Shown: one piece after another, positions 1 through 64,000 of the stretch
How the letters are laid out: every line of letters begins with the position of its first letter
Numbering within the stretch: position 1 is the stretch's first letter
Program-made: the position numbers and the translations under genes
Notes under the pieces: generated by a model
Databases searched by the model: none
Seen by the model: the letters and a program-made list of their open reading frames with translations, nothing else
Told to the model about the DNA's origin: nothing
Origin: Candidatus Marinacidobacterium sp.
GTDB taxonomy: Bacteria > Acidobacteriota > Vicinamibacteria > Marinacidobacterales > Marinacidobacteraceae
NCBI GenBank assembly: GCA_965204755.1
Contig: OZ242011.1
Span: forward strand, 1,312,001-1,376,000
Length of the DNA stretch: 64,000 nt
Direction of reading: 5' to 3'

Positions 1-407
1 ACCAGCCGGTGGCGCGCGGCGTAGAGCGCCCGGGCCATGCCCCGCCGGCGGTAGTCGGGATGGACCGCGAGGTCCACGCCGTAGAGCCAGGCGCCGTCCG
101 GGTCGTGGGCGCCCAGGAACCCGCCGCCGAAGATGTCCTCGAAGGAGTGCTCCGGCCGGTCGAGGTCCGTGTCCAGCCGCACCGTGGTGGTGGAGGCCAC
201 CGGGATGCCGGGCATCTCCCCGGCGACGGCGGCGAACTGCCCCTCGGGGAACATGGCCACATGCCGCCGGTAGTGGGCGGCCTCGAACCGCTGGCGCGGG
301 TCCAGGGTGGGGAATACCCGGCGCTGGAGCGCGGCCAGGGTCTCCGCGTGTTCGGGCGCGGTCGGGACGACCCTCCACCGGGCCATCGGGTCCGGGCGGG
401 GCGTCAT
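1..407 (-). CDS. GNAT family N-acetyltransferase (YkwB-like), 3'-truncated by the window edge
   Basis: Not in the ORF track. Manual translation from ATG 407: MTPRPDPMARWRVV...FPEGQF...HDPDGAWLYGVDLAVHPDYRRRGMARALY, which contains the acetyl-CoA binding motif A (VHPDYRRRG). Confidence 0.85.
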   Translation of the reverse strand, partial: MTPRPDPMARWRVVPTAPEHAETLAALQRRVFPTLDPRQRFEAAHYRRHVAMFPEGQFAAVAGEMPGIPVASTTTVRLDTDLDRPEHSFEDIFGGGFLGAHDPDGAWLYGVDLAVHPDYRRRGMARALYAARHRL

Positions 408-417
408 CGGGGCGGAC

Positions 418-1908
418 TCACCCGGCGGCCGGCCGGGGACGAAGACCCAGCGTGCCGAGCCGCCCGTGTTCGGCGATCGGCCGGCCCCCGGAGTCCGTGA
501 GCCGCCGCGGTGGATGGGAGGCGCCGGTCAGGATCGAGACCGCGACCATGGCCGCGAAGGACAGCGGCATGGCGATCAGGGCGTTCGGCAGGGCCGTCGC
601 GCCGGCGAACAGCGCCCCGCGCAGCACCAGCGCCAGCCAGACGCCGAGGCCGGTGAGGATGCCGGCGACGGCGCCCGGCCCGTTCGCCCGCTTCCAATAG
701 AGCCCGAGCGTGAGGGGCGCGAACAGCGCGACCATCATCACCGTCCACGACTCCACCATCAGCGTGTACACGCTCCCGAACAGGAGCGCCACCGCCAGCG
801 CGAGCCCGCAGAACACGACGACGCCGGCGCGTACGGCGACCAGGACTTCCTTCGGGGACAGGTCCTTCGCCACATTGCGGACGATGTTCTGGCCGAACAC
901 GCTGGCGGGCGCGAGCAGGCCGCTGTCCGCGGAACTCATCATCGCGGAGAAGAGCGCCCCCAGGAACAACGCGAGCCCTACCGGCGGCAAGTACTCCATC
1001 GCCAGCCGGGGCACGATCTCCTCCGGGTTCGAGAGACCGGGCATGAGCACCGAACCCACCATCCCCAGCGCCACCGGAATCAGCCCTACCACGAGATAGA
1101 GCCCGCCGCCGAAGTAGGCGCTCCACTGGGCGATCCGTTCGCTCCGGGCGCTGAGCGCCCGCTGCATCAGGTCCTGACCGGGAAGGTTGCCGACCCCGAT
1201 GAGCAGCCACGCCTGCAAGAAGAACGCCCACTCGAGGACGCCGCCCGCCGGCAGGAAGCGCGTATGGCCCTCCCGCATCCGCTCGACCGCCGACGAAACG
1301 CCGCCCGCTTCGCCCAGGACCAGCGGCAGGAGGACGGAGATCGCGGCGATGAGGACGACGGCCTGGAAAAAGTCGGTCAGCGTGACCCCCCACATCCCGC
1401 CGAGGACGGTGTACGCGAGCACGATCGCGGCGGCGATCATCACGCTGGCGACGAAGGGAAGGTCGGCGTACGCGGAGAGCACCGTTCCCACCGCCAGGAG
1501 TTGGGAGCCCACCCAGCCGATATAGGCGGGCAACACCGAAGCCGCGCCCAGGATCTCGGCCGTCCTCCCGAATCGCCGACGGAAGAAGTCGGCGACGGTG
1601 AGCAGCCGCAGCCGGCGCAGCACCCGCACATAGAACGCCCCGGCGAGAAGCAGGCAGAGCGCCGCGCCGAACGGATCGGCGACCACCGCGGAGAGTCCGC
1701 CGGAGTACGCGGCTCCGGCCGCCCCGATCATCGTGCCGCCCCCGAACCAGGTGGCGAAGAGGGTGAAGGTGCAAAGCCCGATCCCCAGCCTCCGCCCGGC
1801 GACGACGAAGTCGGTCGCGTTCCGGATCCGCCTCGACGAGAGCGCCCCGAGCGTCAGCAGCGCGAGCAGGTAGAGCGCGACGGTGATGCCGACGAAGGCG
1901 TCGCTCAC
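418..1908 (-). CDS. Sodium:solute symporter (SSS/SLC5 family)
   Basis: 496 aa, about 13 hydrophobic segments; DFVVAGRRL, ATWFGGG, YTVLGGMWGVTLTDFFQ, QDLMQR and AMMSSADS motifs. Confidence 0.9.
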   Translation of the reverse strand: MSDAFVGITVALYLLALLTLGALSSRRIRNATDFVVAGRRLGIGLCTFTLFATWFGGGTMIGAAGAAYSGGLSAVVADPFGAALCLLLAGAFYVRVLRRLRLLTVADFFRRRFGRTAEILGAASVLPAYIGWVGSQLLAVGTVLSAYADLPFVASVMIAAAIVLAYTVLGGMWGVTLTDFFQAVVLIAAISVLLPLVLGEAGGVSSAVERMREGHTRFLPAGGVLEWAFFLQAWLLIGVGNLPGQDLMQRALSARSERIAQWSAYFGGGLYLVVGLIPVALGMVGSVLMPGLSNPEEIVPRLAMEYLPPVGLALFLGALFSAMMSSADSGLLAPASVFGQNIVRNVAKDLSPKEVLVAVRAGVVVFCGLALAVALLFGSVYTLMVESWTVMMVALFAPLTLGLYWKRANGPGAVAGILTGLGVWLALVLRGALFAGATALPNALIAMPLSFAAMVAVSILTGASHPPRRLTDSGGRPIAEHGRLGTLGLRPRPAAG

Positions 1909-1961
1909 GAGCGGTCACCCCGACCGGCCGGCCGGCGGGGAAGGCGCCGCGCTCCGGGCGT

Positions 1962-2990
1962 TCACCCGGAAACGCCGGTGCGTCTCCTGTAGGCGTCGGT
2001 CTCGTACACCTCCGGGTTCACGCAGTTCGGCGCGCGCCCCCGCCCCAGGTGCGCCAACGCGTTCTCGGCGCACATGGTGGCCATGCGGTCGCGCGTCGCC
2101 CGGCTGGCGCTCGCGATGTGCGGGAGGATCACCACCTGCTCCAGGCCGACGAGGCCGGGATGGACCTGCGGCTCGTTCTCGAACACATCCAGCCCGGCGC
2201 CGGCGATCCGGCCGTCCTTGAGCGCCTCCGCCAACGCCGCCTCGTCCACGACCGGGCCGCGGGCGGTGTTGACGAGGAAAGCGGTCGGCTTCATCCGCCG
2301 GAAGGCCTCGGCGTCGAACAGGTGATGCGTCGAGGCGTTCAGGTCCGAGTGGATGGTCACGAAGTCACTGCGTTCGAGCAGCGCCGGGAAGTCGGCGTAC
2401 TCCACATCGTCCCGCGCCTCGATGATCTCCCGCATCGGCGGATCGAAGGCCAGCGCTTCCATTTCGAAGCCGTGCGCGCGCCGGAGCATCGCCTGCCCGA
2501 TCCGGCCGAAACCCACGATGCCCAGCGTCTTCCGGCGGCCGTCCCCGCCCGGGCTGATGTCCGCCCCCAGCATCAGCGCCGGGCCCCAGATCCGGTAGCG
2601 GCCCTCGCGCAGGTAGCGGTCGGCCGGGACGACCCGCCGGGCGACGGCCATGAGCAACGCCCAAGCGAGGTCGGCGGTAGTGTCGGTCAACACTCCCGGC
2701 GTGTTCGACACCGGCAGCCCCAACTCGGTGGCCGCGGGCACATCCACATTGTTGAAGCCGACCGCGTAGTTCGCCACGCCGAGCAACTGCGGCCCGGCTT
2801 CCATCAGTTCCCGGTCCACCGCCTCCGTGAGGAGCGACACATGGACATCGGCGGACCGCGCGCCCCGGAGCACCCGCTCCCTCGGCGGGCCGGCGTCGTC
2901 CCTCGTTTCGGCGATTTCGACCTCGGCGGCTTCCCGCAGCAGCGAGAGTCCGGCCTCCGGAATCGAACGGGTCAGGAAGATGCGGCTCAT
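1962..2990 (-). CDS. D-2-hydroxyacid dehydrogenase (glyoxylate/hydroxypyruvate reductase-like)
   Basis: Start MSRIFLTR (ATG 2990 overlaps the upstream stop). Motifs NYAVGFNNVD, GIVGFGRIG, NTARGPVVDE, GLDVFENEP, PHIAS. Confidence 0.9.
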   Translation of the reverse strand: MSRIFLTRSIPEAGLSLLREAAEVEIAETRDDAGPPRERVLRGARSADVHVSLLTEAVDRELMEAGPQLLGVANYAVGFNNVDVPAATELGLPVSNTPGVLTDTTADLAWALLMAVARRVVPADRYLREGRYRIWGPALMLGADISPGGDGRRKTLGIVGFGRIGQAMLRRAHGFEMEALAFDPPMREIIEARDDVEYADFPALLERSDFVTIHSDLNASTHHLFDAEAFRRMKPTAFLVNTARGPVVDEAALAEALKDGRIAGAGLDVFENEPQVHPGLVGLEQVVILPHIASASRATRDRMATMCAENALAHLGRGRAPNCVNPEVYETDAYRRRTGVSG

Positions 2991-4294
2991 GCGGCGATCC
3001 CCACGGCGACGGTGTCGTCGAGAAAACGCCGAAACCCGTCGCGGTCGGCGGCTCCGGCGGCGATCCTCCCGATGCCGTCGCGGAGCGAGTCCAGGTCGGC
3101 GGCGTACGAGAGACGGAGGAAGTCCTGTCCCTCGCTGCCGATCACTCCGAAACTGCGCCGGTCCACCAGGGCGACGCCGTGGTAGTAGAGGAGGAACCGG
3201 GACACCAGGGTGGCGGGACTGCTGAGGCGGCGCGCTTCCTCCGGAAGACCCGCGAAATACTCGGTCGCGCCCAGCGCGGCGCACATCCCGGAGATGTTCG
3301 GGAACACATAGAACGCGCCCAGCGGCAGGGCGCAGCGGACGCCGGGAATCTCGTTCAACGCCGGAACGACATAGTCGCGCCGCCGCCGGAACTCTTCCAC
3401 CATCGAGGCGACCACGCCGGCGGTGAGCGGGCTCTCCAGGGCTTCGCGCGCCGCCTCCTGGATGAACGGCGGGACACAGGACACGGTGTTGATGTTGATC
3501 TGCTTGAACCGGAGCGCCTCTTCCGCGGTCGGCAGCACGCACCAGCCGAGCCGCCAACCGGTCATCGCGAATCCCTTGGAGTGCCCGCTGGCGATGATCG
3601 TGCGCTCGGCCATTCCCGGCAGGGAGGCCGGCGAGGTGTGCTCGAAACCGTCGAAGGTGATGTGCTCGTAGATCTCGTCGGAGTAGATGCGGAGATCGGG
3701 ATTCCCCTTTTCGCGGACGAGTTCCGCCACTTCGGCGAGCAGGCTCTTCGGCAGCACGCCGCCGGTGGGGTTCGACGGCGAACAGAGCATGAGCACTTTC
3801 GTCCGGGGGGTGAGCAGCCGTTCGAGGTCTTCGGCGGTGAAGGAGAAGCCGCGCTCTTCCCGAAGCAGGAGCGGTTTCGGAACGCCGCCCAGGTAGGTGA
3901 CCCAGGACTCGTAGATCGGGAATCCGGGGCTCGGGTAGATCACCTCGTCTCCCGGGTCCACATAGGCCATCATGGTGTAGCCGATGGCCGGCTTGGCCCC
4001 CGGCAGGACGATGATCCGGTCGGCGGTCACTTCGAGGCCGCGGGTCTTCGAGACATGGCCCGCGAGGGCCTCCCGGAGCGGCGCCACCCCCGCGGGGTCG
4101 GTGTAGTGCGTGTCGCCCCGGCGGATGGCCCGGACCCCGGCCTCGTTGATGTGGGGCGCGCTGTCGAAGTCCGGTTCCCCGATGGTGAAAGGGATCACTT
4201 CCCGGCCCCGGGCGCGGGCGCGGGCCATGTCCTCGGCGATCTTGAACGCGTTCTCGGTGCCCATCCGCCCGAAACGCTGGGCGAAGAGAGGCAT
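2987..4294 (-). CDS. PLP-dependent class I/II aminotransferase (aspartate aminotransferase-like)
   Basis: IGEPDF, SPSNPTG, SDEIYE and SKGFAMTGWRLG (PLP lysine) motifs; likely start MPLFAQRF. Confidence 0.9.
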   Translation of the reverse strand: MPLFAQRFGRMGTENAFKIAEDMARARARGREVIPFTIGEPDFDSAPHINEAGVRAIRRGDTHYTDPAGVAPLREALAGHVSKTRGLEVTADRIIVLPGAKPAIGYTMMAYVDPGDEVIYPSPGFPIYESWVTYLGGVPKPLLLREERGFSFTAEDLERLLTPRTKVLMLCSPSNPTGGVLPKSLLAEVAELVREKGNPDLRIYSDEIYEHITFDGFEHTSPASLPGMAERTIIASGHSKGFAMTGWRLGWCVLPTAEEALRFKQININTVSCVPPFIQEAAREALESPLTAGVVASMVEEFRRRRDYVVPALNEIPGVRCALPLGAFYVFPNISGMCAALGATEYFAGLPEEARRLSSPATLVSRFLLYYHGVALVDRRSFGVIGSEGQDFLRLSYAADLDSLRDGIGRIAAGAADRDGFRRFLDDTVAVGIAA

Positions 4295-4428
4295 GGAAGG
4301 TTCTGGAATGTCCCCGGCGGTCCGCCGGGGTTCGGGGTCGTGGGCGGCGCGGCCGGTGGCGGATGATATATTGGCGCCGGCCTCCCGAAGGGGGGCGTTT
4401 CGAGTCAGTTTCCGGCGGCGGGTTGGCG

Positions 4429-5991
4429 ATGCGTTCCGGTTCACCGGCCGCTGTCCGGCGCCGCCGGCCCGTCGTTCGGCGCGGCCTCGCCGGGTGCGCG
4501 CGACCCGGTCGGGGCCTCCTGTTGGGGGGCGGCGCGGCGTGGCTCGCGGCGGCGGCGGTAGCCGGTCAGGAGCGCCCGCGGTCGGCGGCGCCGGAGGAAG
4601 AGGCCGGCGAACGCGGAGCGGCGGCCCCCGCTGCCGCCGAGGGCGACCCCGCCGCCGAGTACCCCTTCGAGGCGCCCGCGGACCTGACGCTCGGGACCGA
4701 GCCGCAGAGCGCCGATGTCACCGGCCAGTTGGGGGTCCCCGACGGGGACTACATCCCCGAGGTCTTCCAGTATCGGCGGCGCGGGACCCAGCGCACCCAG
4801 GCCGGTCTCGGGGGCGAGCACCGTTCGGCCGCGCTCACCGAACTCCGGGTCATCGACGGCTTCGTGGAGCCGGGCGGCGTGGTGCGGGGCATCGCCCGCG
4901 TCGAGCCGGCGTTCGAGAAGGGGCGGCGTTTCGTCGCCGAGTTCTGGAGCCAGGACTACGGCCGCGCGGCGGTGGTGTACATGAACTTCCGCCCCCACCG
5001 GAAGGACAAGAACCTCTATCTCGGCCGGGGCCGGGTGGACCGCCACCATCCGGGCGGCCGCTACAACATCGGCTCGACGATGATCACCGACGAACACGGT
5101 CACAAGAAGGCCTACTCCAGCGAGTTCAACCCGGTGATGCGCGCGGCGGACGGCACGCCGGCGTTCTTCGTCGTGGCGGAGAACGAGGAGGCGGACCTCA
5201 CGCCCCCGACCCTGGTTTCGCTCGAGGTGCTGACGCCGGAAGTCGGCCCGGGCGAAACCGTCCGGGTGGAGGCCTTCGCCGAAGACGACCTCGCCGGCCC
5301 GACCCAGGCGCGGACGGTGTTCGTGAGTCCCTCGGGCCGCCGGAGCGTTCGCGCGGACCTGATCGGGGACGCCCGCCGTCCCGGCCGCTTCCTGGGCGCC
5401 TTCACGATTCCCGAGTGGTACGAGGGCGGGAAGTGGACCGCGCAGCAGGTCGCGTTGTACGACGCCGCCCGGAACGAGGCGCTGCTCTTCGCCGCGACCG
5501 ACCCGGCGCTCCGCGGCGCCGTCGTCACGGTCGAGGCGGATCCGGGGAAACGGGACGACGAGCCCCCGGTGCTGCTCGCCCTCGAACTGCCGCAGCGGGA
5601 AGCGGCCGCCGACGAAGCGATCCCGGTGGCCGCCCTGGTGACCGACGAGGGAAGCGGCGTGGACGAGGTCCATGTGTCCTTTCTGAGCGCGAGCGGCGCG
5701 GACCTGGTGCGCGTGGAACTCCTGAGCCGCAACCCGCCGCTCAACCGTCCGTCGCTCGTGCCGCAGCCGAATGTGTTCCGCGGCGCGCTGAAGATCGAAG
5801 ACTGGCGCGAACGCGGGCGGTACGCCGTGTCGCGGGTGAACCTGTCCGACCGGGCCCGGAACTACCGGAACCTGAACCCGGTGCGGGACGAGTCGGTGCG
5901 CGGCCTGTCGGTGGTCTACCTCGGCGGGGAACCCGACGGCGAACCGCCGGAGCCGCCGCCGGACCGGGCGCCGCGCGGCGGCCGCCGCTGA
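4429..5991 (+). CDS. Exported hypothetical protein with three putative Ig-like beta-sandwich repeats
   Basis: Arg-rich plus hydrophobic N-terminal signal. Repeats open with D-x-x-PP-x-L linkers (DLTPPTL, DDEPPVL) and close with D-x-x-(G/R)-(H/N) motifs. Start is uncertain (4363 or 4429). Confidence 0.6.
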   Translation: MRSGSPAAVRRRRPVVRRGLAGCARPGRGLLLGGGAAWLAAAAVAGQERPRSAAPEEEAGERGAAAPAAAEGDPAAEYPFEAPADLTLGTEPQSADVTGQLGVPDGDYIPEVFQYRRRGTQRTQAGLGGEHRSAALTELRVIDGFVEPGGVVRGIARVEPAFEKGRRFVAEFWSQDYGRAAVVYMNFRPHRKDKNLYLGRGRVDRHHPGGRYNIGSTMITDEHGHKKAYSSEFNPVMRAADGTPAFFVVAENEEADLTPPTLVSLEVLTPEVGPGETVRVEAFAEDDLAGPTQARTVFVSPSGRRSVRADLIGDARRPGRFLGAFTIPEWYEGGKWTAQQVALYDAARNEALLFAATDPALRGAVVTVEADPGKRDDEPPVLLALELPQREAAADEAIPVAALVTDEGSGVDEVHVSFLSASGADLVRVELLSRNPPLNRPSLVPQPNVFRGALKIEDWRERGRYAVSRVNLSDRARNYRNLNPVRDESVRGLSVVYLGGEPDGEPPEPPPDRAPRGGRR

Positions 5992-6045
5992 GCGGAGGCG
6001 CCGGCCTCCGAAGCGACCGCCGCCACGCGAAGAGGAACGCCTACG

Positions 6046-7287
6046 ATGCTGCCGATGGAACTGGACCGCCGGACATTCCTGGGAGCCGGCTTGGGCGCCG
6101 GCCTCGGTTCCGGGCTCGCCGCCGGACTCGGTGCAGCCGAGCCCGCCCTGGCCGTCGGGCGGGACGAAGGGGTCCCCGACCGCAGTCTTCGCGCGAAACA
6201 CCTCGTCGTCATCATCTACGGCAACGGCTGCCGGAAGAAGGACACCGTCGAGGACCCCGCCCACGCGCCCCATCTCGCCCGGATGATGAAGGACGGGACC
6301 GTCTTCACCGAGGACTTCGGCGAGACCGCGAACCTGCACGGCTACCTGTACACGGAACTGCTCACCGGCCGGGAGACCGTCTCGGAGCACCCGCTCTACC
6401 CCACCTGGACGGAGATCTGCCGGAAGGAACTGGGCGGCTCCCCGAACGACTACTGGATGCTGCAGGGCGTCAGTTACTACCGGTCGTGGGTGTACGACCG
6501 CAAGCACTGGAGCGCCCACCCGGAGGGCGGTCTGCAGTTCGGCGCGAACTCGCTGACCATGAACAAACTGTTCCACGACGACGAGCGGCGCTCTCCCGCC
6601 CGACTCGTCCGGGAGAACATCGAACTCGGGCTCGGCCACACGAAGACCAGCCTACGGGCGGTCGAGGACTGGATCGCCGACGCCGTGAGCCGGAGGCTCG
6701 ACCTCCCGGCCTCGACCCGGACGCCCTTGGTGGACCGGGAAGTTCCGCTCGGCGACGGACAGTGCTTCGAGATCGCGAAGCACCTGCTCGCCGCGTTCCG
6801 CCCCAAACTGATCACGATCCAGATGCTCGCGCTCGACGACGCCCACGCCGACGCCGGTTTTTGGGACTACGACACCGACTACGAGCAGTACCGGCAGCAC
6901 ATCGCGGCTACGGACGAACTCATCGGGAACCTGTACGACTTCATCCGGGCCGACCCGCGCCTCCGGGACACGACCGCGATCCTGCTGCGCCCGGAGTGCG
7001 GACGCGACGACGAAGTGAACGCGTACGGCCAACTCCACCACTCGCAGGGGAACTACTACGCCCACAATGTGTGGACCTTGGGAGTCGGGCCGGACTTCCG
7101 GGAGGGGGCGGTGTTCCCCGAAAAGGTGATGCGGCGCGACCTCTGCCCGACGGTGGTGTACGCGCTGACCGGACGGGACCTGGCCCGGCGCGCCTCCGGA
7201 TCGGTCCGCACGCAGTTGTTCCGGGACGAGCACCGCCTGCCGCGGTACATCCGGCGCGACCGCTTCGGGAACCCGGTCGCGGATTGA
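6046..7287 (+). CDS. Tat-exported alkaline-phosphatase/sulfatase-superfamily-like protein (DUF1501-like)
   Basis: Twin-arginine signal DRRTFLG; HLVVIIYGNG, LDDAHAD and TAILLRPECGRD segments resemble the AP-superfamily core. Confidence 0.6.
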   Translation: MLPMELDRRTFLGAGLGAGLGSGLAAGLGAAEPALAVGRDEGVPDRSLRAKHLVVIIYGNGCRKKDTVEDPAHAPHLARMMKDGTVFTEDFGETANLHGYLYTELLTGRETVSEHPLYPTWTEICRKELGGSPNDYWMLQGVSYYRSWVYDRKHWSAHPEGGLQFGANSLTMNKLFHDDERRSPARLVRENIELGLGHTKTSLRAVEDWIADAVSRRLDLPASTRTPLVDREVPLGDGQCFEIAKHLLAAFRPKLITIQMLALDDAHADAGFWDYDTDYEQYRQHIAATDELIGNLYDFIRADPRLRDTTAILLRPECGRDDEVNAYGQLHHSQGNYYAHNVWTLGVGPDFREGAVFPEKVMRRDLCPTVVYALTGRDLARRASGSVRTQLFRDEHRLPRYIRRDRFGNPVAD

Positions 7288-8057
7288 CCGCGGGGAGCGG
7301 AGGGGTGCCCGGTCGCGCGCGCGGACGGCGAACGGACGCCGGCATCGGGCTCGTCGTCGGTCCGGTCCTCGGGGTCGCTCCGCGGTTCGTCGTCGCGGCG
7401 CTGGCCGCCGCGCTCCTCCTGCTGCCCGGCGTGTCCGGCGCGGACGGCCGGACCGCCGGCCGGCAGCCGGTCTCGGCCGGCGGCCCCGCGGACCGGAGGG
7501 CGCCCGTCGCCCGGCCGCCGCAGCATCCCGGGCCGCGGCGGCCCACGCTGGCGGAGGCTGCCCGCCGGAACCGGGAACGGATCGCGAGGAGCCGCCGCCG
7601 GGGAGGACCGGCGCCCCGATACGACGACGCGGCCTTCCCCGCCGAGCGCGCCCCCGACGGCGCGGATCCCGGGCCGGCGGAGTCGTCGGCGCCCCGCTCC
7701 GTCCCCTCCGCCGCCGGCCGGCGGAGCGGGGAAGGATCCCCGGAAGGTGAGCCGTCCCCCGAAGCCTCGGAACGCCTCGGCCTCCGCGACTCCGGATCTC
7801 GAGGAGAGACCTCCGCCGAGGACCGAGCCGCGGCCCGCCGGGAGCGGGAGCAGGCCCTGCGCGAACGGCTGCTCGACCTGGAGTGGTCGCTCGCCGCCGT
7901 CGGCGCGAGCGGCCTCCCGTACGCGCCGCGGAATCCGAACCGGGCGCTCGACCCCCTCGGCGCCGGGCGGCTCCGCGCTCGGCAGGAGGAGATCCGCCGG
8001 GAACTCGCCGCCCTGGCCGAGAAAACCGCCGCCGGGAAGAGACGACCGCCCCGGTAG
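7284..8057 (+). CDS. Hypothetical protein with N-terminal TM/signal segment and C-terminal coiled coil
   Basis: TTG start overlaps the upstream TGA; hydrophobic FVVAALAAALLLLPG; heptad-like C-terminus. Corresponds to the C-terminal part of track ORF 4110..8057. Confidence 0.5.
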   Translation: MTAGSGGVPGRARGRRTDAGIGLVVGPVLGVAPRFVVAALAAALLLLPGVSGADGRTAGRQPVSAGGPADRRAPVARPPQHPGPRRPTLAEAARRNRERIARSRRRGGPAPRYDDAAFPAERAPDGADPGPAESSAPRSVPSAAGRRSGEGSPEGEPSPEASERLGLRDSGSRGETSAEDRAAARREREQALRERLLDLEWSLAAVGASGLPYAPRNPNRALDPLGAGRLRARQEEIRRELAALAEKTAAGKRRPPR

Positions 8058-8066
8058 GGGCCGGCC

Positions 8067-8088
8067 CGCCGCCGGGCCGCCGGCGGCG
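8067..8088. terminator. GC-rich hairpin between convergent genes (possible bidirectional terminator)
   Basis: CGCCGCCGG-GCCG-CCGGCGGCG, 9-bp stem, no U-tract. Confidence 0.3.
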
Positions 8089-8091
8089 ACT

Positions 8092-9048
8092 TCAGCGGAG
8101 CGTGAGCAGCAGCGGGGGCCCGTCCGGGCGTTCGAGCAGGACGGACTCCGAGGGTTCGATGACGGCGACGCGGTATCGGCCGATCCGGTCGCCGGCGGTC
8201 ACCAGCACCGTCTCCCCCTCGTGGAAGAGCGCCGCCCGCACCGGCTCACCCGACCCCAAGTCCACGAACCCGTGGAGTTCGGGCGCCCGCGGAACCTCCG
8301 GCGGGCGGAACGGCGCGGGCGGCTCTCGCTCCACCGAAGGCGCCGCGCGCCCGGCGGGTTCACGCGGCCGGGGCGGCGGCGCAGCGGCCCGGAGTTCCCG
8401 ACCGGCCGCGGGAAGCCGCGCTTCGAGCCAATCGGAAACGGCCTCGATCTCCTCGATCTCCTCGTCGAGGCGGGCATCCCCTCCCGCGGCGGCGCCGGAG
8501 TCCACGCCCTCCTCCGGCCACAACACCGATGCCGCGGCGGTGAGAACCGTCGGCCGGCCGGCGCCGGCGGCGCTCGGCTCGGTGAGTTGCGCCCGGTCGA
8601 ACCGGAGCGGCCAGCCGCCGGCTTCCATCGCGGACACGAACTCGATCAGGTCCGCTGTCCGCCCTTCGGCGGTGAGTTGGGCCTCGGCGCCGGCGGTTCC
8701 CCGCGGCGGGCGGGCGAGCGGCGCGAGCCGAACCGAAGTGAGGTCCACGCCGCGAGGCGCGGCGAGATCGAGGAGGCGCGCCCGGACCTCCGCCACGCTC
8801 CGGGGCCCGGGGGGGCGCCGGTCGAGCAGCGCCGCCAGCCGGGCCAGGCGCTCCTCCCGTTCCCTTCCCCGCTCGACTTCCCGCCGGGCGCGCTCCGCGT
8901 ACTGCTCGGCCGAGGCTCGCTCGGAACGCCGGTCGAGCGCCGCGCGCCGCTCGATCCAGACGAGCGCGGTCAGCGCCGCGAGGAGCACCGTGAGGAGCGC
9001 CCGCAGTCGGAGGGAAACCCCGGCGCCGTGAACGAAACCCGCGGTCAC
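8092..9048 (-). CDS. PilO/GspM-like protein fused to a PilP/GspC-like C-terminal beta domain
   Basis: GTG overlaps the upstream stop. Layout is TM helix, coiled coil, ferredoxin-like segment, Pro-rich linker, then LHGFV...AALFHEGETVLVTAGDRIGRYRVAVIEP. Confidence 0.5.
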   Translation of the reverse strand: MTAGFVHGAGVSLRLRALLTVLLAALTALVWIERRAALDRRSERASAEQYAERARREVERGREREERLARLAALLDRRPPGPRSVAEVRARLLDLAAPRGVDLTSVRLAPLARPPRGTAGAEAQLTAEGRTADLIEFVSAMEAGGWPLRFDRAQLTEPSAAGAGRPTVLTAAASVLWPEEGVDSGAAAGGDARLDEEIEEIEAVSDWLEARLPAAGRELRAAAPPPRPREPAGRAAPSVEREPPAPFRPPEVPRAPELHGFVDLGSGEPVRAALFHEGETVLVTAGDRIGRYRVAVIEPSESVLLERPDGPPLLLTLR

Positions 9049-9638
9049 GGCGCCCCTCCTGGTTTTTCGCGGCCTTCCGCCCGCTCTTCGGTACCGGGGA
9101 CGGCAGGCGGTTCGGTGGAGATCCGGGAGGTGATCTCGACGACCACGCTCCCGTCCCGCTGCCGCCGCTCCGAGATCACTTCCGCCGCCAGCACCGCGTC
9201 CGACCGAAGCAGCGCGCCGAGGAGGCCGGCCACCGCTGCGGCGTCGGACGCTCGGGCGGACAGGGACGCCTCGGCCGCCGCGCTCCCGCCGGCGGCCGGC
9301 GCCGGCCGGATCGCGACCCCCGTCAACCGGACTCCGGGCGGAGCCGCGCCGCGCACCGTGGTGAACGCTTCCGCCAGTCGCACTCCCCCGACCGCGCCGG
9401 ACAGCATCAACACCGCAGCCTCCCGGCGCGCCGCCGCGGCGTCCGTCGCCGGCGCGACGGCGGCGGCCGCGCCTCCGGGCGCGGGCGCCTCGGCGGCCCC
9501 TTCGGCCCGCAACCGGAAGAGGGACACGGCGCCGGTCACGGCCGCGACCGCAAGGCCCGCGAGGGCCGCGTCGAGCAGGAACCGCACTCCGGGGCGCGGA
9601 CGCCGACCGAGTTGGACTCCCGGCGGAATCCGCGCCAT
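9045..9638 (-). CDS. PilN-like protein
   Basis: 197 aa; N-terminal TM helix, then a PPGVRLTGV...LSARASDAAAVAGLLGAL pattern typical of PilN/GspL periplasmic domains; middle gene of the cluster. Confidence 0.5.
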   Translation of the reverse strand: MARIPPGVQLGRRPRPGVRFLLDAALAGLAVAAVTGAVSLFRLRAEGAAEAPAPGGAAAAVAPATDAAAARREAAVLMLSGAVGGVRLAEAFTTVRGAAPPGVRLTGVAIRPAPAAGGSAAAEASLSARASDAAAVAGLLGALLRSDAVLAAEVISERRQRDGSVVVEITSRISTEPPAVPGTEERAEGREKPGGAP

Positions 9639-9659
9639 GGGTCGGGCCGCGCCGGGGAC

Positions 9660-10616
9660 CTAGACCGCGGCCGCCGGTCGGGAGGCCAGCGCGGACGGCC
9701 GGACGCCGACCCTTCGGAGGAGCGCCGCGAGCGCATCCTCCCGAATCGGGGGCGCCGGGCCGGAAACCGACTCGCCGGCGCCCGGCGGTCGGGCGCGGGT
9801 GTCCGGTTCCGCCTCCCCGGCCGGCGAACCGCCGGGCAGCCCGAGCAGCGCCCGGACTTCGGCGGCCCCTTCCCCGCGGACGGAGACCGCCTCGGCGCCG
9901 GCGCTCCCCGTCAGTTTGCGGACCGCGGCCGCCGGCGGTTCCGGATCGAGCGCCGCGCGCAACTTGAGCCGGAAGGCCGTGAGCCGGTTCCCGGCGGCGG
10001 CGGCGACGGCGAAATGCCTCCGATGGAGCGCCGCCAGGATCCGCTCTCCGGCGCCGCGGCCCGCCGCGAGCCACTCGGGAAGGATCGCCAGCGTCGGCGT
10101 GTCCACCCAGCGCACTTCGAGGCCGACCGCCGCCGCCACCGATTCGTACTGCGAGACCACCGCGGCCGAGGCGCAGGCGCCGAGCAGCGAGCGCCGCCGA
10201 AGCGGGCCGCTCGGGATCGCGCCGAAGCGAACCCGGCCCGGCGCCGGCCGCGACCCGGGGTCGCTCCCGGCGGCGAGGCCGGCGGCGAGATCCAGCAGCA
10301 ACCGCCTTCGCCCCCCCGCGCCCGGCGTCTCGGCGAACGCCACCGCCACCGCCCGGTCCGGGATCGCGAGCACGGCCTCGGTGAACGGCCCGCCCGGGTA
10401 TTCGCCGTCCGGTTCCGAGAGCCGCTCCAAGGCGCTCCCGAGCGCCCGCGCCGCGTCGGCGGTCGAGGAGAGGTTCGGCTCGGAAGAGGACGCGCGCAGG
10501 AGGTTCTCCGGGAGACGCCTCTCGACCCACCGCCCGTCGCCGGAGCGGAGGAACAGCCGCTCGGCGCCGAACGCGATTCCGACGGTGCGGCGGCGTTTCG
10601 ACCGGAACCGGCGCAT
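9660..10616 (-). CDS. Divergent PilM/GspL-like cytoplasmic protein
   Basis: TVGIAFG...AVLAIPD...VSQYESVAAAVGLEVRWVD resembles the actin-like PilM fold; first gene of the pilMNO-like cluster. Confidence 0.45.
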   Translation of the reverse strand: MRRFRSKRRRTVGIAFGAERLFLRSGDGRWVERRLPENLLRASSSEPNLSSTADAARALGSALERLSEPDGEYPGGPFTEAVLAIPDRAVAVAFAETPGAGGRRRLLLDLAAGLAAGSDPGSRPAPGRVRFGAIPSGPLRRRSLLGACASAAVVSQYESVAAAVGLEVRWVDTPTLAILPEWLAAGRGAGERILAALHRRHFAVAAAAGNRLTAFRLKLRAALDPEPPAAAVRKLTGSAGAEAVSVRGEGAAEVRALLGLPGGSPAGEAEPDTRARPPGAGESVSGPAPPIREDALAALLRRVGVRPSALASRPAAAV

Positions 10617-10646
10617 CTTGGTGCAGGGAAGCCCGAACGCCGCCGA

Positions 10647-10655
10647 TGGTACAAT
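10647..10655 (+). promoter_or_regulatory. Candidate extended -10 promoter for fusA2
   Basis: TGGTACAAT (TGn-TAnnnT) in the divergent intergenic region; an AT-rich motif in a GC-rich background. Confidence 0.4.
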
Positions 10656-10769
10656 TCGCGGTTCGCCCGGCGGCGGTTCGCCGGGTCTCTCTCCGATACT
10701 TCTTGCGTTTCTTCTCGGAGCCCCTCGAACGCCCGTTCGATCCACCCGCTTCCGGCGCCGACGATGGCC

Positions 10770-10920
10770 GCCCGTGGAGAAAGTCCGGGGAGCGGTCCTC
10801 GGCGCGAAGCGCCGATCGGGAAGGCGCGCCGGAAGGGGGTGTCCACTTCCCCGCGACAGCCAGCGGGGGCTTCGGGCCTTCCGGTGGAGGAGCGGAGGGC
10901 GGAGCGCTTCTTCCGCGGCC
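10770..10920 (+). mobile_element. MITE-like element, copy 1 (internally deleted)
   Basis: Left end GCCCGTGGAGAAAGTCCGGGGAGCGG and right end GAGGGCGGAGCGCTTCTTCCGCGGCC are both homologous to the copy at 13017; about 60 bp shorter. Confidence 0.65.
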
Positions 10921-10947
10921 TGACCGCGCCCCGACGCCGACGGAAGC

Positions 10948-13014
10948 ATGAATTCGAAAGGCCTCCCCCACCTCCGCACCCTCGCGGTCGCCGGACACGG
11001 CACTTCGGGCAAGACCACCTTGGTGTCCGCGCTGCTCTACCAGGCCGGCGCGGAGACCCGACTCGGCCGGATCGAGGAAGGCAACACGGTCACGGATTAC
11101 GACGAAGACGAGATCGAACGGGGAATCAGTCTGGGAGCGGCCCTCGCCTCCTGCGAGTGGAACGAAGTCCACCTGAACCTGGTGGACACCCCCGGATACG
11201 GCAACTTCATCACCGAGGCGAGTTTGGCGATGCCGATCGCCGACACGGCGCTCGTCTCGGTGTGCGGCGTGGACGGCGTCCAGGTGAACACCGAGCGGGT
11301 CTGGGGATTCGCCGAGTCGGCGGGCGCCGCCGCGATGCTGGTCGTGAACCGGCTGGACCGGGAACGGGCGTCGTTTACGCGCGCGCTCGCGGGGATTCAG
11401 CGAGCCTTCGGCCGAACCGCGATTCCGGTGCAGTTGCCGATCGGAGAAGAGGCGGAATTCCGCGGCGTCCTGGATCTGATCTCCATGAAGGCGCATCTCG
11501 GCCCGGGCCCGGACGGCCGGACCGTTTCCCTCTCGGAGGCGCCCGGCGAGATGCAGGCGGCGGCGGAGACCGCAAGATCGGAACTCATGGAGATGATCGC
11601 CGAGTCCGACGAGGAACTGCTCGAACATTTCTTCGAGGCCGGTGAACTGAGCGAGGAGCAGATGCTTCGCGGCCTCGCCGCCGGGGTGGCCTCCCGCTCC
11701 ATCTTCCCGGTGTTCGCCGCCGCCGCGGCGCGGAACATCGGCACGACCGCGCTCCTCGACGCCATCACCGCCGTCGCTCCGGCCCCGGCCCGACGGGGCC
11801 CGGCCAAGGGCCGCGGGCCGGACGGCGAGCCGGCGGAGCGCGAGGTGTCCACTTCGGCGCCGGCGAGCGTCTATGTGTTCAAGACCATCGCCGACCCGTT
11901 CGCCGGGCGGCTGAGCCTGTTCCGGGTGATGACCGGCTCCGTGAGCGCCGACACGCCTCTCCGCAACCTTCGCACGGGCGGAGCGGAGCGGCTGGGAAGC
12001 GTGTACCGGATGAACGGCAAGGCGACCGACGCAGTGGCCTCGCTCGGCGCCGGAGACCTCGGCTGCTTCGCGAAACTGCGGGACACGGCGACCGGAGACA
12101 CCCTGGCGGTGGACGACGCCGTCCGCTATCTCCGTCCGGAAGTGCCGCGGCCGGTCATCAGTTTCGCCATCGAACCCAAGTCGCGGGGTGACGAAGAAAA
12201 GATCTCCCAAGCCCTCCAGCGCCTCGGCGAAGAAGACCTCACGCTCACTTTCGAGAGGGACCGGGAACTGAGACTCTCCGGCACGGGCCAACTCCACATC
12301 GAAGTCGTAGTTTCCCGGCTGAAGCGCAAGTACGGCGTCGAAGTGACGCTCAAGCCTCCGCAAGTGCCTTACCGGGAAACGATCACCGCCAGCGCGGAGG
12401 CGCACGGACGGCACAAGAAGCAGACCGGCGGACACGGACAGTTCGCGGATTGTCATGTGCGCGTCGAGCCGCTTCCCCGCGGCGCAGACTTCGTCTTCGA
12501 GAGCAAGATCGTGGGCGGCGTGATCCCCAAGCAGTTCATTCCCGCCATCGAAAAGGGTTTCCAGGAAGCGCGGCAGAAAGGGTATGTGGCCGGCTATCCG
12601 GTCGTGGACTTCAAGGCGACCGTCTTCGACGGCAAATTCCACGCGGTGGACTCCTCCGAGATCGCTTTCAAGATCGCCGCGTCGCTGGCGTTCCGCGACG
12701 CCATGTCCCGGTGCCGTCCCACTCTGCTGGAGCCGGTGATGGCCGTGGAGATCACGGTTCCCGAAGAGTCCACCGGCGATGTCCTCGGCGACCTGAACGC
12801 GCGCCGGGGCCGGACGCAGGGCATGGACACGAAGGGCGATACGATCGCGATCACCGCGCAGGTCCCGATGGCCGAGATGCTCACCTACGAACCGACCCTG
12901 ACCTCGCTCACGGGCGGCCGCGGCGGCTTCCGGATGGAGTTCTCCCATTACGACCCGGTGCCGCCGAACATCGCCAAACAACTGATCGACGCCCACAACG
13001 CCGACAGCGAATAG
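10948..13014 (+). CDS. fusA2: Elongation factor G paralogue (EF-G2)
   Basis: 688 aa; [47 protein letters not shown] and LLEPV motifs. Divergent G1 motif; lies outside the str operon. Confidence 0.9.
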   Translation: MNSKGLPHLRTLAVAGHGTSGKTTLVSALLYQAGAETRLGRIEEGNTVTDYDEDEIERGISLGAALASCEWNEVHLNLVDTPGYGNFITEASLAMPIADTALVSVCGVDGVQVNTERVWGFAESAGAAAMLVVNRLDRERASFTRALAGIQRAFGRTAIPVQLPIGEEAEFRGVLDLISMKAHLGPGPDGRTVSLSEAPGEMQAAAETARSELMEMIAESDEELLEHFFEAGELSEEQMLRGLAAGVASRSIFPVFAAAAARNIGTTALLDAITAVAPAPARRGPAKGRGPDGEPAEREVSTSAPASVYVFKTIADPFAGRLSLFRVMTGSVSADTPLRNLRTGGAERLGSVYRMNGKATDAVASLGAGDLGCFAKLRDTATGDTLAVDDAVRYLRPEVPRPVISFAIEPKSRGDEEKISQALQRLGEEDLTLTFERDRELRLSGTGQLHIEVVVSRLKRKYGVEVTLKPPQVPYRETITASAEAHGRHKKQTGGHGQFADCHVRVEPLPRGADFVFESKIVGGVIPKQFIPAIEKGFQEARQKGYVAGYPVVDFKATVFDGKFHAVDSSEIAFKIAASLAFRDAMSRCRPTLLEPVMAVEITVPEESTGDVLGDLNARRGRTQGMDTKGDTIAITAQVPMAEMLTYEPTLTSLTGGRGGFRMEFSHYDPVPPNIAKQLIDAHNADSE

Positions 13015-13016
13015 CA

Positions 13017-13233
13017 GCCTGTGGAGAAAGTCCGGGGAGCGGCTGTCGGCGCGAAGCGCCGACCGGGGCGGGGTGCGGGGAGGGAGTATCCCCCTCCCCG
13101 CGATAGTCGGCGGGGGGAATCGCGCAGCGATTCGCGCCGCCGGTCCGTGGGAAGAGCGCCCCGCCGGGAAACGCGACAGGGACTTCGCGTCCTCCGCTCG
13201 ATGAGCAGAGGGCGGGGTGCTTTTTCCACGGGC
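13017..13233 (+). mobile_element. MITE-like element, copy 2 (~217 bp, most complete)
   Basis: Terminal inverted repeats GCCTGTGGAGAAAG / CTTTTTCCACGGGC (12/14 match); internal hairpins; no transposase. Confidence 0.7.
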
Positions 13234-13255
13234 CGATAACGGCGCCGGACGGACC

Positions 13256-16200
13256 ATGCCGTCTCTACCGGTCGGGCTTCCCGCCCGCTATACGGATCCC
13301 GAGACCGGATTCCGTGACCTGTGCCGGTTCCTGGGCATCCCGAATCGGCAGTACCTGCAGCGTCTCGCGGCCCACCAGCGCGTCAGGGAGTTCTTCCGGC
13401 GCGAGAAGGCGTCGTTCAAGAACCTGAAGACGGCGGAGCGTCTCCGCGCCAAACTCACCCGGTTCCTTTCCGATCCGTCGAGCCGCCGGGAGATCTGGAT
13501 CGTACGGCGCAAGGATTCGCGGATCGCGTTTCCTTCTTTCGAACTCCAGGCGCTCAAGCCATACGACGAAAGCGAGAAGGCGCCTTCCGAAGAGGCCCTT
13601 CGCCGGAGTTTGGAGGACATTCCGAAGACCGACGGCATTCCGGGGAAGACGAGCGAGTGGCAGACACCGGCAGTCAACGCCTGGCCGGCGATTCGCGAGG
13701 ACATCAGCCGCTTCGACGAATTGGACGAAGAACACCGGGAAGTCGCCTCGGCCGCGGTATTCGCGGTAGCGACGCTGCTCGATCACCGCGGCTTCCTCGA
13801 ATGGGCGGCCGAGTCCGTGGACGACCTGGAGCCCGAGTTCGCTTTCGCCCTGGGCGTGGAAGATCCGAGCGAGGAAGACATCGCGGAGTGGTCGCGCGTA
13901 CACGACGAGAAGTGGGAAGACGCTTACGGTGAGTTCTTCGACTTCGTATCCGCCGCAGGACGAAGCGGCGTACCCCCCGACCGCTTCGACGAGACCATCC
14001 GGAGGGTGGAGGCGCTCGGCCGTTTGCGGGACGAGATCGTCGCGGATCGGGCGGCGGCGCTCCTGCTCGGGGAACTCTTCGAGAAACTGCACTCCATCCT
14101 GAAGGGGGCGGCGGAGAAGTGCGGGGCCGCATGGCTCACCGCGCTGCTTCCCGAGACGAAAGAGCGGTGGAAGACGCGGTACTCGCCGGTCGGAACTGAA
14201 GGCAGGGAGGCGTTCCAGGCCGATCTGTCCCGTCTCGGCGAGGCGCTGCCCGATGCGCTCGAGTCCTGGGAGCGCGCCGATATCGAAGTGGGCGAAGCCG
14301 AAGCGGAGCGGCAGCGACTTGCTTCGGAGGGCTCCCCGGAAACCGACTGGACGATCGAGGACCGGATCGTCGGGCTGCAGGAGCGAGTCGCGGCGGCGTC
14401 CCGGCGCCGCGTGGAAGCTCGCCGCCGCGTCATCGAGATCATCGCGCCCCGACCCGACGCCCCCGACCCGCCGAAACCGCGGCCGACGAAGAAGAAGGCG
14501 CGCCGCGGGAAAGCGCCCGACCGGGCAGCGAAGGGGAAGCGCGCGGGAACCACCGGGGAGCCGGCGGCCGAGGGCCCGGCGAAGGGAGCGAGTCGCCGCG
14601 CCGCGGCCGAGCGGGATCCGGCGAAGGAAGCCCGTGCGGCGGAGGGGCGGGGAAGACCGTCGAAACCGAAATCGGCGGACGCCGAACGACAACCGCCGGC
14701 CCGCCCCGAGGAAAGGCCGAAGGAGGGACCCGGAGAGACCCCGAAGGGGCGGCCGACCCGACGGCCCGAGGGACCGGCCGGTCGAGCGCCCCGGTCCCTT
14801 CCGGGCCCGGCGAAGACCGCCGGCGCAGCCGAGGCCGACAGGGCGCCGGCCGCGCCGCCCCCCCGACCACCTCCGCCGGCCGTCGTTCCGGCGCCCGAGC
14901 CTCATCGGGAGGCGGCAGCCGCTTGGACCGCGCTCCACGAAGGACGACCGGGCGCGGCGTTCTTCATCGCCCGGCTCGCGGACCCGCAACCGGACCGCGC
15001 TCCGGTGCTGCCCCCCGCCGACCTGATTGCGGCGACCGCGCTCGCCGCCGAGGTCCGGGCGCCGGGCGACGAGTTCGCCGCCGCCCTTCGCCCGATCCTC
15101 TCCGCCATCGACCCGGAGGGCTTCGCGGCCGCGGACGCCCGCGGCCAGGATGCGCTCAACCTCCTGCTCTTCAGTTCGACCCTGGCGCCCGCGCTCTTCG
15201 CGCCGGCGACCGGCGCTCCGTCGCTGCTGAGGCGGATCCACACGACAGAGCCGCTCTCGGCGGTCTATACCTTGGCTACCCGTATCGCCGAATACGCCGA
15301 GCGGCTTCACGGCACGCCGCTCGATATCTCGCTGCTGAGGAGCGCCCTGGGAACGGCGAGCCGCGAAAAGCAACTGGACGAGGTGGGCCGGCGAATCCGC
15401 GAGTGGTCGGTGGCCGTAAAGGCGAAGACCAACCCCCTGCCGCGGGCGGCGCAGGTGCTCACGGCCCTGCTCACCAACGGCTGTCTGGCCGACCTGACGG
15501 AGGCAGTCGCTTCCGGCCGACCGGCGGACCGCGGCCGGGTCGAGCGAATCCTGGAGGAGTTGGGCGCCACGCGGCTTCCGGCGCTGTCCGAAGGGGTAAC
15601 CCGCGAGTTCGAAGCGCTCGTCCACCACAGCGACCGCCGCACCGGCGCGCGGCCGATCAACGAGAAGGCGCTTCGGCAACTCTGGAAACATGTCCACCCG
15701 GCCATCGAGCACGCCCACGAGTGGCTGCGGCTGGTGTCGCGATCGACCGGAGAACGGAAGGGGTACCTGCGGGACCTGATCGTCTCGCTGCGCCGGGACC
15801 TCGAAGAAGAGAGCGACAAGGCGCTGTCGGCGATCTCCGAAGTCGAGGCAGCCGCCCCGGACGCTTCGGAATTGGCCGCCGGTCTGTCGCGCGCCCGGTC
15901 CGCGATCTCGACGCTCCGGCACATCTTCGATCGTCGGGCGCTGTCGGCGGCGCCGCCGCCGAAGCCGGAGATCGTTCGGTACGGCGACTTGGCGTTGGTG
16001 ACCGCGCTGGACCTGGGCGCCGACCTTCGCCCCCGCGCGCCATTCGACCGGGGCGCGGTGCTGGAGGTCCTGCTCGACCGGGAAGGACACGCGGCGACCC
16101 GTTCGGCGGCGTTCCGAGGGCGCCTCGCCCGCGTGGATCTGGTTGGCGCCGGCCTCGCGCTCTCGACGATGGAGGCTCGCGGCGACGAGGGGACCGCCGA

Positions 16201-19200
16201 CTGCCGGCGCGATCTCATCGAGACGGCCGAGCAGCGCCGCTTCACGCTCAACGAAGAACTCGCCAAGGAGACCGCCCGGATCGAAGGCGCGTTCTGCCAA
16301 GGGCGGCTGGGTGACGAACGAAACGACCTGGCGGCGCGGCTGGTCTCACTGGCGCAGGCGCTCGCCGCGCCGGGACGGCCCGGTGAGCCCGGCGCCGGGG
16401 TAGTGGAAGCCGTGGTGGGCGCCGAGCGCGAACTCGAGGAGATCCGGCGCGCCGCCGGGACGATGAGCGCCAAGCGGATTGCCGCCGCCCGGCGTCGGCT
16501 CGAGGAACTCCCCGAGAGCGCCGACCGGCAGGGGCTCGCCGAGGCGCGCGCGGCCATAGACGCCGGACACCTGCTGACCGCCCACGAATACCTGCTCCAA
16601 CTCGAACAGGGGGAGTCGTTCCTGCGTCCGCCGGAGGAGCCGAGCCCGTTCCGGGAGTTCGTCTCCCGGGCGGCCGTCCTCGACGAGGCCCTGCCGCGGT
16701 ACGAACCGGAGCGCGTCATCGCCGGCCTTTCCCGGCGGCAGGGGTTGGCCGGAATCCGCTTCGGCGAACTCGACGCCGAACAGGCGGAGCGCGGAGCGCG
16801 GCTGTTGAAGGCCTGGTATCGACTGGCGGCGAAGCGCGCCTACGACCAGCCGCTGCTCCAGCGATTCCTGGAGGAACTGGGGTTCACCGGCTGCCGCGTG
16901 TCGGCGGACCGGGGAACTCGCTCCTACTTGGGGTCCATGGACTTCGAGCGGCTCGCGGACCGCGACCTCTGCCCGTCCCGGCAGTTCGGGTCGGAAGCGG
17001 ACGGCCGCTACCGCCTGCTGCTGAACTGGGCGCCGAATGTGGAGGAGGCGATCACGCGGTCCGTAGGGGTTTCCGGCGACTCGCCGACCCTCGTACTCCA
17101 CTTCGGCTGTCTCGGCGCGAGCCGGGAGGGCCTGCGCCGGCTGGCCCTGCGCGATCAGCGTCTCTTCCTGGTCCTCGACCATTCGCTCGCAGTCTTCCTC
17201 GCGAGTCGGGGCTCGGGCCTTTCCGCTTTCTTCCGCGCGGCGTTGCCGTTCGCTTCCGCCGACCCGTACGCGCCCACTTCCGGCGCCGTGCCCCCCGAAT
17301 TGTTCTACGGCCGGGAGCGGGAGCGCCGCGACATCGCCGACCGCTCCGGCGCCTGCTTCATCTACGGCGGACGACAACTCGGGAAGACCGCCCTGCTTCG
17401 CCGCGTCGAGAACGATTTCAACGAGACCTCCGGTCAGGTGGCGCTGTGGATCGACCTCAAGGTGCACGAGATCGGTTACGCCAGAGGGCCTCGCGACATC
17501 TGGCCGCTCATCCGGGACGGCCTTTCGGAGCGGGGAGTGCTGTCCCGCCGGCGAGGAGAGTTGGACCCGGCGAACCTCCGCCACATCGAGACCCTGCTGA
17601 AGGCGATGGCCGAATGGGTGGCCGGACGCAAGGACCGCCGCCTCCTCCTGCTTCTCGACGAGGCGGACGAATTCCTGTCGCAGGACGCCGGCAGCGACTT
17701 CCGGGAATCGGCCCGCCTCAAGGGGCTGATGGACCGGACCGACCGCCGGTTCAAGGTCGTGTTTTCCGGACTCCACAATGTACTGCGCACGACGCAACAG
17801 GCGAACCATCCGCTCGCCCACTTGGGCGAGCCGGTTCGAGTGGGGCCGATGCTGGGCGGGCGGGACGAGCGGAAGAGCGCCGAGGCGCTGGTTCGCCAAC
17901 CGCTCGAGGCGGCCGGCTGCCGCTTCGAACGGGACGATTTGATCCACCGCGTCCTCGCGCAGACGAACTACTACCCGTCCCTCATCCAACTCTACGGCGC
18001 CGAACTCGCCCGCCGGGTGCGCGACCTCCAAAAACCGTTCCCCTATCTGGTCTCGGACGCGGAACTCGACGAAGCGTACGGCAGCAGCGAACTGCGCGAC
18101 GCCATTCGAGAGCGCTTCTTGCTCACGCTCCAACTCGATCCTCGATACGAGGTCATCGCCTATGCGCTCGCCTTCGAGTTGAAGGATCACCCGGTCCTGA
18201 ACGACGGGATGGGACGCGACGAGATCCGGGATGCCGCAGAGGGCTGGTGGCCGGACGGCTTCCGGATCCCCGATATCGAGTTCCACATGCTGCTCGAGGA
18301 GATGGACGGACTCGGCGTCCTGCGATCGCTGGACGGGAGTCGCTACACCTTGCGCAACCCGAATGTGCTGCTGTTGCTCGGCAACACGGAGCAGATCGAG
18401 AAGAACCTCGACAAGCCGCGGTCGCTCCCGGCGACTTACGAGCCGGCGTCGTTTCGGGCTCGCTACCCGCGCGAAGGCCCGCGAGCGAAACGCCGAGGGC
18501 CCTTGACCTATCTTCAGGAGGACCGTTTGAGACGCCCCGGCGTCGCCGTGGTCACCGGGAACCGCGCCGCCGGCCTCGCGGAAGTAGAGGCGTTCCTGTC
18601 ACAGCGAAGCGAACAGCGGAACGGGGTGGAGGAGTTTCGCGTACTGCCCCGACCGAACGGGCTGGACGACTTCGTTCGGCGCCTGGGCCGGATCTCGCCG
18701 CCGGCCGCGGGCGTCTCGGTCAACCTCGTACCGCTGGACACCCGCTGGAACACCCAGTGGCTCGACGCTGCCCGGCAGTTCTGCCGGACGCGCCGCAACA
18801 GCCTTCGGATCCGGGTCGTCTTCCAGGCCGACCCGGAGCAGTTGTGGCGTCTCGAAGACGAATTCCCGGTGGCCGACTGGCCCGGGATCGACCGCATCGA
18901 AGTCCGTCCCTGCGACGCGATCTTCGTGCGCAGTTGGCTGGACGATGTCAACCTGCAGCACGACGAGGAGACGATCACCGAACTCCTCGAGGTCACCGGC
19001 GGCTGGCCGGCCGGCCTGTTCGAACTCAACACCGGCCCCACCAAGGACTGGAGTTTCCGCATCGCCGAACTGCGGAAGAAGGCCGCCCGCACGCCGAGCG
19101 GGGAGCAACTCGGCCTGGCGTCGAATCCGGCCGCGGCAGAGGCGCTCCGGCGGTTGGCCGAACTCGAGGAGCCGTTCTCCCAGGAAACGATCGAACTGTT

Positions 19201-19345
19201 GGCCGAAGACAGCGCCGCGGCGGGCGCCACGATCCGCCGCCAGGTGGAATGGGCCCGGCGTCTCGGACTCGTCGAAGCCGGCGGAACCGGCGTCTTCCGG
19301 TTGAACTCCCTGGTCCGGAGTCGCCTCGCCGAGTTCACCGACTGA
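13256..19345 (+). CDS. Giant (~2030 aa) hypothetical protein with a C-terminal STAND-like P-loop NTPase and a degenerate second module
   Basis: PELFYGRE, Walker A GGRQLGKT (~17366), Walker B LLLLLDEAD (~17641), TNYYP helical motif, wHTH-like segment; later TGGWP and a terminal wHTH-like segment. Confidence 0.8.
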   Translation: MPSLPVGLPARYTDPETGFRDLCRFLGIPNRQYLQRLAAHQRVREFFRREKASFKNLKTAERLRAKLTRFLSDPSSRREIWIVRRKDSRIAFPSFELQALKPYDESEKAPSEEALRRSLEDIPKTDGIPGKTSEWQTPAVNAWPAIREDISRFDELDEEHREVASAAVFAVATLLDHRGFLEWAAESVDDLEPEFAFALGVEDPSEEDIAEWSRVHDEKWEDAYGEFFDFVSAAGRSGVPPDRFDETIRRVEALGRLRDEIVADRAAALLLGELFEKLHSILKGAAEKCGAAWLTALLPETKERWKTRYSPVGTEGREAFQADLSRLGEALPDALESWERADIEVGEAEAERQRLASEGSPETDWTIEDRIVGLQERVAAASRRRVEARRRVIEIIAPRPDAPDPPKPRPTKKKARRGKAPDRAAKGKRAGTTGEPAAEGPAKGASRRAAAERDPAKEARAAEGRGRPSKPKSADAERQPPARPEERPKEGPGETPKGRPTRRPEGPAGRAPRSLPGPAKTAGAAEADRAPAAPPPRPPPPAVVPAPEPHREAAAAWTALHEGRPGAAFFIARLADPQPDRAPVLPPADLIAATALAAEVRAPGDEFAAALRPILSAIDPEGFAAADARGQDALNLLLFSSTLAPALFAPATGAPSLLRRIHTTEPLSAVYTLATRIAEYAERLHGTPLDISLLRSALGTASREKQLDEVGRRIREWSVAVKAKTNPLPRAAQVLTALLTNGCLADLTEAVASGRPADRGRVERILEELGATRLPALSEGVTREFEALVHHSDRRTGARPINEKALRQLWKHVHPAIEHAHEWLRLVSRSTGERKGYLRDLIVSLRRDLEEESDKALSAISEVEAAAPDASELAAGLSRARSAISTLRHIFDRRALSAAPPPKPEIVRYGDLALVTALDLGADLRPRAPFDRGAVLEVLLDREGHAATRSAAFRGRLARVDLVGAGLALSTMEARGDEGTADCRRDLIETAEQRRFTLNEELAKETARIEGAFCQGRLGDERNDLAARLVSLAQALAAPGRPGEPGAGVVEAVVGAERELEEIRRAAGTMSAKRIAAARRRLEELPESADRQGLAEARAAIDAGHLLTAHEYLLQLEQGESFLRPPEEPSPFREFVSRAAVLDEALPRYEPERVIAGLSRRQGLAGIRFGELDAEQAERGARLLKAWYRLAAKRAYDQPLLQRFLEELGFTGCRVSADRGTRSYLGSMDFERLADRDLCPSRQFGSEADGRYRLLLNWAPNVEEAITRSVGVSGDSPTLVLHFGCLGASREGLRRLALRDQRLFLVLDHSLAVFLASRGSGLSAFFRAALPFASADPYAPTSGAVPPELFYGRERERRDIADRSGACFIYGGRQLGKTALLRRVENDFNETSGQVALWIDLKVHEIGYARGPRDIWPLIRDGLSERGVLSRRRGELDPANLRHIETLLKAMAEWVAGRKDRRLLLLLDEADEFLSQDAGSDFRESARLKGLMDRTDRRFKVVFSGLHNVLRTTQQANHPLAHLGEPVRVGPMLGGRDERKSAEALVRQPLEAAGCRFERDDLIHRVLAQTNYYPSLIQLYGAELARRVRDLQKPFPYLVSDAELDEAYGSSELRDAIRERFLLTLQLDPRYEVIAYALAFELKDHPVLNDGMGRDEIRDAAEGWWPDGFRIPDIEFHMLLEEMDGLGVLRSLDGSRYTLRNPNVLLLLGNTEQIEKNLDKPRSLPATYEPASFRARYPREGPRAKRRGPLTYLQEDRLRRPGVAVVTGNRAAGLAEVEAFLSQRSEQRNGVEEFRVLPRPNGLDDFVRRLGRISPPAAGVSVNLVPLDTRWNTQWLDAARQFCRTRRNSLRIRVVFQADPEQLWRLEDEFPVADWPGIDRIEVRPCDAIFVRSWLDDVNLQHDEETITELLEVTGGWPAGLFELNTGPTKDWSFRIAELRKKAARTPSGEQLGLASNPAAAEALRRLAELEEPFSQETIELLAEDSAAAGATIRRQVEWARRLGLVEAGGTGVFRLNSLVRSRLAEFTD

Positions 19346-19449
19346 GCGCCCGGCGACCGGGCGGAGCGACCGGGTTCCCGCGCCGGGTCGGCATGCGCCG
19401 GCCGCGGCCCGACAACGGGTCCCGACCGGCCGTAAGGCGGAAGTCCCTG

Positions 19450-19803
19450 CTACTCGACGAACTCGATTCGAGCCATGGGGGCGCCGTCGCCGGCCCTCGG
19501 CCCCAGTTTCAGGATCCGCGTATAGCCCCCCGGCCTGGTCTGGAACTTCGGCCCGACCTCGGAGAAGAGGTGGCGGACCACCTCCTTCTGCGGCAGGACC
19601 TGGAGCGCGCGCCTTCGGGCGGCGAGATCCGAACGGCGGGCGAGAGTCACGAGCCGCTCCACGAACGGCCGCACCTCCTTCGCTTTGGCGAGCGTGGTCC
19701 GAAGATGCCCGTGCCGGATGAGCGTAGCCGCCAGATTCCGCAGCAACGCTCGGCGGTGCGAGGGGCGGCGCCCCAACTTCCGGTGGGCGTTACGGTGCCG
19801 CAT
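19450..19803 (-). CDS. rplQ: 50S ribosomal protein L17
   Basis: MRHR...KLGR...[10 protein letters not shown]...[12 protein letters not shown]. Confidence 0.97.
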
Positions 19804-19816
19804 CTTCCCGTGCCCC

Positions 19817-20764
19817 TCAGCCGGCCCCCATGCCGAGATGGAGGTTCATGTTCTTCAGCACCTTCTCGATTTCCTCGATGCTCTTCCGCCCGAGGTTGCG
19901 CTCCTTCATCAACTCCTCGGCAGTCCGCACGACCAGTTCTCCGATCGTGCCGATGTCCGCGTTCCGAAGGCCGTTGAAGGCTCGCACCGAGATCTTGTCG
20001 CCGATCTCGTCGATCGACTTGTAGCGATGGGTCTCGAAGGCGATCTGCTCCTCGTTGACCACGACTGCTTCGGCGTCCTCGCCGTCCCCTCCGGAAAAGA
20101 TGCCGAGCATCTCCCGGAGCACGCGAGCCGAAGTGAACAGCGCATCGGTGGGTTTCACCGAGCCGTCCGTGTGCACATCGATGACGAGTTTGTCGAGATC
20201 GGTGTCCTGGCCCACGCGCGCCGGCTCCACCGTGTAGTTCACCTTGCGGACCGGGGAGTGGGTCGAGTCGAGCGGGATGTAGCCGATGTCGAGATCCTCG
20301 TCCCGGTTCTGGTCCGCCGGAATTCGACCGCGCCCGTTCTTGACCCGCATCTCGATGTCGAGGTCGCCCGGCTCGGTCATCGTGGCGATGTACACATCGT
20401 CCTGCAGGACTTCCACATTCGGATCGGTCTCGATGTCCGCCGAAGTCAGGACCCGGGGTTCCTTCGCTCGCAAGCGAATCGTCCGGGGAACATTCCCGTG
20501 CAGCCGAAGCGGAACCGTCTTCAGGTTCAGGATCATGTCCATCGTGTCTTCCTTGACTCCGGAGATCGTGGACATCTCGTGCCGCACTCCCGCGAACCGG
20601 ACGGCGGTGACCGCCGCGCCCCGGATCGAGTCGATCAGCACGCGGCGAAGGGAGTTCCCCACGGTCACGCCGTAGCCGCGCTCGAAGGGCGCCGCCGAAA
20701 AGCGACCGTAAGTCTCCGTGCTCTCGACGACCTTGACGGCGCGAGGCCGCTGCAGTTCAGACAT
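19817..20764 (-). CDS. rpoA: RNA polymerase alpha subunit
   Basis: [36 protein letters not shown]. Confidence 0.97.
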
Positions 20765-20789
20765 ACGCCTCTCTCGTTTCCTCGCGGCG

Positions 20790-21422
20790 TCAGCGCGAGT
20801 ACAACTCGACGATCAGCTGCTCGCGGATCTTGAGTTGCGGATCTTCACCGCTCGGAAAGGTCAGCACCCTCCCCCCGGCGAATTCTTCGGTCTCCCGCTC
20901 CAACCACTCGGGAACCTGCCGGCCTTCGGCCGCTTCCAGCACGCGGTTGAAGAATTCCTTCTTGCGGGTCTTTTCCCGTACGCGGACCACATCGCCGCGA
21001 GTCAGGATGCGGGACGGGATGTCCACCCGGCTGCCGTTCACCTCGACATGCCCGTGCCGCACGAACAGCCGCGCGGCCGCCCGCGAGGGCGCGAACCCCA
21101 GCCGGTACACGACATTGTCCAGCCGCCGTTCCAGCAACTGCAGCAGGAAGGTCCCGGTCACCGCCCGCTCGCGTTCCGCGCGCTTGAAGTAGAGCCGGAA
21201 CTGCCGCTCGAGCAGGCCGTAGGCGCGCTTCGCCTTTTGCTTTTCGCGCAACTGCAGGCCGTAACCCTGGACGCGGCTGCGCCGCGTCTTCCCGTGCGCT
21301 CCGGGAGCGAAGTTCCGCTTGTCTATGGCGCACTTCGCGCTCAGGCAGCGGTCCCCCTTGAGGAACAGTTTGGCCCCCTCCCGCCGGCAGAGCCGGCAGA
21401 CGGGCCCGCGGTATCTGGCCAC
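20790..21422 (-). CDS. rpsD: 30S ribosomal protein S4 (Zn-binding type)
   Basis: MARYRGPVCRLCRREG, LERRLDNVVYRLG, IVELYSR. Confidence 0.97.
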   Translation of the reverse strand: MARYRGPVCRLCRREGAKLFLKGDRCLSAKCAIDKRNFAPGAHGKTRRSRVQGYGLQLREKQKAKRAYGLLERQFRLYFKRAERERAVTGTFLLQLLERRLDNVVYRLGFAPSRAAARLFVRHGHVEVNGSRVDIPSRILTRGDVVRVREKTRKKEFFNRVLEAAEGRQVPEWLERETEEFAGGRVLTFPSGEDPQLKIREQLIVELYSR

Positions 21423-21434
21423 GAGCGGTCCTCC

Positions 21435-21836
21435 TTAGGTCCGGCGCTTCTTCGGCGGCCGGCAGCCGTTGTGGGGAAGCGGAGTCACATCGCGGATCGT
21501 CCGCACTTCGATTCCGGCGGCGGAGACGGCGCGGATGGCGGCCTCCCGTCCCGATCCCGGCCCCTTCACGCGAACTTCCACCTCGGTGCAGCCGAGTGCG
21601 CGCGCTTCCCGCGCCGCCGCGCCGGCCGCCTGCTGCGCCGCGAACGGCGTCTGCTTCCGCGACCCGGTGAATCCCTGCGCCCCGGCGCTCGACCAGCAGA
21701 CCACATTCCCGGCCGGGTCGGCGAAAGTGATGATCGTGTTGTGGTAAGTGGCCTGGATGGAGACGACACCGGTCGTCAGAGTCCGACGCTCGCGCTTCTT
21801 CCCGGCGCGGCGGCGGGAGGTTTTCTTCTGAGCCAT
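21435..21836 (-). CDS. rpsK: 30S ribosomal protein S11
   Basis: [31 protein letters not shown]. Confidence 0.97.
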
Positions 21837-21881
21837 GGTTCCTCCGGAGTTTCGATCTCGGCGCTGCTCGACCCGGGACGC

Positions 21882-22247
21882 TCAGCGCCGCCGTACGCCG
21901 CCGCGCCGCGACCCGCGGCGGGTGCGGGAGTTCGTGCGGGTGCGCTGGCCGCGCGCCGGAAGCCCGCGGCGGTGGCGCAGCCCCCGGTAGCAGCCGATGT
22001 TCATGAGACGCTTGAGATCCATCGAGATCCGCTTGCGCAGGTCCCCTTCTACGCCGCCTTCTTCTTCCATGACCCGCGAGATCGTGCTGATCTCCTCCTC
22101 GGTGAGTTCGCTCACCCGGCGGGCCGGCGCGATCCCGGCTCGGCGGAGGATCTCCGCCGACCGAGCCGGCCCGACGCCGAAGATGTGCGTCAGTCCGATG
22201 TCGATCCGCTTGGCGCGCGGAAGGTCAACGCCGGCGATTCTGGCCAT
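21882..22247 (-). CDS. rpsM: 30S ribosomal protein S13
   Basis: [29 protein letters not shown]. Confidence 0.97.
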
Positions 22248-22298
22248 GAGTCGTACCTCGGTTCGTTTCCGGGAGGGCGGAGTGGAGTCTCGTCCGCG

Positions 22299-22412
22299 CT
22301 ATCCCTGTCGCTGCTTGTGCCGCGGGTTCTCGCAGATCACCCGGACGACGCGGCGGCGGCGAACGATCTTGCACTTGGAGCAGATGCGGCGGACGGAGGC
22401 GCGTACTTTCAT
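22299..22412 (-). CDS. rpmJ: 50S ribosomal protein L36
   Basis: [19 protein letters not shown]...[11 protein letters not shown], 37 aa. Confidence 0.96.
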
Positions 22413-22422
22413 GGGATTTCCC

Positions 22423-22644
22423 CTACTTGCACCGGTACACGATGCGGCCGCGGCTGAGGTCGTACGGAGACAACTCCACGACCACTCGATCTCCCGGCAA
22501 CACCTTGATGAAACTCTTGCGCATCTTGCCGGACACATGCGCCAGCACCTGATGGGATCCCTTGTCCAGTTTCACCCGGAACATGGCGTTCGGAAGCGGT
22601 TCCACGACGGTGGCCTCGACGGAAATGGCGTCCTCTTTGGACAT
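22423..22644 (-). CDS. infA: Translation initiation factor IF-1
   Basis: [35 protein letters not shown]. Confidence 0.97.
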
Positions 22645-22648
22645 GTCT

Positions 22649-23479
22649 TTACTCGTACAGGTCCTTCGCGGCCGTTTCGGCGGACCGGTCTCCCTCCGGC
22701 GGGAGGCTGCGCCCGGCCGCCGGCTTTCGCCCCGGAGGTTCGGCGAGCACCCACGGCCCGGACTCGGTCACGGCGATGGACCGTTCGAAGTGCGCGGAAA
22801 GGCTCCCGTCGGCGGTGACCACCGTCCAGCGGTCGCGCTTCACGCGCACCTTCGGCCCGCCGCGGTTCACCATGGGTTCGATGGCGAGAACCACGCCCGG
22901 CACGAGTCGCTGACCCCGGCCGGGAATCCCGAAGTTGGGAACCCACGGCTCCTCGTGGAGAGCGGTTCCGATCCCGTGTCCCCCGAAATCCCGCACGATG
23001 GAGTAGCCGTTCCTCTCCACCCGGGTCTGGACCGCGTTCCCGATATCGGAGAGCCGGCCGCCGGGTTGCGCGGCGGCGATACCGGCGTAGAGCGCCGCCT
23101 CGGCGACTTCGAGGAATCGGGAGAGATCGCGGCCCACTTCGCCCACCGGAACGGTGGTGGCGTTGTCTCCGTAATACCCGTCCACGATGCAGCCGAAGTC
23201 CAGCCCCACGATGTCCCCCCTCTTCAGGCGCCGCCAGCGGGAGGGAATGCCGTGCACCACTTCGTCGTTGATGGAGACGCAAAGCGAGGCCGGGAAGCCT
23301 TGGTACCCCTTGAAGGCCGACTTCACGCCGTGGCGGCGCAGGTTGCCGGCAGCGACCCGGTCGAGGTGGGCGGTCGTCACTCCGGGCTCCACGCTGCGGC
23401 GCAGGAGGTCCAAGGTTTCGACCGTGATGGCGTTCGCTTGGTGCAATTTGTCGAGTTCGTTCGCGGTGCGCGAAATCAT
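22649..23479 (-). CDS. map: Methionine aminopeptidase type I
   Basis: [33 protein letters not shown]. Confidence 0.95.
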
Positions 23480-24057
23480 ACGGGAGCCCCCGTCAGAACC
23501 CGTTCCGGAAGCGCGGCCGCCAGCCGCCCCGCGATCTCGTCCGGCGAGCCGACTCCGGAGATCTCCTCCACGCGCCCCGAGTAGTAGGCGAGCAGCGGAC
23601 GCGCCTCGGTTTCGTGCACTTCGAGCCGGCGCCGAAAGGCGTCCTCCCGGTCGTCTTCCCGACCGGCCGCCTCTCGCCGCCCGCGCACCCGCGCCTCGAG
23701 TTCCTCCCGAGGAACCGCCAGGTTCACGATGCGGCAGGACGCGCCGAGCCGGCCGAGCACCCGGTCGAGCGCTTCGGCCTGCGCCCGGTTCCTGGGATAT
23801 CCGTCGAGGAGGAAACCGGCTTCGCAGTCCGGGGCCGAAATCCGATCTTCCACGATGCCCAACATGATCCGGTCACCCACCAAACCGCCGGCTTCCATGA
23901 CCTCCTTGGCCTCCCGGCCGAGCGCCGTGTCGTCGGCCACCGCCCGCCGGAGGATCTCGCCGGTGGAAATGTGCGGCGCCCCCAGTCGGCTGGCGAGCCG
24001 CTCCGCCTGGGTCCCCTTGCCGGCGCCCGGAGGGCCGAGCAGGATGATGGCGGTCAC
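23476..24057 (-). CDS. adk: Adenylate kinase (short-LID type)
   Basis: GPPGAGKGTQA, HISTGEILR, LLDGYPR; GTG start. Confidence 0.95.
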   Translation of the reverse strand: MTAIILLGPPGAGKGTQAERLASRLGAPHISTGEILRRAVADDTALGREAKEVMEAGGLVGDRIMLGIVEDRISAPDCEAGFLLDGYPRNRAQAEALDRVLGRLGASCRIVNLAVPREELEARVRGRREAAGREDDREDAFRRRLEVHETEARPLLAYYSGRVEEISGVGSPDEIAGRLAAALPERVLTGAPV

Positions 24058-24068
24058 GCTCCGCGCCT

Positions 24069-25451
24069 TCAGCGCCTTCCCCGGACCCGGCCTCGAGCCA
24101 GGAAACCGTCGTAGTTCCGCATGATGAGTTGACTCTCCACCTGCTGGGCGGTGTCCATCGCCACGCCGACCACGATCAGGATCGAGGTCCCTCCGAAATA
24201 GAAGGTCACTCCGAGGCCTTCCGTGACGAAGGTCGGGAGTACGGAGTCCAGCCAAGCCCCGATCACCGGGATGGGGGCGACCGTGAAGCCGTTCAGCAAG
24301 AACTCGGGCAGCACCGCCACCGCCGCCAGGTAGATGGCGCCCACGAAAGTGAGGCGTCCGAGTACGGAGTCGAGGTACTGCGCCGTGGGCCGGCCCGGCC
24401 GGATGCCCGGGATATACCCTCCGCTCTTCCGCATGTTGTCCGCCACATCGGCCGGCTTGAACACGATCGCGGTGTAGAAGTAGCAGAAGAACAGGATCGC
24501 CGTCACATAGAGCAGCGTGTAGAGCGGCATCCCCCAGCGCAACTGCTCGGCGATCGCCGTCATCCACCGGCTCGCCGGGAACAACGAGGCGAAAGTCTGC
24601 GGCAGGGCGATGATCGAACTGGCGAAGATGACCGGAATCACGCCGCCGGTGTTGATCTTGAGCGGAATGTGCGTGGCCTGGCCTTGGTACATCCGGCGGC
24701 CCACGAACCGCTTGGCGTACTGCACCGGGATCCGGCGCTGACCGCGCTCGATGAACACGATGAACGCGAGCACCGCCACCATGAAGACCACCAGCAGCGC
24801 CACTCCGAGCACGCTCTGCTGGCCTACCCGGATGTTCTGCACGGTGGTGACGATCGCCGACGGGAACATGACCACGATGCCGGCGAAGATGAGGAGGGAC
24901 ATGCCGTTCCCGACGCCCCGCTCGGTGATCTGCTCGCCGATCCACATGATGAAGACCGTGCCGGCGGTCATCGTCAGCACCGTCATCAGCGTGAACCCGA
25001 GTCCGCCCTCTTCCACGAGGCGCATCCCGTCGGCGACCGTCTGGCTTTGGAGGAAGACGGCGATGCTGGCCGATTGGATCACGGCGAGGATCACCGTCCC
25101 GTAGCGGGTGTACTGGGTGATCTTCTTCCGCCCCAAATCGCCTTCCTTGCTCAGTTTCTCCAGATAGGGCCAGACCAGGGTGAGCAATTGCAGGATGATG
25201 GAGGCGCTGATGTACGGCATGATGCCCAGCGCGAACACCGTCACCTGGGACAGGTTCCCGCCGGAGAACATGTCCACGAAGCCGAACCAGGTCGCTCGGT
25301 TCTGCTCGAAGAACGCGGTGAGCGCCGTCGGATTCACTCCCGGAGTGGGAATGTGGTTGCCCAGCCGGTACACGGCCAACATGCCCAGGGTGAAGAGGAT
25401 CCGGACCCGAAGGTCCGGAATCCGGGCGATGCTGCGGAGGCTGGCGAGCAC
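24069..25451 (-). CDS. secY: Preprotein translocase SecY
   Basis: FALGIMPYISASII, GEQITERGVGNG, GGVIPVIFA, IPGIRPG, FGGTSILI. Confidence 0.97.
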   Translation of the reverse strand: MLASLRSIARIPDLRVRILFTLGMLAVYRLGNHIPTPGVNPTALTAFFEQNRATWFGFVDMFSGGNLSQVTVFALGIMPYISASIILQLLTLVWPYLEKLSKEGDLGRKKITQYTRYGTVILAVIQSASIAVFLQSQTVADGMRLVEEGGLGFTLMTVLTMTAGTVFIMWIGEQITERGVGNGMSLLIFAGIVVMFPSAIVTTVQNIRVGQQSVLGVALLVVFMVAVLAFIVFIERGQRRIPVQYAKRFVGRRMYQGQATHIPLKINTGGVIPVIFASSIIALPQTFASLFPASRWMTAIAEQLRWGMPLYTLLYVTAILFFCYFYTAIVFKPADVADNMRKSGGYIPGIRPGRPTAQYLDSVLGRLTFVGAIYLAAVAVLPEFLLNGFTVAPIPVIGAWLDSVLPTFVTEGLGVTFYFGGTSILIVVGVAMDTAQQVESQLIMRNYDGFLARGRVRGRR

Positions 25452-25483
25452 GACTCTCTACCGGCGGCGGCGCGGGCGCGAAG

Positions 25484-25990
25484 TCACCCCTCGGCCCCGA
25501 TCGTCTCGACGGCGCCGCCGGCGCCCTCGATCTTCCGGCGCGCCGATTCGCTGAACGCGTGCGCCCGAACCGTCAAACGGCGCGTGAGTTCCCCGTCACC
25601 GAGCACCTTGACCCGGAAACCGCGGGAACGCACGAGCACCGCCTCGCCGTCGGGCGACGAGGGGGCGTAGAGCCGGGCGCCGTGGACGAAACCGGCCGCC
25701 ACCAACTCGACCTCGGAGACGACGGCGCCGTCTTCGAACCGGTTCAGGTCCGTGAGGTTCACGATCTGGTACGGGCGGCGGAAGATGTTCGTGAAACCCC
25801 GCTTGGGAACGCGGCGGATGAGCGGCATCTGCCCGCCTTCGAAACCGCGCCGGCGGGAGTACCCGGACCGGGAGCGGGCGCCCTTGTGTCCCCGGCCCGA
25901 AGTCTTCCCCGTGCCGGAGCCGGGCCCCCGGCCGATTCGCCGGCGCGGACGCACCGCGCCGGGCGGCGGGCTCAACTCGTGAAGGCTCAC
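25484..25990 (-). CDS. rplO: 50S ribosomal protein L15
   Basis: [35 protein letters not shown]. Confidence 0.96.
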
Positions 25991-26009
25991 CGCTTCCTCC
26001 GGTCGCGCC

Positions 26010-26231
26010 TCACGCGGACTCGCCGGGCACGATCCGCACCAGGTGCGGCACCCGCGCCACCATCCCCCGAATCATCGGGGTATCCGGGCGAACCGCGACG
26101 GCGCCGATGCGCCGAAGCCCCAACCCGCGCACGACTTCCCGCTGGTACCGGGTCGCGCCGGCGAGGCCGCGGACGAGTTGCACCCGGATCCGCGGCGGCG
26201 CCGCCGGGACCGCGGTCTTGCTCCCGGCCAT
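26010..26231 (-). CDS. rpmD: 50S ribosomal protein L30
   Basis: IRVQLVRG...GLGLRRIG...[14 protein letters not shown]; start uncertain. Confidence 0.92.
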
Positions 26232-26254
26232 GTTCCCCGATCGTCCTCCGCCGC

Positions 26255-26818
26255 TCACGCGCGCATCCGGGATTCGATCTCGGAGACCGTCTTCCCGCGG
26301 AGTTCGGCGACGCCTTCCTTGGAGCGCAGCGAGAGAAGCCCGGCCATGGTGGCCTCGACTACATTCTTGGGGTTCGAAGTGCCGATGGACTTGGTGAGGA
26401 TGTCGCGGATGCCGGCCAACTCGATCACCGCGCGCACGGCGCCTCCGGCGATCACTCCGGTTCCCTTGGAAGCCGGCTTGAGCAGCACCCGTCCGGCGCC
26501 GAAAACGCCGACGACCTCGTGGGCGATGCTGGCCCCGTCGCGCGGGATCGCGGTCAGGTTCTTCTTGGCGATCTCGATCCCCTTCTTGATGGCGGCGGGC
26601 ACTTCCCGCGCCTTGCCGAGACCGAAACCCACCCGACCGTCCTCGTTGCCCACGACCACCAAGGCCGAAAACGACAGGTTCTTGCCGCCCTTCACGACCT
26701 TGGTCACCCGGTTGATGGAGACCACCTTGTCCTTGAGGTCCGGGTCGCCGGTGCGTTCGAGTTGGGTGTTCCGCGGCGTCCGGGGCCCGCGGCGAGTCGG
26801 GTCCGGGGCAGTCAGCAC
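26255..26818 (-). CDS. rpsE: 30S ribosomal protein S5
   Basis: [30 protein letters not shown]. Confidence 0.96.
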
Positions 26819-27165
26819 GAGACGCCTCCCTCGCGCACGGCGTCGGCGAGGGCCTTCACCCGGCCGTGGTACTTCGACCCGCCCCGGTCGAACACGACCC
26901 TCGTGACTCCGAGGGCCCGCGCCCGCTCGGCCAGCACGGCGCCCACGCGGGCGGCGCCGGCGGAGGCGCCGCCCGCCTCCATACCGCTCTCGCGGCTTCC
27001 GGCCGCCGCGAGAGTCCGCCCGGAGTCGTCATCGATGACCTGGGCGTAGATGTGGCGGAGCGAGCGGAACACGGCGAGCCGCGGCCGCTCGGCCGTGCCG
27101 GTGATCTTGCGGCGGATCCGGGCATGTCTGCGCCGGCGGGCGGCGCTTCGGGTCAGGGGTCGCAT
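26812..27165 (-). CDS. rplR: 50S ribosomal protein L18
   Basis: [34 protein letters not shown]. Confidence 0.96.
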
Positions 27166-27186
27166 GGATGCGTCGTGCCTCGAGCG

Positions 27187-27720
27187 TCAGGCGCCGGTCT
27201 TGCCGGCCTTCTTGATCAGGCGTTCGCCCGTATAGCGGACGCCCTTTTGCTTGTACGGGTCGGGCTTCCGAAGCGCGCGCATCTTCGCCGCCACTTGGCC
27301 GACGGCCTGTTTGTCGAACCCGGACACCACGATGTGGGTGTTCTTCTCCACCTGCACCTCCACGCCGGCAGGAAGTTCGATCTCGACCGGATGGGAGAAA
27401 CCGAGGGCGAATGCGACCTTGCGGCCTTCCACGCGCGCCCGGTACCCGACGCCCACGATGTCGAGTTCCTTCTTGAAGCCCTCGGAGACGCCGGTCACCG
27501 CGTTCGCGAGCAGGGCGCGCGCCAGCCCCCAGCGCGCCCGGTCCGTATTCCCCTCGGCGAGCGAGGTCCGAAGCGTCCCGTTCTCGTGCTCCACCCGAAT
27601 TCCGGACGGGACCGGCGTGACCAGCGACCCCTGCGGGCCGCGAACCGAGACCTCCGACCCCCGGACGGAGACTTCGACCCCGGCCGGGATCGCAATCGGT
27701 TTGGCGCCGACTCTGGACAT
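27187..27720 (-). CDS. rplF: 50S ribosomal protein L6
   Basis: MSRVG, GVGYRA, RKPDPYKQKGVRY. Confidence 0.96.
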   Translation of the reverse strand: MSRVGAKPIAIPAGVEVSVRGSEVSVRGPQGSLVTPVPSGIRVEHENGTLRTSLAEGNTDRARWGLARALLANAVTGVSEGFKKELDIVGVGYRARVEGRKVAFALGFSHPVEIELPAGVEVQVEKNTHIVVSGFDKQAVGQVAAKMRALRKPDPYKQKGVRYTGERLIKKAGKTGA

Positions 27721-27736
27721 CGCTCGTAACCCGGTT

Positions 27737-28132
27737 CTACCAGACGCGGCACAGCACTTCGCCGCCCACGCGCAGGCGGCGCGCCTGGTCGCCGGTCATG
27801 ACGCCGCGCGAAGTCGAGAGGATGGTGATTCCGAGACCGCCCTGCGTGCGCGGGATGCGGTCGTACGACACATACACCCGGGTTCCCGGGCGGGAGACGC
27901 GGTCGAGTCCGGTGAGCGCGTCGCGGCGCCCCGGAAGCCGGCGCAACTCGATGCGCAGCGAGGCCTGCGGACTTCCTTCCCGGCGCTCCCAACCGTCCAC
28001 ATACCCCTCCTCGTGCAGGATGCGGGCGATCTCCTGCTTCACGCGGGAAGCGGGGACCTCCACGGAGTCGTGGCGGGCGAGGATCGCGTTCCGGATGCGC
28101 GTGAGCATGTCGGAGATGGGGTCAGACCACAC
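27737..28132 (-). CDS. rpsH: 30S ribosomal protein S8
   Basis: DPISDMLTRIRN, SRPG.RVY, GLG..ILSTSRG, GGEVLC. Confidence 0.96.
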   Translation of the reverse strand: MWSDPISDMLTRIRNAILARHDSVEVPASRVKQEIARILHEEGYVDGWERREGSPQASLRIELRRLPGRRDALTGLDRVSRPGTRVYVSYDRIPRTQGGLGITILSTSRGVMTGDQARRLRVGGEVLCRVW

Positions 28133-28144
28133 GGGACTTCCCTC

Positions 28145-28330
28145 CTACCAACTCGCCTTGATGACGCCCGGAATCTCTCCGGCGAGCGCCAATTTGCGGA
28201 AACACAGGCGGCACAGCCCGAACTTGCGCAAGTAAGCGCGGGGGCGTCCGCAGTTCAGGCAGCGGTTGTACCGGCGCACGGAGAACCGAGGCCGGGCTTT
28301 CGCCTTGGCGATCAACGATTTCTTGGCCAA
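28145..28330 (-). CDS. rpsZ: 30S ribosomal protein S14 type Z
   Basis: TTG start, AKKSLIAK...RCLNCGRPR...CRLCFR, 61 aa. Confidence 0.93.
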
Positions 28331-28364
28331 AGGAGTGTCTCCCGATTCGCGAGGCTCGAGGCGC

Positions 28365-28913
28365 TCAGGCGTCACTCCGGGCGAACGGCATGCCGAATCC
28401 CCGGAGCAGCGCCCGCGCCTCGCTGTCGGTGGCCGCCGTGGTGCACATGGTCACATTCATCCCGCGAATCGCCTCGATCTGCGAGTAGTCGATCTCGGGG
28501 AACACCGACTGGTCGGTGAGGCCGAGCGTGTAGTTGCCCCTTCCGTCGAACGCCCGGTCGGAGACGCCGCGAAAGTCGTGCACCCTCGGCAGCGCGATGT
28601 TGATGAGCCGGTCCAGGAACTCGTACATCCGCACCCCGCGGAGCGTGACGCGGGCGCCCACCGGCATCCCGTCCCGGATCTTGAAGTTGGCGATGGACTT
28701 CCGGGCGCGGGTGACCACCGGACGCTGCCCGGTGATCGCCGACAAGTCGGACACCGCCGCTTCGATCAACTTGTGCTCCCGCGCGCCGTCGCCGACGCCC
28801 ATGTTGACGACGACCTTGGTCAGTCGGGGCACCGCGTGGACATTGCCGATGGACAGTTGCTCCCGGAGGCCCGGCGCGATCTCGTCGCGGTACCGGTCGC
28901 GCAGGCGGCTCAT
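28365..28913 (-). CDS. rplE: 50S ribosomal protein L5
   Basis: [30 protein letters not shown]. Confidence 0.96.
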
Positions 28914-29254
28914 CGGTCGAGGACTCCCTCGGACCTGACGCTCACGCGCACCTTGCGCCCGTCGCTCAGCCGCGTGCGGCGGATACGGGTGGGCGCGTTC
29001 GTCTCCGGATCCACCAGCATCACATTGCTCACCGCGACGGGCGCCTCGCGCTCGACCACGCCGCCCTTGATGTTCTGACGGGGATTCGCCTTGGTGTGGC
29101 GCCGGATCAGGTGCACGCCCTCGACCAGCACGCGGCCCGTCTCGGGAAACACCCGGAGGACGCGGCCGCGCTTCCCGATGTCGCTGCCCGCCATGATTTG
29201 GACCATGTCGTCCTTCTTCACATGCAGGCGAGTTCGTTCGCCGCGCCCGCCCAT
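28910..29254 (-). CDS. rplX: 50S ribosomal protein L24
   Basis: [28 protein letters not shown]. Confidence 0.95.
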
Positions 29255-29256
29255 CT

Positions 29257-29625
29257 TCAGAGGACCTCGGGCGCCAGCGAGACGATCTTCATGAACTGCC
29301 GCTCCCGGAGTTCCCGGGCCACCGGCCCGAAGACGCGCGTTCCGGTCGGTTCCCGCGCTTCGTTGATCAAGACGGCGGCGTTGTCGCCGAACCGGATGTA
29401 GGAGCCGTCGGACCTCCGATGCTCCTTCCGGGTGCGCACGATGACCGCGCGGACGACGGCGCCCTTCTTGACGGCGCTCCCCGGCGCCGCTTCGCGGACC
29501 GAGGCCGTGATGACATCGCCGAGCCGCGCGACCCGCCCCACGCCGCCCCCGAGGGGCAGGATGCAGGTGACGCGGCGAGCGCCGGAGTTGTCGGCGACCT
29601 GGAGAACCGACTGCATCTGGATCAT
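29257..29625 (-). CDS. rplN: 50S ribosomal protein L14
   Basis: [35 protein letters not shown]. Confidence 0.97.
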
Positions 29626-29867
29626 GTCGCGCGCTCCAAGACTTCGAGCAGGCGCCAGCGCTTGGTCCTGGACAGCGGCCGGCACTCCTCGATCCGCACG
29701 CGGTCGCCGAGGCGGCCCTCGTTCCTCTCGTCATGCACCGCGAACTGCGAGGACTTGCGGTAGCGCCGCTTGTAGAGCGGATGCTGCACCAACCGTTCGA
29801 CGCGAACGGTGATGGTCTTGTCCGCTCGGTTCGCCACGACGGTTCCGGTTCGGATCAGTTTCGGCAT
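29622..29867 (-). CDS. rpsQ: 30S ribosomal protein S17
   Basis: GTVV...[23 protein letters not shown]. Confidence 0.95.
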
Positions 29868-29913
29868 GTTCGATCTTCCAGAAGGGAGCGGAGTCTTTCG
29901 GCGCCTTCGACGC

Positions 29914-30153
29914 TCAGTCTCCGTTCGCTTCGGGCGCCGCATCCGCGGGCGCTTCCGAGGCGATCTTCAGGCGGCGGCCGCGGGAGATCGTCTTGAGCCG
30001 GGCCAAGTCCCGCCGGAGCGCCTTCACCTTGTGCGTGTGCCCCAACTGCCCGGTCGCCGCCTCGAGCCGGGCGTCGAAGAGTTCCCGAGTGGCCTCGGTG
30101 AGTTTCCGTTCCAACTCCTCGTGGCTCAACTCGCGGATCTCCTTGGCCTTCAT
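29914..30153 (-). CDS. rpmC: 50S ribosomal protein L29
   Basis: [27 protein letters not shown]. Confidence 0.93.
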
Positions 30154-30572
30154 GTCGTTCCCCGCTCGAAACGGGTGACGAAACGCGTCGCCACGGGCAA
30201 CTTGTGGCCGGCCAGACGCATGGCCTCGACCGCCTGCTCCTCCGGGACACCTTCGATCTCGAACAGGATGCGTCCCGGGCGGACGACCGCCACCCAGCCC
30301 TCGGGGCCGCCCTTCCCCTTGCCCATGCGGGTCTCCTGCGGCTTCTTGGTGAACGGCTTGTCCGGGAAGATGCGGATCCAGAGGCGGCCGCTGCGACGGA
30401 CGAAGCGCGTGATGGCCACTCGCGCGGATTCGATCTGGCGGTTGCTGATCCACCCCGGCTCCAGCGTCTTGAGCCCGTAGTCGCCGAAGGCGACGGTCTG
30501 CCCGGTCCAGGACTTGCCCTTCATCCGCCCGCGCTGCTGCTTGCGGTAGCGGGTCTTTTTCGGCTGAAGCAC
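30150..30572 (-). CDS. rplP: 50S ribosomal protein L16
   Basis: [27 protein letters not shown]. Confidence 0.97.
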
Positions 30573-30587
30573 GAGGGCGGTTCCTCC

Positions 30588-31325
30588 CTACTCCGCCGGC
30601 GGGGCGGCTTCCGCTTCGGCCGGGCCGGCGGGCCGGCGGACGGGGTCCGGGCGTTGGGGCGACTCGGGGCGCTCCCGAATCTCCGGACGCGACCGGCCTC
30701 CCGGATCTCCCTCGCCCCGATAGATCCAGCACTTGACGCCGATCTGTCCGTAGGTGGTGAACGCTTCGGCAAGCCCGTACTCGATGTCCGCGCGCAGGGT
30801 GTGGAGCGGCAGTTGCCCTTCCAGATACCACTCCGAGCGGGCGATGTCCGCGCCGTTCAACCGTCCGGCGCAGCGGATGCGGACACCTCTCGCGCCGTTG
30901 CGCATCGTGTTCTCGACCGCCTTGCGCATGGCTCGGCGGAAGGCGATCCGCTTCTCGAGTTGCAGCGCGATGGACTCGGCGACGAGTTGGGGATCGAGTT
31001 CCGGCTTGATGACCTCGAGCGGTCGGATGTGGACTTCCTTGCCGGTCCGGCGGCGCAGGTCGCGGGTCAGTTTCTCGACCTCGGTCCCCTTGCGGCCGAT
31101 GATGATTCCCGGGCGGGAGGTGTAGATGTAGATGTTGAGTTTGTTGCCGGGGCGTTCGATCTCCACCCGCGAGATCCCGGCGTGGTAGAGCCGCTTCTTG
31201 AGCAGCCGACGCAACTGCAGGTCTTCGTGGAGCGCGTCCCGGTACGAAGCCGAGGCGAACCAGCGCGAGCGCCAGGTCTTGGTGTAGCCCAGCCGGAAAC
31301 CGCGCGGATGAACCTTCTGACCCAT
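30588..31325 (-). CDS. rpsC: 30S ribosomal protein S3
   Basis: [31 protein letters not shown]. Confidence 0.97.
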
Positions 31326-31327
31326 GC

Positions 31328-31687
31328 CTAGTCCTCGTCTTCCGCGGTGACCCGAATCCGGTAGTGCGTCGTCCGCCGCCGGATCCGGCGCATTCGGGTG
31401 CGGCGGCCGCTCCGCGCGATCGTCCGCGCCGGGCCCCCGTCGGCGACGGCTTCGGCGACGACGAGTCGGTCCTCGTCGAGGCGCCGCGCTTCCTGGAGAG
31501 CCTTGGTCTGCGCATTGGCGATCGCCGAACGGAGGACCTTCTCGATGATCGGCGCCGCTCTCCGATTGGTGTTCCGGAGCACGGCGATGGCGTCCACGGC
31601 CTTCTTGTTCCTGATCAAGTCGAGCACCAACCGCGCCTTCTGGACCGATCCCGGAACCGCGGTAGCCCGCGCCACGGCCTCGATCAT
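31328..31687 (-). CDS. rplV: 50S ribosomal protein L22 (divergent tunnel loop)
   Basis: [22 protein letters not shown]...RTTH; lies between rpsS and rpsC. Confidence 0.93.
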
Positions 31688-31968
31688 CTCCGGGCTCCGG
31701 CCTTCTCGGTCTTCACCTTGTGCCCCTTGAAGGTGCGGGTGGGCGAGAACTCGCCCAACTTGTGGCCGACCATGGTGTCGGTCACATAGACCGGAATGAA
31801 CTTCCGTCCGTTGTGAACGGCGAAAGTGAGCCCCACCATCTGCGGCACGATCATGGAGCGTCGGGACCAGGTCTTGATGATGGTCTGGCGGCGCGCGGTG
31901 ATCGCGTCTTCCACCTTGCGGAGGAGGCTCTCCTCGATGTAGGGCCCCTTGTGTCGTGAGCGCGGCAT
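31684..31968 (-). CDS. rpsS: 30S ribosomal protein S19
   Basis: [26 protein letters not shown]. Confidence 0.97.
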
Positions 31969-32012
31969 GTCTTCCTCGACTCGTTCTTCCTCGACTCGTC
32001 TGCCGGTTCCGG

Positions 32013-32843
32013 CTACCGCCGCCGCTTCCGGGAGCGAACGATCATGGAGTCCGTCCGCTTGTTGTTGCGCGTCTTGTGCCCCTTCGTCGGCACGCCCCAC
32101 GGGCTGACGGGGTGCCGGCCTCCGGAACTCTTGCCCTCGCCGCCGCCGTGGGGATGGTCCACCGGGTTCATGGTCACGCCCCGGTTGTGCGGGCGGCGGC
32201 CGAGCCACCGCTTCCGGCCGGCCTTGCCCAATTTCACATTGACATGCTCGACATTGGAGACCTGGCCGATGGTGGCGCGGCATTCCCGGAGGACGCGGCG
32301 TACTTCGCCCGACGGCAGCCTCACCTGCGCGTAACGCCCTTCCTTCGCCACCAGTTGGACGAAGGATCCGGCGCTCCGAGCCAGTTTGCCTCCGCCGCCG
32401 GGGCGGAGTTCCACATTGTGGATGGTCGAGCCGAGCGGGATCCGCTCGATCCGGATCGCGTTTCCGGGAGCGATCTCGGCGGAGTCGCTGGCGACCACGG
32501 TGTCGCCCACCTTCATGCCGACCGCATGCAGGATGTACCGCTTCTCGCCATCGAGATAGTGGAGCAGGGCGATGCGCGCCGACCGGTTCGGGTCGTACTC
32601 GATCGAGGCCACGCGCGCCGGAACCTCCGGCTTCGCGCGGCGGAAATCGACCCGACGGTAGCGCCGTTTGTGGCCGCCGCCACGGAACCGGACGGTGATC
32701 CGGCCGGCCCGGCTGCGCCCCCCGGTGGACTTCTTGCCGACCGTAAGGCCCTTGACCGGGCGGTCCGTCGTCAGTTCCTCGAAGGTCTGGACGGTGTGGA
32801 AGCGCCGGCCGGGAGAGGTCGGGCGGGAGGAGCGGATCGCCAT
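32013..32843 (-). CDS. rplB: 50S ribosomal protein L2
   Basis: [25 protein letters not shown]. Confidence 0.98.
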
Positions 32844-32856
32844 CTCGTCCTCTCCG

Positions 32857-33147
32857 CTAGACGCCCTTGTAGATCTGGATTTCGTGTCCCTCTTCGAGGG
32901 TCACGAACGCCTTCTTCCAGTCCGGACGCTTCCCGCGGAACCGCCCCCAACGCTTGAACTTCCCGGTGTTGTTCAACGTCCGCACCGCGGTGACCCGCAC
33001 CTCGAACAGGCTCTCCACCGCGCGGCGGATGTCCACCTTGTTCGCCCCGGGCGCCACCCGGAAACAGACGACATTCGACTGCTCGCGCAACCGGTCGCTC
33101 TTTTCGGTGGTGAGCGCGCCCAGGATCACTCGGTCGGGCTCCATCAC
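32857..33147 (-). CDS. rplW: 50S ribosomal protein L23
   Basis: [22 protein letters not shown]. Confidence 0.95.
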
Positions 33148-33905
33148 GCGTCTCCCGAGCCGTTCCCGGCGCCGCCGCCGGTCTCGCCGGCGGTCTCCCT
33201 CGCCGGGGCCGGTTCGCCTTCGGCCGCGGTCGCCGGGAGAGCCGGGCCCGCCTCATCGCGTTCCCCGGACTTCTCGGCCAGCGCGTCGAGCGCCGAACGG
33301 CGAACGAGCAGGGTGCGGGCCCGGAGGATGTGGTAGCAGTGGAGGGCGGTTACCGAACTCACCTCCAGCCGCGCCACATTGCGGGCCGAGAGACAGAGGT
33401 TCGCCGACGGAGCGTCCTCGACGATCAGCACCCGGCCGTCGGCGATCTCCCATTCGCCGAGCCGGTTCAGCAGGGTCTTGGTCGAGGGGCGGGCGAGTTC
33501 GATTTCGTCGTACACCCGGACCTGTCCCTCGCTCGCGCGGAGCGAGAGCGCCGAACGGATCGCGCCCCGCTGCATCCGGCCGGGAAGCCGGTAGGCGTAG
33601 TCGCGCGGCTGCGGTCCGAACACCGTGCCGCCGCCTCGCCAGAGCGGGTTCCGGCGGCTGCCGCTCCGCGCGTTGCCGGTGCCCTTCTGCCGCCAGGGCT
33701 TCCTTCCTCCGCCGGCGACCAGCGCGCGGTTCTTGGTGGCGTGGGTTCCGGCCCGACGACCGGCCATGAACTGGCGCACGGCGTCATAGTGGAGCGCGCG
33801 GTTCACCGGCTGGGCGAAGATTTCGGCGTTCAGCGAGACCTCTCCGCCGCCGCAGACGGGCGCCGGCGGAACCTGGACGGCGGCGCCGGAGGATTCGCTG
33901 GTCAT
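33144..33905 (-). CDS. rplD: 50S ribosomal protein L4
   Basis: [32 protein letters not shown]; low-complexity C-terminal tail. Confidence 0.96.
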
Positions 33906-33912
33906 TCCCCGC

Positions 33913-34536
33913 TCAGACCTTGCGGATCTCCAGGTATCCGCCGCGCGGCCCCGGTACGGCGCCGCGCACTTGGATGAGACCCTGTTCCGGGTCCACGCCG
34001 ACCACGCGGAGGTTCTTGACGGTCACGCGGCGGTCACCGTGATGGCCGGGAAGGCGCGTGCCCGGGAGGACGCGGGAGGGCGTGGCGCACATCCCGATCG
34101 CCCCCGGCGCGCGATGGAATTTGGACCCGTGCGACTTCGGGCCGCCGTGGAAGCCGTGCCGCTTCATGACGCCGGTGAATCCCTTCCCCTTGCTCAGCCC
34201 GCTGACCCGGACTCGCTGGTCGGGAGAGAAGATCTCCGCGCCGAGCCGCGCTCCCACTTCGATGTCCTCCGAGGCGTCCGCGCGGAACTCTCGCAGCAGC
34301 GGCGCGCCGCCGCCCTCGAGCGGGCCCCCGGCCAAGCGGGCGCCGGCCGGCTTCGAGGCGCGGCGCCGACCGGAGCCGACGAGCCCCACCTGCACGGCGT
34401 CGTAGCCGTCGGCGGTCGCCGTCTTCAACTGGGTGACCACGCAGGGGCCCACCCGGATGACGGTGACCGGTTCGACCCGGCCGTCGGGACGAAAGTGCTG
34501 GGCCATTCCCAGTTTCACGCCCAACAGACCGTCCAT
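33913..34536 (-). CDS. rplC: 50S ribosomal protein L3
   Basis: [32 protein letters not shown]. Confidence 0.96.
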
Positions 34537-34571
34537 GGCTCGCTCCGCTTCGTCCGTTCTCGCTGGCCGGG

Positions 34572-34904
34572 CTACTGCGCCTGCGGCTCGTCCGAGACCA
34601 TGGCCTTGATCTCGACATGCACGCCGGCCGGCAGGTCGAGCCGCGAAAGCGCGTCCACGGTCGTCGGAGTGGAGCCGAGGATGTCGAGCAGGCGCTTGTG
34701 CGTGCGCAACTCGAATTGCTCCCGGGACTTCTTGTCCACATGCGGGGAACGGAGCACCGTGTAGCGATTCTTCACCGTCGGCAGCGGTATCGGCCCGGCG
34801 ACGGAGGCGCCCGTCCGCTTCGCCGTCTCGACGATCTCGTTCGTGGACTGATCGAGCAGACGATGGTCGAACGCCTTGAGGCGGATCCGGATCTTCTCGT
34901 TCAT
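34572..34904 (-). CDS. rpsJ: 30S ribosomal protein S10
   Basis: [31 protein letters not shown]. Confidence 0.98.
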
Positions 34905-34960
34905 CGGGTCAGATCGATCTGGTCAGGTCGATCGGGTCAGGCCAATCCCATTCGGGTCAG
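34903..34960. repeat. Imperfect 14-bp tandem repeats filling the fusA-rpsJ spacer
   Basis: ATCGGGTCAGATCG / ATCTGGTCAGGTCG / ATCGGGTCAGGCCA, plus TCGGGTCAG at the fusA stop. Confidence 0.75.
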
Positions 34961-37059
34961 GCGCTCGCCATCACTTCGGCGGTCACGCCTTCCGGCGCCT
35001 CTTCGTAGGAACCGAAGTGCATGGTGTAGGTCGCTCGCCCCTGGGTGGCTGACCGGATGTCGGTGGCGTAGCCGAACATGCCGGCCAAGGGGACCTGCGC
35101 TTCGATGACGCGGGCGTTGCCCCGCATCGAGAGTCCGCCGATCCGGGCCCGCCGCGCCGAGAGATCCCCCATCACTTCGCCGGTGTAATCGTCCGGGGTG
35201 ACGACCTCCACCTTCATCACCGGCTCCAGGATGACCGGGGAGCACTGACGGAGGGCGGTCTTCACCGCGAGGGAACCGGCGATCCGGAAGGCGATTTCGG
35301 AACTGTCCACGGTGTGGAACGACCCGTCGTACAACCGCACCGACACGCCGATCACCGGGTATCCGGCGAGCGGGCCGGCGGCGAGCGCCTCCTTGGCGCC
35401 GGCCTCGACGGCGGGGATGAACTCCTTCGGAATCGCGCCGCCGACGATGGCGTTCACGAACTCGAAGGCGCCGTCGGTACGCGGGCTCACCTCGACCTCC
35501 ACATGGCCGTACTGACCGCGCCCGCCGGTCTGGCGCACATAACGGCCGGTAGTCCGGGAAACGGAACGAATCGCCTCCCGATAGGCGACTCGGGGCCTTC
35601 CGACGACGCCGGTGACCTGGAACTCGCGCAGCAGGCGGTCCACGATGATCTCGAGGTGCAACTCTCCCATTCCGCTGATGATCGTCTGGGCGGTTTCCTG
35701 GTCGGTGTGGACCCGAAAAGTCGGGTCCTCGTGGGTCATCTTGCCGAGCGCCGCGGAGAGTTTTTCCTGGTCGGCCTTCGTGGCCGGCTCGATGACGCGT
35801 GAAATCACCGGCTCCGGGAACTCCATCGCCTCGAGTACGACCGGCGCATCGGGGGCGCAGATCGTCTCGCCGGTGCGGGAGTTCTTGAGACCGACCGCCG
35901 CGGCGATGTCACCGGCATACACCGCATCGATCTCTTCGCGCTTGTTCGCATGCACCTTCAGCAGCCGGCCCACCCGGGAGCGGCGGCCCCGGGTCGAGTT
36001 CAGCACGGTGTCTCCGGCGCGGAGCACTCCGGAGTACACCCGGAAGAAAGACAACTGGCCGACGAACGGGTCGGCCGTGACCTTGAACACGAGCGCGGAG
36101 AGCGGCGCCTCGTCCGACGCCTCCCGGATTTCCGAGCCGTTGTCCTGCGAGCCGTTGTCCTCCGGGCCGTTGTCCGTGGTCGAAACGCTGCCGCGCACGG
36201 AAGGGACATCGGTAGGCGCCGGCAAGTAGGACACCACGGCGTCGAGCAGCGGCTGGACTCCCTTGTTGCGGAACGCCGAGCCGCAGAGCACCGGTACGAG
36301 TTGCAGATCGAGGGTCGCGCGTCGAAGCGCCGTGTGGCACTGCTCTTCCGTCAGGTCGCCGTTCTCGTCCCAGAGTTCGAGCGCGTCCAAGTCCGTTTCG
36401 CAGATCTGCTCGAGGAGCGATTCGCGGGCGCTGCGCGCCCGGTCCGACCGTTCCGGCGCGATCTCGCACTCCTCGAACCTCGCGCCGAGCGCGTCCCCGA
36501 GGTACCGGATCTCCTTCATGCGAACGAGATCCACCACCCCCTCGTATCCCTCCTCCGACCCGATCGGCAACTGTATCGGCGCGGGGCGGGCGCCGAGGCG
36601 TTCTTCGATCATGCCGACCACGCGTTCGAAGTCCGCGCCGGCGCGGTCCATCTTGTTGACGAACGCCACCCGAGGCACCCGGTACTTGTCCGCCTGGCGC
36701 CAGACGGTCTCCGACTGAGGCTCCACGCCGCCGACGGCGCAGAAGACCGCTACGGCGCCGTCGAGAACCCGGAGCGAGCGCTCCACTTCCGCCGTGAAGT
36801 CCACATGTCCCGGAGTATCGATGATGTTGATTCTCCGGTCTTTCCAGAAGCAGGTCGTCGCCGCGGAAGTGATCGTGATCCCGCGCTCCTGTTCCTGCTC
36901 CATCCAGTCCATGGTGGCGGTGCCTTCGTGGACCTCCCCGAGTTTGTAGGTGATCCCGGTGTAGTACAGGATGCGCTCGGTCGTGGTCGTCTTGCCGGCG
37001 TCTATGTGCGCCATGATCCCGATGTTCCGGGTATCGGCGAGCGCGACTTGGCGGGGCAT
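34957..37059 (-). CDS. fusA: Elongation factor G
   Basis: [41 protein letters not shown]; follows rpsG. Confidence 0.98.
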
Positions 37060-37165
37060 GGAAGCGCGGAAGGGAAGCGCGGAAGGAAGAAGCGTGGAGA
37101 GGAGTCGGTTCGGAACGAAGGGAGCGGCGAGACTCGGGTCCGGTGGGGAATCGGCCGGGGAGGCG

Positions 37166-37636
37166 CTACCAGCGGTGGTGCGCGAAGGCCTTGTTCGCTT
37201 CGGCCATCTTGTGGGTGTCTTCCCGCTTCTTGATCGCGCCGCCCCGGTTCTGGGAAGCGTCCAGGATCTCACCGGCCAACTTCTCGACCATCGTCTTCTC
37301 CGGGCGCCTCCGGGCGTAGGTCACGAGCCAGCGCAGCGAGAGCGAGGTGCGGCGTTCCGGCCGCACTTCGAAAGGCACCTGCACATTGGAGCCGCCCTTC
37401 CGGCGGCTCTTCACTTCGAGGCTCGGCTTCACATTCGCCACGGCCTCGCGGAAAGTCGCTACCGGCTCGGCGTCGGTGCGCTCCCGAATCCGATCGAAAG
37501 CGCCATAGACCACCGATTCGGCGACGGACTTCTTGCCGTCGAGCATCACCTTGTTGATGAACGAGGACACGAGCACGCTCTGGTAGCGGGAGTCGGGCGC
37601 CGGTTGCCGCTTCGGCACATCGCGTCGTCGGGACAT
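37166..37636 (-). CDS. rpsG: 30S ribosomal protein S7
   Basis: [26 protein letters not shown]. Confidence 0.97.
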
Positions 37637-37715
37637 GACTACGACCTGGGGGCGGCTTGCTGCGAGAGTTCGCGGACCGGTTTCGTGGGCGCTGCTTCCG
37701 TGGGCGCTGCGAAGA

Positions 37716-38090
37716 TCAATTCTTCGGGCGGCGGGTTCCGTACTTGGAACGCGCATTCATCCGACCGTCCACTCCCACCGCATCGAGGGCGCCGCGAATC
37801 ACATGGTAACGAACGCCCGGAAGATCCTTCACCCGGCCGCCGCGAATGAGCACGATCGAGTGCTCCTGCAGGTTGTGGCCGACGCCCGGTATGTAGGTGG
37901 TGACCTCGATCCCGTTCGTGAGGCGGACGCGGGCCACTTTCCGAAGGGCCGAGTTCGGCTTCTTCGGGTTGACCGTGAAGACCCGGACGCACACGCCCCG
38001 GCGCTGGGGACACCGCTGGAGCGCCGGCGAATCGGTGGCCGGAGCGGCCCGTTTTCGGCCTCGGCGGACGAGTTGGTGGATCGTCGGCAT
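37716..38090 (-). CDS. rpsL: 30S ribosomal protein S12
   Basis: [35 protein letters not shown]. Confidence 0.98.
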
Positions 38091-38392
38091 CGGGCAGGTC
38101 TCGGGTCAGTAGTCGGGGAGTGTGCCGGGCGGTGGCGGAGGGTCGAGGGAGATCGGGAGAAACGGGTGTGAGAGATGCGAAATCGGGACGAAAACGAGGA
38201 AAAACGAGGGAATCCCACGCGGGAAACCGGAAGATCGAGCGCCGACCACCCACCCGCGAGGGGCTCGGAAACGCCGATCGGTGGATCACGCCTCCCGCTC
38301 GCTGAGCCGGGAAGACGCCGGGGTGCTCGGGACGCCGGGAACTGTCGGCCGCCGTTGGGGCAGGCCGTTCCGGGGCGCGAAGCGAACGAATG

Positions 38393-38422
38393 ATTCTACG
38401 CCTCCGGCGGCCCCGTTGTCAA
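38393..38422 (-). promoter_or_regulatory. Sigma70-type promoter of the str/S10 operon
   Basis: TTGACA-18 bp-TAGAAT on the minus strand, about 300 bp upstream of rpsL. Confidence 0.8.
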
Positions 38423-38551
38423 ATGCCGGTCCCGCGGTTCTCGAATCGCCGCCCGAATGCCGGGCGGGGCGGACCGCGGCTCCGGGCGCGGCCCCCGCCG
38501 GGGCCGCGTCGTCGGGCGGGCGGGCAGGCGCGCGCCTGCCCCGGAAGGGAT

Positions 38552-41500
38552 CTACGGCGCCTCGCCCAGATAGGACAGTTCCTGCGCCGCCTCTCGCTGG
38601 CGGGCGAGGATCGCGTCCCGACGGGCGGTGACCTCCTCCGGGAGGAAGAACTTCTGGTGTTGCCCGAGTCCCGTACCGGCCGGCACCAGGCGGCCCATGA
38701 TGACATTCTCCTTGAGCCCGAGCAGTTGGTCCACCTTGCCGTTGAGCGAGGCCTCGGTGAGCACCTTGGTCGTCTCCTGGAAGGAGGCGGCGGAAATGAA
38801 ACTGTCCGTCGCCAGCGAGGCCTTGGTCAGGCCCAGCAGCATCGGGTCGCCTTCGGCGGTCTTCCCGCCCTCCTGCTCCGCCTTGGTGTTCGCCCGGGCG
38901 AACTCGTGGCGGTCGAGAACCGAGTCGGCGATGAGGTCGGTGTCCCCGACATCCTTCACCCGCACCCAGCGCATCATCCGGCTGATGATGACCTCGATGT
39001 GCTTGTCGTCTATCACGACTCCCTGCAGCCGATAGACCTCCTGCACCTCGTGCACCAGATAGCGCTGCAACTCGCCCTCCCCGAGCACGCGGAGGATGTC
39101 GTGGGGGTTGCGCGGCCCGTCCATGAGCGGATCGCCGGCGCGCACATCCTCGTGCTCCCGCACGCTGATGTGCACTCCTCGGGGCACTTCGTACTCGCGG
39201 GGTTCGCCGCCGCCATCGGGAACGACCCGGACCAGGCGCTTGCCCTTGCGCACATCGCCGTACTCCAGCCGCCCGTCTATCTCGCTGATCAAGGCCGGGG
39301 CCTTCGGCGGGCGCGCCTCGAAGAGTTCCACCACGCGGGGCAGCCCCCCGGTGATGTCCTTGGTCTTCGTCGTTTCGCGCGGGATCTTGGCGAGGACATC
39401 GCCCGGACGGACGACATCGTCCTCCCCCACCTCGAGATGCGCCCGGGACGGCATGAGGTAGGTGCGGAGGACACTTCCCTCCGGGCCGGTGATCTCGATC
39501 CTCGGCTCGTGGCGGTCGTCCGAGGACTCGATGATGACGGGTTGCGACCGGAAGGTCACATTGTCCACTTCCTGGATCATCGTGATGTCGCTGATGATGT
39601 CCCGGAAACGGACGGTTCCGCCTTCCTCCGAGAGGATGGAGAAACTGTAGGGATCCCACTCCACGATCACTTGCCCGGGCGAGACCCGGTCTCCGGCCGA
39701 GGCCTTGATCCTCGCGCCGTACACCACCGGATGGCTCTCGAGCGGACGCCCCTCCCCGTCCACGACTTCCACGGCGCCGGAGCGGCTGATGACCACGAGG
39801 TTGCCGTGGCGGTCGCGCACCAGGCCGGAGCGGCGAACGCCGTTCGCCTCCGGCTCGGCCTCGGCGCCGCTTTCCGAACCGGCATTCGAGCCGGGTTCGG
39901 GCATCCTCAGGTTTTCGGAGAACCGGATGGCCCCCTCGTTTCGAGCCTCGAGCGCCGAGTTCTCGAAGACGCTCGCGGTCCCCCCGATGTGGAAAGTGCG
40001 CATCGTGAGTTGCGTACCGGGTTCACCGATGGACTGCGCCGCGATGATGCCGACGGCCTCGCCGAGATCCACGAGTTTGCCGGTCGCGAGGTTCCTGCCG
40101 TAGCACATCGCGCAGACGCCTCGTTTCGCGTCGCAAGTCAGAACCGAGCGGATCTTGACCTTCTGGACGCCGGCGTTCTCGATCTCGCCGGCGATCCGCT
40201 CGCTGATCTCCTGGCCGGCGTCCACGATGAGTTCATTCGTGAAGTCCTTGACCTCGTCGAGACTGACCCGGCCCACGATCCGCTCGCGCAGCGGCTCGAT
40301 CACCTCGCCGGCTTCGATGATCGGCTCGGCGTAGATGCCCCGCAGGGTCCCGCAGTCCCGCAGAGTGACGATCACATCCTGCGCCACATCGGCGAGCCTC
40401 CGCGTGAGATACCCGGCGTCCGCGGTCCGAAGAGCCGTGTCGGCGAGACCCTTGCGCGCCCCGTTCGTGGAGATGAAGTACTGGATGACGCTCAGTCCCT
40501 CGCGGAAGTTGCTGGTGATCGGCGTCTCGATGATCGCGCCGGTCGTCTTGGCCATCAGGCCGCGCATTCCCGCGAGTTGGCGGATCTGCTTCTCGCTGCC
40601 TCTGGCGCCGGAGTCCACCATCATGAACACCGGGCTGAAGCGTCCGGTCGCCCGCTCCCGAGCCTGCATGGTGGCGAGCATGTCCTCCGCCACCCGGTTC
40701 GTGGTGTTCGACCAGACATCGATCACCTTGTTGTAGCGCTCACCCTCGGTGATCGCCCCCTCTTGGTACTGCGCCTCCACCCGGCCGACTTCGGCCTTCG
40801 CGTCCTCGACGAGCGCCGCCTTGTTCGGGGGAACGACCAGGTCTCCGAGCCCGATGGAGGTGCCGCTCAGGGTCGCGTAGTGGAACCCCAAGTCCTTCAG
40901 CGCATCGAGAACCCGCGCGCTCTCTTCGAGCCCGTAGCGCAGGTAGATGAGTCTGACCAGGTTCTGGATGCCCTTCTTCTTGAGGACACCGTTCACGAAC
41001 GGGGCCTCCTCGGGCAAGTGGTCGTTGAAGATGACCCTGCCCACCGTCGTGGCGATTCGCCGGCGCTCGACCCGAGTGGTCTCGATCCGGAGCAGGTTCT
41101 GGCTGTCGTGGGTGTCCATGACTTCGCCGGTGTACCGCAACTCGATCGGCGTCAGCGTGGACACTTCACCGCTGTCGAGAGCGAGGAGGACATCCTCGGT
41201 GGTCGCGAAGACCTTCTTCTTCTCCGGAGGGATGACCTGGGGCTTCGTCAGGTAGTAGATGCCGAGCACCATGTCCTGGGTCGGGACGGCGAGCGGGCCG
41301 CCGTGCGCCGGCGACAGGATGTTCCGCGACGAACGCATGAGGACCGACGCTTCGATCTGCGCCTCCGGCGACAGCGGCACATGGACCGCCATCTGGTCGC
41401 CGTCGAAGTCCGCGTTGAACGCGCTGCACACCAGCGGATGGATGCGGATCGCCTTTCCTTCCACGAGGACCGGCTCGAACGCCTGGATGCCGAGCCGGTG

Positions 41501-44125
41501 GAGGGTCGGCGCGCGGTTCAACAGCACGAAGTGCCCGCTGATGACCTCTTCCAGGAAGTCCCAGACCTCCGGCCGCTGCTGTTCCACGAGTTCCCGGGCC
41601 TGTTTGATCGTGTCCGCCAGCCCCTCCGCCTCCAAGCGGTTGAACAGGAACGGCTTGAACAACTCCAGCGCCATCTTCTTGGGAAGGCCGCACTGGTGCA
41701 GTCTCAGTTCAGGGCCGACGACGATGACCGAGCGTCCGGAATAGTCCACCCGCTTCCCGAGCAGGTTCTGGCGAAAACGCCCCTGCTTGCCCTTCAGAGT
41801 GTCGGAGAGGGACTTGAGGGGTCGGTTGTTCGTGCCCTTGAGGACGCGGCCGCGGCGGCCGTTGTCGAAGAGAGCATCCACCGCTTCCTGGAGCATCCGC
41901 TTTTCGTTGCGAACGATCACATCGGGCGCCCGGAGTTCGAGCAACCGGCGCAGTCGGTTGTTGCGGTTGATGACCTTTCGGTACAACTCGTTCAGGTCGC
42001 TGGTCGCGAACCGTCCGCCGTCGAGCGGCACGAGGGGCCGCAGGTCCGGCGGGAGGACCGGTATCGCCTCCATGATCATCCACTCCGGAAGATTTCCGGA
42101 CTTGCGGAAGGCGTCCACCACCTTCAGGCGCTTGGCTGCCTTGGCCTTCTTCTGGATCGAGCGTTCGTTCCGCATCGCATCCCGAAGTTCCACCGCAAGG
42201 GCGTCGAGGTCGGCCTCGCGCAGCAACTGTTTGGCCGCGCCGGCGCCCATGTCCGCAGTGAAAGTCCGGCCCGGCGTCTTCATCCGCTCGCGGAATTCCG
42301 CATCGGACCGACCGAACAGCCGCTTCAGCAAGCGGTCCTGCTCCTCGGTGACGACCTGACCCTTGCGCAGGACGCCGAGCCGGACATTCGCGATACGGAA
42401 GCGTCGCGGGATCTCCCCGAACGAGAAGCGGAACAGCGGCTGCAGGAGCGCGATCTCGGCCTCGGTGAAAGTCTCGCTCCGCTCCTGCAGCAGTTCGAGA
42501 TTCACATCTCCCGGATCCCGCACTTCGTGGATCGAGTCGAGCCGGTAGAGACACTTCCTCGTGCCGCGAATCTTCATCCGCTCGCGGAACTCGGTGTCCG
42601 TGGAGCCGAACAGTCTCCTGAGCACCCGGTCCTGCTCTCCGGTCACGACCTGCTCCGGGCGGAGTTCGCCGATCTTCACGCGGCCTACCCGGTAACTCTC
42701 CTCGAAGTCGAACAGAGTGTGCAGCGCCGAAAGGTCGGCAGCGCTGAGCAGGGTCTTCGCCTCGCGAACGAGAGCCAGATCCACATCCCCCGGATCGAGG
42801 ATTTCGTGGACCGAGTCCATACGGTGGAGGGTCTTCTTCCCGCGGAGTTTCATCCGGCTGCGGAACTCGGTGTCCGTTTTGCCGAAGAGCCGCTTCAGCA
42901 ACCCGTGCTGTTCGTCGGTGAGCGGCTGACCCTTCCGGAGGGCGCCGACGGTCACCTCCGAAACGACCTGACGGTCCTCGCCGCTCTTTTCGGTTTGGAA
43001 CTCGAACAGTTCGCCGAGACCGGAGACATCGTCGTCGGTCAACTCGACCTTGCGGTCGCGAAGCAGTTCGACGCTCACCTGCCCCGGATCGAGAACGACC
43101 TGTGACACCAACTTGGAGCGGCAGGGACGACCCGGCTGCCCGATCTTCTTCTCGAACTCCTCTTCGTTCGAACCGAACAACTTCCGGAGCAGGTCCATCT
43201 GCCGGCCATGGAGTTGCCGGCCCCGCTCGAGAGTCCCCCGCGCGATCTCGCCGATCGGGTGGCGCCTCGCGGACGCTTCCGGTGCAAAGTCGAACAGTTC
43301 CTTGAGGGTCTTGAGTTCCTTCTTGCCGAACTCGATGCCCCGGTCGCGCAACTGGGAGAGGTTCACGGCTCCGGGGTCGAGGACGAACTGGGAGGTCAGC
43401 GTGGTGGTCGCCGGCCGGCCGGTCTTGCCGGTCCGGTCCCGGAAGTCCTCCTCCTTCTTCCCGAAGTACCGCTCGATCAGCAGCCGCTGCGCTTCGCTGA
43501 TGGACTGTCCCTTCTTCAGGACGCCTGCCTTGACCGAGGCGATCGAGAAGCGGCGATCGATCTCCTCGAAGGAGAAGGCGAACAGTTGCTGCAACGACGC
43601 CACTTCCTCGGCGTCGAAGAGATCCTTGCGCTCGCGCAGGAGGGAGATGTCCACATCGCCCGGATCGAGGACGATATAGGACTCGTAGTAGAGGACGCGT
43701 TCCAACTCGCGGGGGGTCAGGTCGAGAACCTGTCCGATGCGGCTCGGCGGCACCTTGAAGAACCAGACATGGGACACCGGGCACGCCAGTTCGATGTGCC
43801 CGAGCCGGCTGCGGCGGACGGAGGCCTGCGTCACTTCGACGCCGCACTTGTCGCAGACCACTCCGCGGTGCTTCATCCGCTTGTACTTGCCGCAACTGCA
43901 CTCCCAGTCGTTGACCGGCCCGAAGATCTGCGGGCAGAAGAGGCCGCCGCGCTCCGGCTTGAGCGTCCGGTAGTTGATCGTCTCGGCCTTGGTCACTTCT
44001 CCGTGCGACCAGGCCCGGATCTTCTCCGGCGCGGCGATCGAGATCTTGATCGCGTCGAAGTCCGAACTGAACGCCTCCCGCTCGTCGAGTTCCGGGAAGA
44101 TCCCGGTCGAGTCAGTCGTCTGCAT
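38552..44125 (-). CDS. rpoC: RNA polymerase beta' subunit, 1857 aa, with a large N-terminal tandem-repeat insertion
   Basis: Zn finger [44 protein letters not shown]. Confidence 0.98.
42263..43675 (-). repeat. Five in-frame protein repeats (96, 96, 98, 93, 88 aa) within rpoC
   Basis: Units start at 43675, 43387, 43099, 42805 and 42526, each with (L/R)DPG...LF.F...G.L...LFG...(E/D)F. Confidence 0.9.
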
Positions 44126-44194
44126 GAGGCGTCCTCCCGCCCGGATACATCGTGTTCCGTTCGCACCCGTCAGGTGCGTTCGCCTGAGTCCCGG

Positions 44195-48430
<4,236 letters not shown>

Positions 48431-48620
48431 GAGGAGAGTCACCGGGAGAAGAGTCGCCGGACCGGAGTCATCGGGCGAAGATCATGGGAGACGGGAGGAC
48501 CCGGGTCGAAACCGGCCGCATCCGTCCGCGGGGCTCCGCTCCCCCGGGGCGCCGCCGGGACACGCGGGGCCGGCGGAGGACCGGGGGCCGGGAGGCCGAT
48601 CGACACGAAGGCGATCCGCT

Positions 48621-48998
48621 CTACTTGATCTCGATCGTCGCGCCGACTTCGCTGAACTTCTCCTGGAGCGCTTTGGCTTCCTCCATCGGCACTGCTTCGC
48701 GAACCGCCTTGGGGGCTTCTTCGACGAGCGCCTTCGCTTCGCGCAGACCGAGACTGGTGGCCTCGCGTACCGCCTTGATGACCTTCACCTTGTTCGGACC
48801 GATCTCGGTGAGGACGGCGTCGAACTCGGTCTTCTCTTCGGCGGGGGCGGCGCCGTTCCCGGCGGCGACCGCCACCGGCATCGCCTGGGCGGCGGACACG
48901 CCGAGTTCTTCCTCGAGCGTCTTGACGAGTTCGGACAACTCGAGCACGGTGAGCGACTTGATGTGCTCGACCACATCCTGTTGGGTGAGGGTGGACAT
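48621..48998 (-). CDS. rplL: 50S ribosomal protein L7/L12
   Basis: [34 protein letters not shown]. Confidence 0.96.
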
Positions 48999-49083
48999 GT
49001 TCTGACGACGACTCCTTAGCGGTTCGAAGCGGGGGGATCGCTGGGGATCGGGGTTCGGGCGCCCGGGGTTCGGGCGATCGGAA

Positions 49084-49608
49084 TCACGCGCTCTCCTCGG
49101 CCTTCTGCCGGGCGGCGCGGAGCACCAGGATGAGGTTTCTCGGTACGCCCTGGAGGACGCCGAGCAGGTTGCGGAGCGGGGCGGCGAGCGTGCCGACGAG
49201 TTGCGCTTCGAGTTGCTCCCGGCCGGGAAGTTTGGCCAAGGCCTCGAACTCGTCGGTCCCGACCGCCCGACTCGACACCACGCCGCCCTTGTAGGCGAGG
49301 GTGTCGAAATCGGCCATGCTCTCGTGAAGCGCCTTGGCGAGGCCCACCACATCCCCGTCGGACCAGGCGAGCCCGGTCATTCCGGTGAGGTGGTCGTCGA
49401 GGCCCTCGACGCCGGCGCCGCGAAACGCCCAACGGGCGGTGCTGTTCTTCACCACCCGGCAAACGCCGCCGGCGCCCCGGACCCGGCGCCGGAGGTCCGT
49501 GACTTCCGAGACGGTCATCCCCCGGAAATCGAAGGAGAAGATCGCCTGCGGCGTCTTCAGTTCTTCGGCCAGGTCGGCGGCGGCGCGGTGCTTGTCTTTG
49601 CGATGCAT
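49084..49608 (-). CDS. rplJ: 50S ribosomal protein L10
   Basis: DFRGMTV....LRR, VVKN, LAKLP.REQL; between rplA and rplL. Confidence 0.93.
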
Positions 49609-49625
49609 GACTGCGGGGAAGAGGC

Positions 49626-50315
49626 CTAACGGGAGCCGACCATCGTCGGGTTGATGGAGAGCCCGGGCGTCATCGTGAGGCTGAGCGCCACGCTCTTGAT
49701 GTAGCGGCCCTTGGCGGCGGCCGGCTTCGCCCGGATCACGGCGGCCACGAAGGCCAGCGTGTTCTCCGCCAGGTTCTCGTCGGAGAAGGAGCGCTTGCCT
49801 ACCGGGGCGTGGATATTCGAGGTCTTGTCCACCCGGTAGTCCACCTTGCCGGCCTTGATCTCCCGGACCGCCTCGGCCACCTCGAAGGTCACCGTTCCCG
49901 ACTTCGGGTTCGGCATCAGACCGCGGGGGCCGAGGATGCGCCCCAACTTGCCGACGGCCCGCATCATGTCGGGGGTGGCCACGACGGCTTCGAAGTCGAG
50001 GAAGCCGCCCTGGATCTTCTCCACCAGGTCGTCGCCGCCCACGAGGTCGGCGCCGGCGTCTTCGGCCTCCTTCGCCCGTTCGCCGGAGGCGATCACCGCC
50101 ACGCGCCGGGAGATCCCGAGACCGTGCGGGAGGACGATGGAGCCGCGCACCATCTGGTCCGCGTGGCGCGGATCCACCCCGAGCCGCATCGCGATCTCCG
50201 CGGTCTCGTCGAACCGGGCGAAACTCGCTTCGCGCAGCGCGGCGAACACTTCCGGAAGGGTCTCGAAACTCGCGCCGGCGAGTTTTTCGCGAGCCGCCCG
50301 GTACTTGTTGCCCAT
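49626..50315 (-). CDS. rplA: 50S ribosomal protein L1
   Basis: [33 protein letters not shown]. Confidence 0.97.
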
Positions 50316-50329
50316 CTCGCCGCCCCCCG

Positions 50330-50788
50330 TCAGTTGCTCGCCGCGGCCTCGCCGAGGCCGGTGACTTCGATACCCATGCTCCGCGCCGTGCCCATGACGA
50401 TCCGGCGGGCGGCTTCGAGGTCGGCTGCGTTGAGATCGGGCAACTTGATCTTGGCGATCTCGTCCACCTGGTCGCGGGACACCGAGCCCACCCGGTTCCG
50501 GTTCGGCTCGCCCGAGCCCTTGGCGATGCCGGCCGCCCGCTTCAGGAGGGCCGCCGCCGGGGGCGTCTTCGTGATGAAACTGAAGGAACGGTCCTTGTAC
50601 ACCGTCACCACGCACGGAACGATCATGCCGGCGTCCTTCTGCGTTTCGGCGTTGAACGCCTTGCAAAAGTCCATGATGTTGATTCCGTGCTGACCGAGCG
50701 CCGGCCCGACCGGAGGCGCCGGGGTGGCCTTGCCGCCGGGCAGTTGGATCTTGGCGATGCCGAGTATCGGCTTCGACGGACGGGCCAT
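50330..50788 (-). CDS. rplK: 50S ribosomal protein L11
   Basis: [29 protein letters not shown]. Confidence 0.97.
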
Positions 50789-50836
50789 GGCGGGGATTCC
50801 TGGGGTCTTCGAGTGCTCGGGGCGGTCGCGGCTACT

Positions 50837-50913
50837 TCAGATCTCTTCTTCAGATCTTTTCGACCTCAGATCTTCTCGACCTCAGATCTTCTCGACCTCA
50901 GATCTTCTCGACC
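50837..50913. repeat. 16-bp tandem repeat copying the nusG 3' end (4 full copies + 1 partial)
   Basis: TCAGATCTTCTCGACC at 50898, 50882, 50866 and 50850 (1 mismatch); partial copy at 50837. Confidence 0.9.
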
Positions 50914-51425
50914 TCGAGGAATTCGAGTTCGACCGGGGTGGCTCGCCCGAAGATGGTCACCATGACCTTCAACCGGCTGCGCTCCTGCTGGACTTCATCC
51001 ACCACGCCGTGGAAACTGCTGAACGGCCCGTGGATGATGCGTACGGACTCGCCCGGCTCGAAGGTGTGCTTGAGTTTCGGGCGCTCGCTGTCATCTTTCA
51101 TCTGCGTCCGGATGCGTTCCACCTCTTCGGTGTCCATGGGCTGCGGCTTGTGCGGCGGCACGAACCCCATGACCTTGTCGGTGTTCTTGACCATCTGCCA
51201 GGTGTCCGCGTTCATCTCCATGTTCACGAGCACATAGCCGGGGTACACCTGCTTCGTGGTCACGACCCGCCGGCCGCCCTTCATCTCGACCACCTTTTCG
51301 GTCGGGATGAGGATGTCACCGAACTTTTCGCTGAGGTCGTAGGCCTTGGCCCGGTGCACCAACGACTCCTTGACATGCTCCTCGAACTTGGAGTGCGTGG
51401 AAACGATGAACCATTCCATGCCCAT
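50898..51425 (-). CDS. nusG: Transcription termination/antitermination factor NusG
   Basis: YPGYVLV, KOW motif [21 protein letters not shown]. Confidence 0.97.
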
Positions 51426-51430
51426 GGCGG

Positions 51431-51643
51431 TCACCCGGTGATCAGGTTCGTGATGAACGCCGAGACATAGGACATCGCGATGTCCAGCCCGTACAGGTAG
51501 AACCCGAAGAAAAAGACCGTGATGAGCACGATGATCGTCGTGCCGCGGACCTCGTTCCGGGTCGGCCAGGTCACCTTGCCCACTTCGGTTCGCACCGCGG
51601 TGAGGAAGGTGCGCGCGGCGCCGGCGCGTTCGAGCACGCTCAT
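51431..51643 (-). CDS. secE: Preprotein translocase SecE
   Basis: E..KVTWPTR.E followed by one TM helix; upstream of nusG. Confidence 0.93.
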   Translation of the reverse strand: MSVLERAGAARTFLTAVRTEVGKVTWPTRNEVRGTTIIVLITVFFFGFYLYGLDIAMSYVSAFITNLITG

Positions 51644-51688
51644 CGCCGCCCCCCGGAGTGAGCCGGCCATCGCGGGTCGAGCGCGGGG

Positions 51689-51764
51689 TGGCAGGCCAGG
51701 AGGGGATCGAACCCACAACCCCCGGTTTTGGAGACCGGTGCTCTGCCGATTGAGCTACTGGCCT
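51689..51764 (-). tRNA. tRNA-Trp(CCA)
   Basis: AGGCCAG acceptor stem, CCGGT-CTCCAAA-ACCGG anticodon arm, encoded CCA. Confidence 0.96.
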
Positions 51765-51872
51765 TCCCACCCCTCGCGCCCGGCGAGGACGGTTCGAACG
51801 ACGGCGCCGAGGCGGAGGTTCGCCGAAGGGACGCCGCCGGCGGCAGCGGCCGGACGAGGGCCGACTGTCGGG

Positions 51873-52037
51873 TCACTTGGTCTCCCGGTGCAGCACATGC
51901 CCGCGGCAGAAGCGGCAGAACTTCCTGAGTTCCATCCGGCCCGGGTGTTTCGCGCGGTTCTTGGTGGTGGAGTAGGTGCGCCGCCGGCAATCGGTGCAGG
52001 CCAGGGTGACGATCAGCCGTTTCCGGTCGCGGGCCAT
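51873..52037 (-). CDS. rpmG: 50S ribosomal protein L33 (Zn-binding type), missing from the ORF track
   Basis: Manual translation MARDRKRLIVTLACTDCRRRTYSTTKNRAKHPGRMELRKFCRFCRGHVLHRETK, 54 aa. Confidence 0.95.
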   Translation of the reverse strand: MARDRKRLIVTLACTDCRRRTYSTTKNRAKHPGRMELRKFCRFCRGHVLHRETK

Positions 52038-52176
52038 GGACGGACCTCAGGAGGCGGACGGCGCGAGGACGGCCGGGACCGGCCCCGCCCGGAAGCGCGT
52101 CACGATGTCGTCTCCGGAGCGGTGGCTTCGAGTCGGGGCTTCGAGTCGGGGCGTCGAGTCTGGGAGGGCGCCGGAA

Positions 52177-53364
<1,188 letters not shown>

Positions 53365-53465
53365 GATGAAGGGTCTCCTTGCCGGCGAGTTCGGAAGTCA
53401 GAGGATCCCGGCGATGGTCACCCGCGCGCCGAAGGAGGCGGCGGGCCCGGGAGCGGGAACGGGAG

Positions 53466-53540
<75 letters not shown>

Positions 53541-53603
53541 GAAAGGGCGATCCGGCGAGCCGCGACTCCCCGGAGGCGCCGCCTCCGGGCCCGCCCGGAC
53601 GGG

Positions 53604-53679
53604 TGGAGCGGGAGACGGGGTTCGAACCCGCGACCCTCAGCTTGGAAGGCTGATGCTCTGCCAACTGAGCTACTCCCGC
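53604..53679 (-). tRNA. tRNA-Gly(TCC)
   Basis: GCGGGAG acceptor stem, CTTCCAA loop, encoded CCA. Confidence 0.95.
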
Positions 53680-53883
53680 GGAGCACCCGGCGCGAGGCGG
53701 GATGGCGCCCGCGGTCTTCGGGAAGGGCATGAGGGATGGACGGACGGTGGGCCGGAGCGAAGGGGAGGGGCGGGAAGCGACGGTGTTGCGGTTTCGGCGG
53801 GGCGGAGGCGGCGGGTTTCGGGAAGGGCGGGAGCGGTCGGAGGGGGCGGTTGGAGCGAAGGCGGCGGGGGAGCGGGCCGGCGG

Positions 53884-53966
53884 TGGAGCGGGGAGGATTC
53901 GAACCTCCGAAGGCAGATGCCGGCAGGTTTACAGCCTGCTGCGTTTGGCCGCTTCGCTACCACTCC
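53884..53966 (-). tRNA. tRNA-Tyr(GTA)
   Basis: GGAGTGG/CCGCTCC stem, CTGTAAA loop, long variable arm; followed by CCG, so CCA is not encoded. Confidence 0.93.
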
Positions 53967-54204
53967 GGGCGCCGCCGCGCCGGCTCACCGGGGCGCCCAG
54001 GCGGACCGGAGCCGGCGGAAGCAGCGGGATGCGGAACGGCGAACCGTCGGTCGGGATGACGATTCGCGGGAGGGTTCCGGGGGCGGACCGACCGGTGGCC
54101 CGCCCCGGATCAGCCGGCCCGGGCGCGCCCTCTCGCCCCGGCGCCCGGCAGCGTCCGCGTGAGCGCGCCGAAGCGACGACTCCCGAAACCGGACCTGAAC
54201 CCGG

Positions 54205-54277
54205 GGCTGGCGAAGGGACTTGAACCCTTGACCGGCTGATTACAAATCAGCTGCTCTGCCTCCTGAGCTACGCCAGC
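54205..54277 (-). tRNA. tRNA-Thr(TGT)
   Basis: GCTGGCG/CGCCAGC stem, GCTGA-TTTGTAA-TCAGC arm; CCA is not encoded. Confidence 0.93.
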
Positions 54278-54296
54278 GAGCACCGGCGAACAAGTG

Positions 54297-54326
54297 ATTA
54301 TAGAGCCGCCGGAACACGCCTGTCAA
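54297..54326 (-). promoter_or_regulatory. Consensus sigma70 promoter of the tRNA-tuf operon
   Basis: TTGACA-18 bp-TATAAT; the -35 hexamer contains the rlmB TGA stop. Confidence 0.88.
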
Positions 54327-55315
54327 GAACGATTCCCGCTACCCGGCCGCGGCCCGGTCCGGGCGGCGTCCGCGCGCGCTCCGACGGCCTCTCCGCCGCC
54401 CGGCGCCGACTCCGGCTCTTCACCCGAGGCGGCCGCTCCCGGGGCGCGCCCCTTCCTCTCCCCCCGTTGGCGCAGCGCCTCGTAGAGCGCGATTCCGGCG
54501 GCGACGGAGACATTGAGCGACCGCGCGGTTCCGCGCTGGGGCAGCGAGAGCAGCGCGTCGCACCGCTTGGAAACCCCGGGGCGCAAGCCGCGGCCCTCGC
54601 CCCCCACCACCAGCGCAACGCGCTGGGTCCAGTCGAACTCGTGCCACCGGGCCGACCCCTTGGGGGACAGGCCGACGGTCCAGAATCCCGCCTGCCGCAG
54701 CGCCAGCAGCGCCGACGCCGCTCCCGGCACCCGGACGAGCCGCGCCGCGGCGAGCGCCCCCGAGGACGCCGCCACCGCGGCCGCCGAAGGAGGAGCGGCG
54801 CCCCGACGGGGCGCCAGCACCGCGTCCACGCCGGCGCCGTCGGCGGTGCGGACCAGCGCGCCGAAGTTCCGAGGGTCTTCGATCCGGTCGAGCACGAGCA
54901 GCAGGTCGGGCGGCGGGTCGGCGGCCAGGACCTCCGGGAGGCTCCGCCAGCGAACGGGCGAGGTCTCGCAGGCGGCGCCCTGGTGCCGGGCGCCTCCGGC
55001 GGCCGCGGCCAGCCGCTCGAGTTCCTCGTTCGGCGCCCGGGTCAGGCGCACCCCCCGGGCGCGGGCGATCTTGAGGAGCGCCCGGTGCCGCGCTTCGAGC
55101 CGCCCGGTGCGCAGGATCACCCGCCGCACCTGTTCCGGGATCGTCTGCACGGTCTCCGCCACCCGAGCGGGCCCGAAGATCCAGGTCGCTGCCGGAGCCG
55201 GTTCGGGCGGTCCCCCGGAAGGCCGCCCGGCGGCGGCTCGCGCCCCGGCCCGCCGGCCGGGCCCGCCGCCGCTCGGCCGCCGCCCTCCCGAACTTCGGTC
55301 GGTGGTCCCGCTCAC
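54323..55315 (-). CDS. rlmB: TrmH/SpoU-family 23S rRNA Gm2251 methyltransferase (RlmB-like)
   Basis: LDRIEDPRNFGALVRTA, GGEGRGLR, SLNVSVAAGI; GTG start overlapping the ispDF stop. Confidence 0.88.
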   Translation of the reverse strand: MSGTTDRSSGGRRPSGGGPGRRAGARAAAGRPSGGPPEPAPAATWIFGPARVAETVQTIPEQVRRVILRTGRLEARHRALLKIARARGVRLTRAPNEELERLAAAAGGARHQGAACETSPVRWRSLPEVLAADPPPDLLLVLDRIEDPRNFGALVRTADGAGVDAVLAPRRGAAPPSAAAVAASSGALAAARLVRVPGAASALLALRQAGFWTVGLSPKGSARWHEFDWTQRVALVVGGEGRGLRPGVSKRCDALLSLPQRGTARSLNVSVAAGIALYEALRQRGERKGRAPGAAASGEEPESAPGGGEAVGARADAARTGPRPGSGNRS

Positions 55316-56646
55316 CCCGGCCCCGAGTCGCCGCCCGGCGCGCCTGCCGGCGCGGCGGCATCCAACCGGACGAGCGCCTGCGCCGCCAACCCTTCCCCGC
55401 GCCCGGTCCAGCCCATGCCGTCGGTGGTCGTGGCCTTGAGACCCACGGAACTCGGCGGGATCCCCAGGAGCCGGGCGACGGACGCGCGCACCTCGTCCCG
55501 CTTCGGCCCGAGGCGCGGCCGCTCGCCGATGAGCGTGAGGTCCGCCTGGCCGGGCGCATGACCGGCGGCGGCGGCGACCTCCACCGCCCGGGCGACGAAC
55601 CGGCCGCTCGCCGCGCCTCGCAGCCGCTCGTCGGTCGAAGGGAAGAGGGCCCCGATGTCCGGAGCGCCGACCGCGCCGAGCACCGCGTCGGTGAGGGCGT
55701 GGAGGAGCGCGTCCCCGTCGGAGTGGCCGAGGAGGGCCGGCGTTCCCGGGAAGGCGACGCCCCCGAGCCTCAGCGTGCCGGTCTCGCCGAACCGATGCGC
55801 GTCGAAGCCGAACCCCAGCCGGGGAGGCGGTCCGCCGGGCCGCGAGGGACCGAACCGACCGCGCAGCGCCTCCAGGTCGGCGGGCGTCGTCACCTTCGAG
55901 TTCCGGGAATCGCCGGCCACCGCCGCCACCGGATGCCCGGCGAAGCGCGCCAGCGATGCCTCGTCGGTTCCGGCGAAGCCGCTCCGCTCGGCGGCGGCGA
56001 GCGCCTCGGCGAGCACCTCGCGGCGAAAGCACTGCGGCGTCTGCGCCGCCCCCGCGTCCTCGCGGGGGATCACCTCGGCGAGCCGCCGCCCCTCCGCCCC
56101 GTTGCCGGAAGCCACCCGGAACAGGGTGTCCGTCGGGGTGACGACCGGCGCCGCCGCCCCGTGCCGCGCCGCCGCCCGGAACACCTCCGCGACGAGATCG
56201 GCGGCAGCCGCAGGACGGGCGCCATCGTGTACGGCGATCAACTCCCCCGCCTCTTCCCCCGTCGCCGCCCCCTCCGCCGCCCCCTCCGCCGCGTTCCGCG
56301 CCGCCGGACCGCCGACCCCGAGAGCGTCGAGGCCCCGCCGCACCGACTCCTGGCGCGTCGCGCCGCCGGCGCAGAACCGCACGCGATCGTCGGCGGCAGC
56401 CAAGAACGGCTCGACGCGCTCCCGCCATCCGGAAAAACCGGTCTTCGGCAGGACGACCGCCACCCGGCGGACACCGGGCGCCGCGAGCATCGCCTCGGCG
56501 GCGTGCACCAGCAGCGGCCGGCCGGCGAGCGGGAGGAACTGCTTCGGCGCCGGCGCCTGTCCCCCGGCGGCGTAGCGAACGCCGGAACCGGCGGCGGCCA
56601 CGACGGCGTCGGCCGGGGGCGCCGGGCGGGGCGAGGCCGGCTTCAT
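55312..56646 (-). CDS. ispDF: Bifunctional IspD/IspF (MEP pathway)
   Basis: IspD motifs AAGSG.R, PKQF, RQES, HDGARP, QTPQ; IspF motifs GFDAH, GHSDGD..LHA, DIG, KATT. Confidence 0.93.
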   Translation of the reverse strand: MKPASPRPAPPADAVVAAAGSGVRYAAGGQAPAPKQFLPLAGRPLLVHAAEAMLAAPGVRRVAVVLPKTGFSGWRERVEPFLAAADDRVRFCAGGATRQESVRRGLDALGVGGPAARNAAEGAAEGAATGEEAGELIAVHDGARPAAAADLVAEVFRAAARHGAAAPVVTPTDTLFRVASGNGAEGRRLAEVIPREDAGAAQTPQCFRREVLAEALAAAERSGFAGTDEASLARFAGHPVAAVAGDSRNSKVTTPADLEALRGRFGPSRPGGPPPRLGFGFDAHRFGETGTLRLGGVAFPGTPALLGHSDGDALLHALTDAVLGAVGAPDIGALFPSTDERLRGAASGRFVARAVEVAAAAGHAPGQADLTLIGERPRLGPKRDEVRASVARLLGIPPSSVGLKATTTDGMGWTGRGEGLAAQALVRLDAAAPAGAPGGDSGPG

Positions 56647-56660
56647 CGCGTCCTCCCCCG

Positions 56661-58049
56661 TCAAAAGGCCGCCGCGAAGGCGGCGCCCAACCGGGTCACC
56701 GGGACGATCTCGAGACCTCGCGGCAGTTCGGAGCGGCGCAGTTTCCCGGGGTTGAGAAGCGCCCGGCGAAACCCCAGGCGAAACGCCTCCTTGAGCCGCA
56801 GCGCGGCCCGGTGCACCGGCCGCACTTCGCCGGAGAGGCCGACTTCGCCGAGGAACACCGCGGCTTCGGGGAGCGCCCGGTCGCGCCTGCGGGAGACCAC
56901 GGCGGCCAGCAGGCCGAGGTCGGCGGCCGGCTCGGTGACCGCGAGCCCGCCGGTCACCGAGATGTACACATCGCTCCGCGAGAGTCCGCCGCCGCCGTTC
57001 GATTCGAGGACGGCGAGCAGCACCGCGAGTCGTCCGCTGTCGAAGCCGACGGTCACCCGGCGGGGGTAGGCGAGCGGACTCTCCGCCATGAGCGCCTGGA
57101 CTTCGGCGAGGATGGGCCGCTGGCCCTGCAGCGTCGAGATCACCGCCGAACCCGGTTTCGGCCCGTCGTCGCCGGCCAGGAACAGTTGCGACGGGTTCTC
57201 CACCGGGACCAGCCCCCGCTCGGTCATCTCGAAGACGCCGAGTTCCCCCGCCGGGCCGAAGCGGTTCTTCACCGCCCGCAGCAGCCGGTGCGACTCCCGC
57301 CGATCCCCCTCGAAGTAGAGGACGGTGTCCACGATGTGTTCGAGCGCCCGCGGGCCGGCGACGCCGCCGTCCTTGTTCACCTGGCCGACCAGATAGACCG
57401 GCGTGGTGGTGCGCTTCCCGTAGAGGACCAGCGCCGAGGCCGCCTCCCGCACCTGGCTGATCGTGCCCGGAGCGCCGGTGACCGCCGGCGTATGGACGCA
57501 CTGCACGGAGTCGAGCACCAGCAGGCGGGGCTTCAGGGTCTCCGCCGCTTCGAGGATGCGCGGGACCTCGGTGGCGGAATACAGGAAGAGCGACTCCGGC
57601 GCCACGCCCAACCGCTCTCCCCGGAGTTTCAGTTGGTGCTCCGACTCCTCGCCGCTGACATACAGCACCGGCGCCCCGCCCGCCGCGGCGGCGGCGGCGA
57701 GTTGGAGCAGGAGGGTGCTCTTCCCCGCGCCCGGTTCGCCGGCCACCAGCACCGCCGAGCCCGGCGCCACGCCGCCCCCGAGCACGCGGTCGAATTCGCT
57801 GATCCCGGACGAAGGGCGCGGCCCGGTGTCCGCCGCGACTTCCTTCCAGGGAGTCGGCGCCGCTTCGTTGCCCGAGAGCGCCGCCGCCGCGCCGCGCCAG
57901 CCGCCTGCCGCGGCGGCGGCCGGCGGCGGCGAGGACGGCGCCTTCACCAGGGGGGTGCGCGCCCGGCAGGCCGGGCAATACCCCAACCAGCCGGACTGTT
58001 CGTGCCCGCACTCCGGGCAGAAGAAGCGGTCGGCGGGGGGTTTCGGCAC
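56661..58049 (-). CDS. radA: DNA repair protein RadA/Sms
   Basis: C4 Zn finger, GEPGAGKSTL, KNRFG, Lon-like C-terminus. Confidence 0.96.
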   Translation of the reverse strand: MPKPPADRFFCPECGHEQSGWLGYCPACRARTPLVKAPSSPPPAAAAAGGWRGAAAALSGNEAAPTPWKEVAADTGPRPSSGISEFDRVLGGGVAPGSAVLVAGEPGAGKSTLLLQLAAAAAAGGAPVLYVSGEESEHQLKLRGERLGVAPESLFLYSATEVPRILEAAETLKPRLLVLDSVQCVHTPAVTGAPGTISQVREAASALVLYGKRTTTPVYLVGQVNKDGGVAGPRALEHIVDTVLYFEGDRRESHRLLRAVKNRFGPAGELGVFEMTERGLVPVENPSQLFLAGDDGPKPGSAVISTLQGQRPILAEVQALMAESPLAYPRRVTVGFDSGRLAVLLAVLESNGGGGLSRSDVYISVTGGLAVTEPAADLGLLAAVVSRRRDRALPEAAVFLGEVGLSGEVRPVHRAALRLKEAFRLGFRRALLNPGKLRRSELPRGLEIVPVTRLGAAFAAAF

Positions 58050-58055
58050 GGGCCC

Positions 58056-59528
58056 TCAGAACCCCGGGTCGTCCGCGGGGTGCGGCGGGAAGTCCGCTTC
58101 GGGAGGCGCCTCGTCCGGGTACCCGGGCGCCGGTTCGAGGGCGTCACCGGCCGCCGGGGCGCCCTCCCCGCCGCCGACCGCCGACGGGTCTTCGATGGGG
58201 AGGAACCGGGTGAAGCGGTCGAGCCAGGCGAGCCGGACGACTCCCGTGGGGCCGTTCCGGTTCTTGGCCACCATCACCCGCCGGACCGGCGGCCCCTGCT
58301 CCACGGGCGGGCCGTCGCCGCCGCCGTCCCGCGGCGCCGACCTCCGCTCCCGGTGGATGAAGAGGACGATGTCCGCATCCTGCTCGAGCGCCCCGGATTC
58401 CCGGAGGTCCGAGAGGCGGGGGGCGGTGGCGTCCCGTTGCTCCGGCGCCCGGCTCAGTTGGGAGAGGGCGAGCACCGGGACATCGAGTTCCTTCGCCAGG
58501 AGTTTCAGCGAGCGGCTGATCTCGGCGATCTCCAGGTTCCGGTTTTCGAACCTCCGGTCGCCGCTCTGGCCGGCGTGCATGAGTTGCAGGTAGTCCACCA
58601 CGATCAGGTCGAGCCCGGGGTCGCGCCGGAGTTGGCGGGCCTTCGATCTGAGTTCGACCGGGGTGACCGTCGAGTCGTCCACCCGGATCGGAAGCGCGCG
58701 GAACACCTCGTTGGCGTTGCGGATCTTCCGCCGATCCTCCGCGGAGAGCATTCCCGGTTGGGAGAGCGGCCGGGCGTCCACCTGGGCGTGGGAGAAGAGC
58801 AGCCGGATGGCGATCTGCCGCACCGGCATCTCGAGGCTGAAGACCAGCACCTGGTGGCCGTGGAGGGCGGCGGCCAGGCTGATGTTCAGGGCCAGACTGG
58901 TCTTGCCCTCTCCCGGACGCGCCCCGAGCAGGATGAGGTCGGAGGGCCGCAGCCCGCCCATGAGGTCGTCGAGCACCGGCAGGCCGGTGCGGATGCCGGG
59001 GAAGGCGTCGCGCTGCCGCTGGGCCTCCTCGGCGATCGGGGCGGCCGCCTCGCCGATGGGCACCGGCGCTCCGGTCTGGAAGCCCTCGGCGATGGCGAAG
59101 AGGCTCTTCTCCGCCTCCTCGAGGAGCGTTCGCGGCTCCTGCTTGCCGACCTCCTGGGTGATCCGGCTGCCGTAGCGGTGGAGTTTGCGGGCGAGCGCGT
59201 GGCCGCCGACGATCCCGGCGTACTCCGCCGCGTTGGTGGAGAGCGCCAGCCCGTCGAAGAGTTCGGCGAGGAACCCGACCCCTCCGGCGGCTTCGAGGGA
59301 TCCGTCGCGGTCCAGCCGGGCGCGGAGCGTGACGAGGTCGATCGGCTCCTGGTCGTCGTCGAGCGAGCAGACCGCCTCGAAGACCCGCCGGTGGCGGCTG
59401 TCGTAGAAGTCGGCGGCGGCCACGACCTGCCGGACCGCGTCCAGTTGCCGGCGGTCGAGGAGCACGGCGCCGAGCACCGCCCGCTCGGCGGCGTGGTCGT
59501 ACGGGAGACGCGCCGCCGCTTCCGGCAT
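58056..59528 (-). CDS. dnaB: Replicative DNA helicase
   Basis: AERAVLG, GARPGEGKT, VDYLQL, SDLRESGALEQDAD, AKNRNGPTG. Confidence 0.96.
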   Translation of the reverse strand: MPEAAARLPYDHAAERAVLGAVLLDRRQLDAVRQVVAAADFYDSRHRRVFEAVCSLDDDQEPIDLVTLRARLDRDGSLEAAGGVGFLAELFDGLALSTNAAEYAGIVGGHALARKLHRYGSRITQEVGKQEPRTLLEEAEKSLFAIAEGFQTGAPVPIGEAAAPIAEEAQRQRDAFPGIRTGLPVLDDLMGGLRPSDLILLGARPGEGKTSLALNISLAAALHGHQVLVFSLEMPVRQIAIRLLFSHAQVDARPLSQPGMLSAEDRRKIRNANEVFRALPIRVDDSTVTPVELRSKARQLRRDPGLDLIVVDYLQLMHAGQSGDRRFENRNLEIAEISRSLKLLAKELDVPVLALSQLSRAPEQRDATAPRLSDLRESGALEQDADIVLFIHRERRSAPRDGGGDGPPVEQGPPVRRVMVAKNRNGPTGVVRLAWLDRFTRFLPIEDPSAVGGGEGAPAAGDALEPAPGYPDEAPPEADFPPHPADDPGF

Positions 59529-59633
59529 GGGGAAGTGTCCGGCGCCGCCCTCAGGCGAAGGGTCGGACGGCGGACGCCCGGATCGGGGCCGCGGCCGGCG
59601 GCCGGAAGGGGGAACGCCGGAGTTCGCCGGCCG

Positions 59634-59745
59634 AAAGTCCACGGAGCGCCCGTCGGCGCGAAGCGCCGACCCGGGAGGGGTGCGGGGAGAGGCTGTCCCC
59701 CTCCCCGCGAAAGACGGCGGGGCGAATCGCGCAGCGATTCGGCCC
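59634..59745 (+). mobile_element. MITE-like element, copy 3 (truncated), between rplI and dnaB
   Basis: AAAGTCC...GTCGGCGCGAAGCGCCGAC...GGGGTGCGGGGAG...CCCCTCCCCGCGA...GAATCGCGCAGCGATTCG matches 13027-13135. Confidence 0.7.
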
Positions 59746-59787
59746 GGCGCCCGGCGGACCGGGGCCCCGGGTCAACGGCCGCCGGCC

Positions 59788-60438
59788 CTACCCGGCGGAG
59801 GCGGCAGGCGCGTCGGAAGCAGGCGCGGCCCCGCCGGCGGCGTCCGGCGAGGACTCGGCGGCGTCCGGCGAGGACTCGGCCGCGTCCGGCGAGGCATCTT
59901 CCGGCGGAGCAGGGTCTGCCGCGGATTCCGTCGCCGGCGCGGCGGGCTCCTCGGGCGTCAGCACCGCCGCCCGGTCGCCGAGGGACTCCACCGCCAGCGC
60001 GGTGACCTCGATCGGGAGCGTGACCTGCACTTCCGGATGGAGCCGAATCACCACCGACCCCTCCCCCAGGTTGCGGATCGGGCCGCCCAGGATGATCCGG
60101 TTCCGGGCGATCTCGAACCCCCGCTCGTCGAGGCGGCGGCTGATGTCCAGGACCGACACCGAACCGTAGAGTTCGTCCGAGTCGGACTTGACGCGCCGCT
60201 CGAAGCGGAGCGCGAGCCCTTCGAGTTCCGCGCCGAGCGCTTCGGCGGTCTTCCGGTCGGCGACTTTCTGGACGGCCCAGGCGCGCTTCGCGTCCGAGAC
60301 TTCGCGCCGGTTCTCTTCGGTCACCGGAAGGGCGATGCCCCGCGGCAACAGGTAGTTGCGCGCGTAGCCGGGGCGGACGACCACTTCGTCGCCCGGCTCC
60401 CCGAGCGTCTCGACCGGTTTTCGGAGCAGGAGGCGCAT
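59788..60438 (-). CDS. rplI: 50S ribosomal protein L9 with a repetitive acidic tail
   Basis: LG..GDEV.V.PGYARNYLLP, LYGSV, LHPEV. Confidence 0.95.
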   Translation of the reverse strand: MRLLLRKPVETLGEPGDEVVVRPGYARNYLLPRGIALPVTEENRREVSDAKRAWAVQKVADRKTAEALGAELEGLALRFERRVKSDSDELYGSVSVLDISRRLDERGFEIARNRIILGGPIRNLGEGSVVIRLHPEVQVTLPIEVTALAVESLGDRAAVLTPEEPAAPATESAADPAPPEDASPDAAESSPDAAESSPDAAGGAAPASDAPAASAG

Positions 60439-60443
60439 CGAAC

Positions 60444-60689
60444 TCACTCGTAGGGCAGCAGCGCCATCTGCCGGGCGCGCTTGATCGCGATGCGGATCTT
60501 GCGCTGGAGGCGGGCCGAGGCGCGGGAGACGCGCCGCGGCACGATCTTCCCCCGGTCCCCGATGAACTCGCGGAGGAAGTCCACATCCTTCCAGTCCACG
60601 CGCTCCACGCCGTTCAGCAGGGGGTTCACCCGGACGCGGCGGCTGCTGCGCCGCCGGCGCCGTTGCGGGGGACTGCCGCTCTCGCTCAT
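60444..60689 (-). CDS. rpsR: 30S ribosomal protein S18 (Cys-less type)
   Basis: DWKDV..LR.FI..RGKI.PRR, QR....AIKRAR.MALLPY. Confidence 0.95.
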
Positions 60690-61414
60690 GAGGTCTTCTC
60701 CTCGGTCTTGCCGCCGCTCGCGGCGGCTTCCGGCGCGCCGTCCTCGGGTGAGACGGCTGCCTTCCGGGTTGGCGGCGCCGGCTCGGCCGCCGCTTCGGGC
60801 TCGGAAGTCCCGCGGCTGCGGCCGGCGGCCCTCTCGCCCCTCCGGCCCTTGCCGCTCGCCGCGGCCTTGCGGGCCGGCGGTTCATCGGACGGGGGCCTGG
60901 CGGCCGCGGGCTTGTCGCCCGACGGCCTGTCTCTGGACGGCCTGTCTCTCGATGGCTTGTCGCTCGACGGCCTCTCGCTCGACGGCCTGTCGCCGGCTTC
61001 GGCGGCTTCCTTCTCCGCGGCGGCCGCCGCCGCCTCGGCTTCCTTTTCGCGCTGCGCCCGGGCCGCCGCCTGGGCCGCTTTCTCCTCGCGGCGGCGAGCG
61101 TCCGCGGCCTGGTCGAGTTCCCGGGTTTCCTTGTCGGTCCTCAGCACGAGGAACCGGAGGACGCCCTCCGCCAACCGCACCCGGCTCTCGATGCCGGAGA
61201 TCGCCTCCGGCGGCGCGTCGAAGTAACAGAGCATGTAGAGGCCCTCGTTCCGTCCGCGCACCGGGTAAGCCAGCCTTCGCCGCTCCCAGGCCTTCAGACT
61301 CACGATCTGCCCTCCCTGTCCTTTCACGATGCCCTCGACCCGCTCGACCACGGCGAGCGAGGCCGCCGAGTCGAGCGTCGGGTCGAGGAGGAACATGAAC
61401 TCGTAGCCGTTCAT
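60686..61414 (-). CDS. rpsF: 30S ribosomal protein S6 with a long C-terminal extension
   Basis: [23 protein letters not shown]; 242 aa. Confidence 0.93.
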
Positions 61415-61469
61415 CGCGTGGGGTCTCCCGCGCCGCCGGACGGCGCCGTGGTCCCCGGTCGGCGCATCG

Positions 61470-62135
61470 TCACGCCGGGGACCGGTTGAAGCGGTTCATC
61501 GCCGCATCGAGCCCTTCGCCGATTGCGGTAGCGATCGCGCGGGCCGCCCGCTCGAGCAGGTCGTCCACCGCCTCCGCTTCCGCCGCGGCGAACGGAGCGA
61601 GGACATGATCCGCGGGGTCCTCCCCCGCCGGAGGCGCCCCCACGCCCAGGCGCATCCGCGGCACTTCGTCGGTGCCGAGGGCGGAGAGGACGGAGGCGAG
61701 TCCGTTGTGGCCGCCGTCGCTCCCCCGCCGCCGGGCGCGGATCGCACCCAGCGGAAGCGCGTAGTCGTCGCAGACGACCAGCGCCGCCTGCGGAGACGCC
61801 GATTCCGAGGCCAGCAGTCGGCGCACCGGGCCGCCGCTGCGGTTCATGTACCCGGTGGGGCGCAACAGGACGACCGGACGGTCGGCGATCTCGGCTTCCA
61901 CGAGTTCGCCGCCGTCGAACCTCCGGCGGCGCGACGGAAGTCCCTCGAGCAGCGCCGTAACCGCCTCGAAACCGATGTTGTGGCGGGTCCCGTCGTAACG
62001 GGCGCCGGGGTTCCCGAGCCCGACGATGACCCGAATCGGCGCTCGGACCGGGGTCTCCCGCGGCGCCTCCGCCAACGAAGACCCCGCCGCCGGCGCGACG
62101 GGCGCCGCGAGGGGCCGGGCCCCGAGCGAACTCAC
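61470..62135 (-). CDS. pth: Peptidyl-tRNA hydrolase
   Basis: VGLGNPG..Y..TRHNIGF, YMNRSG, GGHNGL. Confidence 0.95.
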   Translation of the reverse strand: MSSLGARPLAAPVAPAAGSSLAEAPRETPVRAPIRVIVGLGNPGARYDGTRHNIGFEAVTALLEGLPSRRRRFDGGELVEAEIADRPVVLLRPTGYMNRSGGPVRRLLASESASPQAALVVCDDYALPLGAIRARRRGSDGGHNGLASVLSALGTDEVPRMRLGVGAPPAGEDPADHVLAPFAAAEAEAVDDLLERAARAIATAIGEGLDAAMNRFNRSPA

Positions 62136-62806
62136 TCGGCCGCGCCCTCGCCGGCATCCGCAGCGGCGGGAGTTCCTTCGGCCGCGCCCTCGGAGGCGCC
62201 TTCGGCGGCGGCTTCTTTCTCCTCGTCCTCGTCCTCGTCGTCACCCACCTTCGGCGCGGAGACATGGACCACCACGACCTCCGGTTCGGTCGCCAGTTCG
62301 AGTTTCCCCGGGAGTTCGATGTCCGAGGCCCGGACCGTGTCCCCGTAGTCGAGCGCGGCGACTTCCAGCGGAAGGTTCACCGGGATGTCGCCCGGACGGC
62401 AGGCCACCGCCAGCGAGCGGGTGACGAAGTCGAGGTGGCCGCCGCGCTTCACGCCCACCGATTCCCCGGTGAGGCGCACCGGCACCTGCCACACCGCCAC
62501 CTTGTCCAGTTCCACCCGCAGGAGGTCGGCGTGGAGCAGCGAGTGGTCGAGCGGATGGAGTTGGTAGTCGTGGATCATCACCTGCTCGGCCTTCCGGTCG
62601 CCCTCGATCTCGAGCGAGAAGATCGTGTTCACGCCGCGCGGCGAGCGGATGATGTCGGTCAAGTGTTCCGGCCGGACGGCGAGCGAGCGGGACTCGACGC
62701 TCCGGCCGTACACCACCGCCGGAATCAGACCGCCGGCGCGCAACCGTCGGTTCGGCCCCTTGCCCACTTCGGCTCTCGGGCGGGCGGAAACGCGGGTGTC
62801 GGACAT
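62132..62806 (-). CDS. rplY: 50S ribosomal protein L25/Ctc
   Basis: RRLRAGG.IPAVVYG, Q.HP....LH.D, GVKRGG; acidic tail. Confidence 0.94.
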   Translation of the reverse strand: MSDTRVSARPRAEVGKGPNRRLRAGGLIPAVVYGRSVESRSLAVRPEHLTDIIRSPRGVNTIFSLEIEGDRKAEQVMIHDYQLHPLDHSLLHADLLRVELDKVAVWQVPVRLTGESVGVKRGGHLDFVTRSLAVACRPGDIPVNLPLEVAALDYGDTVRASDIELPGKLELATEPEVVVVHVSAPKVGDDEDEDEEKEAAAEGASEGAAEGTPAAADAGEGAAE

Positions 62807-63093
62807 CGGATGGTGGTTCGGGGCCTTTCTGGATCGCCCAGGAGCGAAGGGTCGGGGTTGCGGGATCGGGCGCGGCGAATGGAGAGGGAAGCGGAACGAC
62901 CGGGCCGGCCTCGCGCCGGGGCCGGGAAACGCTCCGGCCGCCGTCCGCAGCGCCGCGCGTCCCGCCTGCCGAGCGGCCCGCACGCGTAAGGCGCCGGTCG
63001 CGGGACCGGTCGGGCTCGTCCCCGAAAGCGCCGCCGCTCGCCGGATCCATCGGCGCCCGCCATCGAACCGCCGCCCGGCGAAACGGGCGGGAG

Positions 63094-63102
63094 AGTCTAG
63101 CA
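63094..63102 (-). promoter_or_regulatory. Candidate extended -10 promoter for rplY
   Basis: TGCTAGACT on the minus strand in the prs-rplY spacer. Confidence 0.35.
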
Positions 63103-63135
63103 GCCCCCCGCGGAAGGACCGGCCCGGAAAACCGC

Positions 63136-64000
63136 TCAGCCGAAGAGCGAACTCACCGAGGTCTCGCCGTGGACGCTCTCGATGGCGCGGGCGAAGAGGG
63201 GCGCCACCGAGAGCACGGTGAGGCGCGACGCGGACGCCTCGACTTCGGGGGTGAGCGGAATCGTGTCCCCGACGATCAGGCGCTCGACGGGCCCCTCCTC
63301 CACCCGCCGGACGGCCGAGCCGGAGAGCACCGGGTGGGTGCAGACGGCCATCACCGGCGCGGCGCCCGCCTCGCGGAGCGCTTCCGCCGCCCGCATCAGC
63401 GTCCCGGCGGAATCCACGATGTCATCCACCAGGAGGGCGGCGCGGCCGCGCACTTCGCCGACCACATGCATGGTCTCGATGTTCCGGTCGTTGCCCCGGC
63501 GCTTGTCCATCACCGCGATGCCGACGCCCAACTTCTTCCCGTAGGCGCGCGCCCGCTCCACGCCGCCGGCGTCCGGCGCGACCACGATCGGCCGCTCCAG
63601 TTGCAGCGACTCGAGGTATTCCAGCATCACCGGCGCGGCGAAGAGGTGGTCCACCGGGATGTCGAAGTAGCCCTGGATCTGGCCGGCGTGGAGGTCCATG
63701 GCGATGACCCGGTGGACGCCGGCGACGGTCAACAGGTCGGCCACCAACTTCGCCGAGATGGGGACCCGGGGGCGGTCCTTGCGGTCCTGCCGGGCGTAGC
63801 CGTAGTAGGGGATCACCGCGTTGATCCGGGCGGCGGACGCCCGCTTCAGCGCGTCCACCATGATGAGGAGTTCCATCAGGTTCTCGTTCACCGGCGGCGC
63901 GGTGGACTGCACCACGAACACATCGGCGCCGCGCACATTGTCGTGGACCTGGAACCGCACTTCGCCGTCCCGGAAGCGGCCGAGCGAGGCCGAACCGAGC
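63136..64000 (-). CDS. prs: Ribose-phosphate pyrophosphokinase (5' end beyond the window)
   Basis: RF.DGEV, PYYGYARQDRK, DLHAGQIQG, PDAGG, VDDIVDSAGT. Confidence 0.96.
   Translation of the reverse strand, partial: LGSASLGRFRDGEVRFQVHDNVRGADVFVVQSTAPPVNENLMELLIMVDALKRASAARINAVIPYYGYARQDRKDRPRVPISAKLVADLLTVAGVHRVIAMDLHAGQIQGYFDIPVDHLFAAPVMLEYLESLQLERPIVVAPDAGGVERARAYGKKLGVGIAVMDKRRGNDRNIETMHVVGEVRGRAALLVDDIVDSAGTLMRAAEALREAGAAPVMAVCTHPVLSGSAVRRVEEGPVERLIVGDTIPLTPEVEASASRLTVLSVAPLFARAIESVHGETSVSSLFG

Follow-up and report, generated by a model that had tools for sequence, protein, structure and literature searches.

What does a giant ATPase gene do between a fusA paralogue and the end of the alpha operon in a Candidatus Marinacidobacterium species, and does it belong to a defense system? 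NTPase-centered defense, as in Avs, bacterial NLRs, and BREX, figures prominently in bacterial immunity and in the question of where eukaryotic NLRs came from. We analyzed a 64,000-nucleotide stretch of contig OZ242011.1, hereafter the window, whose positions are used throughout. An initial annotation had described the protein as an orphan, single-gene defense candidate with an inverted NLR-like layout.

Gene, frame, and flanking sequences

The gene is real, and its anatomy as first described stands. It occupies a single open reading frame on the plus strand that could begin at GTG (13217) or ATG (13256) and ends at 19345. Alignments with homologues begin at the ATG (MPSLPVGLP...), giving a coding sequence of 13256-19345, stop codon included, and a protein of 2,029 aa. 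Upstream lies the fusA paralogue (10948-13014, plus strand), with Pfam EF-G domains. The whole spacer from fusA to the gene is occupied by a MITE-like repeat (13015-13240), directly followed by the gene as initially reported; ~40 near-full-length copies of this repeat, at 76-93% identity, are present in the genome of the window. The repeat is missing from the sister species, in which the giant ATPase gene begins ~30 bp after fusA. Downstream, rplQ (19450-19803, minus strand; Pfam Ribosomal_L17) marks the end of the alpha operon and is convergent with the giant ATPase gene across a spacer of 104 bp, so a partner gene cannot fit there.

In 18 of 23 related loci, a count that includes L119 (unpublished genome G033; 17 of 22 without it), fusA abuts or lies tail-to-tail with rplQ and no giant ATPase gene is present, which bears out the proposed insertion at this junction. 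Among the genomes searched, the fusA/rplQ position is found only in the genus of the window, and other family copies lie elsewhere.

Domain architecture

AlphaFold2 models agree with the described layout, and every motif quoted for the protein was located in the sequence. The model of residues 1-1186, numbered from the ATG, had a pLDDT of 83.9 and was all-alpha, with a disordered stretch at residues 408-537. The N-terminal module (13256-14443, plus strand) is clade-specific and consists of a globular helical domain (aa 1-200) and long coiled-coil hairpins (aa 206-396), with pLDDT mostly >85 (model m8e0b936b630b). Its profile matched 306 representative proteins, nearly always at the N-terminus or close to it, and among solved folds it matched nothing beyond coiled coils. 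A disordered linker rich in Pro, Ala, Lys, and Arg follows (14477-14866, plus strand; pLDDT ~30), encoded by DNA with a GC content of 75% and strong AT skew. The next ~640 aa form an all-alpha middle region (14903-16834, plus strand; model residues 550-1186, pLDDT mostly >90), for which comparison with solved structures gave no significant match. The family-wide conserved core starts here, and relatives with unrelated N-termini begin to align at approximately residue 570. Directly N-terminal to the ATPase is a small alpha/beta domain (16835-17269, plus strand; CPSRQFGSE..GRYR and LVLDHS), supported by the family alignment and by alternating strands and helices in the model. Its G, A, G, Y, D, and P are invariant (alignment A6), the window protein reads D-H, against D-E in the family consensus, and no match was found in PDB or Atlas.

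The C-terminal part (P0001 residues 1200-2042) was modeled with a pLDDT of 87.8 and a pTM of 0.82 as an AAA+ plus winged-helix module, after which come another beta-alpha-beta domain, a lid of helices, and, at the very end, a helix-helix-helix-hairpin. The first of these two modules (17261-18406, plus strand) looks like an active AAA+ module of the Orc/Cdc6-STAND type, complete with lid and winged helix, as judged by Pfam, fold comparison, and conserved motifs. It carries, on the plus strand, PELFYGRE (17294-17317), the Walker A motif GGRQLGKT (17366-17389), the Walker B motif LLLLLDEAD (17642-17668), and TNYYP (17963-17977), which occupies the GxP-type position without its glycine. In 64 aligned sequences, the G, T, D, E, and D of the Walker motifs are invariant and the K nearly so. 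Pfam AAA_22 (PF13401) matched residues 1376-1521 at 28.8 bits (gathering cut-off, 27; E, 1.7e-6), and most homologues are likewise recorded as AAA_22; AAA_16 (PF13191, 26.8 bits; cut-off, 32.6) and ATPase_2 (PF01637, 16.9 bits; cut-off, 33.2) both scored below their cut-offs. Foldseek returned E 4.6e-8 for this module, and the leading VIA-align matches were 2qen (Z 16.6, 322 residues aligned), 2fna (Z 15.2), a wheat NLR (Z 14.4), and Orc1 (Z 14.2).

STAND NTPases were reportedly defined by Leipe et al. in 2004 by a Walker A of the form GxxxxGK[ST] and a Walker B with extra acidic residues. GGRQLGKT and LLLLLDEAD provide the intact Walker A and the acidic Walker B. The modeled lid and winged helix align with 2qen and with NLRs, Orc/Cdc6 is an equal match, and TNYYP has no glycine. 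At the C-terminus, where a STAND protein would carry a repeat sensor, Pfam detected no repeat family; a lysine-less P-loop-like module and winged helix are found there instead. The reported lack of TPR, WD40, or LRR repeats and of an effector domain also held in Pfam, PADLOC, and NCBIfam searches of the protein. "Inverted NLR-like" is a fair description of the domain order. The ATPase fold, however, matches archaeal PF01637 ATPases and Orc1/Cdc6 no less well than NLRs, and no PADLOC STAND or Avs model applies.

The last module (18449-19342, plus strand) is supported by the secondary structure of the model, has no Walker lysine, and closes with a winged helix that starts at ~19200. It contains VTGNRAAGL (18551-18577), TGGWP (18995-19009), and RLGLVE (19259-19276), all on the plus strand. 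The initial annotation regarded it as a second, degenerate ATPase with an eroded Walker A. Predicted secondary structure gives partial support to its being a degenerate copy of the active module, as do tandem AAA+ proteins that align over both C-terminal modules in fold comparison. A profile-profile comparison of the active and last modules was not significant (E 0.19), its sole local alignment placing TGGWP on TNYYP, and the C-terminal tail weakly matched a MarR-like winged helix (E 0.094). The family consensus of the last module, GVxVIxGxxAAGL, has no Walker lysine either, so its absence in the window copy does not reflect erosion of that copy.

A widespread, mobile family with an exchangeable N-terminal module

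Far from being an orphan, the protein has at least 366 homologues at E≤0.001, most of them ~2,000 aa long, 34-96% identical, and many aligning over 99% of the query. There are 293 relatives among 185,579 species genomes, from many phyla, and 78 loci from across this range were retrieved. The core aligns from approximately residue 570 to 2040 in all fetched relatives; the window copy aligns over the full core and has all family-invariant residues. The family core thus comprises the all-alpha region, the small alpha/beta domain, the intact AAA+ and winged helix, and the lysine-less P-loop-like module with its winged helix.

The module in front of this core is exchangeable, being helical/coiled-coil, sigma-70, or pPIWI-RE. 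A complete sigma-70 was present in six of 70 N-terminal regions scanned, all six loci being cyanobacterial; these copies are followed by an HKD+Snf2 helicase that matches the PADLOC model labeled 'HKD+Snf2' (C3a139). In the gene tree, the sigma-fused copies form a small clade nested within copies that have a partner. On alphaproteobacterial plasmids, the module is the Argonaute-like pPIWI-RE: a 3,256-aa protein encoded next to a PprDinG helicase joins pPIWI_RE_X, MID, and RNaseH domains to the core. This architecture is unusual in combining a C-terminal tandem of live and dead Orc-like ATPases, an exchangeable N-terminal module, and a partner whose effector domain can be swapped.

The distribution bears on whether the gene is a vertically inherited housekeeping gene of the acidobacterial lineage. 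Synteny in two species of the genus and purifying selection on the gene fit that account. Full-length copies are nonetheless present in only seven of 41 related genomes, copies in other genera of the same family belong to a different gene-tree clade, and the 18 of 23 empty fusA/rplQ junctions also speak against it; we consider it scarcely tenable. The gene tree as a whole mixes phyla and conflicts with taxonomy.

Among hand-picked loci, several have known defense genes next to the family gene, namely DruH and DruE (Druantia III), a type III MTase and REase, PDC-S37/Hhe, PDC-S01, and a CBASS-type patatin; several other loci (in genomes G005 and G006) have housekeeping neighbors only. Tyrosine integrases and rve or Tn5-like transposases are seen repeatedly near family copies, with an integrase or transposase nearby in at least 14 loci. 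The ATPase module occurs on 28 plasmid records. Viral contigs and phage genomes yielded no relatives, a result that weighs neither way. The defense neighbors and the mobile context suggest a defense role for the family. The initially proposed defense or conflict role gains support at the family level from patchy distribution, the conflict of gene tree and taxonomy, mobility, plasmid copies, defense neighbors, and the insertion into an otherwise conserved junction, but not from existing models: no PADLOC-DB 2.0 or NCBIfam model matched the family protein, and no description of it was found in the literature searched. On the window protein, PADLOC-DB 2.0 gave only mad8 (E 0.049) and no Avs or NLR model; of three relatives, two gave no match and the sigma-fused L061 gave one, to MzaA, on its sigma part. 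With respect to BREX BrxC/DUF499, there was no PADLOC BrxC match and no pglZ or brxB nearby, the likeness being one of fold only (9zdx, Z 12.4).

The same mobility could reflect a function for mobile elements rather than immunity, such as TnsC/MuB/IstB-like target choice, or maintenance of or competition among integrative elements and plasmids. AAA_22 is common to TniB/TnsC-like ATPases, MuB (Z 13.8) and TnsC (Z 13.4) score highly in fold comparison, and the integrases, transposases, and plasmid records are as such a function would have them. However, the sole conserved neighbor is a ~370-aa partner and not a transposase or integrase, no recombinase lies beside the window copy, and TnsC and MuB are several times smaller than the giant ATPase. 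We regard this explanation as distinctly unlikely.

The family is normally a two-gene system

The ~370-aa partner gene was present in 62 of the 73 loci that had downstream sequence and was adjacent in 61; the median gap to the ATPase gene was -3 bp (46 loci from BLAST clustering). The view of a single-gene system must accordingly be abandoned for a family whose members normally come in pairs. Near the C-terminus of the partner, R-N-x-L-x-H is invariant. HEPN_Swt1 was matched weakly by 12 of 40 partners (best E 0.015), Ribonuc_2-5A by two, and Csx1_HEPN by one, and a search against PDB sequences returned no match. The motif and these sub-threshold matches make the C-terminal domain that most partners carry a putative HEPN RNase. 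An Azospirillum partner has the same N-domain (E 4.5e-43) with AAA_33 in place of the HEPN-like domain; the partner combines a conserved N-terminal domain with an exchangeable C-terminal domain.

The window copy lacks its partner and is kept by selection

A partner HMM found no match at E≤10 in the 3.98-Mb genome of the window (89% complete by marker genes), a single-protein search found none, and none was found in the sister species either. The window copy and L009 are nested (SH-aLRT 99) among nine partner-bearing copies, so the window copy is a secondary, partner-less form.

Partner loss could have left a functionless remnant, a pseudogene in the making; the MITE inserted upstream and the D-H in place of D-E would suit such decay. 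Against this, the 6.1-kb frame is intact with every family-invariant residue present, and the sister species retains a syntenic copy encoding a 65% identical protein. The strain differences listed include 27 synonymous and seven non-synonymous changes (pN/pS ~0.09), and those listed from four metagenome runs include no indel within the gene. Two contigs have three gap positions each, one of which is a 3-letter, frame-preserving length difference in the linker. A remnant is thus very unlikely. On the best reading of these sequence data, the window gene is intact and under purifying selection, so the remaining gene should still work. It may be seen as a natural experiment, a sensor or switch that has no effector and yet is kept by selection.

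Retention without a partner is also what a regulator would show. The protein might be a transcription- or DNA-linked regulatory ATPase, a MalT-like switch with N-terminal output on RNA polymerase or DNA, the window copy having been domesticated and perhaps regulating neighboring translation or transcription genes. The sigma-70 fusions, the two winged helices per protein, MalT among the fold matches (Z 10.9), and the location between fusA and the alpha operon, close behind fusA in the sister species, are in keeping with this. But the rplQ/rpoA neighborhood is confined to one genus among the genomes searched, the sigma-fused clade is nested in partner-bearing copies and followed by the HKD+Snf2 helicase, and so patchy and mobile a distribution is unusual for a core-gene regulator. 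We give such a role a minority chance.

Proposed function

We favor, at a probability of roughly 0.55, the reading that the gene product is the large ATPase subunit in a widespread, unnamed, horizontally mobile two-gene module, NTPase plus effector, for conflict with phages or mobile elements, here without its partner but functional. The N-terminal module and alpha region would sense some sign of an invader or attach to nucleic-acid or transcription machinery. Upon binding ATP, the protein would oligomerize through the active module, with the dead module serving as a built-in pseudo-subunit; the winged helices may contact nucleic acid, and the partner effector would then be switched on. Because the window copy has neither a partner nor a recognizable effector, the mechanism usual for the family cannot hold for it unmodified. 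In the genus of the window, the module was inserted at the fusA/rplQ junction and its partner was lost; the copy may now act on its target without any effector, through binding or sequestration, or may rely on an unrelated effector whose gene lies elsewhere.

A bolder version, which we rate as rather improbable, makes the family a new immune or surveillance class whose N-terminal module plugs into nucleic-acid machinery and whose partner-less window copy protects by occupancy alone. Sigma-70 would ride RNA polymerase, pPIWI-RE would use guide nucleic acids, and the coiled-coil module would be a third docking device. Once a transcription or replication complex had been detected as hijacked or foreign, the tandem ATPase would activate swappable effectors (HEPN RNase, AAA_33 kinase, or HKD-Snf2 nuclease-helicase), and the window copy would be an effector-free variant fixed in sponge-associated acidobacteria. 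The favored conflict-module reading can be put to a direct test in cultured carriers, namely Calothrix NIES-2100, Paraburkholderia graminis C4D1M, Edaphobacter aggregans DSM 19364, and Salinibacter ruber (plasmid pSR118).

Comparison with known systems

The best structural matches to the active module are archaeal PF01637 ATPases (PDB 2qen, PAB2304; 2fna, SSO1545), which share AAA+, lid, and winged helix over 322 of 350 residues and, as here, carry an F-x-G-R-E arm ahead of the P-loop. They are ~350-aa, single-module proteins of unassigned function, without the alpha region, second module, or partner gene.

Fold similarity to Orc1/Cdc6 and TnsC/MuB is as strong as that to NLRs. Orc1/Cdc6 proteins likewise have AAA+ followed by a winged helix, and the pairing of active and inactive modules recalls ORC subunits. 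The giant ATPase, however, is far larger, has no replication or transposition context, and shows no sequence-level match to them.

Three-gene pPIWI-RE systems consist of an REase, a DinG helicase, and pPIWI-RE (Burroughs et al. 2013, PMC3702460). In one branch of the family the N-terminus consists of a complete pPIWI-RE module, and the gene lies after one for a PprDinG-type helicase, whereas the window protein has no PIWI module. The word 'ATPase' is absent from PMC3702460, so the pPIWI-RE-ATPase fusion is not described in it.

Fusions in which a bacterial Swt1-like HEPN domain is joined with an AAA+ ATPase (Ava_2192) or with STAND ATPases in defense contexts have been listed (Anantharaman et al. 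2013, PMC3710099). As in these Swt1/Abi2-family proteins, a putative Swt1-like HEPN motif is linked to an AAA+ protein, here through the partner. In contrast to the fusions described, the HEPN-like domain sits on a separate ~370-aa protein with its own N-domain, the ATPase is ~2,000 aa and not of DUF499 type, and the window copy has no partner at all.

Unlike Avs and NLR proteins, the giant ATPase has no C-terminal TPR, LRR, or WD40 sensor, places a long non-ATPase part before the NTPase and a dead module after it, matches no PADLOC Avs or NLR model, and has its likely effector in a separate gene rather than an N-terminal fusion. With Avs, bacterial NLR-related proteins, and plant and animal NLRs it shares the P-loop NTPase, helical lid, and winged-helix switch (fold matches to the wheat NLR, RPP1, CED-4, Avs3 at Z 11.9, and EfAvs5 at Z 10.3), and those proteins, too, are large, patchily distributed, and equipped with exchangeable N-terminal modules.

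Gene call and flanking sequences

Long spurious open frames abound in the window because its GC content is 65–78%. The frame 13217/13256–19345 (+) is a real gene, referred to here as the giant gene. Its homologs begin to align at the ATG at 13256, giving a 2029-aa protein; the numbering labeled P0001 begins at a GTG 13 residues ahead of this ATG. Every motif quoted for the ATPase in the initial annotation was found in place, and the flanks were as described there, with a fusA paralog (10948–13014, +) upstream, rplQ, rpoA, rpsD, rpsK, and rpsM (from 19450, −) downstream, and a repeat-derived spacer between fusA and the giant gene. This spacer is a GC-rich MITE/REP-like repeat of ~225 bp (13015–13240), with ~40 near-full-length copies at 76–93% identity in the 3.98-Mb genome that contains the window (G000). 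Four copies lie head-to-tail at G000 316624–317514, and partial copies are found in the window at 10770–10869 and 59633–59749. Breaks or rearrangements of metagenome contigs fall inside this repeat. Neither a sigma-70-type promoter nor an above-chance terminator was found around the giant gene. Further upstream, window positions 8000–10500 reach 77–79% GC, ~10 points over the surroundings; the long open frames associated with this stretch (4110–8057, +; 7747–9663, +; 8092–13257, −) had no Pfam match.

Family size and distribution

The protein had been taken for an orphan, but a first search identified 366 homologs at E ≤ 0.001, most of them 1950–2075 aa long. Three are 89–96% identical to the query, and many others are 34–45% identical over 99% of its length. 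A pattern scan limited to a single genome for each species gave 293 relatives, from which 78 loci were retained. These represent Acidobacteriota, Gemmatimonadota, Latescibacterota, Binatota, Gamma-, Beta-, and "Delta"-proteobacteria, Cyanobacteria, Planctomycetota, Nitrospirota, Thermomicrobiales, Bacteroidota/Rhodothermota, and Thermotogota. Members in the 78 loci are 1.8–2.4 kaa long and share a common core (~residues 570–2040), and the 300–900 residues ahead of the core vary from clade to clade. Cultured, non-pathogenic carriers include Salinibacter ruber (plasmid pSR118), Paraburkholderia graminis C4D1M, Edaphobacter aggregans DSM 19364, and Calothrix NIES-2100. The ATPase module was found on 28 plasmid records; no relative was found in viral contigs or phage genomes, and no close relative in JGI metagenome contigs.

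Domain architecture of the giant ATPase

Two AlphaFold2 models, built on custom alignments, together cover the protein. The first (ATG-numbered residues 1–1186; 72 sequences; pLDDT 83.9) is all helical and matches the helical/coiled-coil N-terminus, Pro/Ala/Lys-rich linker, and helical middle proposed from the sequence. It comprises, in ATG numbering, a globular helical domain (residues 1–200), hairpins of 30–50-residue helices (206–396), a disordered Pro/Ala/Lys/Arg linker (408–537; pLDDT ~30), and a confident all-alpha region from residue 550 onward. Foldseek found nothing at E ≤ 0.001 among solved structures for this model, and VIA-align returned generic coiled-coil matches only (Z ≤ 11.2), confined to residues 310–406 and 986–1072. 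An exhaustive profile search with the N-terminal module of the window copy identified 306 representative relatives, with the module at or near the protein start in nearly all matches and 113–176 residues in for a few. The many shorter proteins with this module are probably cut at contig ends, and a word-based search for shorter proteins bearing it found none.

The second model (P0001 residues 1200–2042; 64 sequences; pLDDT 87.8; pTM 0.82) has three parts: a small alpha/beta domain, an AAA+ module with a winged helix, and a last module. For the small domain (P0001 1207–1351), sequence-profile searches of the PDB gave nothing significant (best E 0.83), and the ESM Atlas gave no usable match. The order of its secondary structure elements, alpha-beta-beta-beta-alpha-beta, suggested a PD-(D/E)xK nuclease; this idea was dropped because a conserved E/D...ExK set is absent, the invariant residues in the alignment being G, A, G, Y, D, and P.

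The active module is modeled as an AAA+ core with a lid and a winged helix, and in the 64 sequences its Walker A and B residues are fully or almost fully conserved. Against Pfam, AAA_22 alone exceeded the cut-off. A PDB sequence-profile search with the whole family returned nothing significant (best E 0.26). Fold searches with the C-terminal model returned lists taken up by matches to the AAA+ module (model residues 105–531). VIA-align matched it to the archaeal PF01637 ATPases 2qen (Z 16.6, 322 residues aligned; Foldseek E 4.6e-8) and 2fna (Z 15.2), a wheat NLR (Z 14.4), Orc1/Cdc6 (Z 14.2), MuB (Z 13.8), TnsC (Z 13.4), BrxC (Z 12.4), and MalT (Z 10.9).

The last module (P0001 1745–2042) opens with a second beta-alpha-beta domain; a helical part with TGGWP comes next, and a winged helix closes the protein. 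Across the family, the consensus of this module's "P-loop" is GVxVIxGxxAAGL, which has no lysine and indicates that the module has been inactive ever since the family arose. The degenerate second ATPase of the initial annotation thus stands as regards the missing lysine, but not as erosion particular to the window copy. A diverged AAA+/STAND origin of this module is plausible. The tandem AAA+ proteins Pex1/6, ClpA, and ClpC align over the active and last modules together (650–800 Foldseek columns; VIA-align ranges across both modules, 44–815 and 51–740). The sole local hhalign alignment between the two modules sets TGGWP on TNYYP and is not significant (E 0.19). A PDB sequence-profile search with the last module gave nothing significant, the best match being a weak one of its tail to a MarR-like winged helix (E 0.094).

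A partner gene accompanies most relatives

Flanking ORFs of all 78 loci were clustered to find conserved neighbors. The dominant cluster, present in 46 loci, consists of ~370-aa proteins whose genes immediately follow the giant gene in the same orientation (median gap, −3 bp). An HMM built from 40 of these partners matched in 62 of the 73 loci with downstream sequence, adjacent to the giant gene in 61, so that the family does not normally form the single-gene system originally envisaged. Partners had no match in Pfam or PADLOC at normal thresholds, nothing significant in PDB sequence-profile searches (best E 0.015), and only "hypothetical protein" clusters in the ESM Atlas. Their C-terminus appears HEPN-like, because R-N-x-L-x-H is invariant ~20 residues from the C-terminal end, HEPN_Swt1 is weakly matched by 12 of 40 partners (best E 0.015), two match KEN-type Ribonuc_2-5A and one Csx1_HEPN, and no other family recurs. 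The partner is thus putatively an adaptor domain joined to a HEPN-like RNase domain. A complex prediction for the C-terminal 436 residues of the ATPase with the partner, both from locus L012, scored 0.00 and carries no weight either way.

The window has no room for a partner, since rplQ lies 104 bp after the giant gene. The partner HMM found no match at E ≤ 10 in the whole window genome, which is 89% complete by marker genes.

Exchangeable ends

Exchange at both ends, N-terminal module and effector, is typical of conflict systems. Six cyanobacterial loci (L054, L061, L062, L068, L072 on plasmid pPhorR1S1_1, and L073) carry a complete sigma-70 factor in one frame with the ATPase core, at residues ~183–481 of 2250–2400 aa, with regions 1.2, 2, 3, and 4 detected at E 1e-10 to 1e-27. 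Downstream of five of these copies is an HKD(PLD)+Snf2 helicase instead of the usual partner, and L054 stops at the contig edge. In L061 the fused gene spans 7307–14500 and the helicase 14544–17891; the helicases of L061 and L072 match PADLOC C3a139 (~E 1e-63). The sigma part also matches PADLOC MzaA (E 1.6e-51).

On an Azospirillum oryzae plasmid (L094), a 3256-aa protein (1447–11217) fuses pPIWI_RE_X, MID_pPIWI_RE, and RNaseH_pPIWI_RE (residues 45–961) to a full core that aligns to query residues 649–2020 (E 1.5e-74). A PprDinG-type helicase lies upstream. The following gene (11310–12887) encodes the partner N-domain (E 4.5e-43) with AAA_33 replacing the HEPN-like part. Plasmids of Bradyrhizobium and Microvirga likewise carry "RNaseH domain-containing" relatives.

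A whole sigma factor at the N-terminus and winged helices in the C-terminal half might be expected of a transcription-linked regulator. Such a role seems rather unlikely to us: the sigma-fused copies form a small clade among partner-bearing ones, and a patchy, mobile distribution would be odd in a core-gene regulator.

Genomic neighborhoods

Defense genes adjoin either the gene pair or the solo giant gene in several of the loci picked for inspection. Near the giant gene are DruH and DruE of Druantia III (both E 0) on Methylocystis pMpar-1, a PDC-S37/Hhe helicase on Salinibacter pSR118, PDC-S01 at one of a cluster spanning six loci, and a CBASS-type patatin effector at G004. A type III methyltransferase (E 4e-176) and restriction enzyme (E 5e-130) lie directly downstream in G014, from the window's own bacterial family. 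The proposed defense-island setting fits several picked loci but not G005 and G006, where only housekeeping genes adjoin. A housekeeping role of the giant gene itself would suit its synteny in two species of the genus; only 7 of 41 related genomes, the window's own included, have a full-length copy, and we consider this reading barely credible. The PADLOC check gave no named system: the family matched no PADLOC-DB 2.0 model, nor any NCBIfam model.

Tyrosine integrases, rve transposases, and Tn5-like transposases recur as neighbors and are not conserved. A function for the mobile elements themselves would agree with these genes and with the MuB and TnsC fold matches; set beside the recurrent partner and the changing identity of the transposition genes, it appears improbable.

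Two genomes from the window's family (L089 in G011, 425–3922; L090 in G014, 3446–19836) have copies of another clade directly preceded by a 1166–1279-aa AAA_27 (SMC-like) protein gene. At the G014 locus, the N-terminal module is weakly repeated in a further ORF.

History and selection of the window copy

Phyla are freely mixed in the giant-ATPase gene tree, for instance with branch lengths of just 0.03–0.04 between copies of Latescibacterota and Gemmatimonadota. The window copy and that of its sister species (L009, "Ca. Marinacidobacterium") are nested among nine Vicinamibacterales/Bryobacterales copies that do have the partner (SH-aLRT 99). A separate clade, likewise partner-less, comprises the copies from the remaining genera of that bacterial family. 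This placement indicates at least two arrivals of the ATPase in the window's bacterial family, and loss of the partner in the window lineage.

In 18 of 23 rplQ loci of related genomes (17 of 22 without the unpublished G033), the giant gene is absent, as a presence/absence comparison at this junction showed, and fusA lies tail-to-tail with rplQ, 60–1100 bp apart. In the window's genus the giant gene occupies this junction. The sister species has, besides the giant gene, two tandem predicted lipoprotein genes between it and rplQ (L009 16424–19141 and 20035–22779), and the window has the MITE instead. The lipoproteins (905 and 914 aa, 82% identical, with a lipobox-like N-terminus) have no Pfam or PADLOC match, and their family has at least 10 paralogs in the window's genome. 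Within this genus, the junction seems to be a favored site of insertion.

Contigs of four metagenome runs, from different studies of sponge and marine samples, cover the giant gene at ~99.5% identity. Of the strain differences listed, beyond which there are 24 more, 34 fall inside the gene, with 27 synonymous and seven non-synonymous (pN/pS ~0.09); all seven of those listed lie in the N-terminal half, and no indel is among the differences listed. Two contigs, one each from runs X3 and X9, have three gap positions each. In a short X3 contig (window 14650–14791), a 3-letter, in-frame length variant from the natural population falls within the Pro/Ala-rich linker.

The giant gene is 65% identical between the window and the sister species, compared with 83–94% for flanking housekeeping genes. 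A decaying remnant could account for the missing partner; we judge it very unlikely, given the pN/pS of ~0.09. Together with the retention of all family-invariant residues and of the gene in the sister species, this ratio argues that the partner-less gene is functional.

Proposed function and comparison with known systems

The giant ATPases form a modular, mobile AAA+ family whose members usually come with a small partner gene; at the loci picked, defense genes are often their neighbors. From this family the window copy derives, without the partner but intact and under selection. We favor a defense or conflict function for the family, with a probability of roughly 55%. In such a system of sensor and effector, the ATPase would be the switch, sensing or docking would fall to the N-terminal module and alpha region, the dead module could serve as a built-in pseudo-subunit in an ATP-driven assembly, and the partner would be an RNase effector. 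The window copy may then need no effector, or may use an unrelated one.

The family and its sigma-70 and pPIWI-RE fusions were not found in literature searches or in main-text passages of 10.64898/2026.01.04.697583, PMC3702460, PMC7159879, and PMC3710099.

In kind, the family would belong with NTPase-centered conflict systems with swappable effectors, which are already known. It is unusual in having a live and a dead ATPase in tandem at the C-terminus, and in an N-terminal module that may be a whole sigma factor or PIWI-RE.

Follow-up and report, generated by a model that had tools for sequence, protein, structure and literature searches.

A tandem five-unit array in the RNA polymerase β′ subunit of Candidatus Marinacidobacterium, probably derived from the enzyme's own clamp toe

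Introduction

Lineage-specific inserts of bacterial RNA polymerase (RNAP) are usually ancient and phylum-wide, and their origin is unclear. A window of 64,000 nucleotides from Candidatus Marinacidobacterium sp. (the whole stretch of DNA analyzed here) contains an rpoC gene whose product, the β′ subunit, carries a long repeat array in the clamp region. This raises the question of which material the repeats were made from, at what level of the lineage they were multiplied, and what they may do at the tip of the clamp. In the first-pass annotation, which was made from the sequence alone, each repeat unit was regarded as an expanded copy of the native DPG...GQ...FG segment that had been amplified within the polymerase core.

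Results

The rpoC gene and its array

The stop-free open reading frame of the minus strand (Table 1) yielded a β′ translation in which Rpb1 domains 1–5 followed one another in order (PF04997, PF00623, PF04983, PF05000 and PF04998, each above the curated Pfam cut-off). Translation and the five domains bore out the intact frame and the presence of catalytic motifs reported earlier; NADFDGDQM and the N-terminal zinc-binding cysteines, which we take to be the catalytic motif and the zinc motif of β′, respectively, were read in the translation. The gene is located in the order tuf–nusG–rplA–rplJ–rplL–rpoB–rpoC–rpsL–rpsG–fusA, i.e., in the ribosomal-protein/rpoBC operon. A single candidate locus for PF00623 was found per genome, both in the genome of the window (G000) and in that of a relative (G001), so that this is the sole rpoC. 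It encodes the housekeeping β′ of a bacterium of the Vicinamibacteria (Acidobacteriota), and annotators may treat an RpoC of this length as genuine in Ca. Marinacidobacterium.

Table 1. Features of rpoC and of the repeat array (positions are those of the window)
Feature	Position	Strand	Residues and size	Characteristics
rpoC (RNA polymerase β′)	38552-44125	minus	1857 aa, 207 kDa	stop-free translation, Pfam, operon
Array of five tandem clamp-toe units	42263-43675	minus	151-621, 471 aa, 53.9 kDa	
Unit 1	43388-43675	minus	151-246, 96 aa	86.3 bits; N-half most ancestral-like among the N-halves
Unit 2	43100-43387	minus	247-342, 96 aa	52.5 bits; most diverged; unit tree: sister of unit 1
Unit 3	42806-43099	minus	343-440, 98 aa	80.6 bits; sister of unit 4
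Unit 4	42527-42805	minus	441-533, 93 aa	74.7 bits
Unit 5	42263-42526	minus	534-621, 88 aa	106.6 bits; C-half leads into the conserved F-T-A-D-MGAGA
~44-aa family-specific element (example from unit 5)	42371-42502	minus	542-585	helix, helix, β-hairpin; from sister-family comparison and predicted secondary structure

The limits drawn earlier for the array, the C-terminal one lying at FTADMGAG, were confirmed, and its division into five units was supported by the alignment, by five DPG motifs (residues 154, 250, 346, 444 and 537) and by a hidden Markov model (HMM). Identity to unit 1 was 36–51% with 15 invariant columns, and the five units had diverged to 34–51% identity. The unit HMM, trained on 14 single-unit relatives only and with Ca. 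Marinacidobacterium sequences left out, recovered five non-overlapping domains in β′ (52.5–106.6 bits, i-E from 2e-18 to 3e-35), whereas the top score among 200 shuffled arrays was 7.2 bits; thus, the repeat exceeds chance. Tandem Repeats Finder detected no repeat in positions 41500–44500, the array being seen at the protein level only. Nucleotide identity between units was 0.49–0.63, and that at third positions was 0.41–0.55, values by which the repeat is to be judged old at the DNA level. GC3 of the array was 0.851 against 0.885 for the remaining rpoC, and consequently there is no sign of foreign DNA in it. The 471 aa of the array include 85 K/R and 81 D/E residues.

Unitigs of 2009–2011 nt from runs of four studies covered positions 41882/4–43892 with 0, 0, 0 and 5 substitutions and 0 indels, so that the assembly across the array, which had been named as a point to be checked, is spanned by independent assemblies of the locus. 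The unitigs, along with another complete genome (G001) and four more protein clusters that carry the array (see below), demonstrate that it is not an assembly artefact. A joint between 42088 and 43871 in run X3 (a single contig with 23 letters on its shorter side, at a depth of 49 versus 282) fell below the reliability bound and, since it would remove the clamp helices, was treated as a chimeric or foreign contig.

Relation of the units to the native clamp toe

The corresponding segment of E. coli β′ (residues 142–180) is described as the "clamp toe", the docking place for the sigma-70 NCR and region 1.1 (PMC13198411); in the 2024 domain nomenclature it is named β′-bD2 or "sLC" (PMC11515920). 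The native toe has the pattern V-x-DPG ... L-x-K-G-Q ... F/Y-G ... F. The length of about 35 aa assumed earlier for an ordinary β′ agreed with the approximately 31–35 aa found between Y[FY]E.Y and F.A.MGA in four genomes of two sister families (f2 and f3), which have the ordinary short segment, and in five other bacteria. In the MAFFT alignment, the ordinary toes aligned on residues 151–159, 586–595 and from 610 onward. Each of the five units was found to carry an element of ~44 aa, located where the native toe hairpin has its tip. By this comparison, each unit is assigned as the native clamp-toe hairpin–helix, extended by the ~44-aa element at the tip of the hairpin and by one more short helix. 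The earlier reading of the unit as an amplified, expanded toe segment was therefore upheld by sequence comparison as to its material, but enlargement and amplification have to be separated as two events.

Distribution among relatives

The enlarged toe of ~87 aa was present in one copy in every rpoC of the family found outside the genus of the window. Searches of the family (f1) recovered the unit in 23 of 24 other genomes and, in a second search, in 26 of 27; the only miss was G003 (87% complete, 270 contigs), in which the rpoC N-terminus was unmatched as well. In 14 relatives, the sequence of the unit itself was read. The enlarged toe was not found in any of 173 genomes from 18 other families of Vicinamibacteria, and the array is accordingly not an insertion common to the class, the possibility against which the first-pass annotation had set its claim. 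Five copies were restricted to Ca. Marinacidobacterium: G001 contained five colinear units, and four further 90%-identity protein clusters (P0003, P0008, P0009 and P0010) covered 100% of the array with five orthologous units. Of 17 proteins examined with hmmsearch, 5 had five units, 11 had one, and in 1 the single unit was split by an insertion; forms with 2–4 copies and decayed or lost units were absent from these 17.

Among 1.84 billion representative proteins (E ≤ 0.001), five matches to the unit HMM were obtained, namely, an RpoC with five units, three fragments with a single unit and the EF-hand repeat protein P0007 (1281 aa, E 4.5e-4), a spurious match attributed to chance. A search with unit 5 and its flank gave 39 loci, 36 of them from outside the Vicinamibacteria (mostly Treponema); the five that were read had an ordinary short toe, and the 36 are taken to have come in via the conserved flank. 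The ESM Atlas gave no usable match. In the literature searched, which covered Marinacidobacterium, the rpoC of Vicinamibacteria, and RNAP inserts, repeats, the clamp and Acidobacteria, no description of this insert was found.

Other, unrelated additions were observed at the toe site within the same family. In G010, which belongs to another genus, it holds a K/E-rich segment of ~290 aa, and in G004 and G009, also of other genera, ~50–60 extra residues.

Relationships of the units and selection

The N-half of unit 1 had 56% identity to the single-unit consensus, and the C-half of unit 5 had 83–89%. Units 1 and 2 were sisters in the unit tree, as were units 3 and 4, and orthology of units in the same position of G000 and G001 was supported at 98–100 for units 2–5; the tree is based on ~96 columns and leaves unsettled whether the five units form a single clade.

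Between G000 and G001 (470 aligned codons), dN/dS was 0.36 for the array and 0.28–0.50 for its units, compared with 0.067 and 0.061 for the flanks, i.e., the array had a ratio six-fold that of its surroundings. Judged by these ratios, it is under purifying but relaxed selection, and the weak constraint could perhaps reflect just the need for folding and solubility. Array identity between five-unit lineages was 62–64%, with the order kept and no frameshift or stop. The columns conserved over all 24 units (P, G, F, F, L, F, G) fell almost without exception at turns or in the hydrophobic core, and the units shared no conserved patch on the surface that would point to a ligand. The primary sigma factor showed no apparent change matching the array, its length being 585 aa in both five-unit genomes and 582 and 579 aa in single-unit relatives. 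Selection on the array and the sole rpoC point to its expression in the mature protein.

Predicted fold

The model of a single unit was α/β (pLDDT 77.6), and the units in the models had four helices and two long strands at a pLDDT of about 80–90. In an AlphaFold2 model of 780 residues, the array blocks (model residues 111–660) had a pLDDT of 53–93, mostly above 80, whereas the polymerase core was below 50 and the pTM was 0.40. The unit is thus predicted to be an α/β domain, neither a sandwich-barrel hybrid motif (SBHM) nor a coiled coil. From the SBHM domains, with which a comparison had been proposed in the first-pass annotation, the unit differed in that four helices and two long strands were predicted in place of an all-β sandwich-barrel, and PF21668 had no match inside the array; SBHM chains were absent from the structural matches listed, which need not cover every related family.

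The unit weakly resembles, in its model, the insertion ("BEAN") fold of uL10/P0. Insertion domains of uL10/P0/Mrt4 made up 7 of the 17 rows with Z ≥ 2 in a wide structural search and 16 of the 18 listed rows (20 chains at Z ≥ 2) in a second one; these matches were of low Z (2.1–4.0), with an rmsd of 3.2–4.3 Å over 65–73 of 88 residues. At the sequence level, PF17777 (RL10P_insert) scored 15.2 bits on the whole array against a cut-off of 29.1, and 1 of the 24 units matched it at E 0.18. The sequence criteria given for BEAN are a BLAST p < 1e-12 and an HHalign probability >70% (PMC11515920), and no such likeness was found with the comparators used, PF17777 and, in hhalign, RpoB. With Foldseek, the unit model had no PDB match at E ≤ 0.001; sequence searches of Pfam and the PDB that started from the array yielded nothing beyond sub-threshold noise. 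Structural searches with the 780-residue model returned β′ chains, matched via the flanks, and generic helical matches. One row, 8syi_Z 1136–1177, aligned 42 residues (rmsd 2.1 Å, Z 5.0) over the model range 129..606, which hints at a strand of unit 1 lying beside the end of unit 5 in the model.

Discussion

Proposed origin and role

Comparison among the relatives shows a two-step origin, enlargement followed by amplification. In the ancestor of the family, the toe hairpin gained a helix–helix–hairpin of ~44 aa at its tip, and a short helix was appended to the end of the toe, so that a toe of ~33 aa became an α/β domain of ~87 aa. Tandem duplication in the ancestor of the genus then brought the complete domain and a few flanking residues to five copies, with 1/2 and 3/4 as sister pairs, and the copies have since diverged while staying in frame under purifying selection. 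We infer that all five units adopt similar folds and together make up a clamp-tip appendage of ~54 kDa. Contact with the core is probably made at its two ends, through the opening strand of unit 1 and the final strand and helices of unit 5, since these are the most ancestral parts. As to its role, we propose with low confidence that the appendage most likely modulates the docking of sigma, or how promoter DNA enters and escapes, rather than catalysis; the reasons are that the toe docks the sigma-70 NCR and region 1.1 in E. coli and that, in Actinobacteria and Thermus, the inserts protrude next to the cleft entrance. Taken as a whole, we regard this reading, from the enlarged and amplified toe to the clamp-tip appendage and its tentative role, as likely.

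The same history could also have been near-neutral: at a permissive site, an accident of replication or recombination would have multiplied the domain, and the copies would persist because their loss or unfolding is harmful, with no role of their own in transcription. The contrast in dN/dS (0.36 versus 0.06–0.07 in the flanks), the restriction of conserved columns to core and turn residues and the unchanged sigma A agree with such an expansion, as do the unrelated additions at the toe of G010 and G004/G009, which suggest a tolerant site. However, five units have been kept in order without frameshift or stop across lineages of 62–64% identity, no unit is decayed or lost and no form with 2–4 copies occurs among the 17 proteins, each unit has a dN/dS below 0.5, and AlphaFold2 renders every unit as a confident domain; we therefore hold an expansion devoid of function to be rather unlikely. 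The notion that the array is a docking platform for a lineage-specific transcription factor, or shields the enzyme against phage or toxin inhibitors directed at the clamp, draws on its repeated, highly charged domains (85 K/R, 81 D/E) at the site that contacts sigma in E. coli (PMC13198411), and several independent elaborations of the toe in one family could reflect an arms race. Yet no candidate partner emerged from the analysis, no surface motif is seen to be conserved across the units, and the context is the ribosomal-protein/rpoBC operon, with no link found to phage or defence genes, so that such a platform or shield appears very unlikely.

That the array might be an artefact, part of a pseudogene or a removable intein-like element outside the working enzyme would be a natural suspicion for a long repeat in a metagenome-assembled genome. 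The repeat is, however, too diverged in DNA for mis-assembly, it is spanned by the unitigs of four studies and carried by G001 (closed) and by four clusters, and the frame is intact in the sole rpoC of the genome. Typical intein junctions have C/S/T and HN residues. The boundaries SY/IVLD and GRT/FTAD lack them, and Pfam revealed no intein, Hint or endonuclease family at E ≤ 1; an intein identity was accordingly rejected both by the family search and by the junction residues (I/T...F), and the probability of an artefact or removable element is negligible.

Within the preferred reading of an amplified toe, a bolder arrangement can be imagined: rather than beads, the units would form a ring closed by strand swapping, in which the hairpin of each unit i is completed by the first strand of the next unit (i+1) and that of unit 5 by the strand of unit 1. 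Such a ring would be a clamp-tip domain of a new type that gates the access of sigma region 1.1/NCR and promoter DNA to the cleft, born within one genus by amplification of a piece of the polymerase core; we deem it improbable. If true, the relatives with one and five copies would be a living "before and after" pair for the origin and function of an RNAP insert.

The origin of the array is legible: its material came from the clamp toe of the polymerase itself, the two steps are dated to the family and the genus, and close relatives with one copy persist. The one-copy and five-copy relatives provide a natural comparison for the effect of a clamp-tip appendage on sigma docking, promoter opening and escape.

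Comparison with known RNAP inserts

Large multi-domain repeat inserts in β′ have a counterpart in the cyanobacterial SI3 (β′i6), for which recursive insertion and element swapping between domains are described (PMC11515920); however, SI3, built of many SBHM/HABAS domains, lies in the trigger loop, has another fold and is phylum-wide. A variable-copy tandem of a small α/β module on the RNAP surface has a precedent in β-i4 (E. coli SI1), in which the tandem BBM2 repeats number from one to six according to lineage (Opalka et al. 2010, PMC2939025), but this is another subunit and site (the β lobe), and hhalign of the unit profile against RpoB of the same genome gave a probability of 0.19%.

In the "type 2" β′ of Chloroflexi/CPR, BEAN (formerly BBM2) is inserted in β′-bD2, and rare β′ variants have BEAN, HABAS or sLC inserted there (Alvarez-Carreno et al. 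2024, PMC11515920). BEAN consists of the antiparallel brackets α1-β2-β3 and β4-β5-α6 and includes the archaeal/eukaryotic uL10 (P0) insertion (PMC11515920). The unit is similar in that its α/β element likewise lies a few residues into bD2 and the only recurring structural matches of its model are the uL10 (P0) insertion. It differs in having no detectable sequence relation (the unit HMM finds no such β′ among the 1.84 billion representatives), in its element of ~44 rather than ~70 aa, in the five-fold tandem and in its occurrence in Acidobacteriota, which the same source places in Gracilicutes, most members of which have a type 4 β′ (PMC11515920).

The site of the array is that of actinobacterial β′i1 and Thermus β′i2 (PMC5511352), in agreement with the insertion hot spot indicated in the first-pass annotation. 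β′i1, of ~90 aa at about position 140, consists of two antiparallel helices (~40–45 residues) that reach from the clamp tip across the cleft entrance (PMC5511352). It shares the hot spot with the ~44-aa element at the toe hairpin tip, whereas the array has no long coiled coil, its predicted helices being at most 11 residues, and is a repeat rather than a single helical hairpin. β′i2 of Deinococcus–Thermus (β′ NCD) comprises five SBHMs near β′ 140–160 and is reported to have a role in sigma A binding (PMC5511352). Like the array, it is a five-module repeat of a few hundred residues in the clamp-tip region, within or beside the toe. Its modules, however, are all-β SBHMs with complex connections, in contrast to the predicted α/β units with four short helices; no sequence relation was found in the Pfam, PDB sequence and 1.84-billion-protein searches, and the module here is the native toe itself, in an array confined to one genus, whereas β′i2 is phylum-wide. 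The α/β repeat would represent a third structural solution at this hot spot, beside the coiled coil and the SBHM.

The rpoC Gene and Its Five-Unit Array

The rpoC ORF, encoding the beta' subunit, gave a stop-free translation of 1857 aa, in which the N-terminal zinc cysteines and the NADFDGDQM motif were present and five Pfam Rpb1 domains each scored above their cut-off. The intact frame and catalytic motif reported in the first-pass annotation were thus corroborated, and the computed beta' mass (~207 kDa) was close to the claimed ~205 kDa. The surrounding genes are all on the minus strand, with tuf, nusG, rplA, rplJ and rplL upstream of rpoC and rpsL, rpsG and fusA downstream (see the table for positions). 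One rpoC locus each was found in the window's genome (G000) and in the second genome of the same genus, g1 (G001), both of which are single-contig genomes.

Positions of the RNA polymerase features in the window
Feature	Positions	Strand	Description
rpoB	44195-48442	minus	directly upstream of rpoC
RpoB residues 88-110	48113-48181	minus	C-x-C ... C-x-x-C near the N-terminus; looks like a small zinc ribbon
rpoC	38552-44125	minus	
Array, RpoC residues 151-621	42263-43675	minus	471 aa, exact limits, before FTADMGAG
RpoC residues 1409-1434	39824-39901	minus	low-complexity Gly/Ser/Ala/Glu-rich stretch in the C-terminal half

At the previously proposed boundaries, the array consisted of units of 96, 96, 98, 93 and 88 aa, which had 36–51% identity to unit 1 and shared 15 invariant columns. 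An independent repeat test, using an HMM built from 14 single-unit relatives only, with the array sequences left out, found five domains in the window RpoC (52.5–106.6 bits; at most 7.2 bits in 200 shuffles of the array). The five-unit array was therefore borne out by translation, by alignment and by the relatives-only HMM. No tandem repeat was detectable at the DNA level in the array region, and nucleotide identity between units was only 0.49–0.63 (0.41–0.55 at third positions); the array thus goes back to old duplications, and its copies are not being homogenised.

Between G000 and G001, the dN/dS of the array was 0.36 (0.28–0.50 per unit; 470 aligned codons), and that of the flanks was 0.067 (150 codons before the array) and 0.061 (500 aligned codons after it), with amino acid identities of 64% in the array and 93–95% in the flanks. 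The GC3 of the array (0.851) differed little from the value for the remaining gene (0.885).

The assembly was also supported by public reads. Among the 24 runs listed, 16 contained 50% or more of the words sampled from positions 42000-44000, and the listed runs with any of this stretch came from 8 studies. Three runs flagged as possible sources were left out, and unitigs were taken from four runs of four other studies; each run yielded one unitig of 2009–2011 nt spanning the array (41882/4-43892); all four were free of indels and differed by 0, 0, 0 and 5 substitutions. A low-depth joint in one run was disregarded, as its shorter side matched over only 23 letters. The unitigs end at 41882 and 43892, where depth climbs in conserved rpoC segments common to other community members. 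Fifteen of the listed runs covered positions 41800-44200 almost fully (0.77–0.99 of sampled words). Some runs containing the region are labeled as marine or sponge metagenomes and the rest carry coded organism names, which suggests a marine, possibly sponge-associated organism.

Distribution and Evolution of the Units

The 471-aa array query matched 24 of 41 related genomes. Of 201 genomes covering the class, 27 were matched by a profile of 24 units, all in the window's family (f1): the profile was found in 26 of the 27 other f1 genomes and in none of 173 genomes from 18 other families, so the insertion is not common to the whole class. The sole miss in f1, genome G003 (87% complete, 270 contigs), is uninformative as to unit absence because the assembly is incomplete and the rpoC N-terminus likewise had no match. 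Exactly one unit of ~87 aa (up to 103 aa in genome G010) was found in genera g2, g4, g5, g6 and g7, between YYES[YFH] and MGA, and five unit matches were found only in the two g1 genomes. The array of G001 (495 aa) is colinear with that of the window, with 24 extra residues in unit 2.

In a collection of 5.8 billion clusters, 13 proteins matched the array. Four covered it fully, of which one, a cluster of 38 member sequences, was 98% identical to it and the others (three proteins of 1901–1912 aa) were 62–63% identical; the remaining nine covered 18–23%. Of 17 fetched proteins examined with hmmsearch, 5 have five units, 11 have one unit and 1 has a single unit broken by an insertion. Among the f1 loci and these 17 proteins, no RpoC had two, three or four units. 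Among 1.84 billion representatives, the unit profile matched only an RpoC with five units, three fragments with one unit each and an EF-hand protein, which was rejected as spurious.

In the tree of 24 units, each unit of G000 paired with the corresponding unit of G001 (support 98–100 for units 2–5), and units 1 and 2 grouped in a clade, as did units 3 and 4. The linkers agree with this topology, those after units 1 and 2 being alike, as are those after units 3 and 4. Thus, given the family-wide single unit, its five copies only in g1 and the orthologous unit pairs, the sequence comparisons identify the enlarged toe as a character of f1 and the five-fold array as a product of one origin, predating the divergence of the sampled g1 species.

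Composition and Predicted Structure of the Unit

The ordinary toe, read in four genomes of two sister families of the same order as V-V-I-[DE]-P-G-D-T-P-L-K-E-K-E-L-L-S-E-E-R-Y... followed by F-x-A-x-M-G-A-E, was also found in Treponema, a Victivallales MAG and a Planctomycetaceae MAG. Its length in these bacteria, ~31–35 residues, agrees with the ~35 aa previously given as typical. Alvarez-Carreno et al. 2024 (PMC11515920) name this native toe the insertional domain beta'-bD2, or "small left claw". Aligned with the window RpoC, ordinary toes occupy residues 151-159, 586-595 and 610 onward, so that each unit can be divided into four: the first native strand, which includes the DPG turn, an added element of ~44 aa, the native second strand (L-R-K-G-Q-V-V) with its helix (T-E-E-Q...F-G), and ~12–14 more residues forming a second short helix. 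The earlier reading of the unit as an expanded copy of the native DPG...GQ...FG segment therefore holds.

The AlphaFold2 model of unit 5, built with the 24-unit alignment (pLDDT 77.6, pTM 0.60), has the predicted order helix 10–15, helix 22–28, strands 33–39 and 42–50, helix 61–71 and helix 75–82. In a model of RpoC residues 21-800 (780 residues, 25-sequence alignment), this pattern recurs five times, and in each unit the linker and the next x-V-L-D form a predicted strand of 10–11 residues. The array was predicted confidently over its full length, the pLDDT of its ten-residue blocks (model residues 111–660) being 53–93, mostly above 80; the polymerase core of this truncated model was poor (pLDDT < 50, pTM 0.40). 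With helices and strands predicted in every unit, the modeled unit is alpha/beta, clearly not an all-beta sandwich-barrel hybrid motif (SBHM), the fold proposed for comparison in the first-pass annotation, and not a long coiled coil.

Foldseek returned no match to the unit model at E ≤ 0.001. In a search independent of Foldseek, 7 of 17 chains at Z of at least 2 were the insertion domain of archaeal/eukaryotic uL10 (P0, Mrt4), the best with Z 3.8 and rmsd 3.2 Å over 71 aligned residues; in a second structural search, 16 of the best 18 of 20 chains at Z of at least 2 were this domain (Z 2.4–4.0). Alvarez-Carreno et al. class it as "BEAN", together with beta-subunit BBM2 inserts and the bD2 insert of Chloroflexi/CPR "type 2" beta' (PMC11515920). 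The models thus give the unit a weak likeness to the uL10/BEAN fold. A relation at the sequence level was not supported by PF17777 (15.2 bits, cut-off 29.1; 1 of 24 single units matched, E 0.18), and hhalign of the unit profile against the RpoB of the window's genome gave a probability of 0.19%.

The sequence is compatible both with five self-contained domains and with a cyclic swap, in which unit i would pair through its second strand with the first strand of unit i+1, and unit 5 with the first strand of unit 1. The evidence leans towards the beginning of unit 1 and the last part of unit 5 occupying the native toe position, because these are closest to the single-unit consensus (N-halves: 56% identity in unit 1, 33–46% in the others; C-halves: 83–89% in unit 5, 40–66% in the others) and because one structural alignment superposed 42 residues of a solved stretch of small-left-claw size on the range 129..606 of the 780-residue model (2.1 Å rmsd), neither being decisive.

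Other Variable Spots in Polymerases of the Family

In genome G010 (genus g6; locus G010:C1:2793700-2796100, open frame of 2440 aa), ~290 K/E-rich residues lie between the single 103-aa unit and MGAGA; this segment looks coiled-coil and is reminiscent of actinobacterial beta'i1. Two genomes of genus g4 (G004 and G009) have ~50–60 extra residues between unit and MGAGA and, further on, a second insertion of ~75–80 residues between the clamp segments '..EMR' and 'SIQKRAKAAKRL'; the g4 insertions are a third independent elaboration of the toe region in f1. Contig 1 of genome G022 ends in a second, partial and frameshifted rpoC with one unit (C1:1341000-1343600; frames of 340 and 218 aa), which could be a pseudogene or a duplicate introduced by assembly. 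The low-complexity stretch of RpoC is a second variable spot in this protein; the five-unit relative P0003, from the protein clusters, has a longer segment there, with E-K-A-A-D four times.

Possible Role of the Array

In place of a clamp toe of ~4 kDa, the cell's only beta' carries, as comparative and modeling evidence shows, a folded-looking, selected appendage of five predicted domains (54 kDa). From the same insertion point, actinobacterial beta'i1 leaves the clamp tip and crosses the cleft entrance, and Thermus beta'i2, composed of five SBHMs, is involved in sigma A binding (PMC5511352). The array would alter the clamp-tip surface met by sigma and incoming promoter DNA, and we tentatively infer that it might thereby tune holoenzyme formation, opening or escape, a role that we hold to be possible but doubtful. 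The main rival, a tolerated expansion in which the array has no role of its own, appears rather unlikely to us; it is favored by the conserved unit columns being core residues, by sigma A being equally long in genomes with five units and with one, and by the quite different extra sequence at the toe site in other f1 genera. In a comparison of sigma A loci L067-L071 (from G026, G005, G000, G014 and G001), the primary sigma factors of f1 have ~17 more residues between regions 1.2 and 2.1 than that of the sister-family genome G026, and five-unit and one-unit genera do not differ.

Comparison with Known Inserts

In the searched literature, we found no acidobacteriotal insert at the toe site, no alpha/beta unit derived from the toe and no genus-confined five-fold amplification beside one-copy relatives. 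The array site is a documented hot spot of beta' insertion, common to actinobacterial beta'i1 and Thermus beta'i2, and tandem-module polymerase inserts are already known from Thermus beta'i2 and cyanobacterial SI3. Similarly, beta-i4 has one to six BBM2 repeats (PMC2939025), and rare beta' variants with BEAN, HABAS or sLC domains in bD2 are described from Firmicutes and the DST group (PMC11515920). However, the Thermus and actinobacterial inserts project SBHMs or helices from the clamp tip, whereas the array unit is predicted to be neither an SBHM nor a long coiled coil. The array would overturn nothing; it is an unusually clear, recent and testable case of the birth of a polymerase insert.
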